Part shown: one piece after another, positions 1 through 20,176 of the stretch
How the letters are laid out: each line of letters begins with the position of its first letter
Numbering within the stretch: position 1 is the first letter of the stretch
Origin: a virus
Taxonomy: Duplodnaviria; Heunggongvirae; Uroviricota; Caudoviricetes
Virus record (IMG/VR): IMGVR_UViG_3300015179_000039
Reading direction: 5' to 3' (one strand)
Length of the DNA stretch: 20,176 bases
Position numbers and translations under genes: made by a program
Notes under the pieces: generated by a model
Told to the model about the DNA's origin: nothing
Seen by the model: only the letters and a program-made list of their open reading frames with translations
The model's database searches: none

Positions 1-258
1 ATGCAAACCGTTATTTTTGGTCGTTCGGGTTGCCCTTACTGTGTGCGTGCAAAAGATCTGGCTGAGAAATTGAGCAATGAACGCGATGATTTTCAGTATC
101 AGTATGTAGATATTCGTGCGGAAGGGATCACTAAAGAAGATCTACAACAAAAGGCAGGTAAACCCGTAGAAACCGTGCCGCAGATTTTTGTCGATCAGCA
201 ACATATCGGCGGCTATACCGATTTTGCTGCATGGGTGAAAGAAAATCTGGACGCCTGA
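1..258 (+). CDS. grxA: glutaredoxin 1
   Basis: 85-aa ORF beginning at base 1 with the CPYC dithiol active-site motif (MQTVIFGRSGCPYCVRAKDLAEK...). Recognised from memory as E. coli GrxA; gene neighbourhood grxA-ybjM-ybjL matches. Confidence 0.93.
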   Translation: MQTVIFGRSGCPYCVRAKDLAEKLSNERDDFQYQYVDIRAEGITKEDLQQKAGKPVETVPQIFVDQQHIGGYTDFAAWVKENLDA

Positions 259-265
259 TCGTCTG

Positions 266-300
266 ACAAGCCCTCGCGTTGAGGGCTTTACTGATTTTTT
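266..300 (+). terminator. probable rho-independent terminator after grxA
   Basis: GC-rich hairpin agccctc-gcgtt-gagggct directly after the grxA stop, followed by a T-run (tactgatttttt). Coordinates approximate. Confidence 0.45.
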
Positions 301-665
301 CTGTGCTGTGGTTTAAACAAACTACTGATAAATAAGAAACACAGTGCCCCCAGCGCACACCAGAACACCGCGCTTAGTAACCATGCCAGCTCTTGCCAGA
401 ATGAGCGCGTCGGTGAAAAAAACAGCCGCATAATGAGCATCGAACAGGGTGCCGCCAGCATTGCGCCAAACAGAGGTTTCAGGACTTCTCTACGCTGTGA
501 AAAGAAGCTGGCGACTGCTCCAGGAAGAATGAAAAATAGCAAGCCGATTTCAGGATGCCCGGCAGCCCGAAAAGCGCCTTTCATGTGCGTCGCCAGAAAA
601 AGGCACACCACAATGAAGAGGACAAAACAGCAGATTGCCCCCGCCCAACGTTGTTTATGTTTCAC
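288..665 (-). CDS. ybjM: inner membrane protein YbjM
   Basis: 125-aa hydrophobic ORF with several predicted TM helices, convergent with grxA and divergent from ybjL as in E. coli. Plus-strand ORFs 433-678 and 555-752 are its antisense shadows. Confidence 0.85.
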   Translation of the reverse strand: MKHKQRWAGAICCFVLFIVVCLFLATHMKGAFRAAGHPEIGLLFFILPGAVASFFSQRREVLKPLFGAMLAAPCSMLIMRLFFSPTRSFWQELAWLLSAVFWCALGALCFLFISSLFKPQHRKNQ

Positions 666-934
666 TCGTTCCTCCTGACACTGCGTCTATCGAACACATT
701 TTTCGCCAGTGTGGCGTTCAGTAAGATAAAGCCGCTTCGCATTCCATGCTAATATAGGCCAACGCAATTCATATAGCCGTTGATACCTAATGTGATTACA
801 CTAGTAAAATATATTGTTACTTTACTATCGTTTAGGTGCGCTGAATGAATCTGCGCCCTGAATTCTGGTAAAAAACATTATCGTAAATTACCATTTCTTT
901 CAACAGCTTACTAGTAAACAAGAAGTTAGCCTCC

Positions 935-2620
935 GTGAATATAAACGTCGCCGAATTGTTAAATGGGAATTACATTCTGTTATTATTTGTGGTCCTCGCG
1001 CTTGGGCTATGTCTCGGAAAGTTACGACTTGGTTCGATCCAACTGGGTAATTCCATTGGCGTTTTAGTCGTATCGCTGTTATTAGGCCAACAACATTTCA
1101 GCATTAACACCGATGCGCTTAATCTTGGCTTTATGCTGTTTATTTTCTGCGTCGGGGTCGAAGCCGGACCGAACTTTTTTTCCATTTTTTTTCGCGATGG
1201 GAAAAATTACCTAATGTTAGCACTGGTGATGGTTGGCAGTGCGCTGGTGATCGCCTTAGGGTTAGGTAAGCTGTTTGGCTGGGATATTGGCCTGACGGCC
1301 GGTATGTTAGCAGGCTCTATGACGTCGACACCGGTTCTGGTCGGTGCTGGCGATACACTGCGTCATTCCGGCATGGAAAGCAGGCAGCTCTCACTGGCAC
1401 TGGATAATCTGAGCCTCGGGTATGCCTTAACCTATTTAATCGGTCTGGTGAGTTTGATTGTTGGTGCGCGTTACTTGCCGAAATTGCAGCATCAGGACTT
1501 ACAGACCAGCGCCCAGCAAATCGCCCGCGAACGTGGCCTGGACACTGATGCCAACCGTAAGGTTTATTTACCGGTGATCCGCGCCTATCGCGTCGGCCCG
1601 GAACTGGTGGCCTGGACCGACGGCAAAAATCTGCGTGAACTGGGTATTTATCGACAAACCGGCTGCTACATTGAACGTATTCGACGTAACGGGATTCTGG
1701 CAAATCCAGACGGTGATGCCGTGCTACAAATGGGCGATGAAATAGCGTTGGTAGGCTATCCCGACGCCCATGCCCGACTCGATCCCAGCTTCCGTAACGG
1801 TAAAGAAGTTTTCGATCGTGACCTTCTCGACATGCGTATCGTCACTGAAGAAGTGGTCGTTAAAAACCATAACGCTGTAGGTAAACGTCTCGCACAACTG
1901 AAGTTGACCGATCACGGTTGCTTCCTTAACCGCGTCATTCGTAGCCAGATTGAGATGCCGATAGATGACAACGTCGTGCTTAACAAAGGTGACGTTTTAC
2001 AAGTCAGCGGCGATGCCCGCCGCGTAAAAACCATCGCCGATCGCATCGGCTTTATCTCGATTCACAGCCAGGTCACTGACCTGCTGGCATTCTGCGCCTT
2101 CTTTGTTATTGGGCTGATGATCGGGATGATCACCTTCCAGTTCAGCACATTCAGTTTCGGCATGGGGAACGCTGCCGGGTTGTTATTCGCCGGAATTATG
2201 CTGGGCTTTATGCGTGCTAACCACCCGACCTTCGGTTACATTCCGCAGGGTGCATTAAGCATGGTGAAAGAGTTCGGCTTGATGGTGTTTATGGCAGGCG
2301 TTGGTCTGAGCGCCGGTAGCGGTATTAATAACGGCCTGGGCGCGATTGGCGGTCAGATGTTGATTGCCGGATTGATTGTCAGTCTGGTGCCCGTGGTTAT
2401 CTGTTTCTTGTTCGGTGCTTATGTATTGCGAATGAACCGCGCGCTGTTGTTCGGCGCAATGATGGGCGCACGTACCTGCGCGCCGGCAATGGAGATCATC
2501 AGTGATACAGCTCGCAGTAACATCCCGGCGCTGGGCTATGCGGGCACCTATGCAATCGCCAACGTCCTGCTGACGCTGGCAGGGACAATCATCGTCATGG
2601 TATGGCCAGGATTAGGATAA
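935..2620 (+). CDS. ybjL: putative AAE-family transporter YbjL
   Basis: 561-aa ORF with a GTG start ([20 protein letters not shown]...). Membrane domains flank a central soluble region; length and sequence match E. coli YbjL as I recall it. Confidence 0.92.
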
Positions 2621-2732
2621 AACTGAAGTTGCCCTGAAAATGAAATTTTTTTGCACAACCGCAGAACTTTTCCGCAGGGCATCAGTCTTAATTAGTGCCA
2701 CTGCTTTTCTTTGATGTCCCCATTTTGTGGAG

Positions 2733-2778
2733 CCCATCAACCCCGCCATTTCGGTTCAAGGTTGATGGGTTTTTTGTT
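2733..2778 (+). terminator. rho-independent terminator (host side of prophage junction)
   Basis: Perfect 10-bp inverted repeat cccatcaacc / ggttgatggg with a 17-nt loop, followed by ttttttgtt. The T-run is only on the plus strand, so it likely terminates ybjL-side transcription. Confidence 0.5.
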
Positions 2779-2855
2779 GCCTGAAATTTAAGCTGTTTAA
2801 AATCATGATGTTAGAAACACTGTTTTTTAACGATGGCGACAAAATGGCGGCAGCG

Positions 2856-3074
2856 TCAAAGAGAGAGCGCCACCTGTCCTGATTTCATTGGATGCGGCTG
2901 AACCGGATTTGACTCTTTTGGCGTTGCAATCGAACGAACAAAAGTTTCATGGGTTACAAAAGTATGGCTGCAGTTAATATTCTGGCACTGGTTGTAACGC
3001 TCTTTGGTCAATGAAGATACCTGAAAACTGCTGCGAGTATGGGCGGCACTTCCACACAGTGGGCAAATCATCAT
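2856..3074 (-). CDS. ogr: Ogr/Delta-family zinc-finger late-gene activator
   Basis: Contains C-x2-C-x22-C-x4-C (CPLCGSAAHTRSSFQVSSLTKERYNQCQNINC) and a C-terminal RPHP motif, as in P2 Ogr. The track ORF 2856-3107 begins at a GTG; I place the start at the internal ATG (MMICPLCG), giving about 73 aa. Start is uncertain by a few codons. Confidence 0.85.
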   Translation of the reverse strand: MMICPLCGSAAHTRSSFQVSSLTKERYNQCQNINCSHTFVTHETFVRSIATPKESNPVQPHPMKSGQVALSL

Positions 3075-3164
3075 TTTTCGAGTTCTCCCCATTTTTGCTA
3101 AATTCACAATAATGATACCGCATTATTCCATTTTGCAAACTTAAAAGTTCTCCATTGCGAAGAA

Positions 3165-4265
3165 TCATTCCATTTCGAAATCATCAATCCTCACTTCAAG
3201 CTCCAAACTGGTCGTAAAACCGTTATCCGGGCTGACGGTATGCGTCAGAGTCGTAATGGTCCATTCCGCATCATCTATCGGCTGTTTAAAACCACTGACC
3301 TTCACAGGCATTTCCGTGTAGAGATCTGCCCGCCCTTCTGCCAGTTGTAGCGAAAATGACGCAACGCCGCGTTGCAGGCGTTCCCACTGCATTTTCGCCG
3401 CTCGTTCGGCGTTGCTCCGGTTGGCATAAGTGCGATTAAGTACCAGCACGTTTTCATCCGTACCCACCAGGTAATCGCCCTGCTTCGCTTCTGGCTCTTT
3501 CTTCTGCTTCTTAGTTCTGCGCTTACGCTTCACCGTGGTGCTTTCTTTCTTCGCAGGTTCGCGGGTATGCAACCAGCTGGCAATTACGCCCGTGTAGGCT
3601 CCGCGATCTGCCAGGGTAAATCGGTGACTGTCGCCGTCCTTGCGTGTGATAGTGATCACTGGCAGAGGTTTACCAGTGGCGCTTTTGCCCTGCCCCTGCC
3701 GGATGAATAACAGATTGCCATTTTTCACCGACGCGATGGCACCGTACTGTCGCGCCAGCCGCATCAGAAAACTGCCGTCACTCTCATTAGTCTGGTCTAT
3801 ATGCTCCACGGGCTTATCCGACAGGTCTTTACCCAGTGCCATCTTCAGCTTGTGCCGCGCGGCTATTTCCTTCACCACTTCCCCGACGGTGGTCTTATGC
3901 CACGATTTTTCACGGCGGGTATTCAGCGTTTCCCGAAAATCAGCACTTCGCGCCCGGATAGTCAGGCGGTCCGGTGCGCCAGTGTGTTCAATCTCGTCCA
4001 CTGTGAATGCCCCTTTCGGGAAAAGCGGCTGCCCCTTCCAGCCCAGCGCCAGCGTAATAACCGCACCACGGCGCGGCAGCACGATTTTTCCGTCAGCGTC
4101 ATCCAGCTCCAGATCAAGCTGGTCCGCTTCAAAGCCCCGGTTATCCGTCAGCGTCAAACTCATCAGGCGGTTATCCAGCACAGTGGTGATATCCCTGCCC
4201 TCAATACTGATGCTGAATGCGGGAGTTTTGTTGCCTTTGTTAAGCAGTTCAGAGCTGAAATTCAC
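3165..4265 (-). CDS. D: tail protein D (late control gene D family)
   Basis: 366-aa ORF between U and ogr, the P2 gpD position. Internal MSLTLTDNRGFEADQLDLELDD motif resembles P2 D. Start abuts the U stop. Confidence 0.88.
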   Translation of the reverse strand: MNFSSELLNKGNKTPAFSISIEGRDITTVLDNRLMSLTLTDNRGFEADQLDLELDDADGKIVLPRRGAVITLALGWKGQPLFPKGAFTVDEIEHTGAPDRLTIRARSADFRETLNTRREKSWHKTTVGEVVKEIAARHKLKMALGKDLSDKPVEHIDQTNESDGSFLMRLARQYGAIASVKNGNLLFIRQGQGKSATGKPLPVITITRKDGDSHRFTLADRGAYTGVIASWLHTREPAKKESTTVKRKRRTKKQKKEPEAKQGDYLVGTDENVLVLNRTYANRSNAERAAKMQWERLQRGVASFSLQLAEGRADLYTEMPVKVSGFKQPIDDAEWTITTLTHTVSPDNGFTTSLELEVRIDDFEME

Positions 4266-4747
4266 GACAGAAGCCCTCCCACCGTTTTACTGATATCGCT
4301 TAAGGCAGACGTTGCCGTGTCCTGCAGATTATTCAGTTGCGCACGGAGATCACCGAACATATCGGACAGGGATTCATCCACTCGTTTGAGCGACAGGGTG
4401 AACTCAATCCGGCGCGGCATACCGTCGCGGAAAAACTCCGTTTTAGTCTGATTCAGTCCCTCAATCACATACATGCCGTAAATCGTGCCGCTGCCTTCAA
4501 TCAGGGGCCATGCTTTCCCCTGTTCTGCCATCTGCTCCAGTGCCAGCAACGACAGCCTGCCGCCTGTTATCTCCGGCATAAGAACACCGGAAAGCGTCAG
4601 CATGTCGTTTTCCGGTCCCAGAAACTGCGTGGACGGACGACGATTTACCCGACTGTTTGCCGCATGTCGCCAGCTGCGTTGATACTGCAGTTCCTGATAC
4701 GGAACGGTGCGCAGCATAAACACGTACAATCCCAGCACCATCATCAT
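4262..4747 (-). CDS. U: tail protein U
   Basis: 161-aa ORF (MMMVLGLYVFMLRTVPYQELQYQRSWRH...) resembling P2 gpU, sited between T and D. Stop overlaps the D start. Confidence 0.88.
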   Translation of the reverse strand: MMMVLGLYVFMLRTVPYQELQYQRSWRHAANSRVNRRPSTQFLGPENDMLTLSGVLMPEITGGRLSLLALEQMAEQGKAWPLIEGSGTIYGMYVIEGLNQTKTEFFRDGMPRRIEFTLSLKRVDESLSDMFGDLRAQLNNLQDTATSALSDISKTVGGLLS

Positions 4748-7700
4748 GCGTCGTATCCCCCCTGATCGCTGTAGTTACTCCTGGCTTTTGCCTTCAGCCT
4801 GCGTTCACGTTCATCAAGCTGGCGTGCCACCTCCCGCGCAATATCCTGCGCACTTTGTCCTGGCTGCGTCTGAATGATGATCTGCGTCGGTGCCTCAATC
4901 CGTTGAACGAGCGGCACAGTGGCTGCGCGACTCACAATTGCTTCTCCACCTTTCGCGGGAAGTGCCAAAGGGTGCAACGGTGGAAGCTCTGCTGGCGCGG
5001 CAGCAACGCCCATCATTCCGGCAACAACGGCAGCCAGTGCAGCTGTATTTCTCCGGCTGGTCACATTTGCCGGGCCGTTAACAATTTCCGGCCCGTTTTC
5101 ACCGACGATGCCAAACTGCCCGCGCGGGATATACCCGCCGCTGTCATACATCCCCGCAAAGCCATATCCCCATGATGGAAAACCACCCGATGGCATCATC
5201 ACTTTACCGTCTGCATTCACCGTCGCAGGTTGCTGACGCGTCACGCTTTCCGGCAGTTTTGCCTTTGCGGCCTCTTTACTGACAATGCCGAGCTTCTCCA
5301 GCAACCAGGAAACGCCGGATTTCAGGGAGTCCAGCGGATGCATGACCATATTCAGCCCTTCTGCCAGTGCCTCCCCGAATCGTCGCCCCATTGCCGCTGC
5401 GCTCTGCAGTTCGGCAGAGGTCGACTTAACGGGCGTCAGCAGATCAGTAAACCAGCCCCACAGCGCCTGCACTTTGTCGCCAATCCACTGGAACACGGGC
5501 TTAAGCGGTTCGAACGCTGCACTGATGGGACCTGCCGCCGCTTTGAATCCTTCCACCACGCCACCGAGAAATGCGGTGATGGGTTGCCAGTATTTCCAGA
5601 CAACCAGCGCCACGCCCGCCAGTGCAGTAACCACAAGACCTATCGGACTGAGCAGAGCACCTAACAGACCAGATATGGCATACAGGGTAACGCGCAGCAT
5701 CGCCAGTGGACCAGATGCCAGTACTCGCAGCACCGTGCCTGCGGCGGCCAGTCCACCGCGCAGTACCGCCAGAGGATTCATAAACATCACAGCAACAGCA
5801 CGTAAACCGGATAATCCAGACCGCAAAAGTGCAACCGGCGCACCTGCTACAGTTTTCAGGACATTTCCCGTCAGTGATGCCGTGCGGCGCAAAGACGACA
5901 ACGGCGCAGTAAGTAAACCTGCGGCGTTGCCCGATGAAGCAAGCCCGCGTCGCAGCAGTGCCAGTGGTGCGCCAGCCAGCCAGGACAACGCGCTGCTTGT
6001 TCGAGTTACTGCTGCCGTAACGGAAGGTAACGTTTTGATACCCAGCACAGAGAATCCCAGACGGATCACTGCCAGCGGCCCCAGCACTGCAGCCAGCGCC
6101 ACCGCTAAGGTGCCGAGGCCGACGGTAACCGCAGCCACAACAGCCGATGCTTTCATCAGTGTGCCTGTCAGTTCCGGGTTAGCTTCCACCCAGCGACGCA
6201 ACGCCCCCGTGACGCTTTTCACCGTGTACAGAATATCCATCAGCGGCTGGCGCAGCGTTTCGCCCAGGCTGCTGAAGGTGTTCTGCGCTCCGGTTTTGAC
6301 CAGCAACCACTGCGCAGAAAGTGAGTCTTTGTTGATGTCGGATTCTTTCTGCATGGAACCGAGCGCATCATTGCCCGCTGTCAGTTTTAGCTGGCGCTGC
6401 AGTTCCGGCAGGTTGTTTGCCAGTTTCGCCGCGTCATCACCAAACTCTTTACCAAACAACATGGTCATGGCAGACAGACGCTTGTCCTGCGGCAGTGCGT
6501 TCACCTTCTCCAGCACACGCTGGATAGTTCCCATCGCATCCTTCGTCATCTGCTTTTCAATCACTTCAGGATTGAGTTTCAGCAGATTCATCCCTTCAAA
6601 GAAACTCTTGCTTTGCATGGTGGCAATGGACAATTCACGCACCATCGCGTTTGCTGCACTGGCTGCAACCTCCGGCGCAGCGCCCAGTGTCAGAAAGGTA
6701 GAACCCAGTGCCGCCGCTTTACGATAATCCAGACGGTCAGCCACACCGCCCAGACGTTGCATCACATCAATGATGTCCGCCCCTTTCGACATGGCGTTAT
6801 CATCCAGATAGTTCAGCGCATCGCCGAGCTGTTCAATATTGCGGGTAGGTATTTTGTAGAGCTGGGCGATTTTCCCCAGACTTTCTGACAGTTCATCCGC
6901 TGGCAGCTCAAAGGCTGTTGCCGCCTTTGCTGCCGTACTGGCGAAGGCCAGCAGGTCACGTTTCTGGTCTTCCCAGCTGTCGTCAGGGTTTGCGACGTTC
7001 ATGCGCGCACCACCTTCAACCAGTGCAGCGAAGTCCACCGCACCGTTTTCCATCGGCAACTGTTCGCTGGCAGCCTTGATGGCATCCTGCATTTCATAAA
7101 AACGTGCAGTGCGGTTGCCATTATCGTCACGCAGACCATTGACCTGCTTTGCCACACCTTTCATGGCATCTTCCATGCTGGTATAGCTTTTTACTGCCGC
7201 CATCACTGGCGCACCCATTGCCAGCCCTGCAGCCGTGGTAGTGGCTCCGGCTCCTGCAATACGGTCGCGCACCTCCAGCGAACGGGCATAACTGGCACGC
7301 GCCGCATTCATCCTGCGCTGAGCTTCACCCAGTCGCTTCAGCCGCGCCTCCTGTTTCGACAATTCCTGGTTATAACGTGATGTTTCACGGGCTAAACGGG
7401 CAGTTGCTCCCGCATCATCTTTCGCAGAAATTCCCGCCCGGTACAGTTCTGCACGCACAAGCGCCGTTTGCTTCTGCAAATATTTTTGTTGTTCTTCCAG
7501 GCGTTGGACTGCCAGCGTTTGCCGACCTAAAGCCACAAGGTGCCGTTGTGATGGTTGTTCCATCGCCTCCAGCTCAGAGCTAAGCAAATTAGCCTTCTGT
7601 CTGGCATAGTTCAGCCTGTCGCCTAACTTCTTGTTATCGGCCTGCAGCTTGCGAAATTTTTCCAGGCTGTTACCCGCCTGATTGAGTTGCTTTAATGCGT

Positions 7701-7821
7701 CACGGGAGTTTCTGATTGCACCAGCCAGCTCTTTCGAACTGGCCTGTGCAGCACGGAATGGGCGGGTGAGTTTGTCAACCGCATTAAGAATGACCTGCAG
7801 GCGCAGGTTATTATCACTCAT
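4744..7821 (-). CDS. T: tail tape measure protein
   Basis: 1025-aa ORF with a coiled-coil-rich N-terminal half and Ala/Gly/Leu-rich degenerate repeats near residues 580-720, in the P2 gpT position after E/E'. Several long plus-strand ORFs in 4855-6888 are antisense artefacts of this GC-rich gene. Confidence 0.9.
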   Translation of the reverse strand: MSDNNLRLQVILNAVDKLTRPFRAAQASSKELAGAIRNSRDALKQLNQAGNSLEKFRKLQADNKKLGDRLNYARQKANLLSSELEAMEQPSQRHLVALGRQTLAVQRLEEQQKYLQKQTALVRAELYRAGISAKDDAGATARLARETSRYNQELSKQEARLKRLGEAQRRMNAARASYARSLEVRDRIAGAGATTTAAGLAMGAPVMAAVKSYTSMEDAMKGVAKQVNGLRDDNGNRTARFYEMQDAIKAASEQLPMENGAVDFAALVEGGARMNVANPDDSWEDQKRDLLAFASTAAKAATAFELPADELSESLGKIAQLYKIPTRNIEQLGDALNYLDDNAMSKGADIIDVMQRLGGVADRLDYRKAAALGSTFLTLGAAPEVAASAANAMVRELSIATMQSKSFFEGMNLLKLNPEVIEKQMTKDAMGTIQRVLEKVNALPQDKRLSAMTMLFGKEFGDDAAKLANNLPELQRQLKLTAGNDALGSMQKESDINKDSLSAQWLLVKTGAQNTFSSLGETLRQPLMDILYTVKSVTGALRRWVEANPELTGTLMKASAVVAAVTVGLGTLAVALAAVLGPLAVIRLGFSVLGIKTLPSVTAAVTRTSSALSWLAGAPLALLRRGLASSGNAAGLLTAPLSSLRRTASLTGNVLKTVAGAPVALLRSGLSGLRAVAVMFMNPLAVLRGGLAAAGTVLRVLASGPLAMLRVTLYAISGLLGALLSPIGLVVTALAGVALVVWKYWQPITAFLGGVVEGFKAAAGPISAAFEPLKPVFQWIGDKVQALWGWFTDLLTPVKSTSAELQSAAAMGRRFGEALAEGLNMVMHPLDSLKSGVSWLLEKLGIVSKEAAKAKLPESVTRQQPATVNADGKVMMPSGGFPSWGYGFAGMYDSGGYIPRGQFGIVGENGPEIVNGPANVTSRRNTAALAAVVAGMMGVAAAPAELPPLHPLALPAKGGEAIVSRAATVPLVQRIEAPTQIIIQTQPGQSAQDIAREVARQLDERERRLKAKARSNYSDQGGYDA

Positions 7822-8250
7822 CGTTGGCCCCGCTTCTCTGAATCGCTTTATACCGCCATTCCAGCACTTCGGTCAGCGGCATAACGTCAGTAACGGATGG
7901 CGGCCAGTGAAAGATGGTGGCGATATCAGCCACCAGATCGTCAACCGTCAGGCTGTCGGTAAACCGGCAAGCACCGACTTCTTCAACAAAAAAGTGACAA
8001 CCTCAACCGACATGGCAGTGAGATCTGCCGGGTCCATCTCTGCAATTTCCTGTGCAGTCAGTGCCGGACTGGAGATGCGGGGGATCACGGTCATCATCGC
8101 GTTCACATCCATATCCATAATGGCCTGCAGGCGTGTACCGCGCAGCGCACCGGACTGCGGTTTACGCAGCACAATTTCGGTGATTTCTGTTTTACCGCGC
8201 TTGATGGGGGTATCCAGTTGAATAGTCTTTTCAGTCTGCTTATCGCTCAT
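7814..8250 (-). CDS. E: tail assembly chaperone E+E' (programmed -1 frameshift product)
   Basis: Slippery heptamer T TTT TTG on the minus strand at about 7987-7993, in frame as ACT-TTT-TTG near the 3' end of E. The -1 frame is open for 57 codons (VEEVGACRFTDSLTVDDLVADIATIFHWPPSVTDVMPLTEVLEWRYKAIQRSGANDE) and stops at 7814-7816, 8 nt inside T. This matches the known P2 E/E' arrangement. Confidence 0.75.
7948..8250 (-). CDS. E: tail assembly chaperone E (zero-frame product)
   Basis: 100-aa ORF immediately upstream of T and downstream of FII, the P2 gpE position. Confidence 0.85.
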   Translation of the reverse strand: MSDKQTEKTIQLDTPIKRGKTEITEIVLRKPQSGALRGTRLQAIMDMDVNAMMTVIPRISSPALTAQEIAEMDPADLTAMSVEVVTFLLKKSVLAGLPTA

Positions 8251-8304
8251 TTTGCTGTCCTGTAAATTGGGTTCTGGCGCGGTATCCCGCGCCGTTCAGA
8301 TACA

Positions 8305-8820
8305 TCAGAGGCCGAGGGCGTTGCGGTGCGCTTCCATCAGGTCCACACCGTCCACAATTTCCACCATGTTGATAAGGTCCACTTCATAGAGCACCTCACC
8401 ATTTATAGTCAGCTTCGCGTAGCTGTTGGTACTGGTCACTTTGGTGGTGTTGCTTTCGCCCGTCTTCCACTCGCCGGAATCCACTTCTTTGTGACGTCCA
8501 CGCACCACAAGCTCCACGGCCTGCACTTCCCCGGTATCGTCACGCTGGATAGAGCCGGTAAAGCGCAGCTGGATGCCATCCACAGTGGCTTTGCCCATCT
8601 GCTTAAACAGCAGCAGTTCAGTACCACCAATGGAAAATTCTGTGTCCAGAGCACTGTCATCAAGCCCCAGATCCACATCCACTGCACCCGGCATTCCGCC
8701 GCCGCGATACTTCTCATATTTGCGGGTGAATTTCGGCAGTGTCAGCGACTCAACGATCCCCTGCCAGTTGTTCCCGTCGTTAAACAGGTTCAGGTGTTTT
8801 AATTTGCGTGGTAAAGCCAT
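8305..8820 (-). CDS. FII: tail tube protein FII
   Basis: 171-aa ORF (MALPRKLKHLNLFNDGNNWQG...) directly downstream of the sheath gene; size and position match P2 FII. Confidence 0.9.
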   Translation of the reverse strand: MALPRKLKHLNLFNDGNNWQGIVESLTLPKFTRKYEKYRGGGMPGAVDVDLGLDDSALDTEFSIGGTELLLFKQMGKATVDGIQLRFTGSIQRDDTGEVQAVELVVRGRHKEVDSGEWKTGESNTTKVTSTNSYAKLTINGEVLYEVDLINMVEIVDGVDLMEAHRNALGL

Positions 8821-8829
8821 GTTGTCCCC

Positions 8830-10002
8830 TTACGCGCTAACCTGGCTGGCAAAATTCACCAGGTACTGATCGGTGATGCGCTGGCGCAGCATCAGGTTTT
8901 CAAGTGGCGGCACTGGCGTGTAGTCGTAGTCGATGGTGAGCTTCCCGGCTTTCAGCGTGTCTTTATCGTTCACCGACTCGTCCAGCCAGCAATCACCACC
9001 AATGAGATAGCCCTGACTGACCAAGCTGCGCATTTTGGCGCGGATACCTTCGATAATGTCGCGCGCCAGCGACGGGTTCAGCGGTTTGTCCACCGCCCAC
9101 ATGTGCGCTTCTGCCATCGTGTCCGTCAGCACCTGCGCCGTGCGGGTGTAGTTTTCGAAGGCAAAGAGCGGGTCATCACTCAGGCAGCGGGAACCCCAGA
9201 AGCGGAAACCGTCTTTACGCACAAGTGTGGTGACGTCGTTCTGGTTCAGCAGACCTGCATCGGTTGCCGGGTCCTGCAGATCCCAGAACACATCTGCAGA
9301 AATTCCGGTGACACCGTTCACGCCCACGTTGGACAGGCTTTTGTGCCATCCGGTCTGCTCGTCAATTTTGGCGCGCAGACCAAGCGCACGGGCGGTGGCA
9401 TATGCCGTTGCTTCGGCATTCAGCACCGTGTCCCAGCCAGTAAAGTCAGGCCAGATCAGCATTCCTTCGCGCTGGCTGAAGTTTTCACGGTAAGTGATCG
9501 CCTCCTGTACCGTCTTGCAGCCATACGCTGACAGGTAAGCAAATCCACGCAGTCTTTGCGCCACGCTCAGCAACTCAGTAGCTACCGCCTTGGTGTCGTG
9601 GCCTGGCACGCCGAGAATGCGCGGTTTAACGCCGAGCTGTGACTGGGCAGATAGCAGGGCTTTCATGCCTGTTTTTTTACCTTCAGCAGTCACAGCGCCG
9701 ATGATATTGGTCGTGGTTTCGTCTTCCGTTTCACCCTGCGGCACACGCACAACAACGGTCACGGGTTTTGCCTGGTCAGCGATGGCATCCAGCGAACGGG
9801 CCAGCGTGCCGGACTCACCCGCTTTACCGCTGGCAGTCAGCACATCAGTGATCAGCACGGGTTTATTAAGAGGAAACATTTTTGCATCGGCATCATCGCC
9901 CGTGCAGACCATACCCACGATGGCGGTGCTCACTGTGGTAATAGATCGGGTGCCTTCGTTGACTTCAACAACGCGCACCCCGTGGTGGTAATCCTGAGCC
10001 AT
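8830..10002 (-). CDS. FI: contractile tail sheath protein FI
   Basis: 390-aa ORF ([30 protein letters not shown]...) of sheath size, first gene of the FI-FII-E-T-U-D block. Confidence 0.92.
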
Positions 10003-10078
10003 AGTGGCGAACCTCCTGATTGGATTAGGCTTCGCCCTATGTTGAAGTGATTGAGCCTGACAAACAGCTAAGCGCAGT

Positions 10079-10096
10079 TGTGCCGTTATTCATACA
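10079..10096 (-). promoter_or_regulatory. candidate Ogr-binding element (TGT-N12-ACA) of late promoter PF
   Basis: tgt-gccgttattcat-aca lies about 85 bp upstream of the FI start codon in the FI/invertase intergenic region. Consistent with P2 late promoters carrying a TGT-N12-ACA dyad near -55. Coordinates approximate. Confidence 0.4.
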
Positions 10097-10144
10097 AAAT
10101 GACGGTATTTGTCTGCTTGCAGGGATAATCAACATAATGCTGAT

Positions 10145-10717
10145 TCAGGGGGATTCATTGCTCTTATTTGCCGGAAATTTTCTATAAATTGTGGAAACAC
10201 CTACATCAAAAATCAGTGCAATACGCTGTCTTGATTCTCCAGCCTCGAGTAAACGTCCAATCTGTGCCCACTGTTCGGTGGTCAACTTAGGACGGCGTCC
10301 ACCTACTCTGCCTTTGGCGCGAGCTGCAGCAAGCCCCGCCCTGGTACGTTCAACTATCAGTTCGCGCTCCATTTCAGCCAGGGCCCCCATGACATGAAAA
10401 AAGAAACGGCCCATTGGGGTACTGGTATCAATACTGTCAGTCAGGCTTCGGAAATTCACGCCGCGCTGGCGCAACTCTTCTATCAGCGTAACAAGATGCC
10501 GCATACTGCGCCCCAACCTGTCCAGCTTCCAGACAACCAGTGTGTCACCTGCCAATAGTGTCCTGAGCAGTTTTTTAAGCCCCGGTCTGTCGGACTTAGT
10601 GCCACTGATTTTGTCCTCAAAAATCCGCTCACATCCCGCGCAGTTCAGTGCATTACGTTGCAAATCGGTGTTCTGGTCATTTGTTGATACGCGTACATAG
10701 CCAATAAGCATGATCAT
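10145..10717 (-). CDS. serine recombinase, DNA invertase (Hin/Gin/Pin/Cin/Min family)
   Basis: 190-aa ORF with N-terminal resolvase catalytic motif (IGYVRVSTNDQ, catalytic Ser) and a C-terminal HTH (GESRQRIALIFDVGVSTIYRKF). Lies adjacent to an inverted-repeat-bounded tail-fibre cassette. Confidence 0.93.
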   Translation of the reverse strand: MIMLIGYVRVSTNDQNTDLQRNALNCAGCERIFEDKISGTKSDRPGLKKLLRTLLAGDTLVVWKLDRLGRSMRHLVTLIEELRQRGVNFRSLTDSIDTSTPMGRFFFHVMGALAEMERELIVERTRAGLAAARAKGRVGGRRPKLTTEQWAQIGRLLEAGESRQRIALIFDVGVSTIYRKFPANKSNESP

Positions 10718-10738
10718 CCCCCTGAATAAAAACCGGAG

Positions 10739-11113
10739 ATGATGCCAGTTAGCCGTTATCTCTGCATTTTCTTAAACGTTGGTTTGGGAGAAGCGGCAAA
10801 ACGAAATGTGGGAACAGGGGAAAATCAGATACCTGATATGTCATCATATGCATCAGGTTCAGGCTGGCGAAAAATGCCAGATGGTTCAATTGAACAGTGG
10901 GGACGAATTAGTTTTCCTGATGAACACGGGCCTGTATCCGCCAATGTTTCATTCCCGATTCCATTTACACAGACACCGGGCATTGTAATTGTGTGCGATG
11001 GTGGTTTCGGGGGCGGGAATATGTGGGGGGCGACCAACTGGAGCACTACCGGCTTCATAGCTCACTGCAATTATGGTCTTGAAGGTGGTGCGTTTTTCGC
11101 TAAGGGTTGGTAA
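10739..11113 (+). CDS. silent alternative tail-fibre C-terminal cassette (Sv'-like)
   Basis: The ORF has no credible own start. It shares the LGLGE junction with H at the crossover site and continues with an unrelated Gly-rich C-terminus (...[14 protein letters not shown]...). Only codons after about 10792 would be used after inversion. Confidence 0.7.
10767..10792. repeat. recombination site (hix/gix-like), invertase-proximal
   Basis: ttttcttaaacgttggtttgggagaa; its reverse complement TTCTCCCAAACCAACGTTTAAGAAAA resembles Hin hixL (TTCTTGAAAACCAAGGTTTTTGATAA, recalled from memory). Inverted partner of the site at 12577-12602. Coordinates within 2 nt. Confidence 0.6.
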
Positions 11114-11556
11114 TGATGAAATATCTGTACGTAAACAACCTGGCATATCCTTACGAACTTCAGTCTCTTTATGTTGAAAAAGGTGAATGGCCGGAAGAAA
11201 AAGGTGTTGATATAGACGAAGTAATTTTCAGGGAATATTTCTATGATACACCACCAGAAGGAAAATACAGATGTGTCGGAGAGGATGGACTGCCTGCATG
11301 GGCAGATATTCCTCCACCAACACGTGAAGAACAAATTGCATCAGCCGAAACTAAAAAGCAGCAATTGATTAATCAGGCCAACGAATACATCAACAGTAAA
11401 CAATGGCCAGGTAAAGCATCAATTGGTCGTCTGAAAGGTGAGGAACTGGCGCAATATAATTTGTGGCTGGATTATCTGGACGCACTGGAACTGGTCGATA
11501 CTTCCGGTGCGCCAGATATTGAATGGCCTACGCCTCCGGCAGTTCAGGCCAGATGA
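11107..11556 (+). CDS. tail fibre assembly protein (alternate, partner of the silent cassette)
   Basis: 149-aa ORF with the C-terminal tail-fibre-assembly signature (...[25 protein letters not shown]), shared with the convergent tfa at 11528-12130. Start overlaps the end of the Sv' cassette. Confidence 0.85.
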
Positions 11557-12130
11557 CATCCGGCGCGGTGCTGGTATCTGTTGCCGTCACCGCGTCAATG
11601 TAATCCAGCACAGCGTTAAGCCGGGTTGTTTCTGCCTGCGTCAGTTTACGTCCGGCCTGCAATTTCAGTTGAATCAGACTGATGGAAGCCATTGCAGTAT
11701 CAATCAGCGACTGGCGCTGTGCTTCTGCTGCATCTACTGCGGCGCTATGCTGTGCCTCGGTATCCGTCACCCATTTCTCACCATCCCATTTATCGTATGG
11801 CGTTAATGGGGCGATAGTGGTTGTATTTTCAGGGTAATCACCCGGAGCTGTGATTTCTTTTGATTCTCCTGTTTCAGTGCTATAGACCGTTTCACCGCGA
11901 TGGTCTGGCACATATTCCCATGAGTTAAGATCTGCAGAACGGCAAATTGCATAACCAGCTTTATATGAGCTAGGAGCATCTAAACAGGAACTTGCCGGGA
12001 TACCGACGCCGACAGCGATATATTCATTTGATGTGGAAATATATTCCCGTGTTTCGCCATCATAGTTATAGACGGTAATATTCCCCGCCTTCGTGGCAAT
12101 AAGCTCGATATTTAATACGGCTTTATTCAT
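11528..12130 (-). CDS. G: tail fibre assembly protein (currently expressed orientation)
   Basis: 200-aa ORF immediately downstream of H, with C-terminal ...[25 protein letters not shown] typical of gpG/Tfa chaperones. Confidence 0.85.
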   Translation of the reverse strand: MNKAVLNIELIATKAGNITVYNYDGETREYISTSNEYIAVGVGIPASSCLDAPSSYKAGYAICRSADLNSWEYVPDHRGETVYSTETGESKEITAPGDYPENTTTIAPLTPYDKWDGEKWVTDTEAQHSAAVDAAEAQRQSLIDTAMASISLIQLKLQAGRKLTQAETTRLNAVLDYIDAVTATDTSTAPDVIWPELPEA

Positions 12131-13638
12131 CAGGCTGCCCTCACGATATAGTTAAATGCAATATTCCGTGGGCGAGTATCGGCAGGAACGACATACATTT
12201 CACCAATTGCCCGCTCATTAGAGTTGTTAAGCAATAGGCTTGAGCCATTACTGTCATGACCCGTAATTAAGATATCATTGGACAAAATAAGTGAGCCCGT
12301 ACCTGCAGGAATACCATAAATTCCCATATCAAATTTAATATAACCAACACGCGCGCTCTGTGCAGACATAACGCTGCGACCAGTATCTACTGAACGACCA
12401 TCATCCCAGCCACGAATAAATTCACCGCGTAAATCAGGCAATTTATTGGTCGGGTAAGCCCTTGCCAGTTCCGGGTATTCTTCAGCAGAAAAAGCCGCAC
12501 CATTGCATTTCAGCCAGCCTGTTGGCGGAGTGGCTGAAGGCCACGGAACAGGCACCCCAACCGGTAATGCAGAGCCTTCTCCTAAACCAAGGTATGTGAG
12601 AAGACCAGCTACATCCTTTCCACTCAAATTAGTCAGCGTATTGTCCAGCGGTTGTTTACCTGCCAGTGCATTAAGCATTGTCGTGGCAAAGTTCGGGTCA
12701 TTCCCCAGCGCTGCCGCCAGTTCGTTCAGTGTATCCAGTGCCGCAGGTGCAGAACCCACCATTGCCGCAATTGCCGATTTCACAAAAGCCGTGGTGGCAA
12801 TCTGTGTATTGTTGACCGACTGTGCCGCAGTAGGTGCGGTTGGCGTTCCGGTGAGTGCCGGACTCGACAGCGGCGCTTTCAGTGCCAGCGCATTGTTAAT
12901 GGTGGTACTGAATTTCGGATCATTGTTAATGGCTGCGGCTATTTCTTTCAGCGTGTCCAGCGTGGCTGGCGCACCATTAATAAGAGCCGTCAGAGCCGCC
13001 TGAACAAACGCGGTGGTCGCAATCTGCGTAGTATTATTCCCCGCCGCTGGCGTTGGCGCTTTGGGGGTTCCGGTAAACGTCGGACTTTCTTTGAGTGCAT
13101 ACTGTGAATGCGGGTCCGGTGCGGCAAGATGTTTTGCCATCTGATCATCCGCGTACACCTTCAGCTCCAGTGCCTTGTCATCCACATACTTGCGGGTTGC
13201 CAGCACTACGGCAGGGTCGATTTTCAGGGTGATATTGTCCGTACTGCTGGTAATCAGCACCATGCGCACGGTCTGAGTGCGCCCGCTACCTTCAGCCAGT
13301 TGCGGCTTATAGCTTTCCGGGCAGTTGCCCACGGCAATCAATGCCCCGGACTCATCAAACAAGCCCACTTCACGTATCCACCAACCGCCCTCGTTTTCAG
13401 GGATCACCTGTTCGGCAATAATCTGGCTGCTGTTCTGCGGGTCGATATAGAGCATATTCAGCGCAGCCCGGCGTTTCTCATTTACCAGTGCAGTCTGCTT
13501 TGAGTCTGGCGTTGGCAATACTCCGCCGCCATCGCCGACCGCCATATGGGTAATTTTTAGCGGCACACCGAGCGCGGCGGCGCTGGCAAGTTTCGCCGCG
13601 CCAATATCCGTCAGCAGGGTATAAAATTTTGTGCTCAT
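12130..13638 (-). CDS. H: tail fibre protein H
   Basis: 502-aa ORF with a P2 H-like N-terminus (MSTKF...MAVGDGGG), two tandem modules of about 72 aa, and a variable C-terminal domain after the LGLGE crossover motif (residues about 351-354). Confidence 0.9.
   Translation of the reverse strand: MSTKFYTLLTDIGAAKLASAAALGVPLKITHMAVGDGGGVLPTPDSKQTALVNEKRRAALNMLYIDPQNSSQIIAEQVIPENEGGWWIREVGLFDESGALIAVGNCPESYKPQLAEGSGRTQTVRMVLITSSTDNITLKIDPAVVLATRKYVDDKALELKVYADDQMAKHLAAPDPHSQYALKESPTFTGTPKAPTPAAGNNTTQIATTAFVQAALTALINGAPATLDTLKEIAAAINNDPKFSTTINNALALKAPLSSPALTGTPTAPTAAQSVNNTQIATTAFVKSAIAAMVGSAPAALDTLNELAAALGNDPNFATTMLNALAGKQPLDNTLTNLSGKDVAGLLTYLGLGEGSALPVGVPVPWPSATPPTGWLKCNGAAFSAEEYPELARAYPTNKLPDLRGEFIRGWDDGRSVDTGRSVMSAQSARVGYIKFDMGIYGIPAGTGSLILSNDILITGHDSNGSSLLLNNSNERAIGEMYVVPADTRPRNIAFNYIVRAA
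12577..12602. repeat. recombination site (hix/gix-like) inside H
   Basis: ttctcctaaaccaaggtatgtgagaa; the first 14 positions match the reverse complement of the 10767-10792 site at 13 of 14. It sits on the codons for YLGLGE of H. Confidence 0.6.
12649..13086 (-). repeat. tandem duplication of a module of about 216 bp (72 aa) within H
   Basis: Protein repeats GTPKAPTPAAGNNTTQIATTAFVQAALTALINGAPATLDTLKEIAAAINNDPKFSTTINNALALKAP and GTPTAPTAAQSVNNTQIATTAFVKSAIAAMVGSAPAALDTLNELAAALGNDPNFATTMLNALAGKQP, with the corresponding direct DNA repeats. Confidence 0.8.
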
Positions 13639-14240
13639 GGATTCACTCTCATTGTGTCAATAACATGGACCGCCCCGCCTTCATGCGCGGTGCCGCCAGA
13701 AATAATTGTTTCGTTGATATACGGATAGATCGTGATTTCTTCGCCAAGATAGCTGGCGGCCCCCACCCAATGCGGACCGCTGGTCTGCAGATTGATGGAC
13801 ATGCCGATCATGTGACGGCTACATGGTTTGGCATCGCTTATCAGCCGCTCAAGTTCCAGATAGGTATCTTCAGTGATGCCCTGGTCCTGCACGCCGATAT
13901 CCAGGCGAAACGTGCCCGGTGTTTCTCCGGTCTGCCACCACTCAATAATGCGGATCAGGAATCCGAACGGTTCCACCACCCGCCGCACGGCACTGGTGGT
14001 TCCTTTATGCTGATGAATATAAAAAGCATCCTTCACTACCTGGCGTTTGACGCTTTCTGTCCAGCCCTCGTCCCAGCGATCCACAGAGAACGCCCAGGCG
14101 AGATAAGGCAGGAAGCTGACCGGACAGGTAGCCGGATTCCACAAGTCACGCAGCGGCACCTGCAGATCAGAAATCCCGCTGCACGTTTGCGCCAGTCGGC
14201 GCTCCAGTGAAGTTGAACCCGGTGGCAGCAGACTATTCAT
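13635..14240 (-). CDS. I: baseplate assembly protein I
   Basis: 201-aa ORF between J and H, the P2 gpI position. Overlaps H start and J stop by a few bases, typical of a translationally coupled operon. Confidence 0.85.
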   Translation of the reverse strand: MNSLLPPGSTSLERRLAQTCSGISDLQVPLRDLWNPATCPVSFLPYLAWAFSVDRWDEGWTESVKRQVVKDAFYIHQHKGTTSAVRRVVEPFGFLIRIIEWWQTGETPGTFRLDIGVQDQGITEDTYLELERLISDAKPCSRHMIGMSINLQTSGPHWVGAASYLGEEITIYPYINETIISGGTAHEGGAVHVIDTMRVNP

Positions 14241-15141
14241 CCGTTCCTCCGTTGGTTACGCTCCACTGCGTACATGATGCCGCCTGTGTTTTGTTCAGGA
14301 CCACATCCGCCAGAGGAGAAGCCAGCTCCACACGCTGCACACCCTCAACATGCAGGGCGGCAAAGATGGCGCTACGGCGAATATCCCGACCAAGACGCGT
14401 CTGACTGGCGATGTACTTCTGCAGGCTGGCTTTTGCCGCTGCCATTACCGGCTCTGCTTCCGGTCCCGGATAGAGAAAAATGGTGGCTTCCACGCGATAC
14501 GGGATGATTTCTGCGCTGCGAACCGTAAGACGGTCAGCCACCGGGCGGACGTTCTCACTGTTCAGAGCTTTTTCCACCACGTCCAGCAGGTCTTTTTCTG
14601 CGGTTCCATCGCCTTCGCGGCTAAGGACAGTCAGCACCACCTCTGCAGGTGCCGGGCTGGTTGCACTGGCATCCGCCACCCGACCGTCGGCGCTTCGGGC
14701 ATGAAATTCATAAGCTGCAGTTGGCCCCGCAACTGAAAGCCCTTCAAAGGCTGCAGGCACACGCAGGCGTAACGCTTCATCGCTTTCCATCACAGCTGCA
14801 ACGGGCGGCACAGCGTCATTATCAGCAGGCGTCACCGTCAGGCGTTTCACGTTGTAGTTGGCAGCGAGCTGGTCCAGATCGCCGCCCATCGCATAAGCCA
14901 CCATCACTGCCTGCGCGGCTTCGTTAATGCGCTGGCGCAGAAGCAACTCACGGTAAGCGTTCTCCTGCAACAATTTGGTGACGGGTTCAGATTCCAGTTC
15001 CAGCGTACGCATCACGGCTTCCTGCTCATCTTTCGGATGAAGCGCCACAAATTCTGCCTTGCGTTCGGCAAGCAGCGTCTCAAAGTCCGGCACATCCACA
15101 ATCTGCGGCGCAGGCAACTGCGAAAGGTCAATCACTGCCAT
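14233..15141 (-). CDS. J: baseplate wedge protein J
   Basis: P2 J-like sequence (MAVIDLSQLPAPQIVDVPDFETLLAERKAEF...). The track ORF extends to 15180 from an alternative start; I place the start at the ATG near 15141, which is preceded by AGGAG. Confidence 0.88.
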   Translation of the reverse strand: MAVIDLSQLPAPQIVDVPDFETLLAERKAEFVALHPKDEQEAVMRTLELESEPVTKLLQENAYRELLLRQRINEAAQAVMVAYAMGGDLDQLAANYNVKRLTVTPADNDAVPPVAAVMESDEALRLRVPAAFEGLSVAGPTAAYEFHARSADGRVADASATSPAPAEVVLTVLSREGDGTAEKDLLDVVEKALNSENVRPVADRLTVRSAEIIPYRVEATIFLYPGPEAEPVMAAAKASLQKYIASQTRLGRDIRRSAIFAALHVEGVQRVELASPLADVVLNKTQAASCTQWSVTNGGTDE

Positions 15142-15487
15142 TCTCTGCTCCTGTTGATACGGAAAGGGACACAGGCACACCGTTATTCCGCCGCCCGGTC
15201 AGCTCCACCACCATAGAACCGTCAAAGTTGCTGTTGATGGTGATGGAATCCAGCGTCAGCCGTGGCTCCCAGCGACTCAGCGCCACATACACTGCCGACA
15301 TGACCTGCAGGCGTAATGCCGGATTTTGTGGCTAATCTATCAGTGCCGACAGTAGGGAACCATATTCCCGACGGGCAATGCGGCTACCCTGCGGCGTCAG
15401 CAGAATGTCCCGCACCGACTGGCGCAGATGGTCAATATCAGTAATGACTTTGCCGCTGGTATTGTTCATCCCGCTATAAAGCGTCAT
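15128..15487 (-). pseudogene. W: baseplate protein W interrupted by an in-frame TAG (amber) at codon 52
   Basis: Reading the minus strand from the ATG at 15487 (ATGA overlap with the V stop) gives MTLYSGMNNTSGKVITDIDHLRQSVRDILLTPQGSRIARREYGSLLSALID, then TAG at about 15332-15334, then 67 more in-frame codons (PQNPALRLQVMSAVYVALSRWEPRLTLDS...) ending 13 nt inside J. The ORF track shows no minus-strand ORF of 60 aa or more across this interval. Confidence 0.7.
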
Positions 15488-16062
15488 ACCGGGCCTCCGG
15501 TTGTGTCGCCGCCTTTCAGGACGCCAGTATGCTGATGTGCATCAACCACAATTCCGTTAGAACTCATTGCACCGCCGCCCTGGGTAACACCACCATTGAT
15601 CACTACTTCGCTGTTAATACGCGTGCGGTCAGCCTCCAGCACAAACTCACTGGTTTTCAGGGTGATGTTGTCGGCAGCCTCAATGACCATGGATTTGATG
15701 CCCCTGACATACCAGCGCCCGGTGGCGGGTTCGTATTCAAACCAGCCACCGTCAGGATGTTCTGTCACGCAGGCGTCCGCCGACGTCGAAGGTGGCGCGA
15801 ACTGATTCGAATAGACAGCGGGCAACGCAAAGGCGGTTTCCAGATTGCCTCCCAGACTCAGCAGCACCACCTGCTCACCTTCCGATGGTCGCCACCATGT
15901 GCGGGCATTCCCGGCACGCAGCGTCAGCCAACTGATCCAGTTAGTTTCAAGGTCGCCCGTTTTCACCCGGCAAAGCCAGTTCTCCCGGTCCACTTCGGTA
16001 ACTACACCTGTGCGGATCAGGTTGGTGATAAGGCGCATGATTTCGGTTAATTGTGCGTTCAT
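15484..16062 (-). CDS. V: baseplate spike/hub protein V
   Basis: P2 V-like sequence from the ATG at 16062 (MNAQLTEIMRLITNLIRTGVVTEV...), about 192 aa. The track ORF 15484-16305 adds an N-terminal extension through AT-rich non-coding DNA, which I reject. Confidence 0.9.
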   Translation of the reverse strand: MNAQLTEIMRLITNLIRTGVVTEVDRENWLCRVKTGDLETNWISWLTLRAGNARTWWRPSEGEQVVLLSLGGNLETAFALPAVYSNQFAPPSTSADACVTEHPDGGWFEYEPATGRWYVRGIKSMVIEAADNITLKTSEFVLEADRTRINSEVVINGGVTQGGGAMSSNGIVVDAHQHTGVLKGGDTTGGPV

Positions 16063-16108
16063 AGATATATGATGACAGATGAAAATTTGTTTATAACTTC
16101 TTGCAAAT

Positions 16109-16126
16109 TGTGGTATCGATGGTACA
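16109..16126 (-). promoter_or_regulatory. candidate Ogr-binding element (TGT-N12-ACA) of late promoter PV
   Basis: tgt-ggtatcgatggt-aca centred about 55 bp upstream of the V start codon, closer to the ATG than expected for a -55 site. Overlaps the likely promoter of the divergent AT-rich gene. Confidence 0.35.
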
Positions 16127-16165
16127 AATTGACAAAAGGATAAAAAACAACCAATAGGTGGATAA

Positions 16166-16972
16166 ATGAGTGTTATGAATCCAATAAGTTCTAATATATT
16201 TAATGCTGAATTTTTAAACACCCCGGCAGCGGCACTTGCCGCATGGATTTCCATTATTGGAGCTGTTATAACTTTGGTGACGATAGTTATAAGAGCACTA
16301 TTCAAATATAGAAAATCTCATGATGTAATTTTGAAAAAATCAGGAATACCTGCGTTTATATTAAATTTCTTTCTTATAAAAATATCATTAAAAAGGCTGC
16401 CTACTATCACATGGGCTGAAAAATCATTCACGGTTCTATTTTCGCTTCTTTTTTTGTGTGCAATTTATCTTTTTGGTCCAGTTTTCATCCAAGCCATTAG
16501 AACCCCACCAAATAGCACATTGCTTTATTGGATAAAGTCCGGTGAATCATTTTATATGTCAAAAAAAATGGCGACTGCAGCTACAATATTAACCACTCCT
16601 GATTGGGAAATATCAAAGGATGATTGCGAAGAGTCATCCTCTGCCAGTACAGAGAAGTACAAATCATTAACTATCGAACATAAAGAAATTCTTTGTAAAC
16701 TACTAACCACTGATGAAGGGAATGCTTACATTGATGAAGAAGTCAAGAATTTCGTTAAAGACAAATTTTTTATCTATTCCTTTGCCCCAACAACTATATT
16801 TATTCTATTATGGATTTCTTTGGGTTTTATACTGACCATTCACTATTCTAAAAAAGTTAGAAAATATATTCTAACTGAACAAAAAAATGCAATTCATTGG
16901 GCATATGGTGAATTCAAGACAGAAGGAATCTATTCAATATATCAAGAGTTAGAACATAAGACTCACCATTAA
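16166..16972 (+). CDS. AT-rich moron gene: hypothetical multi-pass membrane protein
   Basis: 268-aa ORF with ATG start and an AGGTGG Shine-Dalgarno 6 nt upstream. GC content is visibly far below the flanking tail genes. Predicted TM helices near residues 20-45, 88-110 and 205-230 (possibly one more at 60-75), plus a charged loop of about 95 aa. No motif I recognise. Confidence 0.7.
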   Translation: MSVMNPISSNIFNAEFLNTPAAALAAWISIIGAVITLVTIVIRALFKYRKSHDVILKKSGIPAFILNFFLIKISLKRLPTITWAEKSFTVLFSLLFLCAIYLFGPVFIQAIRTPPNSTLLYWIKSGESFYMSKKMATAATILTTPDWEISKDDCEESSSASTEKYKSLTIEHKEILCKLLTTDEGNAYIDEEVKNFVKDKFFIYSFAPTTIFILLWISLGFILTIHYSKKVRKYILTEQKNAIHWAYGEFKTEGIYSIYQELEHKTHH

Positions 16973-17360
16973 GACCCAGCAGGCGGCGCTCTGCGTAACG
17001 GACCTCCGGTCCTTTGCGACTGACGCGATCACGCAGGCCGTAATGGTGAACACGGGCAATACGCTGCACCTTGCCTTCAAACTGTACGCTGGCAGAGTCG
17101 GCGCTGGCGGCAGTTTTCAGGTATTTTGTGGTGCGCAGCTTTGCAAACATCTGACGTTTGATGCGGCCTTTTTTGCTGCGTGCTGTTACCCTGCGCGGTT
17201 CATAACTGCTGCCATCTGGATTGCGCTGCATCCTGATATTCTGCTGCTGTGTCCGGCGCAGTTCCTGCGCCAGCTGGCGCATCATGCGGCTTCTCGTGGC
17301 TGGTTCCAGATTCGCCAGCAAGGCACTCAGCCAGTCGTCCACCTTCTGCAGTTCAGCCAC
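16914..17360 (-). CDS. S: tail completion protein S
   Basis: 148-aa ORF (MAELQKVDDWLSALLANLEPATRSRMMRQLAQELRR...) in the P2 gpS position after R. Its last 19 or so codons lie in AT-rich DNA antisense to the moron gene. Confidence 0.85.
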   Translation of the reverse strand: MAELQKVDDWLSALLANLEPATRSRMMRQLAQELRRTQQQNIRMQRNPDGSSYEPRRVTARSKKGRIKRQMFAKLRTTKYLKTAASADSASVQFEGKVQRIARVHHYGLRDRVSRKGPEVRYAERRLLGLNGESYVLTLDILNRFLLS

Positions 17361-17784
17361 GTTTCACCGTCCACATTTCTTCAGGTTCATCGGGTTCTGC
17401 TACAGCTTCAACGCTCGACACACTGCCGTCAGTGCTGACCAGCACACGCTCCGTCAGTTGCAGGTTCAGGCTGATATCACAGACATCGTTGCGCAGAATA
17501 TCCACCTCAAAGGTGAATAGTTTTTCCCGTAACGCCGGGTTATTGATGGCATCGGGCTGGTTATCCCTCAGCCACAGCAAAACCGGGGCCATCAGCAGAT
17601 TCTGGTCGCCGCTGAAATCCTCAATCACCACGTTCAGGGTGTAGCGGTACTCCCATGACATGGAGCTGGCCCCCGTGGCAACCAGCGAACCGTTATCCAC
17701 AAACAGATGCAGTTTGTCCGGGTTATTGCGGACATAAGGCACCGCTTTATTGAGGGCGTGGCGCAGGGATTGTGGTTTGTTCAC
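17353..17784 (-). CDS. R: tail completion protein R
   Basis: P2 R-like ORF (VNKPQSLRHALNKAVPYVRNNPDKLHLFVDNG...). The track begins at a TTG at 17805; I favour the GTG about 21 nt downstream, which is preceded by AGGAG. Start is uncertain. Confidence 0.82.
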   Translation of the reverse strand: MNKPQSLRHALNKAVPYVRNNPDKLHLFVDNGSLVATGASSMSWEYRYTLNVVIEDFSGDQNLLMAPVLLWLRDNQPDAINNPALREKLFTFEVDILRNDVCDISLNLQLTERVLVSTDGSVSSVEAVAEPDEPEEMWTVKRG

Positions 17785-18037
17785 TGTTTCGCTCCTGACA
17801 CGCAATAATCATATCCACTTTGTCTGCACAGACCGCCCAGGCGGCCTCCGTTTCATCCAGCAACGCGTTCAGATCACCGTTAGTGCGCGGCGCTGCCTGA
17901 TCCAGCCGACACGGCGTCACTCGCGGACAACCACTGACGGTAAGCTGCACCTCCGGTGAGTGTGGGGCGTTCCCGCAGCCGGATAATGTCAGCAGGCAAA
18001 GGAGTATCAGCCCAGCGGCGTAAATCCTCGTTCTCAC
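17747..18037 (-). CDS. lysC: outer-membrane spanin lipoprotein (LysC/Rz1-like)
   Basis: 96-aa ORF with a signal peptide and lipobox (MRTRIYAAGLILLCLLTLSGC) and a Pro-rich C-terminus. Starts inside lysB in another frame and extends past its stop. Likely GTG start. Confidence 0.8.
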   Translation of the reverse strand: MRTRIYAAGLILLCLLTLSGCGNAPHSPEVQLTVSGCPRVTPCRLDQAAPRTNGDLNALLDETEAAWAVCADKVDMIIACQERNSEQTTIPAPRPQ

Positions 18038-18308
18038 GTTTCAGTTCCTCGATCCGGTGTTGTCGTTGTCTCAGCAGCGCGCTGGTCTGTTCTGCTTCGG
18101 CATAGAGCCGCGCCTGCTCCCGGTTATTGGTTTCAGTCAGAATAGACAGGCTGATAAGCTGGCTGTTGCTCTTTGCCAGTGCCTGGCTTTTGCTCTGCAG
18201 CTCGTCTGCCTGCGTGCTGATGGTCTGGCTGGCATCAGCCAGCCGCCACGTCTGCCAGCCCAGCGCCGCCAGTAATAACGCCAGCACAACCAGCAGCAAC
18301 CGGTTCAT
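17880..18308 (-). CDS. lysB: inner-membrane spanin (LysB/Rz-like)
   Basis: 142-aa ORF with an N-terminal TM helix (LLLVVLALLLAALGW) followed by a coiled-coil-like periplasmic region; in the P2 lysB position. Confidence 0.85.
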   Translation of the reverse strand: MNRLLLVVLALLLAALGWQTWRLADASQTISTQADELQSKSQALAKSNSQLISLSILTETNNREQARLYAEAEQTSALLRQRQHRIEELKRENEDLRRWADTPLPADIIRLRERPTLTGGAAYRQWLSASDAVSAGSGSAAH

Positions 18309-18682
18309 GCTGCTACCTGTTGCGCCATCTGATTACGGGTGATCCAGAAGGCAATAACGGTCAGTAGATAAAAGACCAGGGTAATAGCCCACCCCGTCCA
18401 AGCGAGACTTACAACAATCAGCAATCGCATCACCCAACTGGTAAATACGTTTTCTTTTCGGGTAATTGTCTTCAGCAAAGATGCCCTCAACTCCTGCCAG
18501 AGCGGGCCATTCTTAATTAACGCAACCAGTGCTACCGGAATTACCGCCCATGTCAGCAAACAGGCTACCCAAACGCCGGACGCTGCCAGTACCGGAAAAA
18601 TCCCCTGCGGATACACCATTGCTGCGATTAACAGCGCCATCCATAACATCAGAAACAGTCCGCTGATTAATTTCTTTTTCAT
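18305..18682 (-). CDS. lysA: lysis-timing membrane protein LysA-like
   Basis: Four-TM hydrophobic protein starting at MKKKLISGLF, with GGAG 7 nt upstream. The track ORF extends to 18754 without an RBS. In the P2 lysA position. Confidence 0.75.
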   Translation of the reverse strand: MKKKLISGLFLMLWMALLIAAMVYPQGIFPVLAASGVWVACLLTWAVIPVALVALIKNGPLWQELRASLLKTITRKENVFTSWVMRLLIVVSLAWTGWAITLVFYLLTVIAFWITRNQMAQQVAA

Positions 18683-18683
18683 T

Positions 18684-19196
18684 TCAGTTTGCTCCCTGTA
18701 AACACCAGGCCATCTCCCGCGCACGGCGGTTATCCAGCCCCTGATTAAACACACCTTTTACATACACCCAGCGCGGCAACTGTCGGCACGCATCCGCCCA
18801 GCGCCGCTGATTGAGCAATTTCACCAGCGTGGAACTGCAGGCATTGCCCGTCCCCACGTTGAAGGCAAACGACACCGCAGCGTCATACACCTTCTGCGGC
18901 GGCTGTTGCTTCACACACCTTTCCAGCGCCCGCTCCACACGCAGCACGTTGGAGATCAGCCCTTCTGCTGCCTGTCGCTCCGTAATGGTTTTGCCGGGAA
19001 TGACGCCCGACGTATTACCAATGCCGTCGGTCCAGACACCCGCGCTGCACTGATACGGCTGCAGACGACAACCTTCGTAATCGGCAATCAGTTTCAGCCC
19101 TTCCACGGAGGTGTGAAGCTGCTGAAAACCCGGCAGCGTGGCAGCAATAGCCAGCACGGTCCCGACAAGGCAGCGTTTAACGATTGATGGATTCAT
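18684..19196 (-). CDS. K: SAR endolysin (T4-lysozyme/GH24 type, P1 Lyz-like)
   Basis: 170-aa ORF with a weakly hydrophobic Gly/Ala-rich N-terminal segment (CLVGTVLAIAATLPGF) and the E-x8-C-x5-T catalytic triad (E41, C50, T56), plus Cys9 and Cys43. Occupies the P2 K position. Confidence 0.88.
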   Translation of the reverse strand: MNPSIVKRCLVGTVLAIAATLPGFQQLHTSVEGLKLIADYEGCRLQPYQCSAGVWTDGIGNTSGVIPGKTITERQAAEGLISNVLRVERALERCVKQQPPQKVYDAAVSFAFNVGTGNACSSTLVKLLNQRRWADACRQLPRWVYVKGVFNQGLDNRRAREMAWCLQGAN

Positions 19197-19392
19197 AGTC
19201 CTCCCGCGAGATCTGCCCGTCGCGCAGAAGCTGGTAGGCTTTGTGTTTGTAGTACCAGTTGATAGCCAGCATCAGCACACCAATCATCAGGCCGCCCAGC
19301 GTTGAGGCATCCTTGATGGACAAATCGCCCAGCCAGGCCAGCACAACGGCGATGCAGTACGTGATAAAGGCGCTGATTCGCTCAAGCGTCAT
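19177..19392 (-). CDS. holin (two-TM, pinholin-like)
   Basis: 71-aa ORF with two hydrophobic helices (ISAFITYCIAVVLAWLG and LGGLMIGVLMLAINWYY) and a charged C-terminus, immediately upstream of the endolysin in the P2 Y position. Confidence 0.75.
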   Translation of the reverse strand: MTLERISAFITYCIAVVLAWLGDLSIKDASTLGGLMIGVLMLAINWYYKHKAYQLLRDGQISREDYESINR

Positions 19393-19395
19393 AAT

Positions 19396-19599
19396 TCAGT
19401 CCCATAGCTGGACGGTCTGCACGGTGGTGGTGGTCGGAATGTCCGGCAGCTCCACCTGCAGCCCGTGAGGTAAAAAGGGGCCATATTCGGCAAGCCCCGG
19501 ATTTGCCTTCAGTACCTGCTCCGTGACACCCTGCGTGCGCCCGTAATGACGCCAGCAAAGCGCGTCCACCGAGTCATACTGATGCGCACGCACTTTCAT
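19396..19599 (-). CDS. X: tail protein X
   Basis: 67-aa ORF (MKVRAHQYDSVDALCWRHYGRTQGVTEQVLKANPGLAEYGPFLPHGLQVELPD) closely resembling P2 gpX in length and sequence. Confidence 0.88.
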   Translation of the reverse strand: MKVRAHQYDSVDALCWRHYGRTQGVTEQVLKANPGLAEYGPFLPHGLQVELPDIPTTTTVQTVQLWD

Positions 19600-20126
19600 C
19601 AGATAAGCTCCACTGTGCAGTGCGGCGCATCCTGCACCCGGCTGATGGCCCAGCGGGCGTCACGCCACAAATCACCGCTGGATTCCGCCAGTTCCTCGCC
19701 CCGCTTCACACCGGATGCCGTGGCGTCATAGTCCTGATAACGCTCGTTGAGCATGGCGCGTGCCCAGCAGTAAACCGCGTTGAAATAGTGATGAATGCGC
19801 TCACTTTTGCCGTCCAGCTGTTCAGCCGGAACCTCTGCCAGCGAGGCATATCCCAGCATCTGCTGACGTCTGCGAAACTCATACAGCTCTGCGTTGACCT
19901 CCGAAATTGCCGACAGCGCAACCTGCTTTAAACGCGGCTGCGTCACCGTGCCGTCAGTGCGCATCACGCTGCGAAACTCCGACAGGTCCACATCAGGCCA
20001 GAACGGTGTATTTCTGATGATTTCCGCCTGTTCCGGTGCCTGTTCTGGCGCAACAAACTTCATGCTGCTTTCTCCTGAAATAGAGGGCGGTGGACGGAGT
20101 TTTGATGTGGCTGTGCCTTTCGCCAC
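19599..20126 (-). CDS. L: head completion/stabilisation protein L
   Basis: C-terminus ...RVQDAPHCTVELI and position upstream of X match P2 gpL. Start is either the track ATG at 20126 or the ATG near 20063 (MKFVAPEQ..., preceded by AGGAG). Confidence 0.85.
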   Translation of the reverse strand: MAKGTATSKLRPPPSISGESSMKFVAPEQAPEQAEIIRNTPFWPDVDLSEFRSVMRTDGTVTQPRLKQVALSAISEVNAELYEFRRRQQMLGYASLAEVPAEQLDGKSERIHHYFNAVYCWARAMLNERYQDYDATASGVKRGEELAESSGDLWRDARWAISRVQDAPHCTVELI

Positions 20127-20155
20127 CCCGTGCCGCCCGTGCGCAGGGGCACGTT
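20060..20155 (-). CDS. M: possible 3' end of terminase small subunit gene M (partial)
   Basis: Based on P2 gene order only. An open frame ending in TGA overlaps the internal ATG of L, but the frame cannot be confirmed from so short a fragment. Confidence 0.3.
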   Translation of the reverse strand, partial: NVPLRTGGTGWRKAQPHQNSVHRPLFQEKAA

Positions 20156-20176
20156 AGATCGGAAGAGCGTCGTGTA
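20156..20176. other. Illumina TruSeq adapter sequence (non-biological)
   Basis: agatcggaagagcgtcgtgta is the start of the standard Illumina adapter read-through sequence AGATCGGAAGAGCGTCGTGTAGGGAAAGAGTGT. Confidence 0.85.

What the first reader, a model, noticed from the sequence alone, without database searches (positions are those of the whole stretch)
7814..8250. Programmed -1 ribosomal frameshift site (TTTTTTG) producing E+E'
Seen in sequence: the heptamer T TTT TTG lies in the correct register near the 3' end of E at about 7987-7993. The -1 frame is then open for 57 codons and stops 8 nt inside the T start. This extension is too short to appear in the supplied ORF track. Established knowledge: P2 E/E' uses the same slippery sequence, and the arrangement is the conserved tail-chaperone frameshift analogous to lambda G/GT.
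Basis: partly seen in the sequence, partly recalled or inferred. Interest (0 to 1): 0.45.

Follow-up and report, generated by a model that had tools for sequence, protein, structure and literature searches.

The report
P2-type tail chaperone frameshift site
This is the well-known programmed -1 ribosomal frameshift that lets P2-family phages make two tail-assembly chaperones (E and E+E') from one gene start; here it sits in a very common E. coli prophage, so it is real and functional but ordinary.

Summary
On the minus strand, gene E (8250..7948, 100 aa) contains T_TTT_TTG at 7993..7987 in the X_XXY_YYZ register. From there the -1 frame is open for 57 codons, and its stop (7816..7814) ends 8 nt inside the tape-measure gene T (ATG at 7821).

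The motif alone is not above chance. Homology and conservation establish it. E matches Pfam Phage_TAC_7 and the extension alone matches Phage_P2_GpE (68 bits). The fusion aligns without gaps across the junction to P2 E+E' (49% identity, E 4e-51). P2, 186 and FLC5 share the same heptamer and a 57-codon extension, and P2 has the same 8-nt overlap with T.

In 71 unique close relatives the heptamer is invariant apart from a G/A change at its seventh base. Synonymous variation in E collapses from the slip site onward (p = 3e-4). The -1 frame is therefore translated from the slip site, not from the RBS-less GTG at 7933 that RefSeq annotates as a separate 39-aa gene. No convincing stimulatory structure was found. 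An upstream SD-like GAGGT is only a weak lead.

Verdict: already known biology with a routine annotation gap, and low interest.

The parts
7948..8250 (-). Gene E, the tail assembly chaperone (zero-frame product, 100 aa)
   Evidence: It is an ORF from ATG 8250 to TGA 7950..7948. It matches Pfam PF10109 Phage_TAC_7 at 1e-18 (67.5 bits, cutoff 25) and phrog_103 at 4e-44. The exact protein occurs on >=1000 public contigs named 'phage tail assembly protein'.
7987..7993 (-). Slippery heptamer T_TTT_TTG, with zero-frame codons ACT TTT TTG (E codons 86-88)
   Evidence: The register was checked. P2, 186, FLC5, ENT90, phiCTX, 3LV2017 and RsoM1USA have the same heptamer at the homologous position. Among 80 close relatives, 77 have TTTTTTG and 3 have TTTTTTA. 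The third positions of codons 86 and 87 are invariant in 71 unique sequences, although about 90% of free third positions upstream vary.
7814..7987 (-). E' extension: 57 sense codons in the -1 frame plus the TGA stop, translated only as the C-terminal part of E+E'
   Evidence: Translation is. The extension alone matches Pfam PF06528 Phage_P2_GpE at 4e-19 (68.2 bits, cutoff 23), phrog_1756 at 2e-22 and phrog_6416 at 3e-21. Variable sites by -1-frame codon position are 8/5/21 in its 3' part.
7948..7987 (-). Dual-coding overlap: E codons 89-100 overlap the first 13 codons of E'
   Evidence: Synonymous variation in E collapses here. Invariant third positions are 7 of 12, against 7 of 75 upstream (Fisher p = 3e-4). 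Mean third-position entropy is 0.17 against 0.79 (Mann-Whitney p = 3e-5).
8003..8005 (-). TGA in the -1 frame that sets the 5' limit of the zone where a shift can reach E'
   Evidence: It is seen in the three-frame translation. It is not conserved in relatives, because its first base is the variable third position of E codon 82.
7931..7933 (-). Internal GTG (Val in E+E') that RefSeq and GenBank records use as the start of a separate 39-aa 'GpE family phage tail protein'
   Evidence: The separate annotation appears in CP019275.1, phage Cartapus and NZ_CP030281.1. Its anti-SD complementarity is the weakest of 12 starts tested, at -2.5 kcal/mol against a gene-interior median of -3.1. The 18 -1-frame codons upstream of it are conserved as protein in P2, 186 and ENT90.
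4744..7821 (-). Gene T, the tape measure protein. Its ATG at 7821..7819 overlaps the end of E+E' by 8 nt (ATGAGTGA)
   Evidence: It matches PF10145 PhageMin_Tail at 1.9e-18. P2 has the same 8-nt overlap, with E+E' ending at 19857 and T starting at 19850. In 78 of 80 close relatives an ATG lies 8 nt before the end of the extension.
8305..8820 (-). Gene FII, the tail tube protein, immediately upstream of E
   Evidence: It matches PF04985 Phage_tube at 8.8e-60.
8830..10002 (-). Gene FI, the tail sheath protein, first gene of the FI-FII-E-T-U-D block
   Evidence: It matches PF04984, PF17482 and PF22671.
8000..8004 (-). Candidate upstream SD-like element GAGGT, 6 nt before the heptamer. This is a weak lead and not established
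   Evidence: The best anti-SD duplex is -6.3 kcal/mol at -14..-6, with calibrated p = 0.118 for this window. The combined p over 12 non-independent genomes is 0.0015. The synonymous G of codon 83 (GAG) is invariant in 71 sequences.
7955..7978 (-). Local hairpin GUCGGU...ACCGAC, 8 nt downstream of the heptamer. It is not supported as a stimulator
   Evidence: Fold z-scores are -0.36 (60 nt) and -1.46 (107 nt). There are no compensatory changes, and one pair is broken in 12 of 71 relatives. It is not shared by P2, 186 or other relatives.

Best explanation
Ribosomes translating gene E of this P2-family prophage mostly terminate at 7948 and produce the 100-aa chaperone E. A minority slip back one base when tRNA-Phe occupies the P site on UUU and tRNA-Leu occupies the A site on UUG of U_UUU_UUG (7993..7987). 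These ribosomes read 57 further codons in the -1 frame and stop 8 nt inside gene T, giving the 145-aa fusion E+E'. By analogy with P2 E/E+E' and lambda G/GT, the shared E domain binds the tape measure protein T, and the E' domain recruits the tail tube subunit. The fixed slip frequency sets the E:E+E' ratio needed for tail assembly.

Shown here: the site, its register, the homology of both parts, the conservation of the heptamer, and selection on the -1 frame from the slip site onward. Inferred from P2 and lambda: that slippage actually occurs in this prophage, its frequency, and the roles of the two proteins.
For: The sequence geometry is exact. E matches PF10109 and the extension matches PF06528, both well above curated cutoffs, with matching PHROG tail families. 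The fusion is 49% identical to P2 E+E' over 139 aa with no gap at the junction, E 4e-51.

The P2 reference record annotates E+E' as a -1 frameshift join at the same heptamer with the same 8-nt overlap of T. P2, 186, FLC5 and this window all have TTTTTTG followed by a 57-codon extension. In a tblastn search of phage records with the fusion, 386 of 419 matching records cover at least 80% of it, and the listed matches do so in two pieces, one per frame.

Among 80 close relatives, 77 have TTTTTTG, 3 have TTTTTTA, and none has a stop in the -1 frame. Distant genera keep an in-register slippery heptamer at the homologous position. Suppression of synonymous variation starts at the heptamer and covers the whole E/E' overlap, with p = 3e-4 and 3e-5. 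The alternative GTG start has no RBS. Published accounts agree: PMC3091744 and PMC3931495 for P2-like phages, and PMC5009743 for the lambda G/GT mechanism and its 30:1 ratio.
Against: There is no direct evidence of the fusion protein for this prophage. The heptamer and the open -1 frame are individually within chance expectation. No significant or covarying downstream structure was found, and the upstream SD-like element is not individually significant, so nothing identified here would raise efficiency above the basal slippage of the heptamer. The primary P2 paper (Christie et al. 2002) could not be read, so the roughly 10% efficiency and the essentiality of E' rest on my recollection of it.
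Confidence: 0.92

Rival explanations
1. E' is an independent small gene translated from the GTG at 7933 as a 39-aa protein, as RefSeq and GenBank annotate it, and no frameshift is needed.
For: PGAP and the phage Cartapus record annotate it this way. The 39-aa protein is listed on >=994 contigs. The Pfam GpE domain (residues 19-55 of the extension) lies almost entirely downstream of the GTG.
Against: This GTG has the weakest anti-SD match of 12 starts tested, below the background median. The 18 -1-frame codons upstream of the GTG are never interrupted in 71 unique relatives and are conserved as protein out to P2, 186 and ENT90 (V-E-G...F...L-x-V-D/N-D-L). Synonymous sites of E are constrained across the whole overlap, which lies entirely upstream of the GTG. 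For P2, the E' frame is reported to lack a ribosome-binding site (PMC3931495, citing Christie 2002).
Confidence: 0.03
2. The frame change is made by RNA polymerase slippage on the T6 run, through a one-base deletion or two-base insertion in the mRNA, rather than by the ribosome.
For: The site is a homopolymer run of six T. Smp131 and Vibrio 1F53_PE003 have T7. Sequence analysis alone cannot separate the two mechanisms for a homopolymer.
Against: From established knowledge, efficient bacterial transcriptional slippage generally needs runs longer than six. The X_XXY_YYZ register is kept in every relative examined, which only ribosomal slippage requires, although conservation of the Phe-Leu residues could also keep it. 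The Mannheimia relative has GGGAAAG and Citrobacter Shae_phiSM has AAATTTT at the equivalent position. These are non-homopolymeric heptamers that work for tRNA re-pairing but not for polymerase slippage.
Confidence: 0.04
3. The heptamer is a chance occurrence in a decaying prophage. E' is no longer expressed and there is no functional recoding.
For: The motif statistics are within chance. The element is a prophage of unknown activity.
Against: There is strong purifying selection on the -1 frame and on the heptamer across 71 unique relatives. All neighbouring tail genes are intact. Near-identical modules occur in isolated, viable phages such as Cartapus and Klebsiella phage 4LV2017.
Confidence: 0.01

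Closest known systems
Bacteriophage P2 E / E+E' programmed -1 frameshift (Christie et al. 2002; NC_001895 genes P2p25/P2p26)
   Same: Both have the heptamer T_TTT_TTG in the same register within the motif ...V-[GT]-F-L. Both have a 57-codon -1 extension, an 8-nt overlap of E+E' with the T start, and the gene order FI-FII-E-T-U-D. Both parts are homologous, with 49% identity overall.
   Different: E is 100 aa rather than 91 aa. The zero-frame tail after the heptamer is 39 nt rather than 21 nt, as in Erwinia phage ENT90. The residue at the position of the annotated E' start is Val (GTG) rather than Met (ATG). The prophage belongs to a different genus-level lineage, nearest to Elveevirus (phage Cartapus, Klebsiella 4LV2017), and carries an invertase-controlled tail-fibre region that P2 lacks.
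Escherichia phage Cartapus / Klebsiella phage 4LV2017 (Peduoviridae, Elveevirus) and E. coli prophages such as the one in CP019275.1
   Same: They are 97.7-99.9% identical in DNA over 7700-8400 and have identical E, heptamer and E'.
   Different: There is no biological difference. Those records annotate E' as a separate 39-aa CDS rather than a frameshift join.
Phage lambda G / GT tail assembly chaperone frameshift (Levin 1993; Xu, Hendrix and Duda 2004, 2013, 2014)
   Same: Both have two overlapping ORFs between the major tail or tube gene and the tape measure gene, joined by a -1 slip near the end of the first ORF. This gives a short abundant chaperone and a rare extended one (PMC5009743).
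   Different: There is no detectable sequence similarity: only PF10109 and PF06528 are hit, not the lambda gpG or gpT families. Lambda uses a different heptamer (G_GGA_AAG, from my own knowledge) and has a non-contractile tail.
E. coli dnaX -1 frameshift (A_AAA_AAG with an upstream SD-like element and a downstream hairpin)
   Same: Both use a bacterial X_XXY_YYZ -1 slip site. Here an SD-like GAGGT lies a few nucleotides upstream.
   Different: No supported downstream hairpin was found. The SD-like element is weak, more closely spaced than in dnaX, and not statistically established.

Membership tests
P2-type E/E+E' tail chaperone frameshift (Peduoviridae) | An E-like chaperone ORF located between the tail tube gene (FII) and the tape measure gene (T) | tested here: met
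   E matches PF10109 at 67.5 bits (cutoff 25). It is flanked by FII (PF04985) and T (PF10145), all on the minus strand.
P2-type E/E+E' tail chaperone frameshift (Peduoviridae) | An in-register X_XXY_YYZ slippery heptamer (T_TTT_TTG in P2) near the 3' end of E | tested here: met
   TTTTTTG lies at 7993..7987 as ACT|TTT|TTG, 39 nt before the end of E. P2 has the same heptamer, annotated as the frameshift site.
P2-type E/E+E' tail chaperone frameshift (Peduoviridae) | A -1 frame extension homologous to P2 E' (Pfam Phage_P2_GpE) | tested here: met
   The extension alone matches PF06528 at 68.2 bits (cutoff 23). The BLASTP alignment to P2 E+E' runs without a gap across the junction.
P2-type E/E+E' tail chaperone frameshift (Peduoviridae) | E' has no translation initiation site of its own | tested here: met
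   The only candidate start, GTG 7933, has an anti-SD duplex of -2.5 kcal/mol, the weakest of 12 starts and below the gene-interior median.
P2-type E/E+E' tail chaperone frameshift (Peduoviridae) | E+E' terminates overlapping the start of T | tested here: met
   The overlap is 8 nt (7821..7814), the same as in P2. It is conserved in 78 of 80 close relatives.
P2-type E/E+E' tail chaperone frameshift (Peduoviridae) | Selection acts on the slip site and on the -1 frame from the slip site onward | tested here: met
   The heptamer is invariant apart from G/A at its seventh base, and synonymous variation is suppressed in the overlap with p = 3e-4 and 3e-5. The -1 frame shows a 3rd-position bias of 8/5/21 variable sites.
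P2-type E/E+E' tail chaperone frameshift (Peduoviridae) | The fusion protein is actually produced by -1 frameshifting, and E' is essential for tail assembly | not testable with these tools
   This needs proteomics, reporter assays or genetics. It was shown for P2 only (Christie et al. 2002, not readable here).
Lambda G/GT family (sequence membership) | Sequence homology to lambda gpG or gpT | tested here: not met
   The Pfam scan of E, E' and the fusion returned only PF10109 and PF06528. The relation to lambda is an analogy of arrangement and role (PMC3931495, PMC5009743).
Lambda G/GT family (functional arrangement, Xu et al. 2004) | Two overlapping ORFs joined by a -1 slip, positioned between the tail tube or major tail gene and the tape measure gene | tested here: met
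dnaX-type stimulated -1 frameshift | A downstream stem-loop or pseudoknot 5-9 nt after the heptamer | tested here: inconclusive
   A 6-bp hairpin starts 8 nt downstream, but the folds are not better than shuffles (z = -0.36 and -1.46). There is no covariation, one pair is broken in 12 of 71 relatives, and the hairpin is absent in P2 and 186.
dnaX-type stimulated -1 frameshift | An upstream Shine-Dalgarno-like element that pairs with 16S rRNA | tested here: inconclusive
   GAGGT lies at 8004..8000 with a duplex of -6.3 kcal/mol and calibrated p = 0.118. The combined p over 12 related genomes is 0.0015, but the genomes are not independent and conserved K/E-V residues are a confounder.
Transcriptional slippage site | A long homopolymer run is the only requirement, independent of reading register | tested here: not met
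   The run is only 6 T. The register is strictly conserved, and the relatives MhaA1 (GGGAAAG) and Shae_phiSM (AAATTTT) use non-homopolymer heptamers at the same position.

The most novel reading that the evidence does not exclude
The P2-family T_TTT_TTG slip site may not be stimulator-free, as the literature states. It may be boosted by an upstream Shine-Dalgarno-like element (GAGGT at 8004..8000; AAGGTG in P2 and 186; GAGGTG in RsoM1USA and in 42 of 71 close relatives) that pairs with the 16S rRNA 3' end, as in dnaX. The invariant synonymous G of codon 83 would be its footprint.
Probability: 0.15. Interest if true: 0.3.

Novelty: already known. Interest (0 to 1): 0.1.

Why it matters
Biologically this adds nothing new. 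The E/E+E' frameshift was demonstrated in P2 in 2002 and has repeatedly been noted as conserved in P2-like phages. The practical value is for annotation. In this very common prophage lineage, present in 1,002 of 5,426 complete E. coli genomes, public records call a spurious stand-alone 39-aa 'GpE family' gene, and the true 145-aa E+E' product is absent from a 15-billion-protein collection. Anyone building tail-protein catalogues, proteomics databases or engineered P2-like particles or tailocins from such records would miss the real fusion protein.

Tried and rejected
1. Motif statistics as evidence. Heptamer counts and -1 ORF length are within chance, so I did not use them as support.

2. Downstream stimulatory structure. 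Folds of 60 and 107 nt are not better than shuffles. The local hairpin at 7978..7955 shows no compensatory change and is not shared by P2, 186 or other relatives. I rejected it as an established part of the site.

3. Upstream SD-like stimulator. My first uncalibrated comparison looked striking. A calibrated block-minimum test gave p = 0.118 for this window and only a modest combined trend across related genomes. I kept it as a weak lead only.

4. Rfam: no family matches the site; the only hit in the window is RybB.

5. NCBIfam: no model hits E, E' or the fusion.

6. PDB sequence search: no solved relative at E <= 1.

7. The primary P2 paper (PMC135442) is not held. One literature search failed on term syntax each time.

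8. I did not run structure prediction, fold search or the large protein-homology searches.

Full report
**1. What is in the sequence**

All relevant genes lie on the minus strand. Gene E runs from ATG at 8250 to TGA at 7950..7948 and encodes 100 aa. The minus-strand sequence around the site is GTT GAG GTT GTC ACT TTT TTG TTG AAG AAG. TTTTTTG therefore occupies 7993..7987, with zero-frame codons ACT|TTT|TTG, which is the X_XXY_YYZ register.

Reading from base 7987 in the -1 frame gives 57 sense codons (VEEVGACRFTDSLTVDDLVADIATIFHWPPSVTDVMPLTEVLEWRYKAIQRSGANDE) followed by TGA at 7816..7814. The tape-measure gene T (1025 aa) starts with ATG at 7821, so E+E' ends 8 nt inside T. The predicted fusion is 145 aa.

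The -1 frame is closed by a TGA at 8005..8003, so a ribosome can enter E' only between 8002 and 7948. The heptamer is the only in-register slippery site in E.

**2. Is it more than chance?**

The motif alone is not. The window has 72 X_XXY_YYZ heptamers per strand against about 92 expected, and about two TTTTTTG are expected per strand. A -1 frame open for at least 57 codons is found at 12% of codon positions in FI, FII, E and T. The case must rest on homology and conservation, and it does.

**3. Homology**

- E matches Pfam PF10109 (Phage_TAC_7, 'tail assembly chaperone proteins E, 41 or 14') at 1e-18.
- The 57-residue extension alone matches PF06528 (Phage_P2_GpE) at 4e-19, full length of the model and 68 bits against a cutoff of 23. 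PHROGs gives matching tail families.
- The neighbours are the sheath FI, tube FII, tape measure T, gpU and gpD. This is the P2 FI-FII-E-T-U-D operon order, followed by ogr in a near-identical prophage.
- The fusion is 49% identical to P2 E+E' over 139 residues with no gap across the junction, E 4e-51.
- The P2 reference record annotates E (91 aa), E+E' (a join), a 'site of -1 translational frameshift' immediately after the same TTTTTTG, and the same 8-nt overlap with T.
- P2, 186, FLC5 and this window all have TTTTTTG followed by exactly 57 codons.

**4. Conservation**

A tblastn search with the fusion finds 419 phage records. Of these, 386 cover at least 80% of the query, and the listed matches do so in two pieces, one per frame.

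Among 80 close relatives from IMG/VR (85-97% identity), 77 have TTTTTTG and 3 have TTTTTTA. In 78 of them the extension is 57 codons long and ends 8 nt after an ATG. The other two are one truncated contig and one with a mutated stop.

In more distant genera an in-register slippery heptamer sits at the homologous place:
- TTTTTTG in ENT90, phiCTX, 3LV2017 and RsoM1USA
- TTTTTTT in Smp131 and a Vibrio phage
- TTTTTTC in VHML
- GGGAAAG in a Mannheimia phage
- AAATTTT in a Citrobacter phage

**5. Which frame is translated, and from where?**

The nearest database records (E. coli CP019275.1 at 99.9%, phage Cartapus, RefSeq NZ_CP030281.1) annotate E' as a separate 39-aa gene starting at GTG 7933. 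I tested this rival in three ways.

- *Ribosome-binding site.* The GTG has the weakest anti-SD complementarity of 12 starts in the window, at -2.5 kcal/mol. This is below the median of positions inside gene T.
- *Protein conservation upstream of the GTG.* The 18 codons between the heptamer and the GTG are never interrupted in 71 unique relatives, change only conservatively, and are recognisably conserved in P2, 186 and ENT90.
- *Synonymous-site profile of E in the 71 unique relatives.* This is the most direct test. Upstream of the slip site, 68 of 75 free third positions vary. The third positions of heptamer codons 86 and 87 are invariant, and codon 88 shows only G/A. In codons 89-100, which form the E/E' overlap and lie entirely upstream of the GTG, 7 of 12 third positions are invariant. 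Fisher p is 3e-4, and third-position entropy is 0.17 against 0.79 with Mann-Whitney p of 3e-5.

A second coding constraint therefore begins at the heptamer. Downstream, the -1 frame shows the classic third-position bias, with 8/5/21 variable sites by codon position.

**6. Mechanism**

The best-supported mechanism is simultaneous tRNA slippage. tRNA-Phe in the P site re-pairs from UUU to UUU. tRNA-Leu in the A site re-pairs from UUG to UUU, keeping two of three pairs. The next codon read is then GUU. The tRNA details are inferred from established knowledge of X_XXY_YYZ sites.

Transcriptional slippage is a weak rival. The run is only six T, the register is strictly conserved, and some relatives use non-homopolymeric heptamers.

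I found no convincing stimulator. Downstream folds do not beat shuffled controls, with z of -0.36 and -1.46. A 6-bp hairpin 8 nt downstream (7978..7955) shows no compensatory change, loses a pair in 12 of 71 relatives, and is not shared by P2 or 186. This agrees with Lynch et al. 2010, who report no hairpins in KS5, KS14 or KL3 and cite their absence in P2 (PMC3091744).

An SD-like GAGGT lies 6 nt upstream of the heptamer, and the synonymous G of its GAG codon is invariant. The calibrated test gives p = 0.118 for this window and 0.0015 combined over 12 related, non-independent genomes. The conserved K/E-V dipeptide is an obvious confounder. I report it only as a lead.

**7. Function**

By homology with P2 and analogy with lambda G/GT, E and E+E' are tail assembly chaperones. 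The common domain would bind the tape measure and the extension would recruit tube subunits. Coupling through a fixed-frequency slip sets their ratio. The lambda G:GT ratio is about 30:1 (PMC5009743).

From my recollection of Christie et al. 2002, P2 frameshifts at about 10% and E' is essential. That paper was not available to me. None of these functional points can be tested with sequence tools.

**8. Comparison with what is known, and novelty**

This is a member of the P2 E/E+E' family on every feature I could test. It resembles lambda G/GT in arrangement and role but not in sequence. Relative to P2 the differences are minor:
- E is 100 aa rather than 91 aa.
- The zero-frame tail after the heptamer is 39 nt rather than 21 nt, as in ENT90.
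- The residue at the annotated E' start is Val rather than Met.

The lineage is Elveevirus-like and very common, with the module present in 1,002 of 5,426 complete E. coli genomes.

The only new point is about annotation. The exact 145-aa fusion is absent from a collection of about 15 billion proteins, whereas the artefactual 39-aa E' is called on at least 994 contigs and E on at least 1,000.

**9. Verdict**

The biology is already known and the interest is low (0.1). The most novel reading not excluded is SD-like stimulation of the P2-family slip site, with probability about 0.15 and modest interest if true.

Noticed in passing
window 7814-7933 (minus strand) and public records CP019275.1, OV696611.1, NZ_CP030281.1: Public annotation, including PGAP/RefSeq and the phage Cartapus record, calls E' as a stand-alone 39-aa 'GpE family phage tail protein' from an RBS-less GTG. 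The exact 145-aa fusion is absent from a collection of about 15 billion proteins, while the 39-aa fragment occurs on >=994 contigs.
   Followed up: yes
window 8000-8004 (minus strand), 6 nt upstream of the heptamer: An SD-like GAGGT is present, and it reads GAGGTG in 42 of 71 close relatives. The synonymous G of codon 83 is invariant. Similar AAGGTG or GAGGTG stretches occur upstream of the slip site in P2, 186 and RsoM1USA. This may be a dnaX-like stimulator, but it is not statistically established (p = 0.118 here).
   Followed up: partly
window 288-2778: The left end of the window is host DNA: ybjM (288-665, minus strand), ybjL (935-2620, plus strand; Asp-Al_Ex and TrkA_C domains) and the sRNA RybB (2700-2778, 105 bits). 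This copy of the prophage therefore abuts rybB, whereas the near-identical prophage in E. coli E308 sits next to ssrA. The attachment site was not mapped.
   Followed up: partly
window 10145-13638: A Hin/Gin-type serine recombinase (10145-10717; Resolvase and HTH_7 domains) sits next to oppositely oriented tail-fibre C-terminus and tail-fibre-assembly genes (10739-11556 on the plus strand, against 11528-12130 and 12130-13638 on the minus strand). This looks like an invertible host-range segment, which P2 itself lacks. A simple inverted-repeat search (minimum 18 nt) did not find clear crossover sites.
   Followed up: partly
window ~16000-16950: An AT-rich island (GC 0.30-0.37, against about 0.55-0.60 in the flanks) sits in the late-gene block between J (ending near 15180) and the ORF at 16914-17360, where the E308 prophage has baseplate gene V directly next to the virion-morphogenesis gene. 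It carries a 268-aa ORF on the opposite strand (16166-16972) matching DUF6216. PADLOC gave no hit. It is probably a moron or accessory gene.
   Followed up: partly
L090 (Mannheimia phage phiMhaA1) 694-700; L091 (Citrobacter phage Shae_phiSM) 655-661: These relatives have non-T-run heptamers (GGGAAAG, AAATTTT) at the position equivalent to the P2 slip site. Their records annotate only E, so the E' extension is unannotated there as well.
   Followed up: partly

What the first reader, a model, noticed from the sequence alone, without database searches (positions are those of the whole stretch)
10145..12602. Tail-fibre host-range inversion switch in place of the P2 Z/fun locus
Seen in sequence: a serine-recombinase invertase gene lies next to a segment of about 1.8 kb bounded by inverted 26-bp hix/gix-like sites. 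One site sits on the LGLGE codons of fibre gene H; the other sits on the LGLGE codons of a promoterless alternative fibre 3' cassette on the opposite strand. Each fibre 3' end has its own assembly-chaperone gene, and the two are convergent. Established knowledge: this is the architecture of the Mu G, P1 C, e14 P and p15B Min inversion systems, whereas canonical P2 has non-invertible H-G followed by Z/fun. Inference: inversion would swap about 148 C-terminal residues of H for about 106 alternative residues and so switch receptor specificity.
Basis: partly seen in the sequence, partly recalled or inferred. Interest (0 to 1): 0.6.

Follow-up and report, generated by a model that had tools for sequence, protein, structure and literature searches.

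The report
Pin-type tail-fibre inversion switch, P2-like prophage
This is a real but already well-known kind of phage device: a small DNA-flipping enzyme that inverts a 1.8-kb segment so that an E. coli P2-like prophage can make one of two alternative tail-fibre tips and so change which bacteria it can attach to.

Summary
The window is E. coli chromosome (grxA-ybjM-ybjL) plus the tail module of a P2-like prophage. Between fibre genes H-G and sheath gene FI, where phage P2 carries fun(Z), lies a serine invertase (85% identical to e14 PinE, 74% to Mu Gin, catalytic Ser9 present). Beside it is a 1,810-bp segment bounded by two inverted 26-bp sites that fit the gix/pix consensus. The left site is 25/26 identical to the pinE-adjacent e14 pix site. 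The segment holds two convergent fibre chaperone genes and two alternative fibre 3' ends. Flipping it in silico gives an in-frame 460-aa H in place of the 502-aa one.

Inversion occurs in nature. Of complete E. coli genomes with this cassette pair, 16 have the window's orientation and 11 the opposite. In one assembly (O25b:H4) the chromosome and a 29.5-kb extrachromosomal record carry the two orientations, with reciprocal junctions inside the sites.

Inversion of this particular copy was not tested, because no reads were available.

The parts
10145..10711 (-). Pin/Gin-family serine DNA invertase, 188 aa. An upstream in-frame ATG at 10717 would add Met-Ile.
   Evidence: Pfam Resolvase 1.2e-52 plus HTH_7. 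85% identical to e14 PinE, 74% to Mu Gin, 98% to the invertase of E. coli MS10860; Ser9 invariant. PDB Gin 3uj3/4m6f at 1e-92. K46, K47, R50, Q150, R153 and L154 present.
10627..10690 (-). Homologue of the Fis-bound recombinational enhancer, inside the invertase 5' coding region. Two 15-mers have G at -7 and C at +7: GTATCAACAAATGAC (10676-10690) and GCGCGGGATGTGAGC (10627-10641). ATTTG and TAATG lie between them.
   Evidence: The DNA alignment with e14 pinE and Mu gin shows the first 15-mer identical in all three and the second nearly so. Coordinates. The first 15-mer is centred about 97 bp from the left site, against about 100 bp from hixL in Hin (PMC3798978). The choice of the 15-mers is my own reading. 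Fis binding was not tested.
10767..10792 (.). Left 26-bp crossover site, next to the invertase. Outer half 10767-10778, core TT/AA 10779-10780, inner half 10781-10792.
   Evidence: 25/26 identical to the pinE-adjacent e14 pix site TTCTCCCAAACCAACGTTTATGAAAA. Breakpoint of the inversion relative to MS10860.
10780..12589 (.). Invertible segment, 1,810 bp between core centres.
   Evidence: blastn of the window against MS10860: flanks collinear, 10776-12593 reversed. 16 complete E. coli genomes have this orientation and 11 the other.
10739..11113 (+). Silent alternative fibre 3' cassette. The part that would be fused to H after inversion is 10781-11113, 110 aa from the crossover.
   Evidence: Pfam Gp53-like_C. 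It matches the C-terminal ends of tail-fibre PHROGs. The in-silico flip gives an in-frame 460-aa H. The fused gene is found at 99.2% identity as an annotated 'phage tail protein' in MS10860.
11113..11556 (+). Chaperone (tail fibre assembly protein) paired with the silent cassette, 147 aa.
   Evidence: Pfam Caudo_TAP 4.5e-33. Its C-terminal half is 59% identical to e14 TfaP.
11528..12130 (-). Chaperone paired with the fibre end now expressed (P2 G position), 200 aa.
   Evidence: Pfam Caudo_TAP 3.4e-33. 92% identical to e14 TfaE.
12130..13638 (-). Fibre gene H, 502 aa. The constant part is 12591-13638 (residues 1-350). The exchangeable part is 12130-12588 (152 aa).
   Evidence: Pfam Phage_tail_fib plus Collar. 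The C-terminal part is 56% identical to e14 StfE, and nearly identical over the first 80 aa. PHROG tail collar fibre 3.5e-61.
12577..12602 (.). Right 26-bp crossover site inside H, on codons L-T-Y-L-G-L-G-E. Inner half 12577-12588, core 12589-12590, outer half 12591-12602.
   Evidence: Second breakpoint of the inversion relative to MS10860.
10079..10096 (-). Context: a TGT-N12-ACA motif of the Ogr-activated late-promoter type, upstream of FI. It shows that the invertase lies directly between the fibre operon and the F operon.
   Evidence: Sequence. The motif assignment rests on established knowledge of P2 late promoters and was not tested. The DNA aligns poorly with the PF region of P2 itself.

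Best explanation
This is a two-state, Pin/Gin-type site-specific inversion switch for the tail fibre of a P2-like (Peduoviridae) prophage of E. coli.

Proposed mechanism:
1. Invertase dimers bind the two inverted 26-bp sites.
2. With a Fis-bound enhancer in the 5' end of the invertase gene, they form an invertasome.
3. Both sites are cut at the central AA/TT dinucleotide, one half rotates by 180 degrees, and the ends are religated.
4. The 1,810-bp segment is thereby inverted.

The N-terminal 350 codons of H and the late promoter stay fixed. Inversion therefore replaces the last 152 residues of H (a StfE-like collar-type tip) and its TfaE-like chaperone. The replacement is a 110-residue gp53-like tip with its own chaperone. 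A lysate from a mixed lysogen population would thus carry two kinds of virion with different receptor specificity.

Shown here:
- the anatomy, the homology and the reading-frame compatibility;
- that both orientations occur in close relatives, with breakpoints in the sites, including within one assembly.

Inferred:
- Fis dependence;
- activity of this particular copy;
- that the two tips recognise different receptors.
For: - Invertase: domains and 85% / 74% identity to PinE / Gin, with Ser9 and the catalytic core invariant.
- Sites: they fit a consensus taken from Mu and e14. Two hits against 0.00 expected. The left site is 25/26 identical to e14 pix. The core dinucleotides are identical and the sites are inverted.
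- Enhancer: the region and the Fis-contact residues are conserved.
- Frame: the in-silico flip gives an in-frame 460-aa H.
- Flipped junction in nature: it is present at 99.2% over 600 bp in E. coli MS10860, where it is annotated as one gene.
- Breakpoints: flanks are collinear and the segment reversed, with breakpoints overlapping both sites.
- Counts: 16 complete genomes carry this cassette pair in the window's orientation and 11 in the flipped one.
- One assembly with both states: in GCF_001874485.1 the chromosome and a 29.5-kb extrachromosomal record hold opposite orientations. They encode identical proteins (same WP accessions). The four junctions are reciprocal, with exchange inside TTGGTTTGGGAGAAG. 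The invertase there is 186/188 identical to the window's.
- Segment content: it is homologous to the e14 P segment. TfaE 92%, StfE 56%, TfaP 59% over the C-terminal half.
- Literature: inversion in P2-like prophages of EPEC verified by reads and PCR (PMC4272514); the Fels-2 fin inversion (PMC7953296); invertases with inverted neighbouring genes in the P2 Z/fun hotspot (bioRxiv 10.1101/2024.10.15.618418).
Against: - No reads or population data exist for this copy, so its own activity is unproven.
- The invertase has Leu53 where PinE and the two closest E. coli homologues have Ser and Gin has Gln. The effect of this is unknown.
- The outer half of the right site (GGTATGTGAGAA) departs from the GGTTT consensus. 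Relatives that demonstrably invert share this feature.
- Neither receptor specificity is known.
- By my count the two Fis-like 15-mers are 49 bp apart centre to centre. I recall 48 bp for Hin but could not verify that figure.
Confidence: 0.9

Rival explanations
1. Fossil switch. The architecture is that of an inversion system, but this copy no longer inverts, through a crippled invertase or a degenerate site. The prophage would then be fixed in the StfE-like fibre state.
For: The invertase carries Leu53, which differs from all four homologues compared. The outer half of the right site is the least consensus-like half-site. No read data are available.
Against: All reading frames are intact: the invertase, both chaperones and both cassettes. 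A relative, L004, does have an internal stop in one chaperone. The catalytic and Fis-contact residues are conserved. A site with the same GGTATG half-site is recombined in the O25b:H4 assembly. From established knowledge of the Din family, E. coli Pin-family invertases complement each other in trans, so a host e14, Rac or Qin invertase could flip the segment anyway (see also PMC12529663).
Confidence: 0.07
2. The orientation differences among genomes come from horizontal cassette exchange or general homologous recombination between fibre modules, not from site-specific inversion.
For: Fibre tips are mosaic. The last roughly 90 codons of H (12125-12400) occur in only 16 of 5,426 genomes, and they are unaligned in otherwise close relatives.
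Against: Both breakpoints fall within the same 18 bp of the two 26-bp sites. The four junctions in one assembly are exactly reciprocal and the flanks encode identical proteins (same WP accessions). The shared homology at the sites is only about 15 bp, too short for efficient RecA recombination (established knowledge). A dedicated invertase sits next to the segment.
Confidence: 0.02
3. The switch mainly serves the lysogen rather than the virion. Inversion would create a fibre-derived protein that acts in the host cell, for example by blocking adsorption of other phages, as reported for the StfE2 chimera made by PinQ inversion of the e14 P segment.
For: Kirigo et al. 2025 (PMC12529663) report such a role for the homologous e14 segment. 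The window's exchangeable H end and its chaperone are StfE/TfaE-like.
Against: Here the cassettes are fused to a complete H gene inside an apparently complete P2-type late tail operon. An Ogr homologue and a late-promoter motif are present. By established knowledge of P2, that operon is silent in lysogens. The simple virion host-range role therefore explains everything seen.
Confidence: 0.04

Closest known systems
e14 Pin / P segment (pinE, stfE-tfaE, stfP-tfaP) of E. coli K-12
   Same: - Invertase 85% identical.
- The pin-proximal site is 25/26 identical and the other 21/26.
- Same layout: two convergent chaperone genes overlapping by 29 bp, with two fibre 3' ends.
- TfaE 92% and StfE 56% identical.
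- Similar segment size: 1,810 bp against 1,827 bp between site centres.
   Different: - e14 is a defective lambdoid element with a truncated fibre gene. Here the segment is attached to a full-length P2-type H in an apparently complete tail module.
- The second cassette is a gp53-like tip with only marginal similarity to StfP (E = 0.016).
Invertible tail-fibre segments of P2-like prophages: Fels-2 Fin of Salmonella LT2/LT7, the P2-like prophages of EPEC E2348/69, and invertases in the P2 Z/fun hotspot
   Same: - Same phage family, same position and same logic.
- Inversion was shown by reads and PCR in EPEC (PMC4272514).
- It was inferred from an LT2/LT7 comparison for Fels-2 (PMC7953296).
- It was noted as frequent in the Z/fun hotspot (bioRxiv 10.1101/2024.10.15.618418).
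- Deposited phage genomes have the same annotated layout: KP12, 500465-1, 'P2' of O157:H43 T22 and Cartapus.
   Different: - Only the particular cassette alleles differ.
- One EPEC prophage has three sites and four variants. The window has only two sites.
Mu Gin / G segment and P1 Cin / C segment
   Same: - Invertase 74% identical to Gin.
- 26-bp sites of the same consensus.
- The enhancer lies within the 5' end of the invertase gene.
- A fixed fibre N-terminus with alternative C-termini, each with its own chaperone.
   Different: - Different phage families.
- The G segment is about 3 kb, and its crossover lies nearer the fibre N-terminus (Sc of about 170 codons, against 350 constant codons here).
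- P1 was not examined here.
Salmonella Hin / H segment
   Same: Same recombinase family and the same Fis/enhancer mechanism. The Fis-contact residues described for Hin are conserved.
   Different: - Hin lies inside its own invertible segment.
- It switches a promoter for flagellin genes, not a coding-sequence fusion.
Canonical phage P2 (H, G, fun(Z), FI)
   Same: Same gene order: V W J I H G ... FI FII E T U D ogr. P2 H carries a relic gix-like sequence, TTATCGAATATCTCGGTTTACAGGAA, on E-Y-L-G-L-Q-E, 23/26 identical to Mu gix.
   Different: P2 has no invertase, no second cassette and no second site. It has fun(Z) at this position.

Membership tests
Fis/enhancer-dependent serine DNA invertase systems (Hin/Gin/Cin/Pin, 'Din' family) | A small serine recombinase, about 190 aa, with an N-terminal catalytic domain carrying the nucleophilic Ser9/10 and a C-terminal helix-turn-helix. 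| tested here: met
   Resolvase plus HTH_7. Ser9 and the catalytic core are invariant against PinE and Gin. The Gin structures match at 1e-92 over residues 1-184.
Fis/enhancer-dependent serine DNA invertase systems (Hin/Gin/Cin/Pin, 'Din' family) | Two 26-bp imperfectly palindromic crossover sites, in inverted orientation, with identical central dinucleotides. | tested here: met
   10767-10792 and 12577-12602, both with core AA when read in the same sense. One mismatch or fewer to a consensus taken from Mu gix and e14 pix, 2 hits against 0.00 expected.
Fis/enhancer-dependent serine DNA invertase systems (Hin/Gin/Cin/Pin, 'Din' family) | A recombinational enhancer in cis with two Fis sites, and invertase residues that contact Fis and the enhancer. 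| tested here: inconclusive
   The homologous DNA is conserved with e14 and Mu. K46, K47, R50, Q150, R153 and L154 are present. Fis binding and enhancer dependence cannot be tested with these tools, and the 15-mers are my own assignment.
Fis/enhancer-dependent serine DNA invertase systems (Hin/Gin/Cin/Pin, 'Din' family) | The segment actually inverts: both orientations are found, with exchange at the sites. | tested here: met
   Met for close relatives. 16 genomes against 11. Breakpoints in the sites. Both orientations in one assembly, with reciprocal junctions and a 99% identical invertase. Not testable for this very copy, because there are no reads.
Phage tail-fibre host-range switches (Mu G, P1 C, e14 P type) | A constant fibre 5' part outside the segment; two alternative in-frame 3' parts inside it, each followed by its own chaperone gene. 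| tested here: met
Phage tail-fibre host-range switches (Mu G, P1 C, e14 P type) | The two orientations give virions with different host range. | not testable with these tools
   This requires adsorption or plating assays with orientation-locked phage.
P2-like phages (Peduoviridae) | P2-type tail and baseplate gene order (V W J I H G / FI FII E T U D ogr) with matching protein families. | tested here: met
   Pfam GPD, GpU, Phage_base_V and GPL. PGAP annotation of a near-identical locus. Compared with the P2 record.
Multi-site shufflons (R64 Rci; p15B Min six-site system) | More than two crossover sites giving multiple permutations. For R64, also a tyrosine recombinase. | tested here: not met
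   Only two sites are in or near the segment, even at 3 mismatches. The recombinase is a serine recombinase.

The most novel reading that the evidence does not exclude
The most novel reading not excluded is that inversion matters in the lysogen rather than in the virion. One orientation would yield a StfE-type product that blocks adsorption of competing phages, as recently claimed for e14 StfE2. Alternatively, the prophage invertase would cross-act with the host's other Pin-family segments, coupling several switches. A lesser novelty is that the rare H tip allele (12125-12400, in 16 of 5,426 complete E. coli genomes and in no deposited phage) specifies an uncharacterised receptor.
Probability: 0.05. 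Interest if true: 0.4.

Novelty: already known. Interest (0 to 1): 0.12.

Why it matters
It matters little as a discovery. The mechanism has been textbook since Mu Gin, P1 Cin and e14 Pin. Its presence in P2-like prophages, at the Z/fun position, is already documented experimentally and in surveys.

There are practical consequences:
- A prophage of this kind releases a mixture of two virion types.
- Assemblies can report either orientation, or even split the prophage into two records, as in the O25b:H4 assembly.
- Automatic annotation labels the parts only as 'recombinase family protein' and 'phage tail protein', so the switch is easy to miss when host range is predicted from genome sequence.

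Tried and rejected
- The repeat finder with default settings did not report the site pair, because the longest exact seeds are 7 nt. I located the sites by reading the sequence, then confirmed them with an independent consensus pattern.
- The promoter/terminator scan of 9900-12700 gave counts close to the shuffle expectation (6 against 4.7; 3 against 2.6). It says nothing about whether the silent cassette is promoterless or where the invertase promoter lies.
- Aligning the FI upstream region with the PF region of P2 gave poor DNA similarity, so only the TGT-N12-ACA motif could be noted.
- PADLOC gave no hit for the invertase or for the DUF6216 ORF. PHROGs gave none for the latter.
- Rousset et al. 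2022 (PMC9122126) was searched for invertase and fibre terms, with no matches.
- I considered a multi-site shufflon and rejected it, because there are only two sites.
- I considered that the flipped junctions might reflect cassette swapping rather than inversion. The reciprocal junctions rule this out.
- Several fetched loci (L003-L006, L008) never appeared in the Python sandbox. Those comparisons were done with the alignment and pattern tools instead.
- The large protein-database, structure-prediction and metagenome tools were not used. The answer did not need them.

Full report
**What the window is.** The left 2.6 kb is E. coli chromosome (grxA, ybjM, ybjL). It is 100% identical to strain 2017.20.01CC and is present in 5,419 of 5,426 complete genomes. 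From about 2.85 kb onward the - strand carries the right arm of a P2-like prophage:
- ogr, D (Phage_GPD), U (GpU), a 1,025-aa tape measure, E, tube FII and sheath FI;
- then the region of the finding;
- then H, I, J, W, V, and after a cargo gene the tail-completion, lysis and head-completion genes.

In phage P2 itself the order is H, G, terminator, fun(Z), PF, FI. The finding therefore occupies the fun(Z) position.

**Checking the observation.** Every element described is present.
- The invertase (10145-10711, -) has a Resolvase catalytic domain (1.2e-52) and the HTH_7 DNA-binding domain.
- H (12130-13638, -) has the P2-type N-terminal fibre domain and a Collar domain.
- Two Caudo_TAP chaperone genes (11528-12130 on -, 11113-11556 on +) converge and overlap by 29 bp.
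- A 124-codon ORF (10739-11113, +) matches the C-terminal ends of fibre families only.
- The two 26-bp sites are at 10767-10792 and 12577-12602. Read in the same sense they are TTCTCCCAAACCAACGTTTAAGAAAA and TTCTCCTAAACCAAGGTATGTGAGAA. They are 20/26 identical, share the core AA, and are inverted relative to each other.

To avoid circularity I took the consensus from the authentic Mu gix and e14 pix sites found in their own records. With one mismatch allowed it hits only these two positions in the window, with none in 100 shuffles. At three mismatches nothing else appears in or near the segment, so this is a two-site, two-state system.

The inner half-sites encode G-L-G-E in both cassettes. 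The crossover dinucleotide lies in positions 2-3 of the preceding codon (CTT in H, GTT in the silent cassette), so the exchange is in frame. The in-silico flip gives a 460-aa H ending at a proper stop.

**What it is.**
- The invertase is 85% identical to e14 PinE and 74% to Mu Gin. Ser9 and the surrounding YVRVSTNDQ, and the rest of the catalytic core, are invariant. The Gin crystal-structure sequences match at 1e-92.
- The left site is 25/26 identical to the pinE-adjacent pix site.
- The chaperone in the P2 G position is 92% identical to TfaE. The exchangeable end of H is StfE-like (56%, almost identical over the first 80 residues). The other chaperone shares its C-terminal half with TfaP.

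The segment is therefore a relative of the e14 P segment, joined to a full-length P2-type fibre gene.

The stretch from the left site through the first 200 bp of the invertase gene aligns with e14 and Mu. GTATCAACAAATGAC (10676-10690) is identical in all three, and GCGCGGGATGTGAGC (10627-10641) is nearly so. Each has G and C at the +/-7 positions typical of Fis sites. ATTTG and TAATG lie between them, matching the AT-rich patches ATTTA and TAATG described for the Hin enhancer (PMC3798978). The first site is centred about 97 bp from the crossover site, against about 100 bp in Hin. The residues that paper singles out as specific to Fis-dependent invertases (Hin 47, 48, 51, 151, 154, 155) correspond here to K46, K47, R50, Q150, R153 and L154. 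This is homology evidence for the enhancer, not a test of Fis binding.

**Does it invert?** Reads were not available, so I used public genomes as a substitute.
- The predicted flipped H junction exists at 99.2% identity over 600 bp in E. coli MS10860, annotated as a single 'phage tail protein'.
- A blastn of the window against that locus shows collinear flanks (97-99% identity) and a reversed interior. The alignments overlap by 18 bp exactly at the two sites.
- I searched the whole segment with 400-bp flanks, in both configurations. The same cassette pair occurs in the window's orientation in 16 complete genomes and in the flipped orientation in 11.
- The most telling case is assembly GCF_001874485.1 (O25b:H4). 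The chromosome holds one orientation and a 29.5-kb extrachromosomal record of the same prophage holds the other. The invertase, both chaperones and gpI have the same WP accessions in both records.
- The four junctions in that assembly show a clean reciprocal exchange within TTGGTTTGGGAGAAG. The invertase there is 186/188 identical to the window's.

It concerns a relative, not this copy.

**Mechanism.** The supported model is the standard invertasome mechanism. Invertase dimers bind the two sites. They synapse with the Fis-bound enhancer, make double-strand cuts at the central dinucleotide, rotate subunits by 180 degrees, and religate. The late operon promoter and the first 350 codons of H are fixed.
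- The present orientation expresses a 502-aa H with a StfE-like collar tip and a TfaE-like chaperone.
- The other orientation would express a 460-aa H with a gp53-like tip and its own 147-aa chaperone.

Different receptor specificity is inferred from the Mu, P1 and carotovoricin precedents (cited in PMC4272514) and was not tested. Because Pin-family invertases complement one another (established knowledge; see also PMC12529663), host cryptic-prophage invertases might also flip the segment.

**Rivals.**
- A fossil switch cannot be excluded for this copy. The invertase has Leu53 where the relatives have Ser or Gln, and the outer half of the right site is atypical. However, all frames are intact, and the same atypical half-site recombines in the O25b:H4 assembly.
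- Cassette swapping by general recombination is contradicted by the reciprocal, site-precise junctions.
- A lysogen-level role, as claimed for e14 StfE2 (PMC12529663), is possible. It is unnecessary here, since the cassettes feed a complete late-expressed fibre gene.

**Comparison with what is known, and novelty.** This belongs to the Hin/Gin/Cin/Pin family and, within it, to the Pin-like group. The same arrangement in P2-like prophages is already on record:
- Goldberg et al. 2014 detected inversion by sequencing and PCR in two P2-like prophages of EPEC E2348/69. One is a simple two-variant system like this one (PMC4272514).
- Zaworski et al. 2021 describe the Fels-2 fibre inversion next to fin (PMC7953296).
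- Seventy-six deposited phage genomes match the region. Several are annotated as fibre / two assembly proteins / DNA invertase.

**Verdict.** The system is already known, so interest is low.

Noticed in passing
window 16065-16962 (ORF 16166-16972, +): An AT-rich (32% GC against 53% for the window) 268-aa ORF with predicted membrane segments lies between baseplate gene V and the tail-completion genes, on the opposite strand. It matches only Pfam DUF6216. The insert is absent from the MS10860 prophage and is replaced by a 610-aa P-loop NTPase in strain 2017.20.01CC. This looks like a further variable cargo site of P2-like prophages. There are no PADLOC or PHROG hits.
   Followed up: partly
L003 2358-2383 (phage P2 NC_001895, gene H, codons about 375-383): Canonical, non-invertible P2 H carries TTATCGAATATCTCGGTTTACAGGAA on E-Y-L-G-L-Q-E. 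This is 23/26 identical to Mu gix and sits at the boundary equivalent to the window's crossover site. It is an apparent relic of an inversion site.
   Followed up: partly
window 12125-12400 (last ~90 codons of H): The distal tip of the currently expressed fibre is a rare allele. It is found at 80% coverage or more in only 16 of 5,426 complete E. coli genomes (up to 99.3% identity, always next to a tfaE-like gene) and in none of 50,697 phage records. It is unaligned in otherwise close relatives, so fibre tips are mosaic below the level of the invertible cassette.
   Followed up: partly
L007 / L008 (NZ_CP015085.1 4682684-4688341 and NZ_CP015088.1 18496-24153): One E. coli O25b:H4 assembly contains the same P2-like prophage twice, integrated and as a 29.5-kb linear 'extrachromosomal' record, differing by the orientation of the fibre segment. 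The extra record has a frameshifted sheath gene. It may be excised phage DNA or an assembler's alternative path caused by the inversion.
   Followed up: partly
window 2621-3165: The prophage end abuts ybjL. An ogr/Delta-like zinc-finger gene (2856-3074, -) is the last phage gene, so the attachment junction should lie in 2621-2855. It was not mapped.
   Followed up: no
window 4744-7821: The tape measure protein is 1,025 aa, against 815 aa in P2 (T is 2,448 bp in NC_001895). This predicts a longer tail or an inserted domain.
   Followed up: no
window 10553-10555 (invertase codon 53): The invertase has Leu53 where e14 PinE and the two closest E. coli homologues have Ser and Gin has Gln. The position is next to helix B, which contacts the enhancer in Hin. 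The effect is unknown.
   Followed up: no
window 11466-11483 / 11592-11609: An 18-nt inverted repeat (83%) inside the segment reflects the shared C-terminal motif of the two convergent chaperones (WLDYLDA... / VLDYIDA...). It is not a third recombination site.
   Followed up: yes
L004 11173-11616 (E. coli 2017.20.01CC): In the closest genome by flanking sequence, the chaperone of the silent cassette is annotated as a pseudogene with an internal stop. This suggests that silent cassettes can decay in some lineages.
   Followed up: no

What the first reader, a model, noticed from the sequence alone, without database searches (positions are those of the whole stretch)
15128..15487. Baseplate gene W carries an in-frame amber codon: prophage is probably tail-defective
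Seen in sequence: the W reading frame is collinear with P2 W and coupled to V and J by overlaps, but is interrupted at codon 52 by TAG in the context ...SALID-TAG-PQNPALRLQ.... The ORF track confirms that no minus-strand ORF of 60 aa or more spans the interval. Established knowledge: gpW is an essential baseplate component in P2. Inference: unless this is a sequencing error or the host carries an amber suppressor, the prophage cannot make infectious particles, yet the surrounding genes look intact, so the inactivation is recent.
Basis: partly seen in the sequence, partly recalled or inferred. Interest (0 to 1): 0.55.

Follow-up and report, generated by a model that had tools for sequence, protein, structure and literature searches.

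The report
Amber stop in prophage baseplate gene
A P2-like prophage in a wild-type E. coli has a real single-base change (CAG to TAG) that cuts its essential baseplate gene W in half, which is an ordinary, recent step in prophage decay and not a new kind of biology.

Summary
Gene W (gpW/gp25 family, minus strand 15487..15128) has an in-frame TAG at codon 52 (window 15334..15332). The only difference from the intact W of E. coli HS and 21 other complete-genome records is C->T at W nt 154, giving Gln52 (CAG) -> amber. Among relatives, 207 of 207 have CAG there and 200 of 200 complete W genes are intact. The TAG allele is absent from 5,426 complete E. coli genomes and from three large contig collections.

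It is not a one-off error. An independent ENA metagenome contig (L005) is the same prophage (1 internal mismatch in 9.76 kb) and carries the same T.

All 22 other phage genes in the window are full length. No tRNA is encoded in the window, and no unusual RNA structure follows the stop.

The 51-aa product keeps under half of the sheath-initiator domain. The prophage therefore most likely cannot build baseplates unaided in a non-suppressing host. That phenotype is inferred, not shown. Caveats are low-level Gln readthrough, a host suppressor, or a co-resident P2-like helper.

A second prophage (L002) has TAG at the same codon on a different W haplotype, which is probably chance. The finding is ordinary and of low interest.

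The parts
15335..15487 (-). W codons 1-51. This is the only part expected to be translated, giving a 51-aa N-terminal fragment of the gpW/gp25 baseplate wedge (sheath initiator) protein.
   Evidence: Searches give the sequence and frame. In one search the fragment alone scores 18.3 bits against GPW_gp25, below the 27.2 cut-off. In one search the aligned domain spans residues 6-99.
15332..15334 (-). Amber codon TAG at W codon 52, derived from CAG (Gln) by a C->T change at window 15334. The next base is C (TAG-C).
   Evidence: the single difference from E. coli HS W; 207 of 207 relatives have CAG; context.
15128..15331 (-). W codons 53-119 plus the natural TGA stop. The sequence is still intact but now lies downstream of the amber codon. 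It includes an in-frame ATG at codon 63 with no good Shine-Dalgarno sequence.
   Evidence: In one search the 57-aa fragment scores 17.4 bits, below the cut-off.
15484..16062 (-). Gene V (baseplate hub/spike), intact at 192 aa. Its stop overlaps the W start (ATGA).
   Evidence: 96.9% identity to HS V over 192/192 residues, no stops; Phage_base_V in the identical locus L005.
14233..15141 (-). Gene J (baseplate wedge, gp6-like), intact at 302 aa. Its start lies 14 nt inside the 3' end of W and has its own GGAG 6 nt upstream (window 15148..15151).
   Evidence: 99.0% over 302/302; J ATG at W nt 347, 190 nt after the TAG.
13635..14240 (-). Gene I (baseplate wedge, gp53-like), intact at 201 aa.
   Evidence: 97.5% over 201/201.
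12130..13638 (-). Gene H (tail fibre), a 502-aa open frame and the last large gene of the V-W-J-I-H operon.
   Evidence: (Phage_tail_fib plus Collar domains).
16109..16126 (-). TGT-N12-ACA dyad (TGTACCATCGATACCACA) 64 nt upstream of the V start. This is a candidate Ogr-dependent late promoter element for the V-W-J-I-H operon.
   Evidence: pattern found. One search finds a sigma-70-like match at 16135..16107 on the same strand. Assigning it to Ogr rests on my own knowledge of P2 late promoters and was not tested.

Best explanation
This is a genuine, evolutionarily recent nonsense mutation in baseplate gene W of a P2-like prophage integrated next to ybjL in a wild-type E. coli. The change is C->T, CAG(Gln52)->TAG. 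Translation stops after 51 of 119 residues. The product lacks more than half of the single gpW/gp25 'sheath initiator' domain, so wedges and baseplates cannot be completed and no tails are polymerised. On induction the prophage would produce at most DNA-filled heads without functional tails. It is a freshly 'grounded' prophage, which is ordinary mutational decay of a gene that is not under selection while the phage is lysogenic. Shown here: the mutation, its derived and rare status, its presence in an independent assembly, and the intactness of the neighbouring genes. Inferred: loss of gpW function, and hence loss of infectivity, in a suppressor-free host.
For: The TAG at codon 52 was read directly. 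It is the single-base difference from the intact HS allele. The intact 119-aa protein is on at least 1000 contigs. No complete E. coli genome of 5,426 has the window's W sequence, and the best 22 records differ by exactly 1 nt. The TAG allele has 0 hits in viral, metagenome and GTDB genome contigs, while a flank control finds at least 207 loci. In those loci 207 of 207 have CAG and 200 of 200 complete W genes are intact; they comprise 47 distinct protein variants, and 55 of 98 variable sites are at third codon positions, which indicates purifying selection. The same T occurs in independent assembly L005, which matches the window at all but one internal base (12461) over 9.76 kb. All 22 other phage genes in the window are full length with no stops. 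The repaired protein is GPW_gp25 (50.8 bits) and both fragments fall below the cut-off. It aligns over residues 6-99 with the solved R-pyocin sheath initiator PA0617 (6u5b, E=6.5e-17), so the stop removes residues 52-99 of the domain. [quoted passage not shown] In-frame stops are most frequent in mobilome genes and are mostly read there as pseudogenes (PMC7918605).
Against: No reads were available, so the base call rests on two assemblies whose independence at the sample level I could not verify. The phenotype is untested. UAG in E. coli can be read by near-cognate tRNAs, including Gln (PMC4333366), and Gln would restore the wild-type residue. TAG followed by C is, from my own knowledge, a comparatively weak termination context, so the allele could be leaky. 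The host's glnV/tyrT alleles, and any second P2-like prophage, lie outside the window. About 3% of W-positive complete genomes carry more than one similar W (1059 places in 1028 genomes).
Confidence: 0.85

Rival explanations
1. Sequencing or assembly error: the true base is C and W is intact.
For: The difference is a single base from a very common allele. No read data were available.
Against: A separately assembled contig (ENA ERZ27315456 k141_10980, L005) has the same T. It differs from the window elsewhere (12461), so it is not the same consensus. A second prophage (L002) shows that TAG at this codon does occur in nature. The site is not in a homopolymer.
Confidence: 0.04
2. The stop is real but functionally leaky or suppressed. 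Either near-cognate tRNA-Gln readthrough at UAG-C or a host amber suppressor (supE/glnV-type, inserting Gln) yields enough wild-type gpW for some infectious particles; only a few copies are needed per baseplate.
For: Near-cognate insertion of Gln, Tyr and Trp at UAG in E. coli is documented (PMC4333366). Gln would recreate the wild-type protein, since the ancestor is CAG. The +4 base is C. Evolutionary persistence of some in-frame TAG/CAG sites has been argued (PMC7918605).
Against: [quoted passage not shown] There is no tRNA in the window. The RNA downstream of the stop folds no better than shuffles (z = -0.05). The stop is not conserved (0 of 207 relatives), so nothing suggests a programmed event. 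The host flank matches wild isolates from animals, humans and water, and natural isolates are not known to me to carry supE commonly.
Confidence: 0.08
3. The defect is real but masked in trans. A second P2-like prophage in the same cell supplies gpW, or repairs the allele by recombination, so the element still spreads.
For: Morphogenetic defects of prophages are complemented by co-resident prophages in E. coli O157 Sakai (PMC2669165). Some genomes carry 2-4 similar W genes. The contig of the identical prophage (L005) begins 1 base beyond the window's last base and ends inside the invertase gene. That pattern is what repeats in an assembly produce, and it is weak evidence for related sequence elsewhere in the sample.
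Against: The median is one W per genome, and only about 3% of positive genomes have more than one at megablast sensitivity. No second copy can be seen from this window. Contig breaks in a metagenome can come from other strains.
Confidence: 0.1
4. Codon 52 is a mutational hot spot, or the amber allele is positively selected (for example, the host benefits from a tail-less prophage). This would explain the recurrence in two prophage lineages.
For: L002 (Logan ERR14063886) has TAG at the same codon on a W haplotype with 13 differences from the window, including the adjacent base (GAC TAG versus GAT TAG), so simple inheritance or a long conversion tract is unlikely.
Against: I found L002 by looking up exactly the 51-aa product, so the search could only find this site. 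W has only 7 single-transition routes to a stop, so a coincidence is about 1 in 7 given two such events, within a very large sequence collection. The site is not a Dcm CCWGG site. The allele is absent from 207 sampled relatives and 5,426 complete genomes. Of the 10 contigs shown that carry the 51-aa product, 8 are contig-end truncations of CAG-type alleles: 7 end in C at nt 154 and L006 ends at nt 153. The lysis genes are intact, so a tail defect would not spare an induced host cell.
Confidence: 0.03

Closest known systems
Bacteriophage P2 gpW / phage 186 M protein (Peduoviridae baseplate wedge protein)
   Same: Same position in the V-W-J-I-H late operon, with the V/W and W/J overlaps. tblastn identity is 54.6% to P2 W and 58.7% to 186 M over about 90% of the length. 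Pfam GPW_gp25.
   Different: The window's copy is interrupted by an amber codon at position 52. The prophage is not P2 itself but belongs to a lineage common in E. coli and Klebsiella (96-99.7% nt identity to many prophages).
T4 gp25 / T6SS TssE / R-pyocin PA0617 'sheath initiator'
   Same: Same single-domain family. The repaired protein aligns over residues 6-99 with PA0617 of the solved pyocin baseplate (6u5b, E=6.5e-17), and more weakly with eCIS/AFP homologues. The role as sheath-polymerisation initiator and essential wedge component is taken from PMC4604203.
   Different: Those proteins are functional. Here only the N-terminal 51 residues can be made without suppression.
Classical amber (am) mutants of phage tail genes, and point-mutation pseudogenes in 'grounded' or defective prophages
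   Same: A single CAG->TAG transition in an essential morphogenetic gene, with otherwise intact neighbours. It would be conditional on an amber suppressor, as laboratory am mutants are. This matches the general picture of prophage decay (PMC7918605; PMC2669165).
   Different: This one arose naturally in a wild E. coli lineage and is seen in metagenome-derived assemblies. It was not isolated by mutagenesis.

Membership tests
GPW/gp25 baseplate wedge (sheath initiator) family, Pfam PF04965 | Sequence match to the family profile above the curated threshold | tested here: met
   The repaired 119-aa sequence scores 50.8 bits against a cut-off of 27.2, E=1.5e-13. PA0617 (6u5b) matches at E=6.5e-17.
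GPW/gp25 baseplate wedge (sheath initiator) family, Pfam PF04965 | Small single-domain protein (about 110-130 aa) encoded between the hub/spike gene (V) and the gp6-like wedge gene (J) | tested here: met
   119 codons. V (Phage_base_V) lies upstream and J (Baseplate_J) downstream, with overlapping stops and starts.
GPW/gp25 baseplate wedge (sheath initiator) family, Pfam PF04965 | Uninterrupted reading frame, that is, a functional member and not a pseudogene | tested here: not met
   TAG at codon 52. Each fragment alone falls below the Pfam cut-off.
Recent nonsense pseudogene in a decaying prophage | The stop is derived and rare relative to close relatives, in a gene otherwise under purifying selection | tested here: met
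   0 of 207 relatives have it and 200 of 200 complete W genes are intact. 55 of 98 variable sites are at third codon positions. It is absent from 5,426 complete genomes and from three contig collections.
Recent nonsense pseudogene in a decaying prophage | No further degradation of the gene or its neighbours (recency) | tested here: met
   W is identical to an existing CAG haplotype apart from nt 154. The 22 other phage genes in the window are full length.
Recent nonsense pseudogene in a decaying prophage | Loss of function, shown by no tails or no PFU | not testable with these tools
   This needs induction, electron microscopy and complementation experiments.
Programmed stop-codon readthrough / recoding site | Stop codon conserved among relatives | tested here: not met
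   CAG in 207 of 207 relatives.
Programmed stop-codon readthrough / recoding site | Stimulatory RNA structure just downstream of the stop | tested here: not met
   The 100 nt after the TAG fold at -31.6 kcal/mol against a shuffle mean of -31.4 (z = -0.05).
Phage-encoded amber suppressor system | A suppressor tRNA gene in the phage | tested here: not met
   ARAGORN finds no tRNA in the 20-kb window. The part of the prophage outside the window was not seen.

The most novel reading that the evidence does not exclude
The same Gln52 CAG->TAG change arose independently in at least two P2-like prophage lineages (the window/L005 lineage and L002). It would be maintained because UAG-C at this position is read through by tRNA-Gln often enough to give the wild-type protein at low dose. 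That would make tail production a leaky, conditional switch, or the site would be a true mutational hot spot, instead of a dead gene.
Probability: 0.03. Interest if true: 0.45.

Novelty: already known. Interest (0 to 1): 0.1.

Why it matters
The practical value is modest. The result flags this prophage as probably unable to make infectious particles, or to serve as a tail donor for P4-like satellites, despite looking complete. Prophage-prediction tools would likely score it 'intact'. It is a clean, datable example of the first step of prophage grounding: one point mutation with everything else untouched. It does not open a new question about phage or translation biology.

Tried and rejected
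1. I looked for the exact truncated products in the 15-billion-protein collection. The 51-aa product appears on 26 contigs, but reading the DNA showed that 8 of the 10 places shown are contigs that simply end at W nt 153/154 (7 end in C at nt 154, so they are CAG alleles). Only L005 and L002 have a real TAG. The raw count of 26 contigs must therefore not be read as 26 amber alleles.

2. L012 looked like a different W disruption (32-aa plus 57-aa ORFs), but it is a run of N in a scaffold.

I replaced it with a window-derived flank pattern.

4. Hot-spot idea: the site is not a Dcm CCWGG site. The ancestral GATC (Dam site) exists only in the window's background, not in L002's (GACC), so no common methylation context explains both.

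5. Rho-dependent polarity on J-I-H: the 190 untranslated nt before J are not C-rich over G (maximum C/G 0.96 in 78-nt windows), there are no terminator-like sites, and J has its own GGAG. Strong polarity cannot be predicted from sequence, so this is left open.

6. Reinitiation at Met63 to give a 57-aa C-terminal fragment: the Shine-Dalgarno context is poor (AGG only 2 nt from the ATG) and the fragment scores below the family threshold. I judged it unlikely to matter.

7. Lab-strain origin (a supE host): the host flank is 100% identical to many wild isolates, which does not indicate a laboratory origin.

8. One preprint on the P2 tail structure appeared in a search listing but could not be opened.

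9. I did not run a structure prediction, because the alignment to a solved homologue already locates the truncation.

Full report
**Observation.** On the minus strand, the frame 15487..15128 translates as MTLYSGMNNTSGKVITDIDHLRQSVRDILLTPQGSRIARREYGSLLSALID*PQNPALRLQVMSAVYVALSRWEPRLTLDSITINSNFDGSMVVELTGRRNNGVPVSLSVSTGAENGSD*. The internal stop is TAG at window 15334..15332, which is codon 52. The ORF list shows the frame split into a 51-aa ORF (15332..15487) and a 57-aa ORF (15128..15301), with no longer minus-strand ORF across the interval. V's TGA overlaps W's ATG (ATGA). J's ATG at 15141 lies 14 nt inside the 3' end of W and is preceded by GGAG.

**What the gene is.** With Gln restored at codon 52, the 119-aa protein hits Pfam GPW_gp25 at 50.8 bits (cut-off 27.2). 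Each fragment alone falls below the cut-off. The protein aligns over residues 6-99 with PA0617, the 'sheath initiator' of the solved R-pyocin baseplate (6u5b, E=6.5e-17), and more weakly with eCIS/AFP homologues. By tblastn it is 54.6% identical to P2 W and 58.7% identical to phage 186 M. The window is the late region of a P2-like prophage lying next to the host genes ybjM and ybjL. On the minus strand it reads L, X, holin, lysozyme, lysA, lysB/C, R, S, V, W, J, I, H, then sheath, tube, E/E', tape measure, U, D and ogr.

**The mutation.** Aligned with the W gene of E. coli HS, the window differs at one base of 360: C->T at W nt 154, CAG->TAG. The intact 119-aa protein is on at least 1000 public contigs.

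**How rare the allele is.** Of 5,426 complete E. coli genomes, 1,028 carry a similar W. None matches the window at 100%, and the best 22 records are 359/360. The allele-specific pattern CTGATAGAYTAGCCACAAAATCC has no match in IMG/VR viral contigs, in the metagenome collection or in the GTDB species-representative genomes. A control pattern taken from just 3' of the stop finds at least 120 viral and 87 metagenome loci. In those loci codon 52 is CAG in 207 of 207, and W is an intact 119-codon gene in 200 of 200 complete copies. These comprise 85 nucleotide haplotypes and 47 distinct protein variants, and 55 of 98 variable sites fall at third codon positions. W is therefore kept intact by selection in this phage group, and TAG is a rare derived state.

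**Is it a sequencing error?** An exact look-up of the 51-aa product found it on 26 contigs. Reading the DNA showed that most are contigs that simply end at W nt 153/154; seven of those eight end in C at nt 154, so they are ordinary CAG alleles. Two are real. L005 (ENA ERZ27315456, k141_10980, 9,769 nt) is the same prophage as the window. It is identical over 9.76 kb apart from one base at 12461 and a few bases of contig-end noise. It carries the same DUF6216 moron, the same 502-aa H gene and the same TAG. Two different assemblies therefore agree on T, which makes a random base-call or assembly error unlikely. I could not see reads.

**A second occurrence.** L002 (Logan ERR14063886) is a different prophage. 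It is about 97.5% identical, lacks the moron, and its W haplotype has 13 differences from the window, including the base immediately 5' of the mutation (GAC TAG versus GAT TAG). It also has TAG at codon 52. The simplest reading is an independent C->T event. I do not think this signals a hot spot or selection, for four reasons:
- The search could only find this site.
- W offers just 7 single-transition routes to a stop.
- The collection covers an enormous number of E. coli data sets.
- There is no shared methylation motif: it is not CCWGG, and GATC is present in only one of the two backgrounds.

**Recency and context.** W has no other change relative to an existing CAG haplotype. All 22 other phage genes in the window are full length and stop-free when compared with E. 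coli HS (H and G differ because the tail-fibre module is a different one). A TGT-N12-ACA dyad sits 64 nt upstream of V. From my own knowledge, this is what P2 Ogr-dependent late promoters look like. The operon therefore appears functional apart from W.

[quoted passage not shown] PMC3004832 gives the same W=gp25 and J=gp6 homology. A 51-residue fragment that lacks residues 52-99 of the aligned domain is very unlikely to work. My own recollection, not checked here, is that W amber mutants of P2 are tail-defective (Lindahl's mutant collection; Haggård-Ljungquist et al., Virology 1995). The prophage should therefore be unable to make baseplates, and hence tails, on its own in a non-suppressing host.

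**Rivals.**
- *Error:* addressed above (about 4%).
- *Leakiness or suppression:* UAG can be read by near-cognate tRNAs, including Gln, in E. coli, mostly when RF1 is absent (PMC4333366). Gln would restore the wild-type protein, and the +4 base is C. Against this, there is no tRNA in the window, no unusual downstream structure (z = -0.05), no conservation of the stop, and a host flank identical to many wild isolates. I estimate about 8%.
- *Trans-complementation or repair by a co-resident P2-like prophage:* this is possible in principle (PMC2669165), but only about 3% of W-positive genomes have more than one similar copy.
- *Polarity on J-I-H:* this cannot be predicted. The untranslated 190 nt are not C-over-G rich, there is no terminator-like site, and J has its own ribosome-binding site.

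**Verdict.** The finding is real and correctly interpreted, but ordinary. It is a recent point-mutation pseudogene in an otherwise intact-looking prophage. This is the well-known first step of prophage decay, and mobilome genes are the category richest in in-frame stops (PMC7918605). Interest is low (0.1). In terms of distance from known kinds of system, it is already known.

Noticed in passing
window 10145-12130 (invertase 10145..10717 minus strand; 10739..11113 plus; 11107..11556 plus; 11528..12130 minus): This looks like a Mu G-segment/Pin-type invertible tail-fibre cassette. A 190-aa serine recombinase (Resolvase plus HTH_7, 178 bits) lies next to an opposite-strand alternative tail-fibre C-terminus (Gp53-like_C) and a second tail-fibre assembly chaperone (Caudo_TAP), downstream of H and its own chaperone. 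A simple inverted-repeat search found only weak 18-nt pairs, so the crossover sites were not identified.
   Followed up: partly
window 16166-16972 (+), between S and V: An AT-rich moron (30-37% GC against about 57% in the flanks) encodes a 268-aa DUF6216 protein (49 bits) on the strand opposite to the late genes. Its 3' end overlaps the 3' end of gene S by 59 nt. The window's S protein is only 90% identical to HS S, and the match stops 2 residues short. E. coli HS and L002 lack this insert.
   Followed up: partly
L002:10001-10156 (Logan ERR14063886_289): A different P2-like prophage (no moron, W haplotype 13 nt different) also has TAG at W codon 52, preceded by GAC instead of GAT. This is probably an independent C->T mutation at the same site.
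   Followed up: partly
L003, L004, L006-L011 (contig ends) and L013-L021 (contig starts): Many short-read (Logan/ENA) contigs from unrelated samples end at W nt 153/154; seven of the eight end in C at nt 154, so they are CAG alleles. Others start at W nt 185-187, about one 31-mer further on. Part of this is selection by my exact-sequence look-up. However, six contigs ending on the same base suggests a recurrent assembly-graph branch here, such as a mosaic boundary between co-occurring P2-like prophages. This is not explained.
   Followed up: no
L004:6291-7608, L007:2937-4254, L009:1595-2912: Relatives that carry the same DUF6216 moron have a shortened scaffold gene (GPO, 250 aa instead of 277) followed directly by lysB. 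The major capsid, small terminase, L, X, holin, lysozyme and lysA genes are deleted, so these prophages are grossly defective. L004 also carries a reverse-transcriptase (RVT_1) cargo gene near the portal gene.
   Followed up: no
window end (20176) versus L005:1-2; window 10409-10414 versus the L005 end: The contig of the identical prophage (L005) starts 1 base beyond the window's last base and stops inside the invertase gene. Coincident breaks like this suggest repeats (a related prophage or invertase elsewhere in the sample) and suggest that the window may be a whole short contig. This bears on the trans-complementation rival.
   Followed up: no
L012:9807-10174 (JGI 3300029253): An apparent second kind of W disruption (32-aa plus 57-aa gene calls) is an artefact of a run of N in the scaffold, not a mutation.
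   Followed up: yes

What the first reader, a model, noticed from the sequence alone, without database searches (positions are those of the whole stretch)
16063..16972. AT-rich moron between V and S encoding an unknown multi-pass membrane protein: candidate exclusion/defence gene
Seen in sequence: an 807-bp plus-strand ORF, opposite to every neighbouring phage gene, sits between baseplate gene V and tail-completion gene S. Its base composition is conspicuously AT-rich against GC-rich flanks, which marks it as horizontally acquired cargo. It has its own AGGTGG ribosome-binding site and AT-rich upstream region. The 268-aa product has 3-4 predicted TM helices and a charged, Ser/Glu/Lys-rich loop of about 95 aa, with no catalytic motif I recognise. 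Established knowledge: P2-like phages carry non-essential morons at fixed positions (old, tin, Z/fun), and I recall a low-GC orf30 at the S-V junction of P2 of unknown function, but I cannot confirm homology. Inference: a prophage-expressed membrane protein at such a site is a plausible superinfection-exclusion or abortive-infection effector, or a lysogenic-conversion factor.
Basis: partly seen in the sequence, partly recalled or inferred. Interest (0 to 1): 0.78.

Follow-up and report, generated by a model that had tools for sequence, protein, structure and literature searches.

The report
Unknown membrane-protein gene in P2-like prophage
A real, horizontally acquired gene sits between two tail genes of a P2-like E. 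coli prophage and encodes an inner-membrane protein of an uncharacterised family (DUF6216) that bacteria keep even after the prophage decays; it may block other phages, but nothing yet shows this.

Summary
Window 16166-16972 (+) is an intact 268-aa ORF with GC 0.32 against 0.54 elsewhere, antisense between baseplate gene V and tail gene S.

It is not unannotated. It scores above Pfam's cut-off for DUF6216, and RefSeq names it "DUF6216 family protein". It occurs once each in 111 of 5,426 complete E. coli genomes, including REL606 and BL21(DE3).

It occupies the slot that holds the non-essential Orf30 in phage P2. Most relatives have this slot empty. Others carry at least seven unrelated single antisense genes, mostly membrane proteins.

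The product is predicted to have three TM helices (N-terminus out, C-terminus in). Its 92-residue periplasmic domain carries a Cys pair and a Trp that are invariant across the family. It matches no known fold, defence or phage family.

dN/dS is 0.12-0.25, and the gene survives intact in decayed prophages. A conserved upstream footprint suggests its own promoter, overlapping the P_V activator site.

Function is unproven. My leading guess (about 0.35) is narrow-range superinfection exclusion like P22 SieA. A host-fitness role unrelated to phages is nearly as likely. Phage-sensitive E. coli B carries the gene, which argues against broad defence.

Overall it is an ordinary kind of element whose function is unknown but easy to test.

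The parts
15484..16062 (-). Gene V (baseplate spike), left border of the slot
   Evidence: Pfam Phage_base_V 5e-18 and GpV Apex 6.7e-6. Homology to the empty-site phage runs up to 16064.
16065..16962 (.). Cassette: 898 bp with no homology to the ~115 bp found at an empty S/V junction
   Evidence: Alignment of the window with Escherichia phage 500465-1 (L006): homology ends at 16064 and resumes at 16963. GC 0.32. No flanking repeats.
16109..16126 (.). TGT-N12-ACA dyad, the presumed Ogr/Delta-type activator site of late promoter P_V
   Evidence: The same dyad lies 47-48 bp from V's start in the window, the empty site and three other cargo variants. P2's record annotates an activator-binding site at the equivalent place. 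Its function here is inferred.
16101..16106 (+). Putative -35 (TTGCAA) of the cargo gene's own promoter
   Evidence: The block CTTGCAAA is conserved in all 14 upstream regions aligned, including prophage remnants without V and L037 at 35% protein identity. The consensus scan did not call it. Inferred.
16120..16128 (+). Putative extended -10 (TGG TACAAA), 16 bp after the -35, overlapping the right arm of the P_V dyad
   Evidence: The block TGGTACAAAT is conserved in all aligned loci, whereas the left arm (TGT) of the dyad is lost in the V-less remnants. Inferred; there are no transcript data.
16156..16161 (+). Shine-Dalgarno sequence AGGTGG
   Evidence: Read directly from the sequence. GGAGG or GGTGG is conserved at this position across homologous loci.
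16166..16972 (+). DUF6216-family CDS, 268 aa plus stop
   Evidence: ORF. Pfam PF19723 scores 49.1 bits against a cut-off of 27.3. RefSeq WP_022645427.1 is named 'DUF6216 family protein'. dN/dS is 0.12-0.25.
16226..16297 (+). TM1 (residues ~21-44); the N-terminal tail (1-20) is predicted periplasmic
   Evidence: Hydropathy 2.58. The N-tail averages 0.34 K/R across the family. The 3-TM N-out/C-in model obeys the positive-inside rule in 29/29 members, the 4-TM model in 0/29.
16427..16495 (+). TM2 (residues ~88-110)
   Evidence: Hydropathy 2.52. AF2 helix 83-112 with pLDDT about 90.
16496..16771 (+). Predicted periplasmic alpha/beta domain (residues 111-202), with invariant W147 (16604-16606), C154 (16625-16627) and C177 (16694-16696)
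   Evidence: AF2 gives four strands followed by helices, pLDDT about 85-93 over most of the domain. W147, C154 and C177 are the only invariant residues besides M1 across 29 members down to 16% identity. The disulfide is inferred.
16772..16843 (+). TM3 (residues ~203-226)
   Evidence: Hydropathy 2.07. It is part of the long AF2 helix 183-248.
16844..16969 (+). Basic cytoplasmic C-terminal tail (residues 227-268)
   Evidence: 7 K/R in this protein; family mean net charge +3.9. Mean pairwise identity is 0.79 for residues 227-249 and 0.74 for 250-268.
16914..17360 (-). Gene S (tail completion/virion morphogenesis), right border. Its last ~17 codons (16914-16962) lie in cassette DNA, and 16914-16972 overlaps the DUF6216 CDS antisense
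   Evidence: Pfam Phage_tail_S 8e-40. The S C-terminus reads ...GLNGESYVLTLDILNRFLLS here against ...GVNDDVEAMTRDMILQWLAG at the empty site. dS is depressed in the overlap.

Best explanation
**What it is (shown, about 0.9 confidence).** It is a single-gene accessory cassette, a "moron", in the S/V slot of a 186/P2-like E. coli prophage. This slot lies between the end of one late operon and promoter P_V, and in phage P2 it holds Orf30. The gene encodes a DUF6216-family protein that is under purifying selection.

**Predicted architecture (well supported by prediction).** The protein sits in the inner membrane with a conserved 20-residue periplasmic N-tail and three TM helices. A basic cytoplasmic loop includes an amphipathic stretch. 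A 92-residue periplasmic alpha/beta domain is held by an invariant Cys154-Cys177 pair, probably a disulfide, and an invariant Trp147. The cytoplasmic C-tail is basic. No catalytic residues are conserved, so it probably acts by binding rather than by catalysis.

**Expression (inferred).** It is transcribed antisense to the late genes. The likely promoter is a weak sigma-70 type with an extended -10 (TTGCAA, 16 bp, TGgTACAAA) overlapping the right arm of the P_V activator dyad. That would leave it on in the lysogen and possibly occluded once late transcription is activated.

**Function (my commitment, about 0.35).** It is a narrow-spectrum superinfection-exclusion protein that works like P22 SieA. 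From the inner membrane, its periplasmic domain would interfere with the genome-delivery apparatus of particular incoming phages. It would protect both the lysogen and any bacterium that keeps the gene after the prophage decays.
For: **Real and selected**
- The ORF is intact in 111 E. coli genomes and in 32 homologue clusters across Enterobacterales.
- dN/dS is 0.12-0.25 wherever dS is 0.25-1.2.

**Cargo**
- The empty site and the alternative cargos are described.
- The AT-rich composition is shown.

**Kept for the host**
- The gene is intact where V, S or R are fragmented or gone (L002-L005, L011-L014, L022, L031).
- It stands alone at the same ybjL attachment site with no prophage left (L037, 35% identity).
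- dN/dS between two remnant copies is 0.18.

**Mobile single-gene unit**
- It is also cargo between Q and the holin in a lambdoid-type phage.
- It occurs as a lone chromosomal gene.

**Topology**
- The 3-TM N-out/C-in model obeys positive-inside in 29/29 members, the 4-TM model in 0/29.
- The Cys pair in the big loop is invariant.
- The AF2 model has pLDDT 74.6, about 90 over TM2, the loop domain and TM3.

**Promoter**
- The phylogenetic footprint persists in V-less remnants.

**Resemblance to Sie proteins**
- P22 SieA is a prophage-expressed inner-membrane protein with 3 predicted TM and no signal peptide. It blocks DNA injection only by relatives and exists as types under 30% identical with the same TM layout (PMC10883804).
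- DUF6216 alleles at the same slot diverge to 47-50% identity, or beyond DNA recognition in L051, while the flanking V and S stay at 82-86%.
- The periplasmic domain is the least conserved soluble part (0.54, against 0.71-0.83).
- The slot is rich in membrane proteins, and one cargo matches the PADLOC defence candidate PDC-S15.
Against: - There is no functional or expression datum of any kind. No paper mentions the family's function or these accessions.
- Nothing matches in PADLOC, PHROGs or NCBIfam, and no fold homologue exists.
- E. coli B strains (REL606, BL21(DE3) and others) carry an intact copy differing by 7 residues. They are nonetheless the classical sensitive hosts of T1-T7. From memory, P2 also grows in strain B, where the hybrid P2 Hy dis arose. 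So any protection is narrow, weak or absent, or the gene is silent there.
- The periplasmic domain shows no positive selection (dN/dS 0.07-0.24).
- Long-term retention under purifying selection, with strongly conserved cytoplasmic parts, fits a housekeeping-like benefit as well as it fits defence.
- The promoter is non-consensus and the scan did not call it. DNA with 32% GC is a typical H-NS target, so silencing is possible.
Confidence: 0.35

Rival explanations
1. It is a lysogenic-conversion or host-fitness factor unrelated to phages. As an envelope protein it would modulate a host membrane process, such as a transporter, a sensor kinase, envelope stress or colonisation, through its conserved cytoplasmic loop, C-tail and N-tail.
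For: - The gene is retained under purifying selection long after the prophage has decayed, down to 35% identity at the same attachment site and in ordinary chromosomal neighbourhoods.
- The most conserved parts are the N-tail, the cytoplasmic loop and the C-tail, not the periplasmic domain.
- It is present in phage-sensitive E. coli B.
- It matches no defence library.
Against: - No domain, partner gene or context points to any particular host process.
- Neighbours differ from locus to locus.
- P2 hotspots studied so far yield mainly anti-phage cargo (PMC9122126).
- The family is tiny, with 50 representatives among 1.84 billion proteins, and tied to temperate phages.
Confidence: 0.27
2. It is an abortive-infection effector: a membrane protein that, when triggered by infection, depolarises or permeabilises the inner membrane and kills the cell before phage are released.
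For: - TM proteins are common suicide effectors in defence systems (PMC9122126).
- One of 29 family members gave a marginal PADLOC hit to a '2TM effector' model, E 0.0012.
Against: - It is always a single gene with no conserved sensor or partner.
- The window protein itself has no PADLOC hit.
- A constitutively made toxin would be unlikely to persist under purifying selection in decayed prophages and in laboratory B strains.
Confidence: 0.12
3. It serves the phage's own life cycle, for example as a holin-like lysis-timing factor or an assembly accessory, and is not a lysogen-expressed gene.
For: - The 3-TM N-out/C-in topology with a charged C-tail resembles class I holins.
- TM1 gives sub-threshold hits to the HP1 holin family: Pfam E 0.032, 14.7 bits against a cut-off of 28.8; PHROG holin E 0.27.
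- A distant member lies directly upstream of a holin, on the late strand, in a lambdoid-type phage.
Against: - It is antisense to both late operons in every P2-like locus.
- Most functional relatives lack it.
- At 268 aa with a folded periplasmic domain it does not look like a holin.
- The window already has a holin, lysozyme and spanin lysis cassette.
- It is retained where the lysis and structural genes are gone.
Confidence: 0.07
4. The transcript, not the protein, is the active part. With no terminator it would run antisense into S, damping late-gene expression of this prophage or of superinfecting relatives. The precedent is the BTP1 antisense RNA STnc6030.
For: - The CDS overlaps S by 59 nt in the convergent direction, and no terminator-like structure follows it.
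- An antisense RNA within late genes mediates exclusion in prophage BTP1 (PMC7067206).
Against: - Protein-level purifying selection acts across the whole ORF.
- The residues invariant across the family are a Trp and two Cys.
- Members in other contexts, and other alleles at the same slot, do not overlap S.
- At best this is a secondary effect.
Confidence: 0.04

Closest known systems
Pfam DUF6216 (PF19723), annotated in RefSeq as 'DUF6216 family protein' (WP_022645427.1; E. coli B allele WP_000115390.1)
   Same: The protein scores above the curated cut-off. Full-length relatives were recovered by profile search. RefSeq gives the same annotation at the same locus.
   Different: Nothing differs; it is a member. 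The family has no known function, and the only paper that mentions it is unrelated.
Phage P2 Orf30 (NP_046770.1), the non-essential antisense gene between S and V
   Same: - The same slot, orientation and low GC (0.34), and a similar length (261 against 268 aa).
- The same 3-TM layout, with a two-Cys loop between TM2 and TM3.
- The same order of predicted secondary-structure elements, although the Orf30 model has low confidence (pLDDT 53.8).
   Different: - No detectable sequence homology: BLASTP E 0.42, no Pfam hit, hhalign probability 2.7%.
- The DUF6216 profile scores 3.2-3.7 bits, matched by 4-8% of shuffles. A truly divergent DUF6216 allele scores 37.9 bits.
Phage P22 SieA (superinfection exclusion A)
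   Same: It is a prophage-expressed single gene whose product is an inner-membrane protein with three predicted TM domains and no signal peptide. Its allelic types are highly divergent yet keep the TM layout (PMC10883804). It serves here as a functional analogy only.
   Different: - SieA is 162-164 aa and has no large periplasmic domain.
- No sequence relationship is indicated: no PHROG family of any kind matches DUF6216. I did not run a direct SieA comparison.
- Blocking of DNA injection is shown for SieA and untested here.
P2 accessory-gene hotspots (old/tin next to the portal gene; Z/fun among the tail genes; tail/CI)
   Same: They are variable, AT-rich, non-essential cargo at a fixed position between conserved phage genes, differing among close relatives (PMC9122126; bioRxiv 10.1101/2024.10.15.618418; PMC13586616).
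   Different: - The S/V slot is not one of the hotspots analysed in those papers.
- It is usually empty and, in every case I examined, holds exactly one antisense gene.
- Only one of its cargo families matches a defence-candidate model.

Membership tests
Pfam DUF6216 (PF19723) | Score against the family HMM above the curated gathering threshold | tested here: met
   49.1 bits against 27.3, E 5.9e-13, covering residues 71-237 and profile positions 113-265 of 270. All close homologues carry the precomputed PF19723.
Pfam DUF6216 (PF19723) | Full-length relationship to other family members | tested here: met
   The profile search aligns positions 1-268 or 10-246 with proteins of 234-286 aa. W147, C154 and C177 are invariant across 29 members.
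P2 Orf30 family | Detectable sequence homology to P2 Orf30 | tested here: not met
   BLASTP E 0.42. hhalign E 0.017 with probability 2.7%. Shuffle tests give p about 0.04-0.08, against 37.9 bits for the positive control.
P2 Orf30 family | Position between S and V, antisense to the late operons, low GC, non-essential | tested here: met
   P2 record; window; empty sites in relatives.
Moron (Hendrix-type accessory transcription unit) | Present or absent between otherwise collinear related phages, with deviant base composition | tested here: met
   About 1,040 E. coli genomes have the V and S flanks, but only 108-111 have this gene. GC is 0.32 against 0.54.
Moron (Hendrix-type accessory transcription unit) | Own promoter | tested here: inconclusive
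   The consensus scan found no + strand promoter upstream. A conserved TTGCAA-N16-TGgTACAAA footprint persists in V-less remnants. No transcript data were available.
Moron (Hendrix-type accessory transcription unit) | Own terminator | tested here: not met
   No terminator-like site in 15800-17300. The downstream fold is not significant, z = -1.48.
Known or candidate anti-phage defence systems (PADLOC-DB v2) | Match to a defence-protein HMM | tested here: not met
   No hits for the window protein at E up to 10. Across the 29 family members there are only two single marginal hits, E 0.0012 and 0.0092.
SieA-type superinfection exclusion | Prophage-encoded inner-membrane protein with about 3 TM and no signal peptide | tested here: met
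   By prediction only: hydropathy and positive-inside statistics and the AF2 model. Membrane localisation has not been shown.
SieA-type superinfection exclusion | Blocks DNA injection of specific superinfecting phages | not testable with these tools
   This needs plating and DNA-entry assays. An intact copy in phage-sensitive E. coli B limits any such effect to a narrow range.
SieA-type superinfection exclusion | Sequence homology to SieA | not tested
   No SieA sequence was compared directly. No PHROG family matches, which makes homology unlikely.
Class I holin | Small (about 70-150 aa) 3-TM protein encoded in the lysis cassette and matching a holin family | tested here: not met
   The protein is 268 aa with a 92-aa folded loop. 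The Phage_holin_2_3 hit is below the cut-off, 14.7 against 28.8 bits. The gene is antisense and separated from the lysis genes.
Abortive-infection sensor/effector pair (RexAB-like) | A conserved adjacent partner gene | tested here: not met
   It is a single gene in every context examined.

The most novel reading that the evidence does not exclude
The S/V junction of P2-like phages may be a dedicated "expression socket". The right arm of the P_V activator dyad would double as a resident extended -10 promoter, so it would drive whichever single antisense cargo is plugged in, and activator binding in the late phase would shut it off. On this reading DUF6216 and P2 Orf30 are extremely diverged members of one superfamily of 3-TM, disulfide-bearing inner-membrane proteins. 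That superfamily would be a new class of superinfection-exclusion factors that block genome delivery by particular phages.
Probability: 0.15. Interest if true: 0.65.

Novelty: new member of a known kind. Interest (0 to 1): 0.4.

Why it matters
If DUF6216 proves to be an exclusion or defence protein, it would add a new single-gene, membrane-based family. It would also show that the little-studied S/V (orf30) slot is a fourth cargo hotspot of P2-like phages, one biased towards membrane proteins.

The gene is present in REL606, BL21(DE3) and their derivatives. The question can therefore be answered with existing strains, public RNA-seq and proteomics data, and a simple knockout plus phage panel.

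If instead it is a host-fitness factor, it would be a clean example of a prophage gene domesticated and kept after the rest of the phage has decayed. As things stand, it is an ordinary moron of unknown function.

Tried and rejected
1. **Family libraries.** PADLOC, PHROGs and NCBIfam gave nothing meaningful for the protein, and PADLOC and PHROGs gave nothing for the 29-member alignment.
2. **Phage records.** tblastn against 50,697 phage records found no match.
3. **Fold searches.**
   - The AFDB libraries were unavailable.
   - Foldseek against the PDB and BFVD gave best E values of 0.9 and 0.5.
   - A sequence profile against PDB chains gave a best E of 0.63.
4. **Homology to P2 Orf30.** It was tested four ways and is not supported. 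The Orf30 AF2 model was too weak (pLDDT 53.8) to serve as more than a hint.
5. **Positive selection in the periplasmic loop.** None was found.
6. **A 4-TM topology.** It would put the loop in the cytoplasm, and it is rejected, with 0/29 members obeying positive-inside.
7. **Transposon-like ends, a terminator, or an RNA family in the cassette.** None was found.
8. **Locus search with the broad alignment.** It failed for lack of conserved stretches, so I repeated it with the narrower alignment.
9. **Literature.** No paper I could search mentions the accessions or a function for DUF6216. The hotspot papers do not treat the S/V slot. The BTP5 (P2-like) lysogen transcriptome reports nothing there.
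10. **The record called E. coli 'strain C'.** I first took it for the classical P2 indicator strain. It carries exactly the defective prophage of E. coli B, so I drew no conclusion about P2 sensitivity from it.
11. **The exact promoter motif.** It does not travel with distant family members into other contexts.
Full report
**1.

The window has an ATG-initiated ORF at 16166-16972 on the + strand: 807 bp with its stop, 268 aa. Every neighbouring gene is on the minus strand.
- The left neighbour (15484-16062) is baseplate gene V: Pfam Phage_base_V 5e-18, plus the GpV Apex motif.
- The right neighbours are S (16914-17360; Phage_tail_S 8e-40) and R (P2_Phage_GpR 4e-47).

GC in 200-bp windows falls from 0.52-0.62 in the flanks to 0.285-0.37 between 16000 and 16999. 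The ORF has GC 0.323 and GC3 0.257, against 0.537 for the rest of the window. AGGTGG lies four bases before the ATG.

**2. Where the window comes from**

The S-insert-V stretch is 99.9% identical to E. coli chromosomes. There it lies in a 186/P2-like prophage integrated between ybjL and rcdA, and RefSeq already names the ORF "DUF6216 family protein", WP_022645427.1. The first 2.6 kb of the window are host genes, including the aspartate:alanine antiporter gene ybjL.

**3. It is cargo in a recurrent slot**

About 1,040 of 5,426 complete E. coli genomes match the V and S flanks, but only 108 have the whole stretch. The gene itself is found once each in 111 genomes.

In sequenced P2-like phages the junction is usually empty: the match spans 1,318 bp instead of 2,101. 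Alignment with such an empty site shows homology ending at 16064, two bases past V's start codon, and resuming at 16963. So 898 bp replace about 115 bp.

The cassette therefore also encodes the last ~17 residues of S. These differ from the empty-site version but keep the protein at 148 aa. The DUF6216 ORF overlaps S convergently by 59 bp, and synonymous divergence is depressed in that overlap, as expected for dual coding. There are no flanking repeats. Exchange by homologous recombination through V and S is the simplest mechanism; this is an inference.

**4. This is the P2 orf30 slot**

The P2 record reads, in order: S, the terminator of the O operon, Orf30 ("nonessential", antisense), the activator-binding site of P_V, then V.

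Other phages and prophages carry other single antisense genes in the same slot. All are AT-rich, with GC 0.31-0.38.

| Cargo | Size | Nature |
|---|---|---|
| Cartapus gp14 | 176 aa | soluble |
| SEN8, E. coli H111 | 311 aa (SEN8) | FRG-domain protein; the only PADLOC match in the slot, defence candidate PDC-S15, E 3e-31 |
| RE-2010, L047 | 283-288 aa | soluble |
| L046, L048 | 250-253 aa | 2 TM |
| L050 | 218 aa | 2 TM |
| L049 | 307 aa | 4 TM |
| L051 | 231 aa | very divergent DUF6216 allele |

The hotspot papers I could read analyse the old/tin, Z/fun and tail/CI hotspots. None treats the S/V slot, orf30 or DUF6216.

**5. The protein family**

The product scores 49.1 bits against Pfam DUF6216, whose cut-off is 27.3.
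- A word-indexed search found 32 clusters, all in Enterobacterales and all DUF6216.
- An exhaustive profile search of 1.84 billion representatives found only 50 hits, mostly 234-286 aa. The family is small.
- Across 29 members, down to 16% identity, the only invariant residues besides the initiator Met are W147, C154 and C177; F129 is nearly invariant.
- PADLOC, PHROGs and NCBIfam give nothing meaningful.
- tblastn against 50,697 phage records finds nothing.
- The only paper containing "DUF6216" is unrelated.

**6. Architecture**

Hydropathy gives three strong TM segments, at about 21-44, 88-110 and 203-226, and a weak amphipathic one at 60-75.

I scored positive-inside statistics over all 29 members. 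A 3-TM, N-out/C-in model is obeyed by 29/29 and a 4-TM model by 0/29. Segment 60-75 reaches TM-level hydropathy in only one member. This places the 92-residue loop, with its invariant Cys pair, in the periplasm, where a disulfide is the natural reading (inference).

The AlphaFold2 model has pLDDT 74.6, rising to about 90 over TM2, the loop domain and TM3. It shows four short strands followed by helices that lead into a long helix containing TM3.

No fold match is informative:
- Foldseek against the PDB and BFVD gives best E values of 0.9 and 0.5.
- A sequence profile against PDB chains gives a best E of 0.63.
- The AFDB libraries were not available.

No conserved catalytic-type residues exist, so a binding or blocking role is more likely than an enzymatic one (inference).

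**7. Relation to P2 Orf30**

Orf30 (261 aa, GC 0.34) has the same layout: three TM segments, at 4-31, 106-132 and 219-241, and a loop with two Cys. A low-confidence model (pLDDT 53.8) gives the same order of elements.

Homology, however, is not demonstrable:
- BLASTP gives E 0.42, and Orf30 has no Pfam hit.
- hhalign pairs the two Cys and TM3, but at probability 2.7%.
- A DUF6216 loop profile scores 3.2 bits, and 155 of 2,000 shuffles do as well.
- The full profile scores 3.7 bits, matched by 77 of 2,000 segment-preserving shuffles.
- The divergent L051 allele, used as a positive control, scores 37.9 bits.

I therefore treat Orf30 as a positional and architectural analogue, not as a shown relative.

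**8. Selection and persistence**

Nei-Gojobori dN/dS for the whole gene is 0.12-0.25 in every pair with dS between 0.25 and 1.2. The periplasmic domain gives 0.07-0.24, so there is no sign of positive selection.

Mean pairwise amino-acid identity by region:

| Region | Identity |
|---|---|
| N-tail | 0.83 |
| Cytoplasmic C-tail | 0.79 |
| Cytoplasmic loop | 0.71 |
| Periplasmic domain | 0.54 |
| TM3 | 0.50 |
| TM2 | 0.46 |

I examined 28 loci holding relatives.
- In 17, full-length V lies on one side and S on the other, with constant geometry. In three of these the contig ends inside S.
- One further locus has V but no detectable S.
- In ten loci the DUF6216 gene is intact although V, S or R are truncated, fragmented or absent. 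Some of these are the same situation seen in several assemblies.

In intact phages the protein can be only 47-50% identical while V and S remain 82-86% identical (L015, L033, L034).

More distant members turn up in other settings:
- One, at 35% identity, stands alone between ybjL and the rcdA-like TetR-family gene, at the same attachment site with no prophage left.
- Others are ordinary chromosomal genes.
- One lies in a lambdoid-type phage between Q plus a methyltransferase and the holin.

dN/dS between two remnant copies is 0.18. The gene is therefore a self-sufficient unit that is kept for its own sake.

**9. Expression signals**

The consensus scan finds no + strand promoter upstream and no terminator.

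The 103-bp gap to V must also hold P_V. A TGT-N12-ACA dyad lies at 16109-16126, the same 47-48 bp from V's start as in the empty site and in three other cargo variants. It corresponds to the annotated activator site in P2.

An alignment of 14 upstream regions shows two blocks conserved in every one: CTTGCAAA (16100-16107) and TGGTACAAAT (16120-16129). They persist in remnants that have lost V, and in L037, whereas the left arm of the dyad is lost in those same remnants.

I read this as the gene's own promoter: -35 TTGCAA, a 16-bp spacer, then the extended -10 TGgTACAAA. It would give a start near 16135 and a leader of about 30 nt (inference). Because it overlaps the activator dyad, activator binding late in infection could shut it off (speculation).

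A similar TGnYACAA(A/T) string sits at the right arm of the dyad in the empty site and in five of the other cargo variants. L051 instead has a canonical TATAAT immediately after the dyad, and L047, L049 and RE-2010 lack the TGn prefix. This raises the possibility of a promoter resident in the slot. The exact motif does not accompany distant members into other contexts.

**10. What it most likely does**

Shown:
- It is real, selected, mobile, single-gene cargo.

Predicted with good support:
- It is an inner-membrane protein with a periplasmic, probably disulfide-bonded domain.

Not shown:
- Expression, localisation or any phenotype.

The closest functional analogue I can document is P22 SieA. 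It is a prophage-expressed inner-membrane protein with three predicted TM domains and no signal peptide. It blocks DNA injection only by P22's relatives, and it occurs as types less than 30% identical that share a TM layout (PMC10883804).

These points fit that model:
- The alleles at the slot are highly divergent.
- The periplasmic domain is more variable than the other soluble parts.
- The slot is rich in membrane proteins.
- The gene is retained in cryptic prophages.

These points count against it, or at least against broad defence:
- The defence libraries give no match.
- There is no positive selection.
- The cytoplasmic parts are strongly conserved.
- An intact copy differing by seven residues sits in REL606, BL21(DE3), C41(DE3) and related B strains. 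Strain B is the classical sensitive host of T1-T7 (established knowledge).
- From memory, strain B also supports P2 growth; P2 Hy dis arose there.

My estimates are: narrow exclusion 0.35; a host-fitness role unrelated to phages 0.27; abortive-infection effector 0.12; phage life-cycle role 0.07; an antisense-RNA role as the main function 0.04. The remainder is something else.

**11. Novelty and verdict**

The sequence, its family and the slot were all already on record. What is new here is descriptive:
- the exact cassette boundaries, and the fact that the cassette supplies the C-terminus of S;
- the family-wide topology and the Cys/Trp signature;
- persistence under purifying selection after prophage decay;
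- the conserved promoter footprint overlapping the P_V control site;
- the repertoire of the S/V slot, which is rich in membrane proteins;
- the gene's presence in standard laboratory B strains.

I class it as a new member of a known kind: a prophage moron of unknown function. I score interest at 0.4. It is not surprising to a specialist, but it is a clean and cheap candidate for experiment.

Noticed in passing
window 16914-16972 (S 3' end / DUF6216 3' end): The cassette supplies the last ~17 codons of tail gene S, with a different sequence but the same protein length of 148 aa. These codons overlap the last 19 codons of the DUF6216 ORF antisense. Synonymous divergence is depressed in the overlap. 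Other cargo types at the slot do not overlap S.
   Followed up: partly
window 16109-16129; L006, L007, L008, L046, L048, L050, L051 at the equivalent position: The right arm of the P_V activator dyad plus the next bases reads like an extended -10 (TGnYACAA(A/T)) pointing into the cargo. This holds for the empty site and five other cargo variants. L051 instead has a canonical TATAAT right after the dyad, and L047, L049 and RE-2010 lack the TGn prefix. It may be a promoter resident in the slot.
   Followed up: partly
S/V slot in L007-L010 and L046-L051: The slot holds at least seven unrelated single antisense cargo families, all with GC 0.31-0.38. Most are membrane proteins with 2, 3 or 4 TM. 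The FRG-domain cargo matches the PADLOC defence candidate PDC-S15 (E 3e-31). None of the others has any Pfam or PADLOC match.
   Followed up: partly
window 10145-12130: This looks like an invertible tail-fibre segment. A resolvase/invertase-type recombinase gene (10148-10717, minus strand; Pfam Resolvase 1e-52) sits next to a tail-fibre C-terminal fragment and tail-fibre assembly genes on opposite strands (10739-11553 on +; 11531-12130 on -). It occupies the position of P2's Z/fun hotspot.
   Followed up: partly
E. coli genomes matched: Every listed genome with DUF6216 had only one P2-like V-S region (places_in_record = 1). Over all matching records there were 1,224 places in 1,049 records. 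This could hint at exclusion of further P2-like prophages, but the genomes are clonally related (many B-strain derivatives and near-identical clinical isolates), so it is not evidence as it stands.
   Followed up: no
L044 (NZ_CP029371.1, 'Escherichia coli strain C', cow's milk): This record carries exactly the defective 186-like prophage of E. coli B: the same protein accessions, the same internal deletions and the same retron next to the portal gene. It should not be assumed to be the classical P2 indicator strain C.
   Followed up: partly
L001 30271-33461 and L044/L045 20750-22798 (outside the window): The portal-adjacent (old/tin) hotspot of these same prophages carries other cargo. The window's closest relative has a 'putative phage abortive infection protein', two ASCH-domain proteins and an ATP-binding protein. 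The E. coli B prophage has a retron (reverse transcriptase plus effector).
   Followed up: no
H71/H72 (NZ_CP148400.1, NZ_CP148585.1): Two ~55-kb 'non-mobilizable plasmid' records from human single-cell samples carry the DUF6216 gene and S at 98% identity. They may be a phage-plasmid form or an assembly artefact.
   Followed up: no
L034 (IMGVR_UViG_2927256687_000002) 6001-6798: This locus has intact J, W, V and a DUF6216 gene (50% identity) but no detectable S or R downstream, although about 6 kb of flank is present. The right side of the slot appears to be rearranged.
   Followed up: no
L041/L042 around 6199-7705: A distant chromosomal DUF6216 member is divergently paired with a Fic-domain protein and lies next to an MgtC-family gene in two independent assemblies. 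Whether the pairing means anything is unknown.
   Followed up: no

What the first reader, a model, noticed from the sequence alone, without database searches (positions are those of the whole stretch)
18684..19392. Lysis cassette uses a P1 Lyz-type SAR endolysin with a catalytic Cys and a 71-aa pinholin-like holin
Seen in sequence: the endolysin has a weakly hydrophobic Gly/Ala-rich N-terminal segment and an E-x8-C-x5-T triad, with a Cys where T4 and P21 lysozymes have Asp. It also has Cys9 in the N-terminal segment and Cys43, the same three-cysteine layout as P1 Lyz. The upstream holin is only 71 aa with two TM helices. Established knowledge: P1 Lyz is secreted as an inactive membrane-tethered enzyme whose catalytic Cys is caged in a disulfide and freed by isomerisation with the SAR-domain Cys after release; SAR endolysins usually pair with pinholins. 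Inference: this prophage uses that strategy, with spanins LysB/LysC and a LysA-like regulator.
Basis: partly seen in the sequence, partly recalled or inferred. Interest (0 to 1): 0.45.

Follow-up and report, generated by a model that had tools for sequence, protein, structure and literature searches.

The report
P2-like prophage lysis cassette, P1-type endolysin
This is the ordinary host-lysis gene block of a very common P2-like prophage of E. coli and Klebsiella; its secreted lysozyme has the same cysteine "safety catch" layout as phage P1 lysozyme and sits next to a small holin related to known pinholins, and this arrangement is already described.

Summary
On the minus strand, 19177-19392 encodes a 71-aa two-helix holin and 18684-19196 a 170-aa GH24 lysozyme. 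The best solved relative of the lysozyme is P1 Lyz (E 4e-26). E41/C43/C50/T56 align with P1 E42/C44/C51/T57, and Cys9 in a short, weakly hydrophobic N-terminal segment aligns with P1 Cys13. Both proteins in fact have seven cysteines.

Among diverse homologues with a catalytic Cys, all 22 that carry an N-terminal membrane segment have the Cys at Glu+2, against 27 of 60 soluble ones. Twenty of the 22 also keep a Cys in that segment.

The holin meets Pfam's HP1-holin family. It shares PHROG 20 with two holins reported experimentally to behave as pinholins, S21 and HP1 Hol. However, its first helix is strongly hydrophobic, unlike theirs.

Downstream lie a P2 LysA homologue and the overlapped spanins LysB/LysC.

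The cassette occurs at 95% identity or more in 1032 of 5426 complete E. coli genomes. [quoted passage not shown] This is ordinary and of low interest.

The parts
19177..19392 (-). Class II holin, 71 aa, HP1 holin family. TMD1 is about residues 6-22 and TMD2 about residues 29-48. The C-terminus is charged. The gene overlaps the endolysin start by 20 nt.
   Evidence: ORF. Pfam PF16080, 36.7 bits against a cut-off of 28.8. PF04971 (P21 holin S), 23.2 bits, below its cut-off of 26. phrog_20, 93.7 bits, a PHROG shared with S21 and HP1 Hol. hhalign against S21 gives probability 72%. Hydrophobicity.
18684..19196 (-). GH24 (T4-type) lysozyme of the P1 Lyz type, 170 aa, predicted SAR endolysin.
   Evidence: Pfam PF00959, 137 bits. 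P1 Lyz 1XJT, E 4e-26. AlphaFold2 model (pLDDT 77) best matches 1XJT, TM-score 0.71. PGAP annotates the same 513-nt CDS in E. coli.
19125..19196 (-). N-terminal export/anchor segment. Residues 1-8 are MNPSIVKR (positively charged). Residues 9-24 are CLVGTVLAIAATLPGF. This is the predicted SAR domain and includes Cys9 (19170-19172).
   Evidence: Cys9 aligns with P1 Cys13. The Cys is conserved in 20 of 22 diverse membrane-segment-bearing relatives. Segment conservation equals that of the catalytic domain.
19029..19076 (-). Catalytic and caging motif: Glu41, Gly42, Cys43, six residues, Cys50, five residues, Thr56.
   Evidence: Codons verified. Aligned with P1 Glu42/Cys44/Cys51/Thr57.
18305..18682 (-). 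LysA homologue, 125 aa, four predicted membrane helices. It is a likely lysis-timing regulator.
   Evidence: NCBIfam NF038378, 122.5 bits. phrog_162, 148.5 bits; P2 LysA hits the same PHROG at 227 bits. Helices. The P2 record says lysA is 'nonessential; affects timing of lysis'.
17880..18308 (-). LysB, the inner-membrane spanin subunit, 142 aa.
   Evidence: TIGR03495, 174.8 bits against a cut-off of 92.75. 33% identical to P2 LysB.
17747..18037 (-). LysC, the outer-membrane lipoprotein spanin subunit, 96 aa. Lipobox L-S-G-Cys21. The gene starts inside lysB and ends inside R (overlapped architecture).
   Evidence: NF038368, 125.9 bits. Pfam LysC. 45% identical to P2 LysC over the full length. 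Lipobox codons.

Best explanation
This is the lysis cassette of a P2-like (Peduoviridae) prophage. The P2 holin Y and cytoplasmic endolysin K are replaced by an HP1-type module, a small class II holin plus a P1 Lyz-type SAR endolysin. Homologues of LysA, LysB and LysC are kept.

Proposed mechanism (all steps inferred by homology)
1. The endolysin is exported by Sec. It stays tethered to the inner membrane by its uncleaved N-terminal segment (residues 9-24).
2. In the periplasm its catalytic Cys50 is locked in a disulfide with Cys43. Cys9 is buried at the cytoplasmic face of the membrane.
3. When the holin depolarises the membrane, the N-terminal segment leaves the bilayer. Cys9 attacks the Cys43-Cys50 bond and forms Cys9-Cys43. 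This frees Cys50, and the segment refolds into the enzyme.
4. The murein is degraded. The LysB/LysC spanin then disrupts the outer membrane. LysA tunes the timing.

Shown here: gene order, family membership, residue correspondence, and family-wide co-occurrence of the cysteines.
Inferred: export, non-cleavage, disulfide exchange and small hole size.
For: - Residue-for-residue match to P1 Lyz.
- Seven cysteines in both proteins. One thiol is therefore always left unpaired, as the isomerisation model requires.
- Cys137/Cys165 are invariant across all aligned relatives. Cys94/Cys120 shift together relative to P1 Cys91/Cys118, which suggests two structural disulfides.
- The Cys triple is tightly linked to having a membrane segment (22/22 against 27/60; 20/22 with a Cys in the segment).
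- In relatives 45-60% identical, the N-terminal segment shows 40-64% identity and the rest 45-66%.
- The model best matches full-length active P1 Lyz.
- The holin shares PHROG 20 with S21 and HP1 Hol. A conserved S30-x3-G34-x3-G38 motif aligns with S21 G40-x3-S44-x3-G48.
- In phage HP1, Hol and Lys were reported experimentally to behave as a pinholin and a SAR endolysin (PMC7312051).
- In P1 Lyz the triad Cys is held in a disulfide until activation (PMC3556154, citing Xu et al. 2005).
Against: - Nothing has been tested experimentally for this protein.
- The hydrophobic stretch is only 16 residues and is clearly weaker than known SAR domains. AIA|A (residues 16-18) and LPG|F (residues 21-23) could be signal-peptidase sites.
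- The holin's first helix is the more hydrophobic one (dG -0.56, against +1.9 for the second). This is the reverse of S21 and HP1 Hol. There is no dual-start antiholin.
- A natural C43G variant exists (P0087).
- The catalytic Cys is common in soluble relatives.
- The one paper on the near-identical KP12 protein prints primers that do not match this gene.
Confidence: 0.75

Rival explanations
1. The N-terminal segment is an ordinary cleavable Sec signal peptide, as in Oenococcus phage fOg44 Lys44 or T4 RI. The enzyme would be secreted without Cys9. It would then either stay caged or be controlled in another way.
For: - The hydrophobic core is short (16 residues) and weak (dG +3.5 over 17 residues).
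- Small residues at -3/-1 are present: A16-I-A18 and L21-P-G23 (read directly from the sequence).
- SignalP calls the homologous HP1 Lys segment a signal peptide (PMC7312051).
- T4 RI, long thought to be SAR, is cleaved (title of PMC8385771).
Against: - Cys at the N-side of the segment is kept in 20 of 22 diverse relatives, and only where Cys43 and Cys50 are present.
- The segment is as conserved as the catalytic domain.
- In P1 Lyz the equivalent segment is uncleaved and becomes part of the active fold, and the model matches full-length 1XJT best.
Confidence: 0.12
2. The 71-aa protein is a conventional large-hole class II holin, not a pinholin. The SAR endolysin simply responds to the depolarisation it causes, as P1 Lyz does with LydA.
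For: - TMD1 is a stable, strongly hydrophobic helix. This is unlike the SAR-like TMD1 that must leave the membrane in S21.
- There is no dual start.
- The score for the S21 Pfam family is below its cut-off (23.2 against 26).
- SAR endolysins work with canonical holins (PMC9025707).
- There is weak similarity to the last two helices of P2 Y (E 1e-4).
Against: - It shares a PHROG with S21 (114 bits) and HP1 Hol (39.5 bits).
- It meets the cut-off of the HP1-holin Pfam family, whose founder did not release beta-galactosidase (PMC7312051).
- A glycine-zipper-like motif in TMD2 aligns with that of S21.
Confidence: 0.3
3. Translation starts at GTG codon 14, as RefSeq NC_047818 annotates. This would give a cytoplasmic 157-aa lysozyme with no Cys9 and no membrane segment.
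For: RefSeq annotates a 474-nt CDS for the same gene in Klebsiella phage 4LV2017. That start avoids the 20-nt overlap with the holin gene.
Against: - The ATG at 19196 has a strong GGGAGGA upstream; the GTG has none.
- Residues 1-13 are conserved at protein level in relatives down to 54% identity.
- PGAP and GenBank KP12 use the long form.
- Database clusters with thousands of members start MNPSIVKRC.
Confidence: 0.03

Closest known systems
Phage P1 endolysin Lyz (PDB 1XJT active form, 1XJU secreted inactive form)
   Same: - GH24 fold and the E-x8-C-x5-T triad.
- A caging Cys at Glu+2 and a Cys in the N-terminal SAR segment.
- Seven cysteines in total, with two further Cys positions aligned (137 with 150, 165 with 178).
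- It is the best sequence hit and the best fold hit.
   Different: - Only 37% identical.
- The membrane segment is shorter (16 residues against about 21) and much less hydrophobic.
- It lacks the 11-residue insertion after the FNxG motif.
- One presumed structural Cys pair is shifted (94/120 against 91/118).
- The partner holin is unrelated to P1 LydD, and the gene order is holin then endolysin.
Haemophilus phage HP1 lysis cassette (Hol pinholin, Lys SAR endolysin, ORF25 LysB-like); PMC7312051
   Same: - A P2-like phage.
[quoted passage not shown]
- No dual-start antiholin.
   Different: - Direct holin similarity is very weak (hhalign probability 8.5%).
- In HP1 Hol, TMD1 is the weak helix; here TMD1 is the strong one.
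- No lysA-like gene is annotated between lys and the LysB-like ORF25 in the HP1 record.
- HP1 lies in a different genus with a different host.
Lambdoid phage 21 pinholin S21 and SAR endolysin R21
   Same: - A 71-aa class II holin of the same PHROG, with an aligned small-x3-small-x3-small motif in TMD2.
- The endolysin is a SAR-type GH24 enzyme.
   Different: - R21 has Asp, not Cys, in the triad and no SAR Cys, so its regulation is conformational only.
- S21 has a Gly/Ala/Ser-rich TMD1 and a dual start. This holin has neither.
Phage P2 lysis genes Y, K, lysA, lysB, lysC
   Same: - The same position between tail gene X and tail gene R.
- Homologous LysA (same PHROG), LysB (33% identity) and LysC (45% identity).
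- The same overlapped spanin architecture.
   Different: P2 Y is a 93-aa holin of a different family (phrog_175, Pfam Phage_holin_3_2). P2 K is a soluble endolysin with no detectable similarity. The holin-endolysin pair has been exchanged as a unit.
Erwinia phage ERA103 Lyz103 (disulfide caging of the catalytic Glu; Kuty et al. 2010, from my own knowledge, paper not held)
   Same: A SAR endolysin of the GH24 family that is controlled by a thiol in its SAR domain.
   Different: In Lyz103 the caging disulfide flanks the catalytic Glu. Here there is no Cys N-terminal of Glu41, so the layout is the P1 type, not the Lyz103 type (sequence).

Membership tests
P1 Lyz-type SAR endolysin | GH24 / T4-lysozyme fold | tested here: met
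   Pfam PF00959, 137 bits. 1XJT, E 4e-26. Foldseek best hit 1XJT, TM-score 0.71.
P1 Lyz-type SAR endolysin | Catalytic triad Glu-x8-Cys-x5-Thr, with Cys in place of Asp | tested here: met
   Glu41/Cys50/Thr56 align with P1 Glu42/Cys51/Thr57.
P1 Lyz-type SAR endolysin | Caging partner Cys two residues after the catalytic Glu | tested here: met
   Cys43 aligns with P1 Cys44. It is present in 22 of 22 membrane-segment-bearing catalytic-Cys relatives.
P1 Lyz-type SAR endolysin | N-terminal weakly hydrophobic membrane segment, rich in Gly/Ala/Ser/Thr, preceded by basic residues and containing a Cys | tested here: met
   K7-R8, then C9-F24 with 8 of 16 residues Gly, Ala, Thr or Pro. Cys9 is in the column of P1 Cys13. 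The segment is shorter and weaker than in P1.
P1 Lyz-type SAR endolysin | Sec-dependent export without signal-peptidase cleavage, and release from the membrane on depolarisation | not testable with these tools
   Indirect support only: conservation of the segment and of its Cys.
P1 Lyz-type SAR endolysin | Activation by thiol-disulfide isomerisation (Cys43-Cys50 exchanged for Cys9-Cys43) | not testable with these tools
   An odd number of cysteines (seven) is consistent with it. No coordinates were available to measure S-S distances.
Pinholin (S21 / HP1 Hol kind) | Small class II holin with two membrane helices, N-in/C-in, and a charged C-terminus | tested here: met
   71 aa, helices at about 6-22 and 29-48, acidic periplasmic loop, basic-rich C-terminal tail (sequence).
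Pinholin (S21 / HP1 Hol kind) | Sequence-family membership with a characterised pinholin | tested here: met
   PF16080 (HP1 holin family), 36.7 bits against a cut-off of 28.8. phrog_20 is shared with S21 and HP1 Hol. PF04971 (the S21 family) scores only 23.2 against a cut-off of 26, so that family is not met.
Pinholin (S21 / HP1 Hol kind) | SAR-like, weakly hydrophobic TMD1 able to leave the bilayer (S21 mechanism) | tested here: not met
   TMD1 dG over 17 residues is -0.56, the most hydrophobic helix of the protein. S21 TMD1 is not detected as a membrane helix and HP1 Hol TMD1 scores +3.9. The Gly/Ala/Ser-rich stretch of S21 TMD1 is absent.
Pinholin (S21 / HP1 Hol kind) | Glycine-zipper-type motif in TMD2 | tested here: met
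   S30-x3-G34-x3-G38 is invariant or nearly invariant in 26 family members. It aligns with S21 G40-x3-S44-x3-G48.
Pinholin (S21 / HP1 Hol kind) | Nanometre-scale holes: depolarises the membrane but does not release folded proteins or soluble endolysin | not testable with these tools
   Reported for HP1 Hol (PMC7312051) and for S21, but not for this protein.
P2-type two-component spanin (LysB/LysC) | An inner-membrane subunit with an N-terminal membrane helix, plus an outer-membrane lipoprotein subunit encoded by an overlapping gene in another frame | tested here: met
   TIGR03495 at 174.8 bits and NF038368 at 125.9 bits, both above their cut-offs. lysC (18037-17747) starts inside lysB (18308-17880). 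Lipobox LSGC.
P2 LysA family | Multi-pass membrane protein encoded between the endolysin gene and lysB, homologous to P2 LysA | tested here: met
   phrog_162 at 148.5 bits; P2 LysA scores 227 bits on the same PHROG. Four predicted helices. Direct BLASTP is weak, E 0.002. Its role as a regulator is untested.

The most novel reading that the evidence does not exclude
This widespread enterobacterial clade may be a mechanistic variant of the pinholin/SAR system.
- The holin's TMD1 is a stable anchor and TMD2 is the weaker helix, so triggering cannot follow the S21 route in which TMD1 exits the membrane.
- The endolysin's membrane segment is at the lower limit for a bilayer span.
- The conserved four-helix LysA homologue could be the dedicated antiholin, or a retention factor that compensates for these features.
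Probability: 0.12. Interest if true: 0.35.

Novelty: already known. Interest (0 to 1): 0.12.

Why it matters
It matters little beyond correct annotation. The case shows that a very common E. coli/Klebsiella P2-like prophage (about one in five complete E. coli genomes) carries an HP1-type holin and a P1-type disulfide-caged SAR endolysin in place of P2's Y/K pair.

Two public annotations need fixing. The RefSeq record for phage 4LV2017 truncates the endolysin so that the membrane segment and Cys9 are lost, and it labels the LysA homologue 'endolysin'.

For anyone using this enzyme as an enzybiotic, the cysteine chemistry and the N-terminal segment would affect recombinant activity.

Tried and rejected
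- Similarity to P2 K and P2 Y: none for K. For Y there is only a marginal match to its last two helices. This is therefore not a diverged P2 pair.
- Similarity of the holin to P1 LydD, the pinholin next to P1 lyz: none.
- Lyz103-type caging (cysteines flanking the catalytic Glu): rejected, because there is no Cys before Glu41.
- Lipoprotein signal: rejected, because there is no lipobox before Cys9.
- Programmed frameshift joining the endolysin to LysA. Many 296-aa database proteins are such fusions, but they arise from different 1-nt deletions and are almost all singletons, while the intact forms have hundreds to thousands of members. I read them as sequencing errors or prophage decay.
- Experimental support from the KP12 paper: discounted, because the printed primers do not occur in this sequence.
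- Kuty et al. 2010 and Sun et al. 2009 could not be read. What I say about them is from memory or from papers that cite them.
- Cys-Cys distances in the AlphaFold model could not be measured, because the tool returns no coordinates.
- No signal-peptide or topology predictor was available, so only simple hydrophobicity sums and the -3/-1 rule were used.
Full report
**What is at the coordinates.** Both genes lie on the minus strand. 19177-19392 encodes a 71-aa protein and 18684-19196 a 170-aa protein. The two genes overlap by 20 nt. The endolysin ATG (19194-19196) is preceded by GGGAGGA ending 3 nt upstream.

The flanking genes are those of a P2-type late operon:
- L (19599-20126) and X (19396-19599) upstream.
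- A 125-aa membrane protein (18305-18682), LysB (17880-18308), LysC (17747-18037), R and S downstream.

The region is 97.7-98.3% identical to Klebsiella phage 4LV2017 (Peduoviridae, Elveevirus), to phage KP12 clone 3 and to an E. coli prophage. Phage homology begins near position 2890. To its left are host genes ybjM and a YbjL-like permease. This is therefore a prophage in an enterobacterial chromosome.

- It is a Pfam Phage_lysozyme protein at 137 bits.
- Its best solved relative is P1 Lyz (1XJT, E 4e-26), ahead of R21 and RrrD.
- In that alignment Glu41/Cys43/Cys50/Thr56 match P1 Glu42/Cys44/Cys51/Thr57.
- I confirmed that my copy of the P1 Lyz sequence is identical to 1XJT residues 1-185. 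My copy of R21 matched 3HDE except at one residue, which I corrected.
- In a MAFFT alignment with P1 Lyz, HP1 Lys, R21 and four database relatives, Cys9 falls in the same column as P1 Cys13 and HP1 Lys Cys13. R21 has Ala there and Asp at the Cys50 column.
- Codon positions were verified.
- An AlphaFold2 model (mean pLDDT 77) matches 1XJT best, TM-score 0.71 over 169 columns. The PDB titles 1XJT the active, full-length form of P1 Lyz.

1. Both proteins have seven cysteines, not three. Here they are 9, 43, 50, 94, 120, 137 and 165. In P1 they are 13, 44, 51, 91, 118, 150 and 178.
   - Cys137 and Cys165 are invariant in all eight aligned sequences, including R21.
   - Cys94/Cys120 are displaced together relative to P1/HP1 Cys91/Cys118. 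This pattern suggests two structural disulfides.
   - An odd total leaves exactly one thiol free in either state. That is what the P1 isomerisation scheme needs. This last point is inference.
2. A catalytic Cys is not peculiar to SAR enzymes. Among representative homologues no more than 80% identical to the query, 60 of 87 soluble ones have Cys at that position. The same point was made earlier for phiCbK gp104 (PMC3556154).

**Is the cysteine layout more than chance?** Yes. I used the library of 50%-identity cluster representatives, aligned to the query together with P1 Lyz and R21, and classified each sequence by whether it has an N-terminal hydrophobic segment.
- Cys at Glu+2 is present in 22 of 22 catalytic-Cys enzymes with such a segment. 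It is present in 27 of 60 without one. Fisher p is about 1e-6, or 1e-5 if one lipoprotein-like outlier is counted against.
- 20 of the 22 have a Cys at the N-side of the segment. The two exceptions appear to have truncated starts.
- Enzymes with a segment and Asp in the triad (R21 and one other) have no such Cys.
- Among 117 close relatives whose motif could be read, 116 keep Cys43 and Cys50. One (P0087, Dryocola) has C43G.

**SAR domain or signal peptide?** The hydrophobic stretch is only residues 9-24 (CLVGTVLAIAATLPGF), preceded by Lys7-Arg8.
- Its summed Hessa dG over 17 residues is +3.5. The values for P1, R21 and HP1 Lys are -0.2, +0.15 and -0.3. It is weakly hydrophobic as claimed, and indeed weaker and shorter than the models.
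- Possible signal-peptidase sites (AIA|A, LPG|F) exist. I had no predictor to run, so cleavage cannot be excluded from sequence alone.
- Against cleavage, the segment Cys is conserved as described above. In addition, in relatives 45-60% identical the first 26 residues are as conserved (40-64%) as the rest of the protein (45-66%). This is not typical of disposable signal peptides. It fits P1 Lyz, where the segment refolds into the active enzyme.

**Start codon.** RefSeq NC_047818 annotates a start 13 codons downstream, at GTG codon 14. That start would delete Cys9 and half of the membrane segment. The long form is supported by:
- the ribosome-binding site;
- protein-level conservation of residues 1-13;
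- PGAP and the KP12 record;
- database clusters with thousands of members starting MNPSIVKRC.

**Holin.**
- The 71-aa protein meets Pfam's HP1 holin family (PF16080, 36.7 bits, cut-off 28.8). It scores just below the cut-off of the P21 holin S family (23.2 against 26).
- It belongs to phrog_20 (93.7 bits). S21 (113.9 bits) and HP1 Hol (39.5 bits) hit the same PHROG.
- A profile of 26 family members aligns to S21 with hhalign probability 72% over both helices. In that alignment the invariant or nearly invariant S30-x3-G34-x3-G38 of TMD2 lies on S21 G40-x3-S44-x3-G48.
- HP1 Hol has been reported experimentally to behave as a pinholin: it is lethal, causes no beta-galactosidase leakage, and is required for lysis in the natural host. 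HP1 Lys behaves as a SAR endolysin (PMC7312051). HP1 is itself a P2-like phage.
- The term 'pinholin-like' is therefore reasonable by homology.

This holin nevertheless departs from the S21 model:
- TMD1 (ISAFITYCIAVVLAWLG, dG -0.56) is its most hydrophobic helix. TMD2 scores +1.9.
- In S21 and HP1 Hol, TMD1 is the weak helix.
- The Gly/Ala/Ser-rich stretch of S21 TMD1 is absent.
- There is no dual start.
- It shows no similarity to P1 LydD, the pinholin next to P1 lyz (PMC9025707).
- SAR endolysins can be triggered by canonical holins as well (PMC9025707). Hole size therefore remains open, and I put the large-hole alternative at about 0.3.

**The rest of the cassette.**
- LysB (TIGR03495, 174.8 bits) and LysC (NF038368, 125.9 bits) exceed their curated cut-offs.
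- They are 33% and 45% identical to P2 LysB and LysC.
- lysC starts inside lysB and runs into R, as in P2. It has the lipobox LSG-Cys21.
- The 125-aa protein has four predicted helices. It belongs to NCBIfam DNZ54_00345 and to phrog_162, the PHROG of P2 LysA. Direct BLASTP to P2 LysA is weak (E 0.002).
- The P2 record describes lysA as nonessential and affecting lysis timing. 'Regulator' is therefore a homology transfer.
- Compared with P2, the holin and endolysin have been exchanged as a pair, while LysA, LysB and LysC are retained.

**How known is it?**
- The 709-bp holin-endolysin block is present at 95% identity or more in 1032 of 5426 complete E. coli genomes. Several matches are at 100%. 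PGAP names the genes 'lysozyme' and 'HP1 family phage holin'.
- Holin homologues next to endolysin genes occur in Salmonella SopEPhi, RE-2010 and Felsduovirus phages, and in Yersinia, Erwinia and Klebsiella P2-like phages. One record already labels the neighbour 'SAR-endolysin'.
- Kim et al. 2023 (PMC9902359) described KP12.peg.319, the same gene, as structurally similar to P1 Lyz (TM-align 0.83 to 1XJT) with a conserved SAR domain. A term search of that paper found no discussion of its cysteines. They obtained a low-confidence heptamer model for peg.320, which is this holin.
- The primers printed in that paper for peg.319 are absent from this sequence, and the forward primer is the one printed for phage KP1. 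I therefore do not count their lysis assay as evidence for this gene.
- The Glu-8-Cys/Asp-5-Thr triad and the role of the triad Cys in P1 Lyz regulation are textbook for the field (PMC3556154, PMC4640515; Xu et al. 2005 as cited in PMC9025707).

**Verdict.** It is a known kind of system in a very common prophage, so interest is low (0.12). The only mildly unusual points are the very short, weak membrane segment of the endolysin and the reversed helix hydrophobicity of the holin.

Noticed in passing
window 20156-20176: The last 21 bases, AGATCGGAAGAGCGTCGTGTA, are an Illumina TruSeq adapter. Phage homology stops at 20155. The contig end is therefore an assembly artefact, not genome sequence.
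   Followed up: partly
window 18684-18754 (endolysin 3' end / lysA upstream frame); proteins P0012, P0014, P0018: Dozens of database proteins of about 296 aa are endolysin-LysA fusions. They are made by different single-base deletions near codons 160-163. 235-aa holin-endolysin fusions also exist. Almost all are singletons, so they are probably sequencing errors or decaying prophages and not programmed frameshifts.
   Followed up: partly
window 16166-16972 (+): A 268-aa membrane protein (Pfam DUF6216) lies on the opposite strand between tail genes S and V. Its GC is 34% against about 56% around it. P2 carries the nonessential orf30 at this position. No PADLOC defence hit.
   Followed up: partly
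window 10145-12130: A Resolvase/HTH_7 invertase gene (10145-10717, minus strand) sits beside oppositely oriented alternative tail-fibre C-terminus and tail-fibre-assembly genes. This looks like a Cin/Gin-type invertible host-range segment.
   Followed up: no
window 288-2620 and about 2890: Host genes ybjM-like and YbjL-like permease lie at the left end. Phage homology begins near 2890, so the prophage-chromosome junction is inside the window.
   Followed up: no
L001 (NC_047818.1) 2106-2958: RefSeq phage 4LV2017 annotates the endolysin 13 codons short, losing Cys9 and half of the membrane segment. It also labels the LysA homologue 'endolysin'. PHROG 162 carries the same 'endolysin' label.
   Followed up: yes
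window 17747-18037; L006 664-912; L002 1548-1721: Three different lysC starts are annotated in public records (96, 82 and 57 aa). Full-length alignment to P2 LysC from residue 1 supports the 96-aa GTG start.
   Followed up: partly
protein P0087 (Dryocola sp.): A natural variant of the endolysin has Gly instead of the caging Cys43 but keeps Cys9 and Cys50. If functional, its catalytic Cys could not be caged.
   Followed up: no
PMC9902359, methods: The primers printed for cloning KP12.peg.319 do not occur in this gene. The forward primer is identical to the one given for phage KP1.
   Followed up: yes

What the first reader, a model, noticed from the sequence alone, without database searches (positions are those of the whole stretch)
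20156..20176. Illumina adapter at the window terminus: contig end is an assembly artefact
Seen in sequence: the last 21 bases are the Illumina adapter start AGATCGGAAGAGCGTCGTGTA joined to phage DNA just upstream of the L start. This is non-biological sequence that escaped trimming. The prophage therefore ends artificially here and the true neighbouring sequence is unknown. Adapter contamination can also mislead homology searches.
Basis: seen in the sequence. Interest (0 to 1): 0.5.

Follow-up and report, generated by a model that had tools for sequence, protein, structure and literature searches.

The report
Sequencing adapter stuck on contig end
The last 21 bases of the window are a leftover Illumina library adapter, not biology, and they cut an ordinary P2-like E. 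coli prophage short just before its small terminase gene.

Summary
Bases 20156-20176 are an exact copy of the first 21 bases of the Illumina TruSeq universal adapter in reverse complement (the Read 2 read-through sequence). They sit on the + strand at the 3' end, pointing outward. Every comparison with native DNA stops at base 20155: 58 phage records, 991 complete E. coli records and 9 NCBI contigs. In all relatives inspected the sequence continues CTGTCAGCGG, which holds the stop codon of the small terminase gene M 3 nt past the junction.

The junction therefore lies in the M-L spacer, 92 nt upstream of the L start codon. The window contains no M coding sequence. The same 21-mer occurs at contig ends, pointing outward, in at least 120 IMG/VR viral contigs and at least 120 contigs of unrelated bacterial phyla. 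This topology has been published for adapter contamination (PMC11536531).

The missing neighbour is predictable. In strain MLI104K1 the same prophage, at the same ybjL/rcdA site, runs on about 17 kb (M, N, O, P, Q, cargo, replication genes, integrase).

This is a technical artefact of low biological interest. It cannot be decided without the reads whether the adapter caused the contig break or only extended an existing dead end.

The parts
20156..20176 (+). Illumina TruSeq-type adapter fragment: first 21 nt of the Read 2 read-through sequence AGATCGGAAGAGCGTCGTGTAGGGAAAGAGTGT, which is the reverse complement of the universal adapter. It is non-biological.
   Evidence: Exact match, 0 of 100 shuffles. 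21 of 21 bases match the universal adapter reverse complement, against 13 for the indexed adapter. All homology to native DNA ends at 20155.
20064..20155 (-). Native M-L intergenic spacer of the P2-like late (O) operon. It is cut 3 nt short of the M stop codon. It carries a rare A allele at 20145.
   Evidence: Alignments with MLI104K1, phage 500465-1 and E. coli H7. Annotations of relatives. The P2 record has a 99-nt M-L spacer inside the O operon. The exact 35-mer 20121-20155 is present in 4 complete genomes.
19599..20063 (-). gpL head completion/stabilization protein gene (154 aa). It is the last complete gene before the artificial end.
   Evidence: Pfam PF05926 Phage_GPL, E 6e-51. The exact protein is found on hundreds of public contigs, and in all nine places shown the small terminase gene lies directly upstream.
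2856..20155 (-). The portion of a P2-like (Peduoviridae, Wadgaonvirus-like) prophage present in the window: ogr, D, U, T, E, FII, FI, invertase plus invertible tail-fibre segment, H, I, J, W, V, S, R, lysis genes, X, L. It is inserted next to ybjL.
   Evidence: Annotated syntenic region in E. coli MLI104K1. 99.97% identity to GCA_969164985.1 over 17.8 kb. Pfam hits.

Best explanation
The 21 terminal bases are the start of an Illumina TruSeq-type adapter that was not trimmed from the reads. A library fragment of the genome ended at base 20155. After A-tailing and ligation, a read that was longer than its insert ran through the fragment end into the adapter, giving native...GTT|AGATCGGAAGAGCGTCGTGTA. 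The assembler took this read, or its PCR duplicates, as the continuation of the path. The adapter leads nowhere in the genome, so the contig stops there. The true DNA continues into the small terminase gene M and the rest of the prophage, which must lie on another contig of the same assembly. Shown: the identity of the sequence, its terminal outward-facing position, the exact breakpoint of homology, and the native continuation in relatives. Inferred: the read-through mechanism, and that the window end is the contig end.
For: The match to the adapter is exact from its first base and includes the Read 2-specific part. Homology to 58 phage records, 991 complete E. coli records, the whole-window search and 9 NCBI contigs carrying the identical L protein always ends at 20155. 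Relatives continue CTGTCAGCGG into M, including a genome that shares the rare A allele 11 nt before the junction. In IMG/VR, 122 of 125 occurrences of the same 21-mer lie within 200 nt of the contig end they point to, and 92 run to the very last base. In species-representative genomes, 120 of 121 occurrences do so, across unrelated phyla. PMC11536531 describes exactly this pattern: forward adapters at contig ends, reverse complements at contig beginnings, and CGTCGTGTAGGGAAAGAGTGT as the reverse-specific part. It argues that the contamination breaks contigs.
Against: No reads, coverage or assembly metadata are available, so the read-through event is not observed directly. The source contig was not found in any searchable collection. 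That the window end equals the contig end is therefore inferred from the coincidence, not seen.
Confidence: 0.97

Rival explanations
1. The adapter is an artefact but did not cause the break. The contig would have ended near here anyway, because of a coverage gap or a repeat such as a second P2-like prophage sharing the capsid/terminase module. An adapter-bearing read merely extended the dead end. This is a variant of the main explanation, not an alternative to the artefact verdict.
For: Some complete E. coli genomes carry up to 3 copies of this region. The break lies at a gene boundary, a typical border of phage mosaic modules. Other short-read contigs of the same prophage break at a different structural feature, the invertible segment at 10785, which shows that assemblers do fragment this prophage.
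Against: The median is one copy per genome, with only 1020 places in 986 genomes, so a repeat is a priori uncommon. A repeat-boundary contig end would normally show shared native sequence, not an adapter. The spacer folds no better than shuffled sequence (z -0.49), so there is no sign of a structure-induced coverage gap. PMC11536531 argues that adapters themselves break contigs.
Confidence: 0.4
2. The junction marks a real, recurrent physical DNA end, such as a packaged phage genome terminus (cos or pac cut), to which adapters were ligated at high frequency. Under this reading the position would be biologically meaningful even though the adapter is not.
For: Defined phage termini are over-represented as read starts in ligation libraries (established knowledge, the principle behind PhageTerm). 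The spacer is G+C-rich.
Against: In the P2 record the cohesive end is at bases 1-19, next to Q, 5.9 kb from the M-L spacer, and that spacer lies inside the O operon with no DNA end annotated. The P2 cos 19-mer has no match with up to 3 mismatches in the window. The only cos-like stretch in the full relative prophage lies about 8.9 kb beyond the junction (L002 29649-29677, weak).
Confidence: 0.01
3. The window end is not the contig end. The contig continues with more adapter, or is a chimera in which the adapter is internal and joins unrelated DNA.
For: 3 of 125 adapter occurrences in IMG/VR loci are internal, up to 12.4 kb from an end. The left edge of the window is clearly a cut inside a longer sequence, because it starts at the grxA ATG while relatives continue.
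Against: A window cut falling by chance 21 nt into an adapter is very unlikely. 92 of 125 viral-contig cases and most genome cases end inside the adapter, and 4 of the 121 genome cases stop exactly 21 nt into it.
Confidence: 0.04
4. The 21 bases are native sequence that resembles the adapter by chance.
For: None.
Against: About 1e-8 matches are expected by chance (own arithmetic), and 0 of 100 shuffles matched. No relative has anything closer than 7 mismatches. All alignments stop at 20155.
Confidence: 0.001

Closest known systems
Illumina adapter contamination at contig extremities in microbial genome databases (Moeller lab, BMC Genomics 2024, PMC11536531)
   Same: The universal adapter core AGATCGGAAGAG is followed by the reverse-specific part CGTCGTGTA. 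It is in forward orientation at the end of the contig, a few tens of bases at most, and the contig is broken there.
   Different: Nothing essential. Here only 21 nt are present, and the case is one contig end, not an assembly-wide survey.
Adapter-terminated contigs in IMG/VR and in GTDB representative genomes
   Same: The identical 21-mer faces outward within 200 nt of the end in 122 of 125 and 120 of 121 cases.
   Different: Those contigs come from unrelated organisms. Their median adapter stretch is longer (32 nt matched in IMG/VR) than the 21 nt here.
P2-family prophage at the ybjL/rcdA site of E. coli (for example strain MLI104K1, NZ_CP116923.1; Escherichia phage 500465-1, Wadgaonvirus)
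   Same: Same flanking genes grxA-ybjM-ybjL and the same late-gene order. Identity is 97.6-99.6% to MLI104K1 and 99.97% to GCA_969164985.1.
   Different: The relatives continue through M, N, O, P, Q, cargo genes, replication genes and integrase to rcdA. The window stops at the M-L spacer because of the adapter.

Membership tests
Illumina TruSeq-type adapter read-through artefact at a contig end | Exact identity to the adapter, starting at the adapter's first base (the A-tail A followed by GATCGGAAGAGC) | tested here: met
   21 of 21 bases match from adapter position 1.
Illumina TruSeq-type adapter read-through artefact at a contig end | Presence of a read-specific extension beyond the 13-nt common core | tested here: met
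   The tail GTCGTGTA that follows the 13-nt common core matches the universal/Read 2 adapter. The indexed adapter matches only 13 nt. The sequence is named as reverse-specific in PMC11536531.
Illumina TruSeq-type adapter read-through artefact at a contig end | Located at the sequence terminus and oriented outward (forward at the 3' end) | tested here: met
   It occupies the last 21 bases on the + strand. The topology is the same in 122 of 125 and 120 of 121 control cases.
Illumina TruSeq-type adapter read-through artefact at a contig end | Homology to native relatives ends exactly at the adapter's first base, and the relatives continue differently | tested here: met
   All alignments end at 20155. 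The relatives continue CTGTCAGCGG.
Illumina TruSeq-type adapter read-through artefact at a contig end | The same sequence occurs in unrelated organisms, so it is not lineage-specific biology | tested here: met
   At least 120 contigs from Anaerolineae, Planctomycetes, Akkermansia, Clostridia and other groups, and at least 120 viral contigs.
Illumina TruSeq-type adapter read-through artefact at a contig end | Read-level support: short-insert reads running into the adapter, and native reads spanning the site | not testable with these tools
   No reads are available and the source assembly was not identified.
P2-family cohesive end (cos) as a real DNA terminus | 19-nt cohesive-end sequence located next to the portal gene Q | tested here: not met
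   P2 cosL lies at 1-19, beside Q, 5.9 kb from the M-L spacer. There is no cos match in the window with up to 3 mismatches. A weak cos-like match in the relative prophage lies 8.9 kb away.
P2-like (Peduoviridae) prophage late region (context of the junction) | Gene order ogr-D-U-T-E-FII-FI ... H-I-J-W-V ... S-R-lysis-X-L with family-specific domains | tested here: met
   Synteny with annotated relatives. Pfam hits Phage_GPL, Ogr_Delta, Phage_tail_fib and Caudo_TAP.

The most novel reading that the evidence does not exclude
Base 20155 is a preferred physical breakpoint of the prophage DNA. Examples would be a site-specific nick or cleavage in the M-L spacer, or a fragile G+C-rich site. Adapter ligation would then recur at this position, and the junction would report a real property of the DNA as well as a trimming failure.
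Probability: 0.01. Interest if true: 0.3.

Novelty: not a real feature. Interest (0 to 1): 0.05.

Why it matters
The finding matters only for data hygiene. The 21 bases should be masked before any homology search, gene call or submission. The apparent truncation of the prophage at L must not be read as a deletion or a defective prophage. In this strain, M, N, O, P, Q and the early region most likely exist on another contig. This is one more instance of a documented, widespread problem: adapter contamination that fragments assemblies. It has no biological significance.

Tried and rejected
1. Sequencing error next to the junction. The only mismatch to the best complete genomes in the last 779 native bases is A at 20145, 11 nt before the adapter. 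No complete genome has the exact last 70 native bases. I suspected a low-quality contig tip. However, the exact 35-mer 20121-20155 occurs in 4 complete genomes, and E. coli H7 continues natively after it. It is a rare real allele, and the idea is dropped.

2. Structure-induced coverage gap. The 92-nt spacer folded as DNA is no more stable than shuffles (-16 kcal/mol, z -0.49). There is no support.

3. Physical phage end (cos). Rejected.

4. Finding the source contig. The junction 23-mer is absent from genome contigs, viral contigs and metagenome contigs. The exact tail-fibre H protein is not on record. The nearest records are GCA_969164985.1 (5 mismatches in 17.8 kb) and Logan ERR13601042_44 (identical over window 1-10785 only). 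The source was not identified.

5. Other contaminants. No Nextera, indexed TruSeq (beyond the shared 13 nt) or PhiX start sequence was found in the window.

Full report
**Observation.** The last 21 bases of the window (20156-20176, + strand) read AGATCGGAAGAGCGTCGTGTA. A pattern search allowing up to 3 mismatches finds this single site, and none of 100 dinucleotide-preserving shuffles gives a match. Compared with standard adapter sequences, which I supplied from my own knowledge, the 21 bases equal positions 1-21 of the reverse complement of the TruSeq universal adapter. That is the sequence seen when Read 2 runs through a short insert. The indexed (Read 1) adapter shares only the first 13 bases, so the read-specific part is present. 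No Nextera, PhiX or further TruSeq fragment of 12 nt or more occurs elsewhere in the window.

**Where native DNA ends.** The last 800 bases were searched by megablast against 50,697 phage records and gave 58 hits. Every row listed ends at query base 779, which is window 20155. The same query against 5,426 complete E. coli genomes gives 991 records, 981 of them covering at least 80% of the query. The rows listed again end at 20155. The whole-window search behaves the same way.

Nine NCBI contigs that encode exactly the window's L protein align up to 20155 and no further. Direct alignments show that the relatives continue ...CACGTT|CTGTCAGCGGCTGTCATTGCGC, whereas the window continues ...CACGTT|AGATCGGAAG. 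The native base after the junction is C and the adapter starts with A, so the breakpoint is unambiguous.

**What the junction interrupts.** On the minus strand the window carries gpL (19599-20063; Pfam Phage_GPL, E 6e-51). In annotated relatives the next gene upstream is the small (endonuclease) terminase subunit M, whose stop codon lies 3 nt beyond the point where the window's native sequence ends. The P2 reference record shows the same arrangement: M at 5157-5900, L at 6000-6509, both inside the O operon. The adapter is therefore fused to the M-L intergenic spacer, 92 nt upstream of the L start codon. No M coding sequence is in the window.

It fails to refute: in 12 fetched loci that contain M, P2 itself included, the closest 21-mer differs at 7 or more positions.

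**Context.** The window begins at the ATG of grxA and runs through ybjM and ybjL into a P2-like prophage. The prophage gene order is ogr, D, U, T, E, FII, FI, an invertase with an invertible tail-fibre segment, H, I, J, W, V, a DUF6216 gene, S, R, lysis genes, X and L. Strain MLI104K1 has the same prophage at the same site, and there it continues for about 17 kb beyond the window's end. That stretch holds M, N, O, P, Q, cargo genes, replication genes, repressor and integrase, and ends at rcdA. A draft genome, GCA_969164985.1, is 99.97% identical over 17.8 kb.

**Controls on the adapter reading.** Of 125 occurrences, 122 lie within 200 nt of the contig end towards which they point, and 92 run as adapter to the very last base. 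Orientation is + at right ends and - at left ends.

In the species-representative genome collection the scan again hit the limit at 120 contigs. These come from unrelated phyla, mostly MAGs. There, 120 of 121 occurrences lie within 200 nt of the end they point to, and 4 stop exactly 21 nt into the adapter, as here.

A published survey (PMC11536531) reports the same topology. It names CGTCGTGTAGGGAAAGAGTGT as the reverse-specific adapter part and argues that such contamination breaks contigs, since trimming and re-stitching improved N50.

**Mechanism.** The following steps are inferred from established knowledge of ligation-based Illumina libraries.
- A fragment ended at base 20155.
- After A-tailing and adapter ligation, a read longer than its insert read through into the adapter.
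- The adapter was not trimmed, and the assembler followed this path.
- The path dead-ends because adapter sequence is shared by countless unrelated reads.

It cannot be decided without the reads whether the adapter branch caused the break or only extended a dead end that already existed (a repeat or a coverage gap). Three points argue against the repeat or gap variant. Most complete genomes have one copy of this region (1020 places in 986 genomes). A repeat boundary would show shared native sequence rather than adapter. The spacer has no unusual folding propensity (z -0.49).

**Rivals considered.**
- A real phage DNA terminus is rejected. P2's cohesive end lies beside Q, 5.9 kb from the M-L spacer. 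The cos 19-mer has no match in the window. The only weak cos-like stretch in the full relative prophage lies 8.9 kb further on.
- Chance resemblance is excluded by the statistics and the alignments.
- The window might stop inside a longer chimeric contig. This cannot be excluded formally, because the source contig was not found. It would, however, require the window cut to fall by chance 21 nt into an adapter.

**A lead that did not hold.** The single difference from the best complete genomes in the last 779 native bases is A at 20145, 11 nt before the adapter. No complete genome contains the exact last 70 native bases. That suggested an error-prone contig tip. However, 4 complete genomes carry the exact 35-mer 20121-20155, and one of them (E. 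coli H7) continues natively into M. It is a rare natural allele.

**Verdict.** This is an ordinary, well-documented technical artefact and not a biological feature. Interest is low. The practical consequence is to mask the 21 bases and not to interpret the prophage as truncated.

Noticed in passing
window 10145-12601: Invertible tail-fibre segment. A serine recombinase (10145-10717, minus strand; Resolvase + HTH_7) lies next to imperfect 26-bp inverted sites at 10768-10793 and 12576-12601 (20 of 26 matching, AAAC..GGTTT core, like Gin/Cin/Hin crossover sites). The alignment to MLI104K1 breaks at 10793 and resumes at 12576. Five independent short-read public contigs (Logan/ENA) all stop at window 10785, probably because both orientations coexist.
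   Followed up: partly
window 16166-16972 (+): A DUF6216 gene (268 aa) sits antisense between baseplate gene V and tail gene S of the late operon, as a moron-like insertion. It is present in many relatives.
   Followed up: no
window 20145: The A allele in the M-L spacer is rare. Only 4 of about 950 complete E. coli genomes with this spacer carry the exact 35-mer 20121-20155, and the others inspected have G.
   Followed up: yes
window 1-2856: The left edge of the window starts exactly at the grxA ATG and is a window cut, not a contig end, because relatives continue into ybjC/nfsA. The prophage is inserted between ybjL and rcdA, a site occupied in 673 of 5,426 complete E. coli genomes at 80% or more window coverage.
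   Followed up: partly
IMG/VR loci L003-L122: 3 of 125 occurrences of the adapter 21-mer in viral contigs are internal, up to 12.4 kb from the end they point to. These may be chimeric joins through adapter sequence.
   Followed up: no
L002 29649-29677 (E. coli MLI104K1 prophage): A weak match (79% over 29 nt, E 0.07) to the P2 cohesive end and its flank lies in an intergenic gap between cargo genes and a DinI-like gene. It is a candidate cos site of this prophage lineage, about 8.9 kb beyond the window's end.
   Followed up: no
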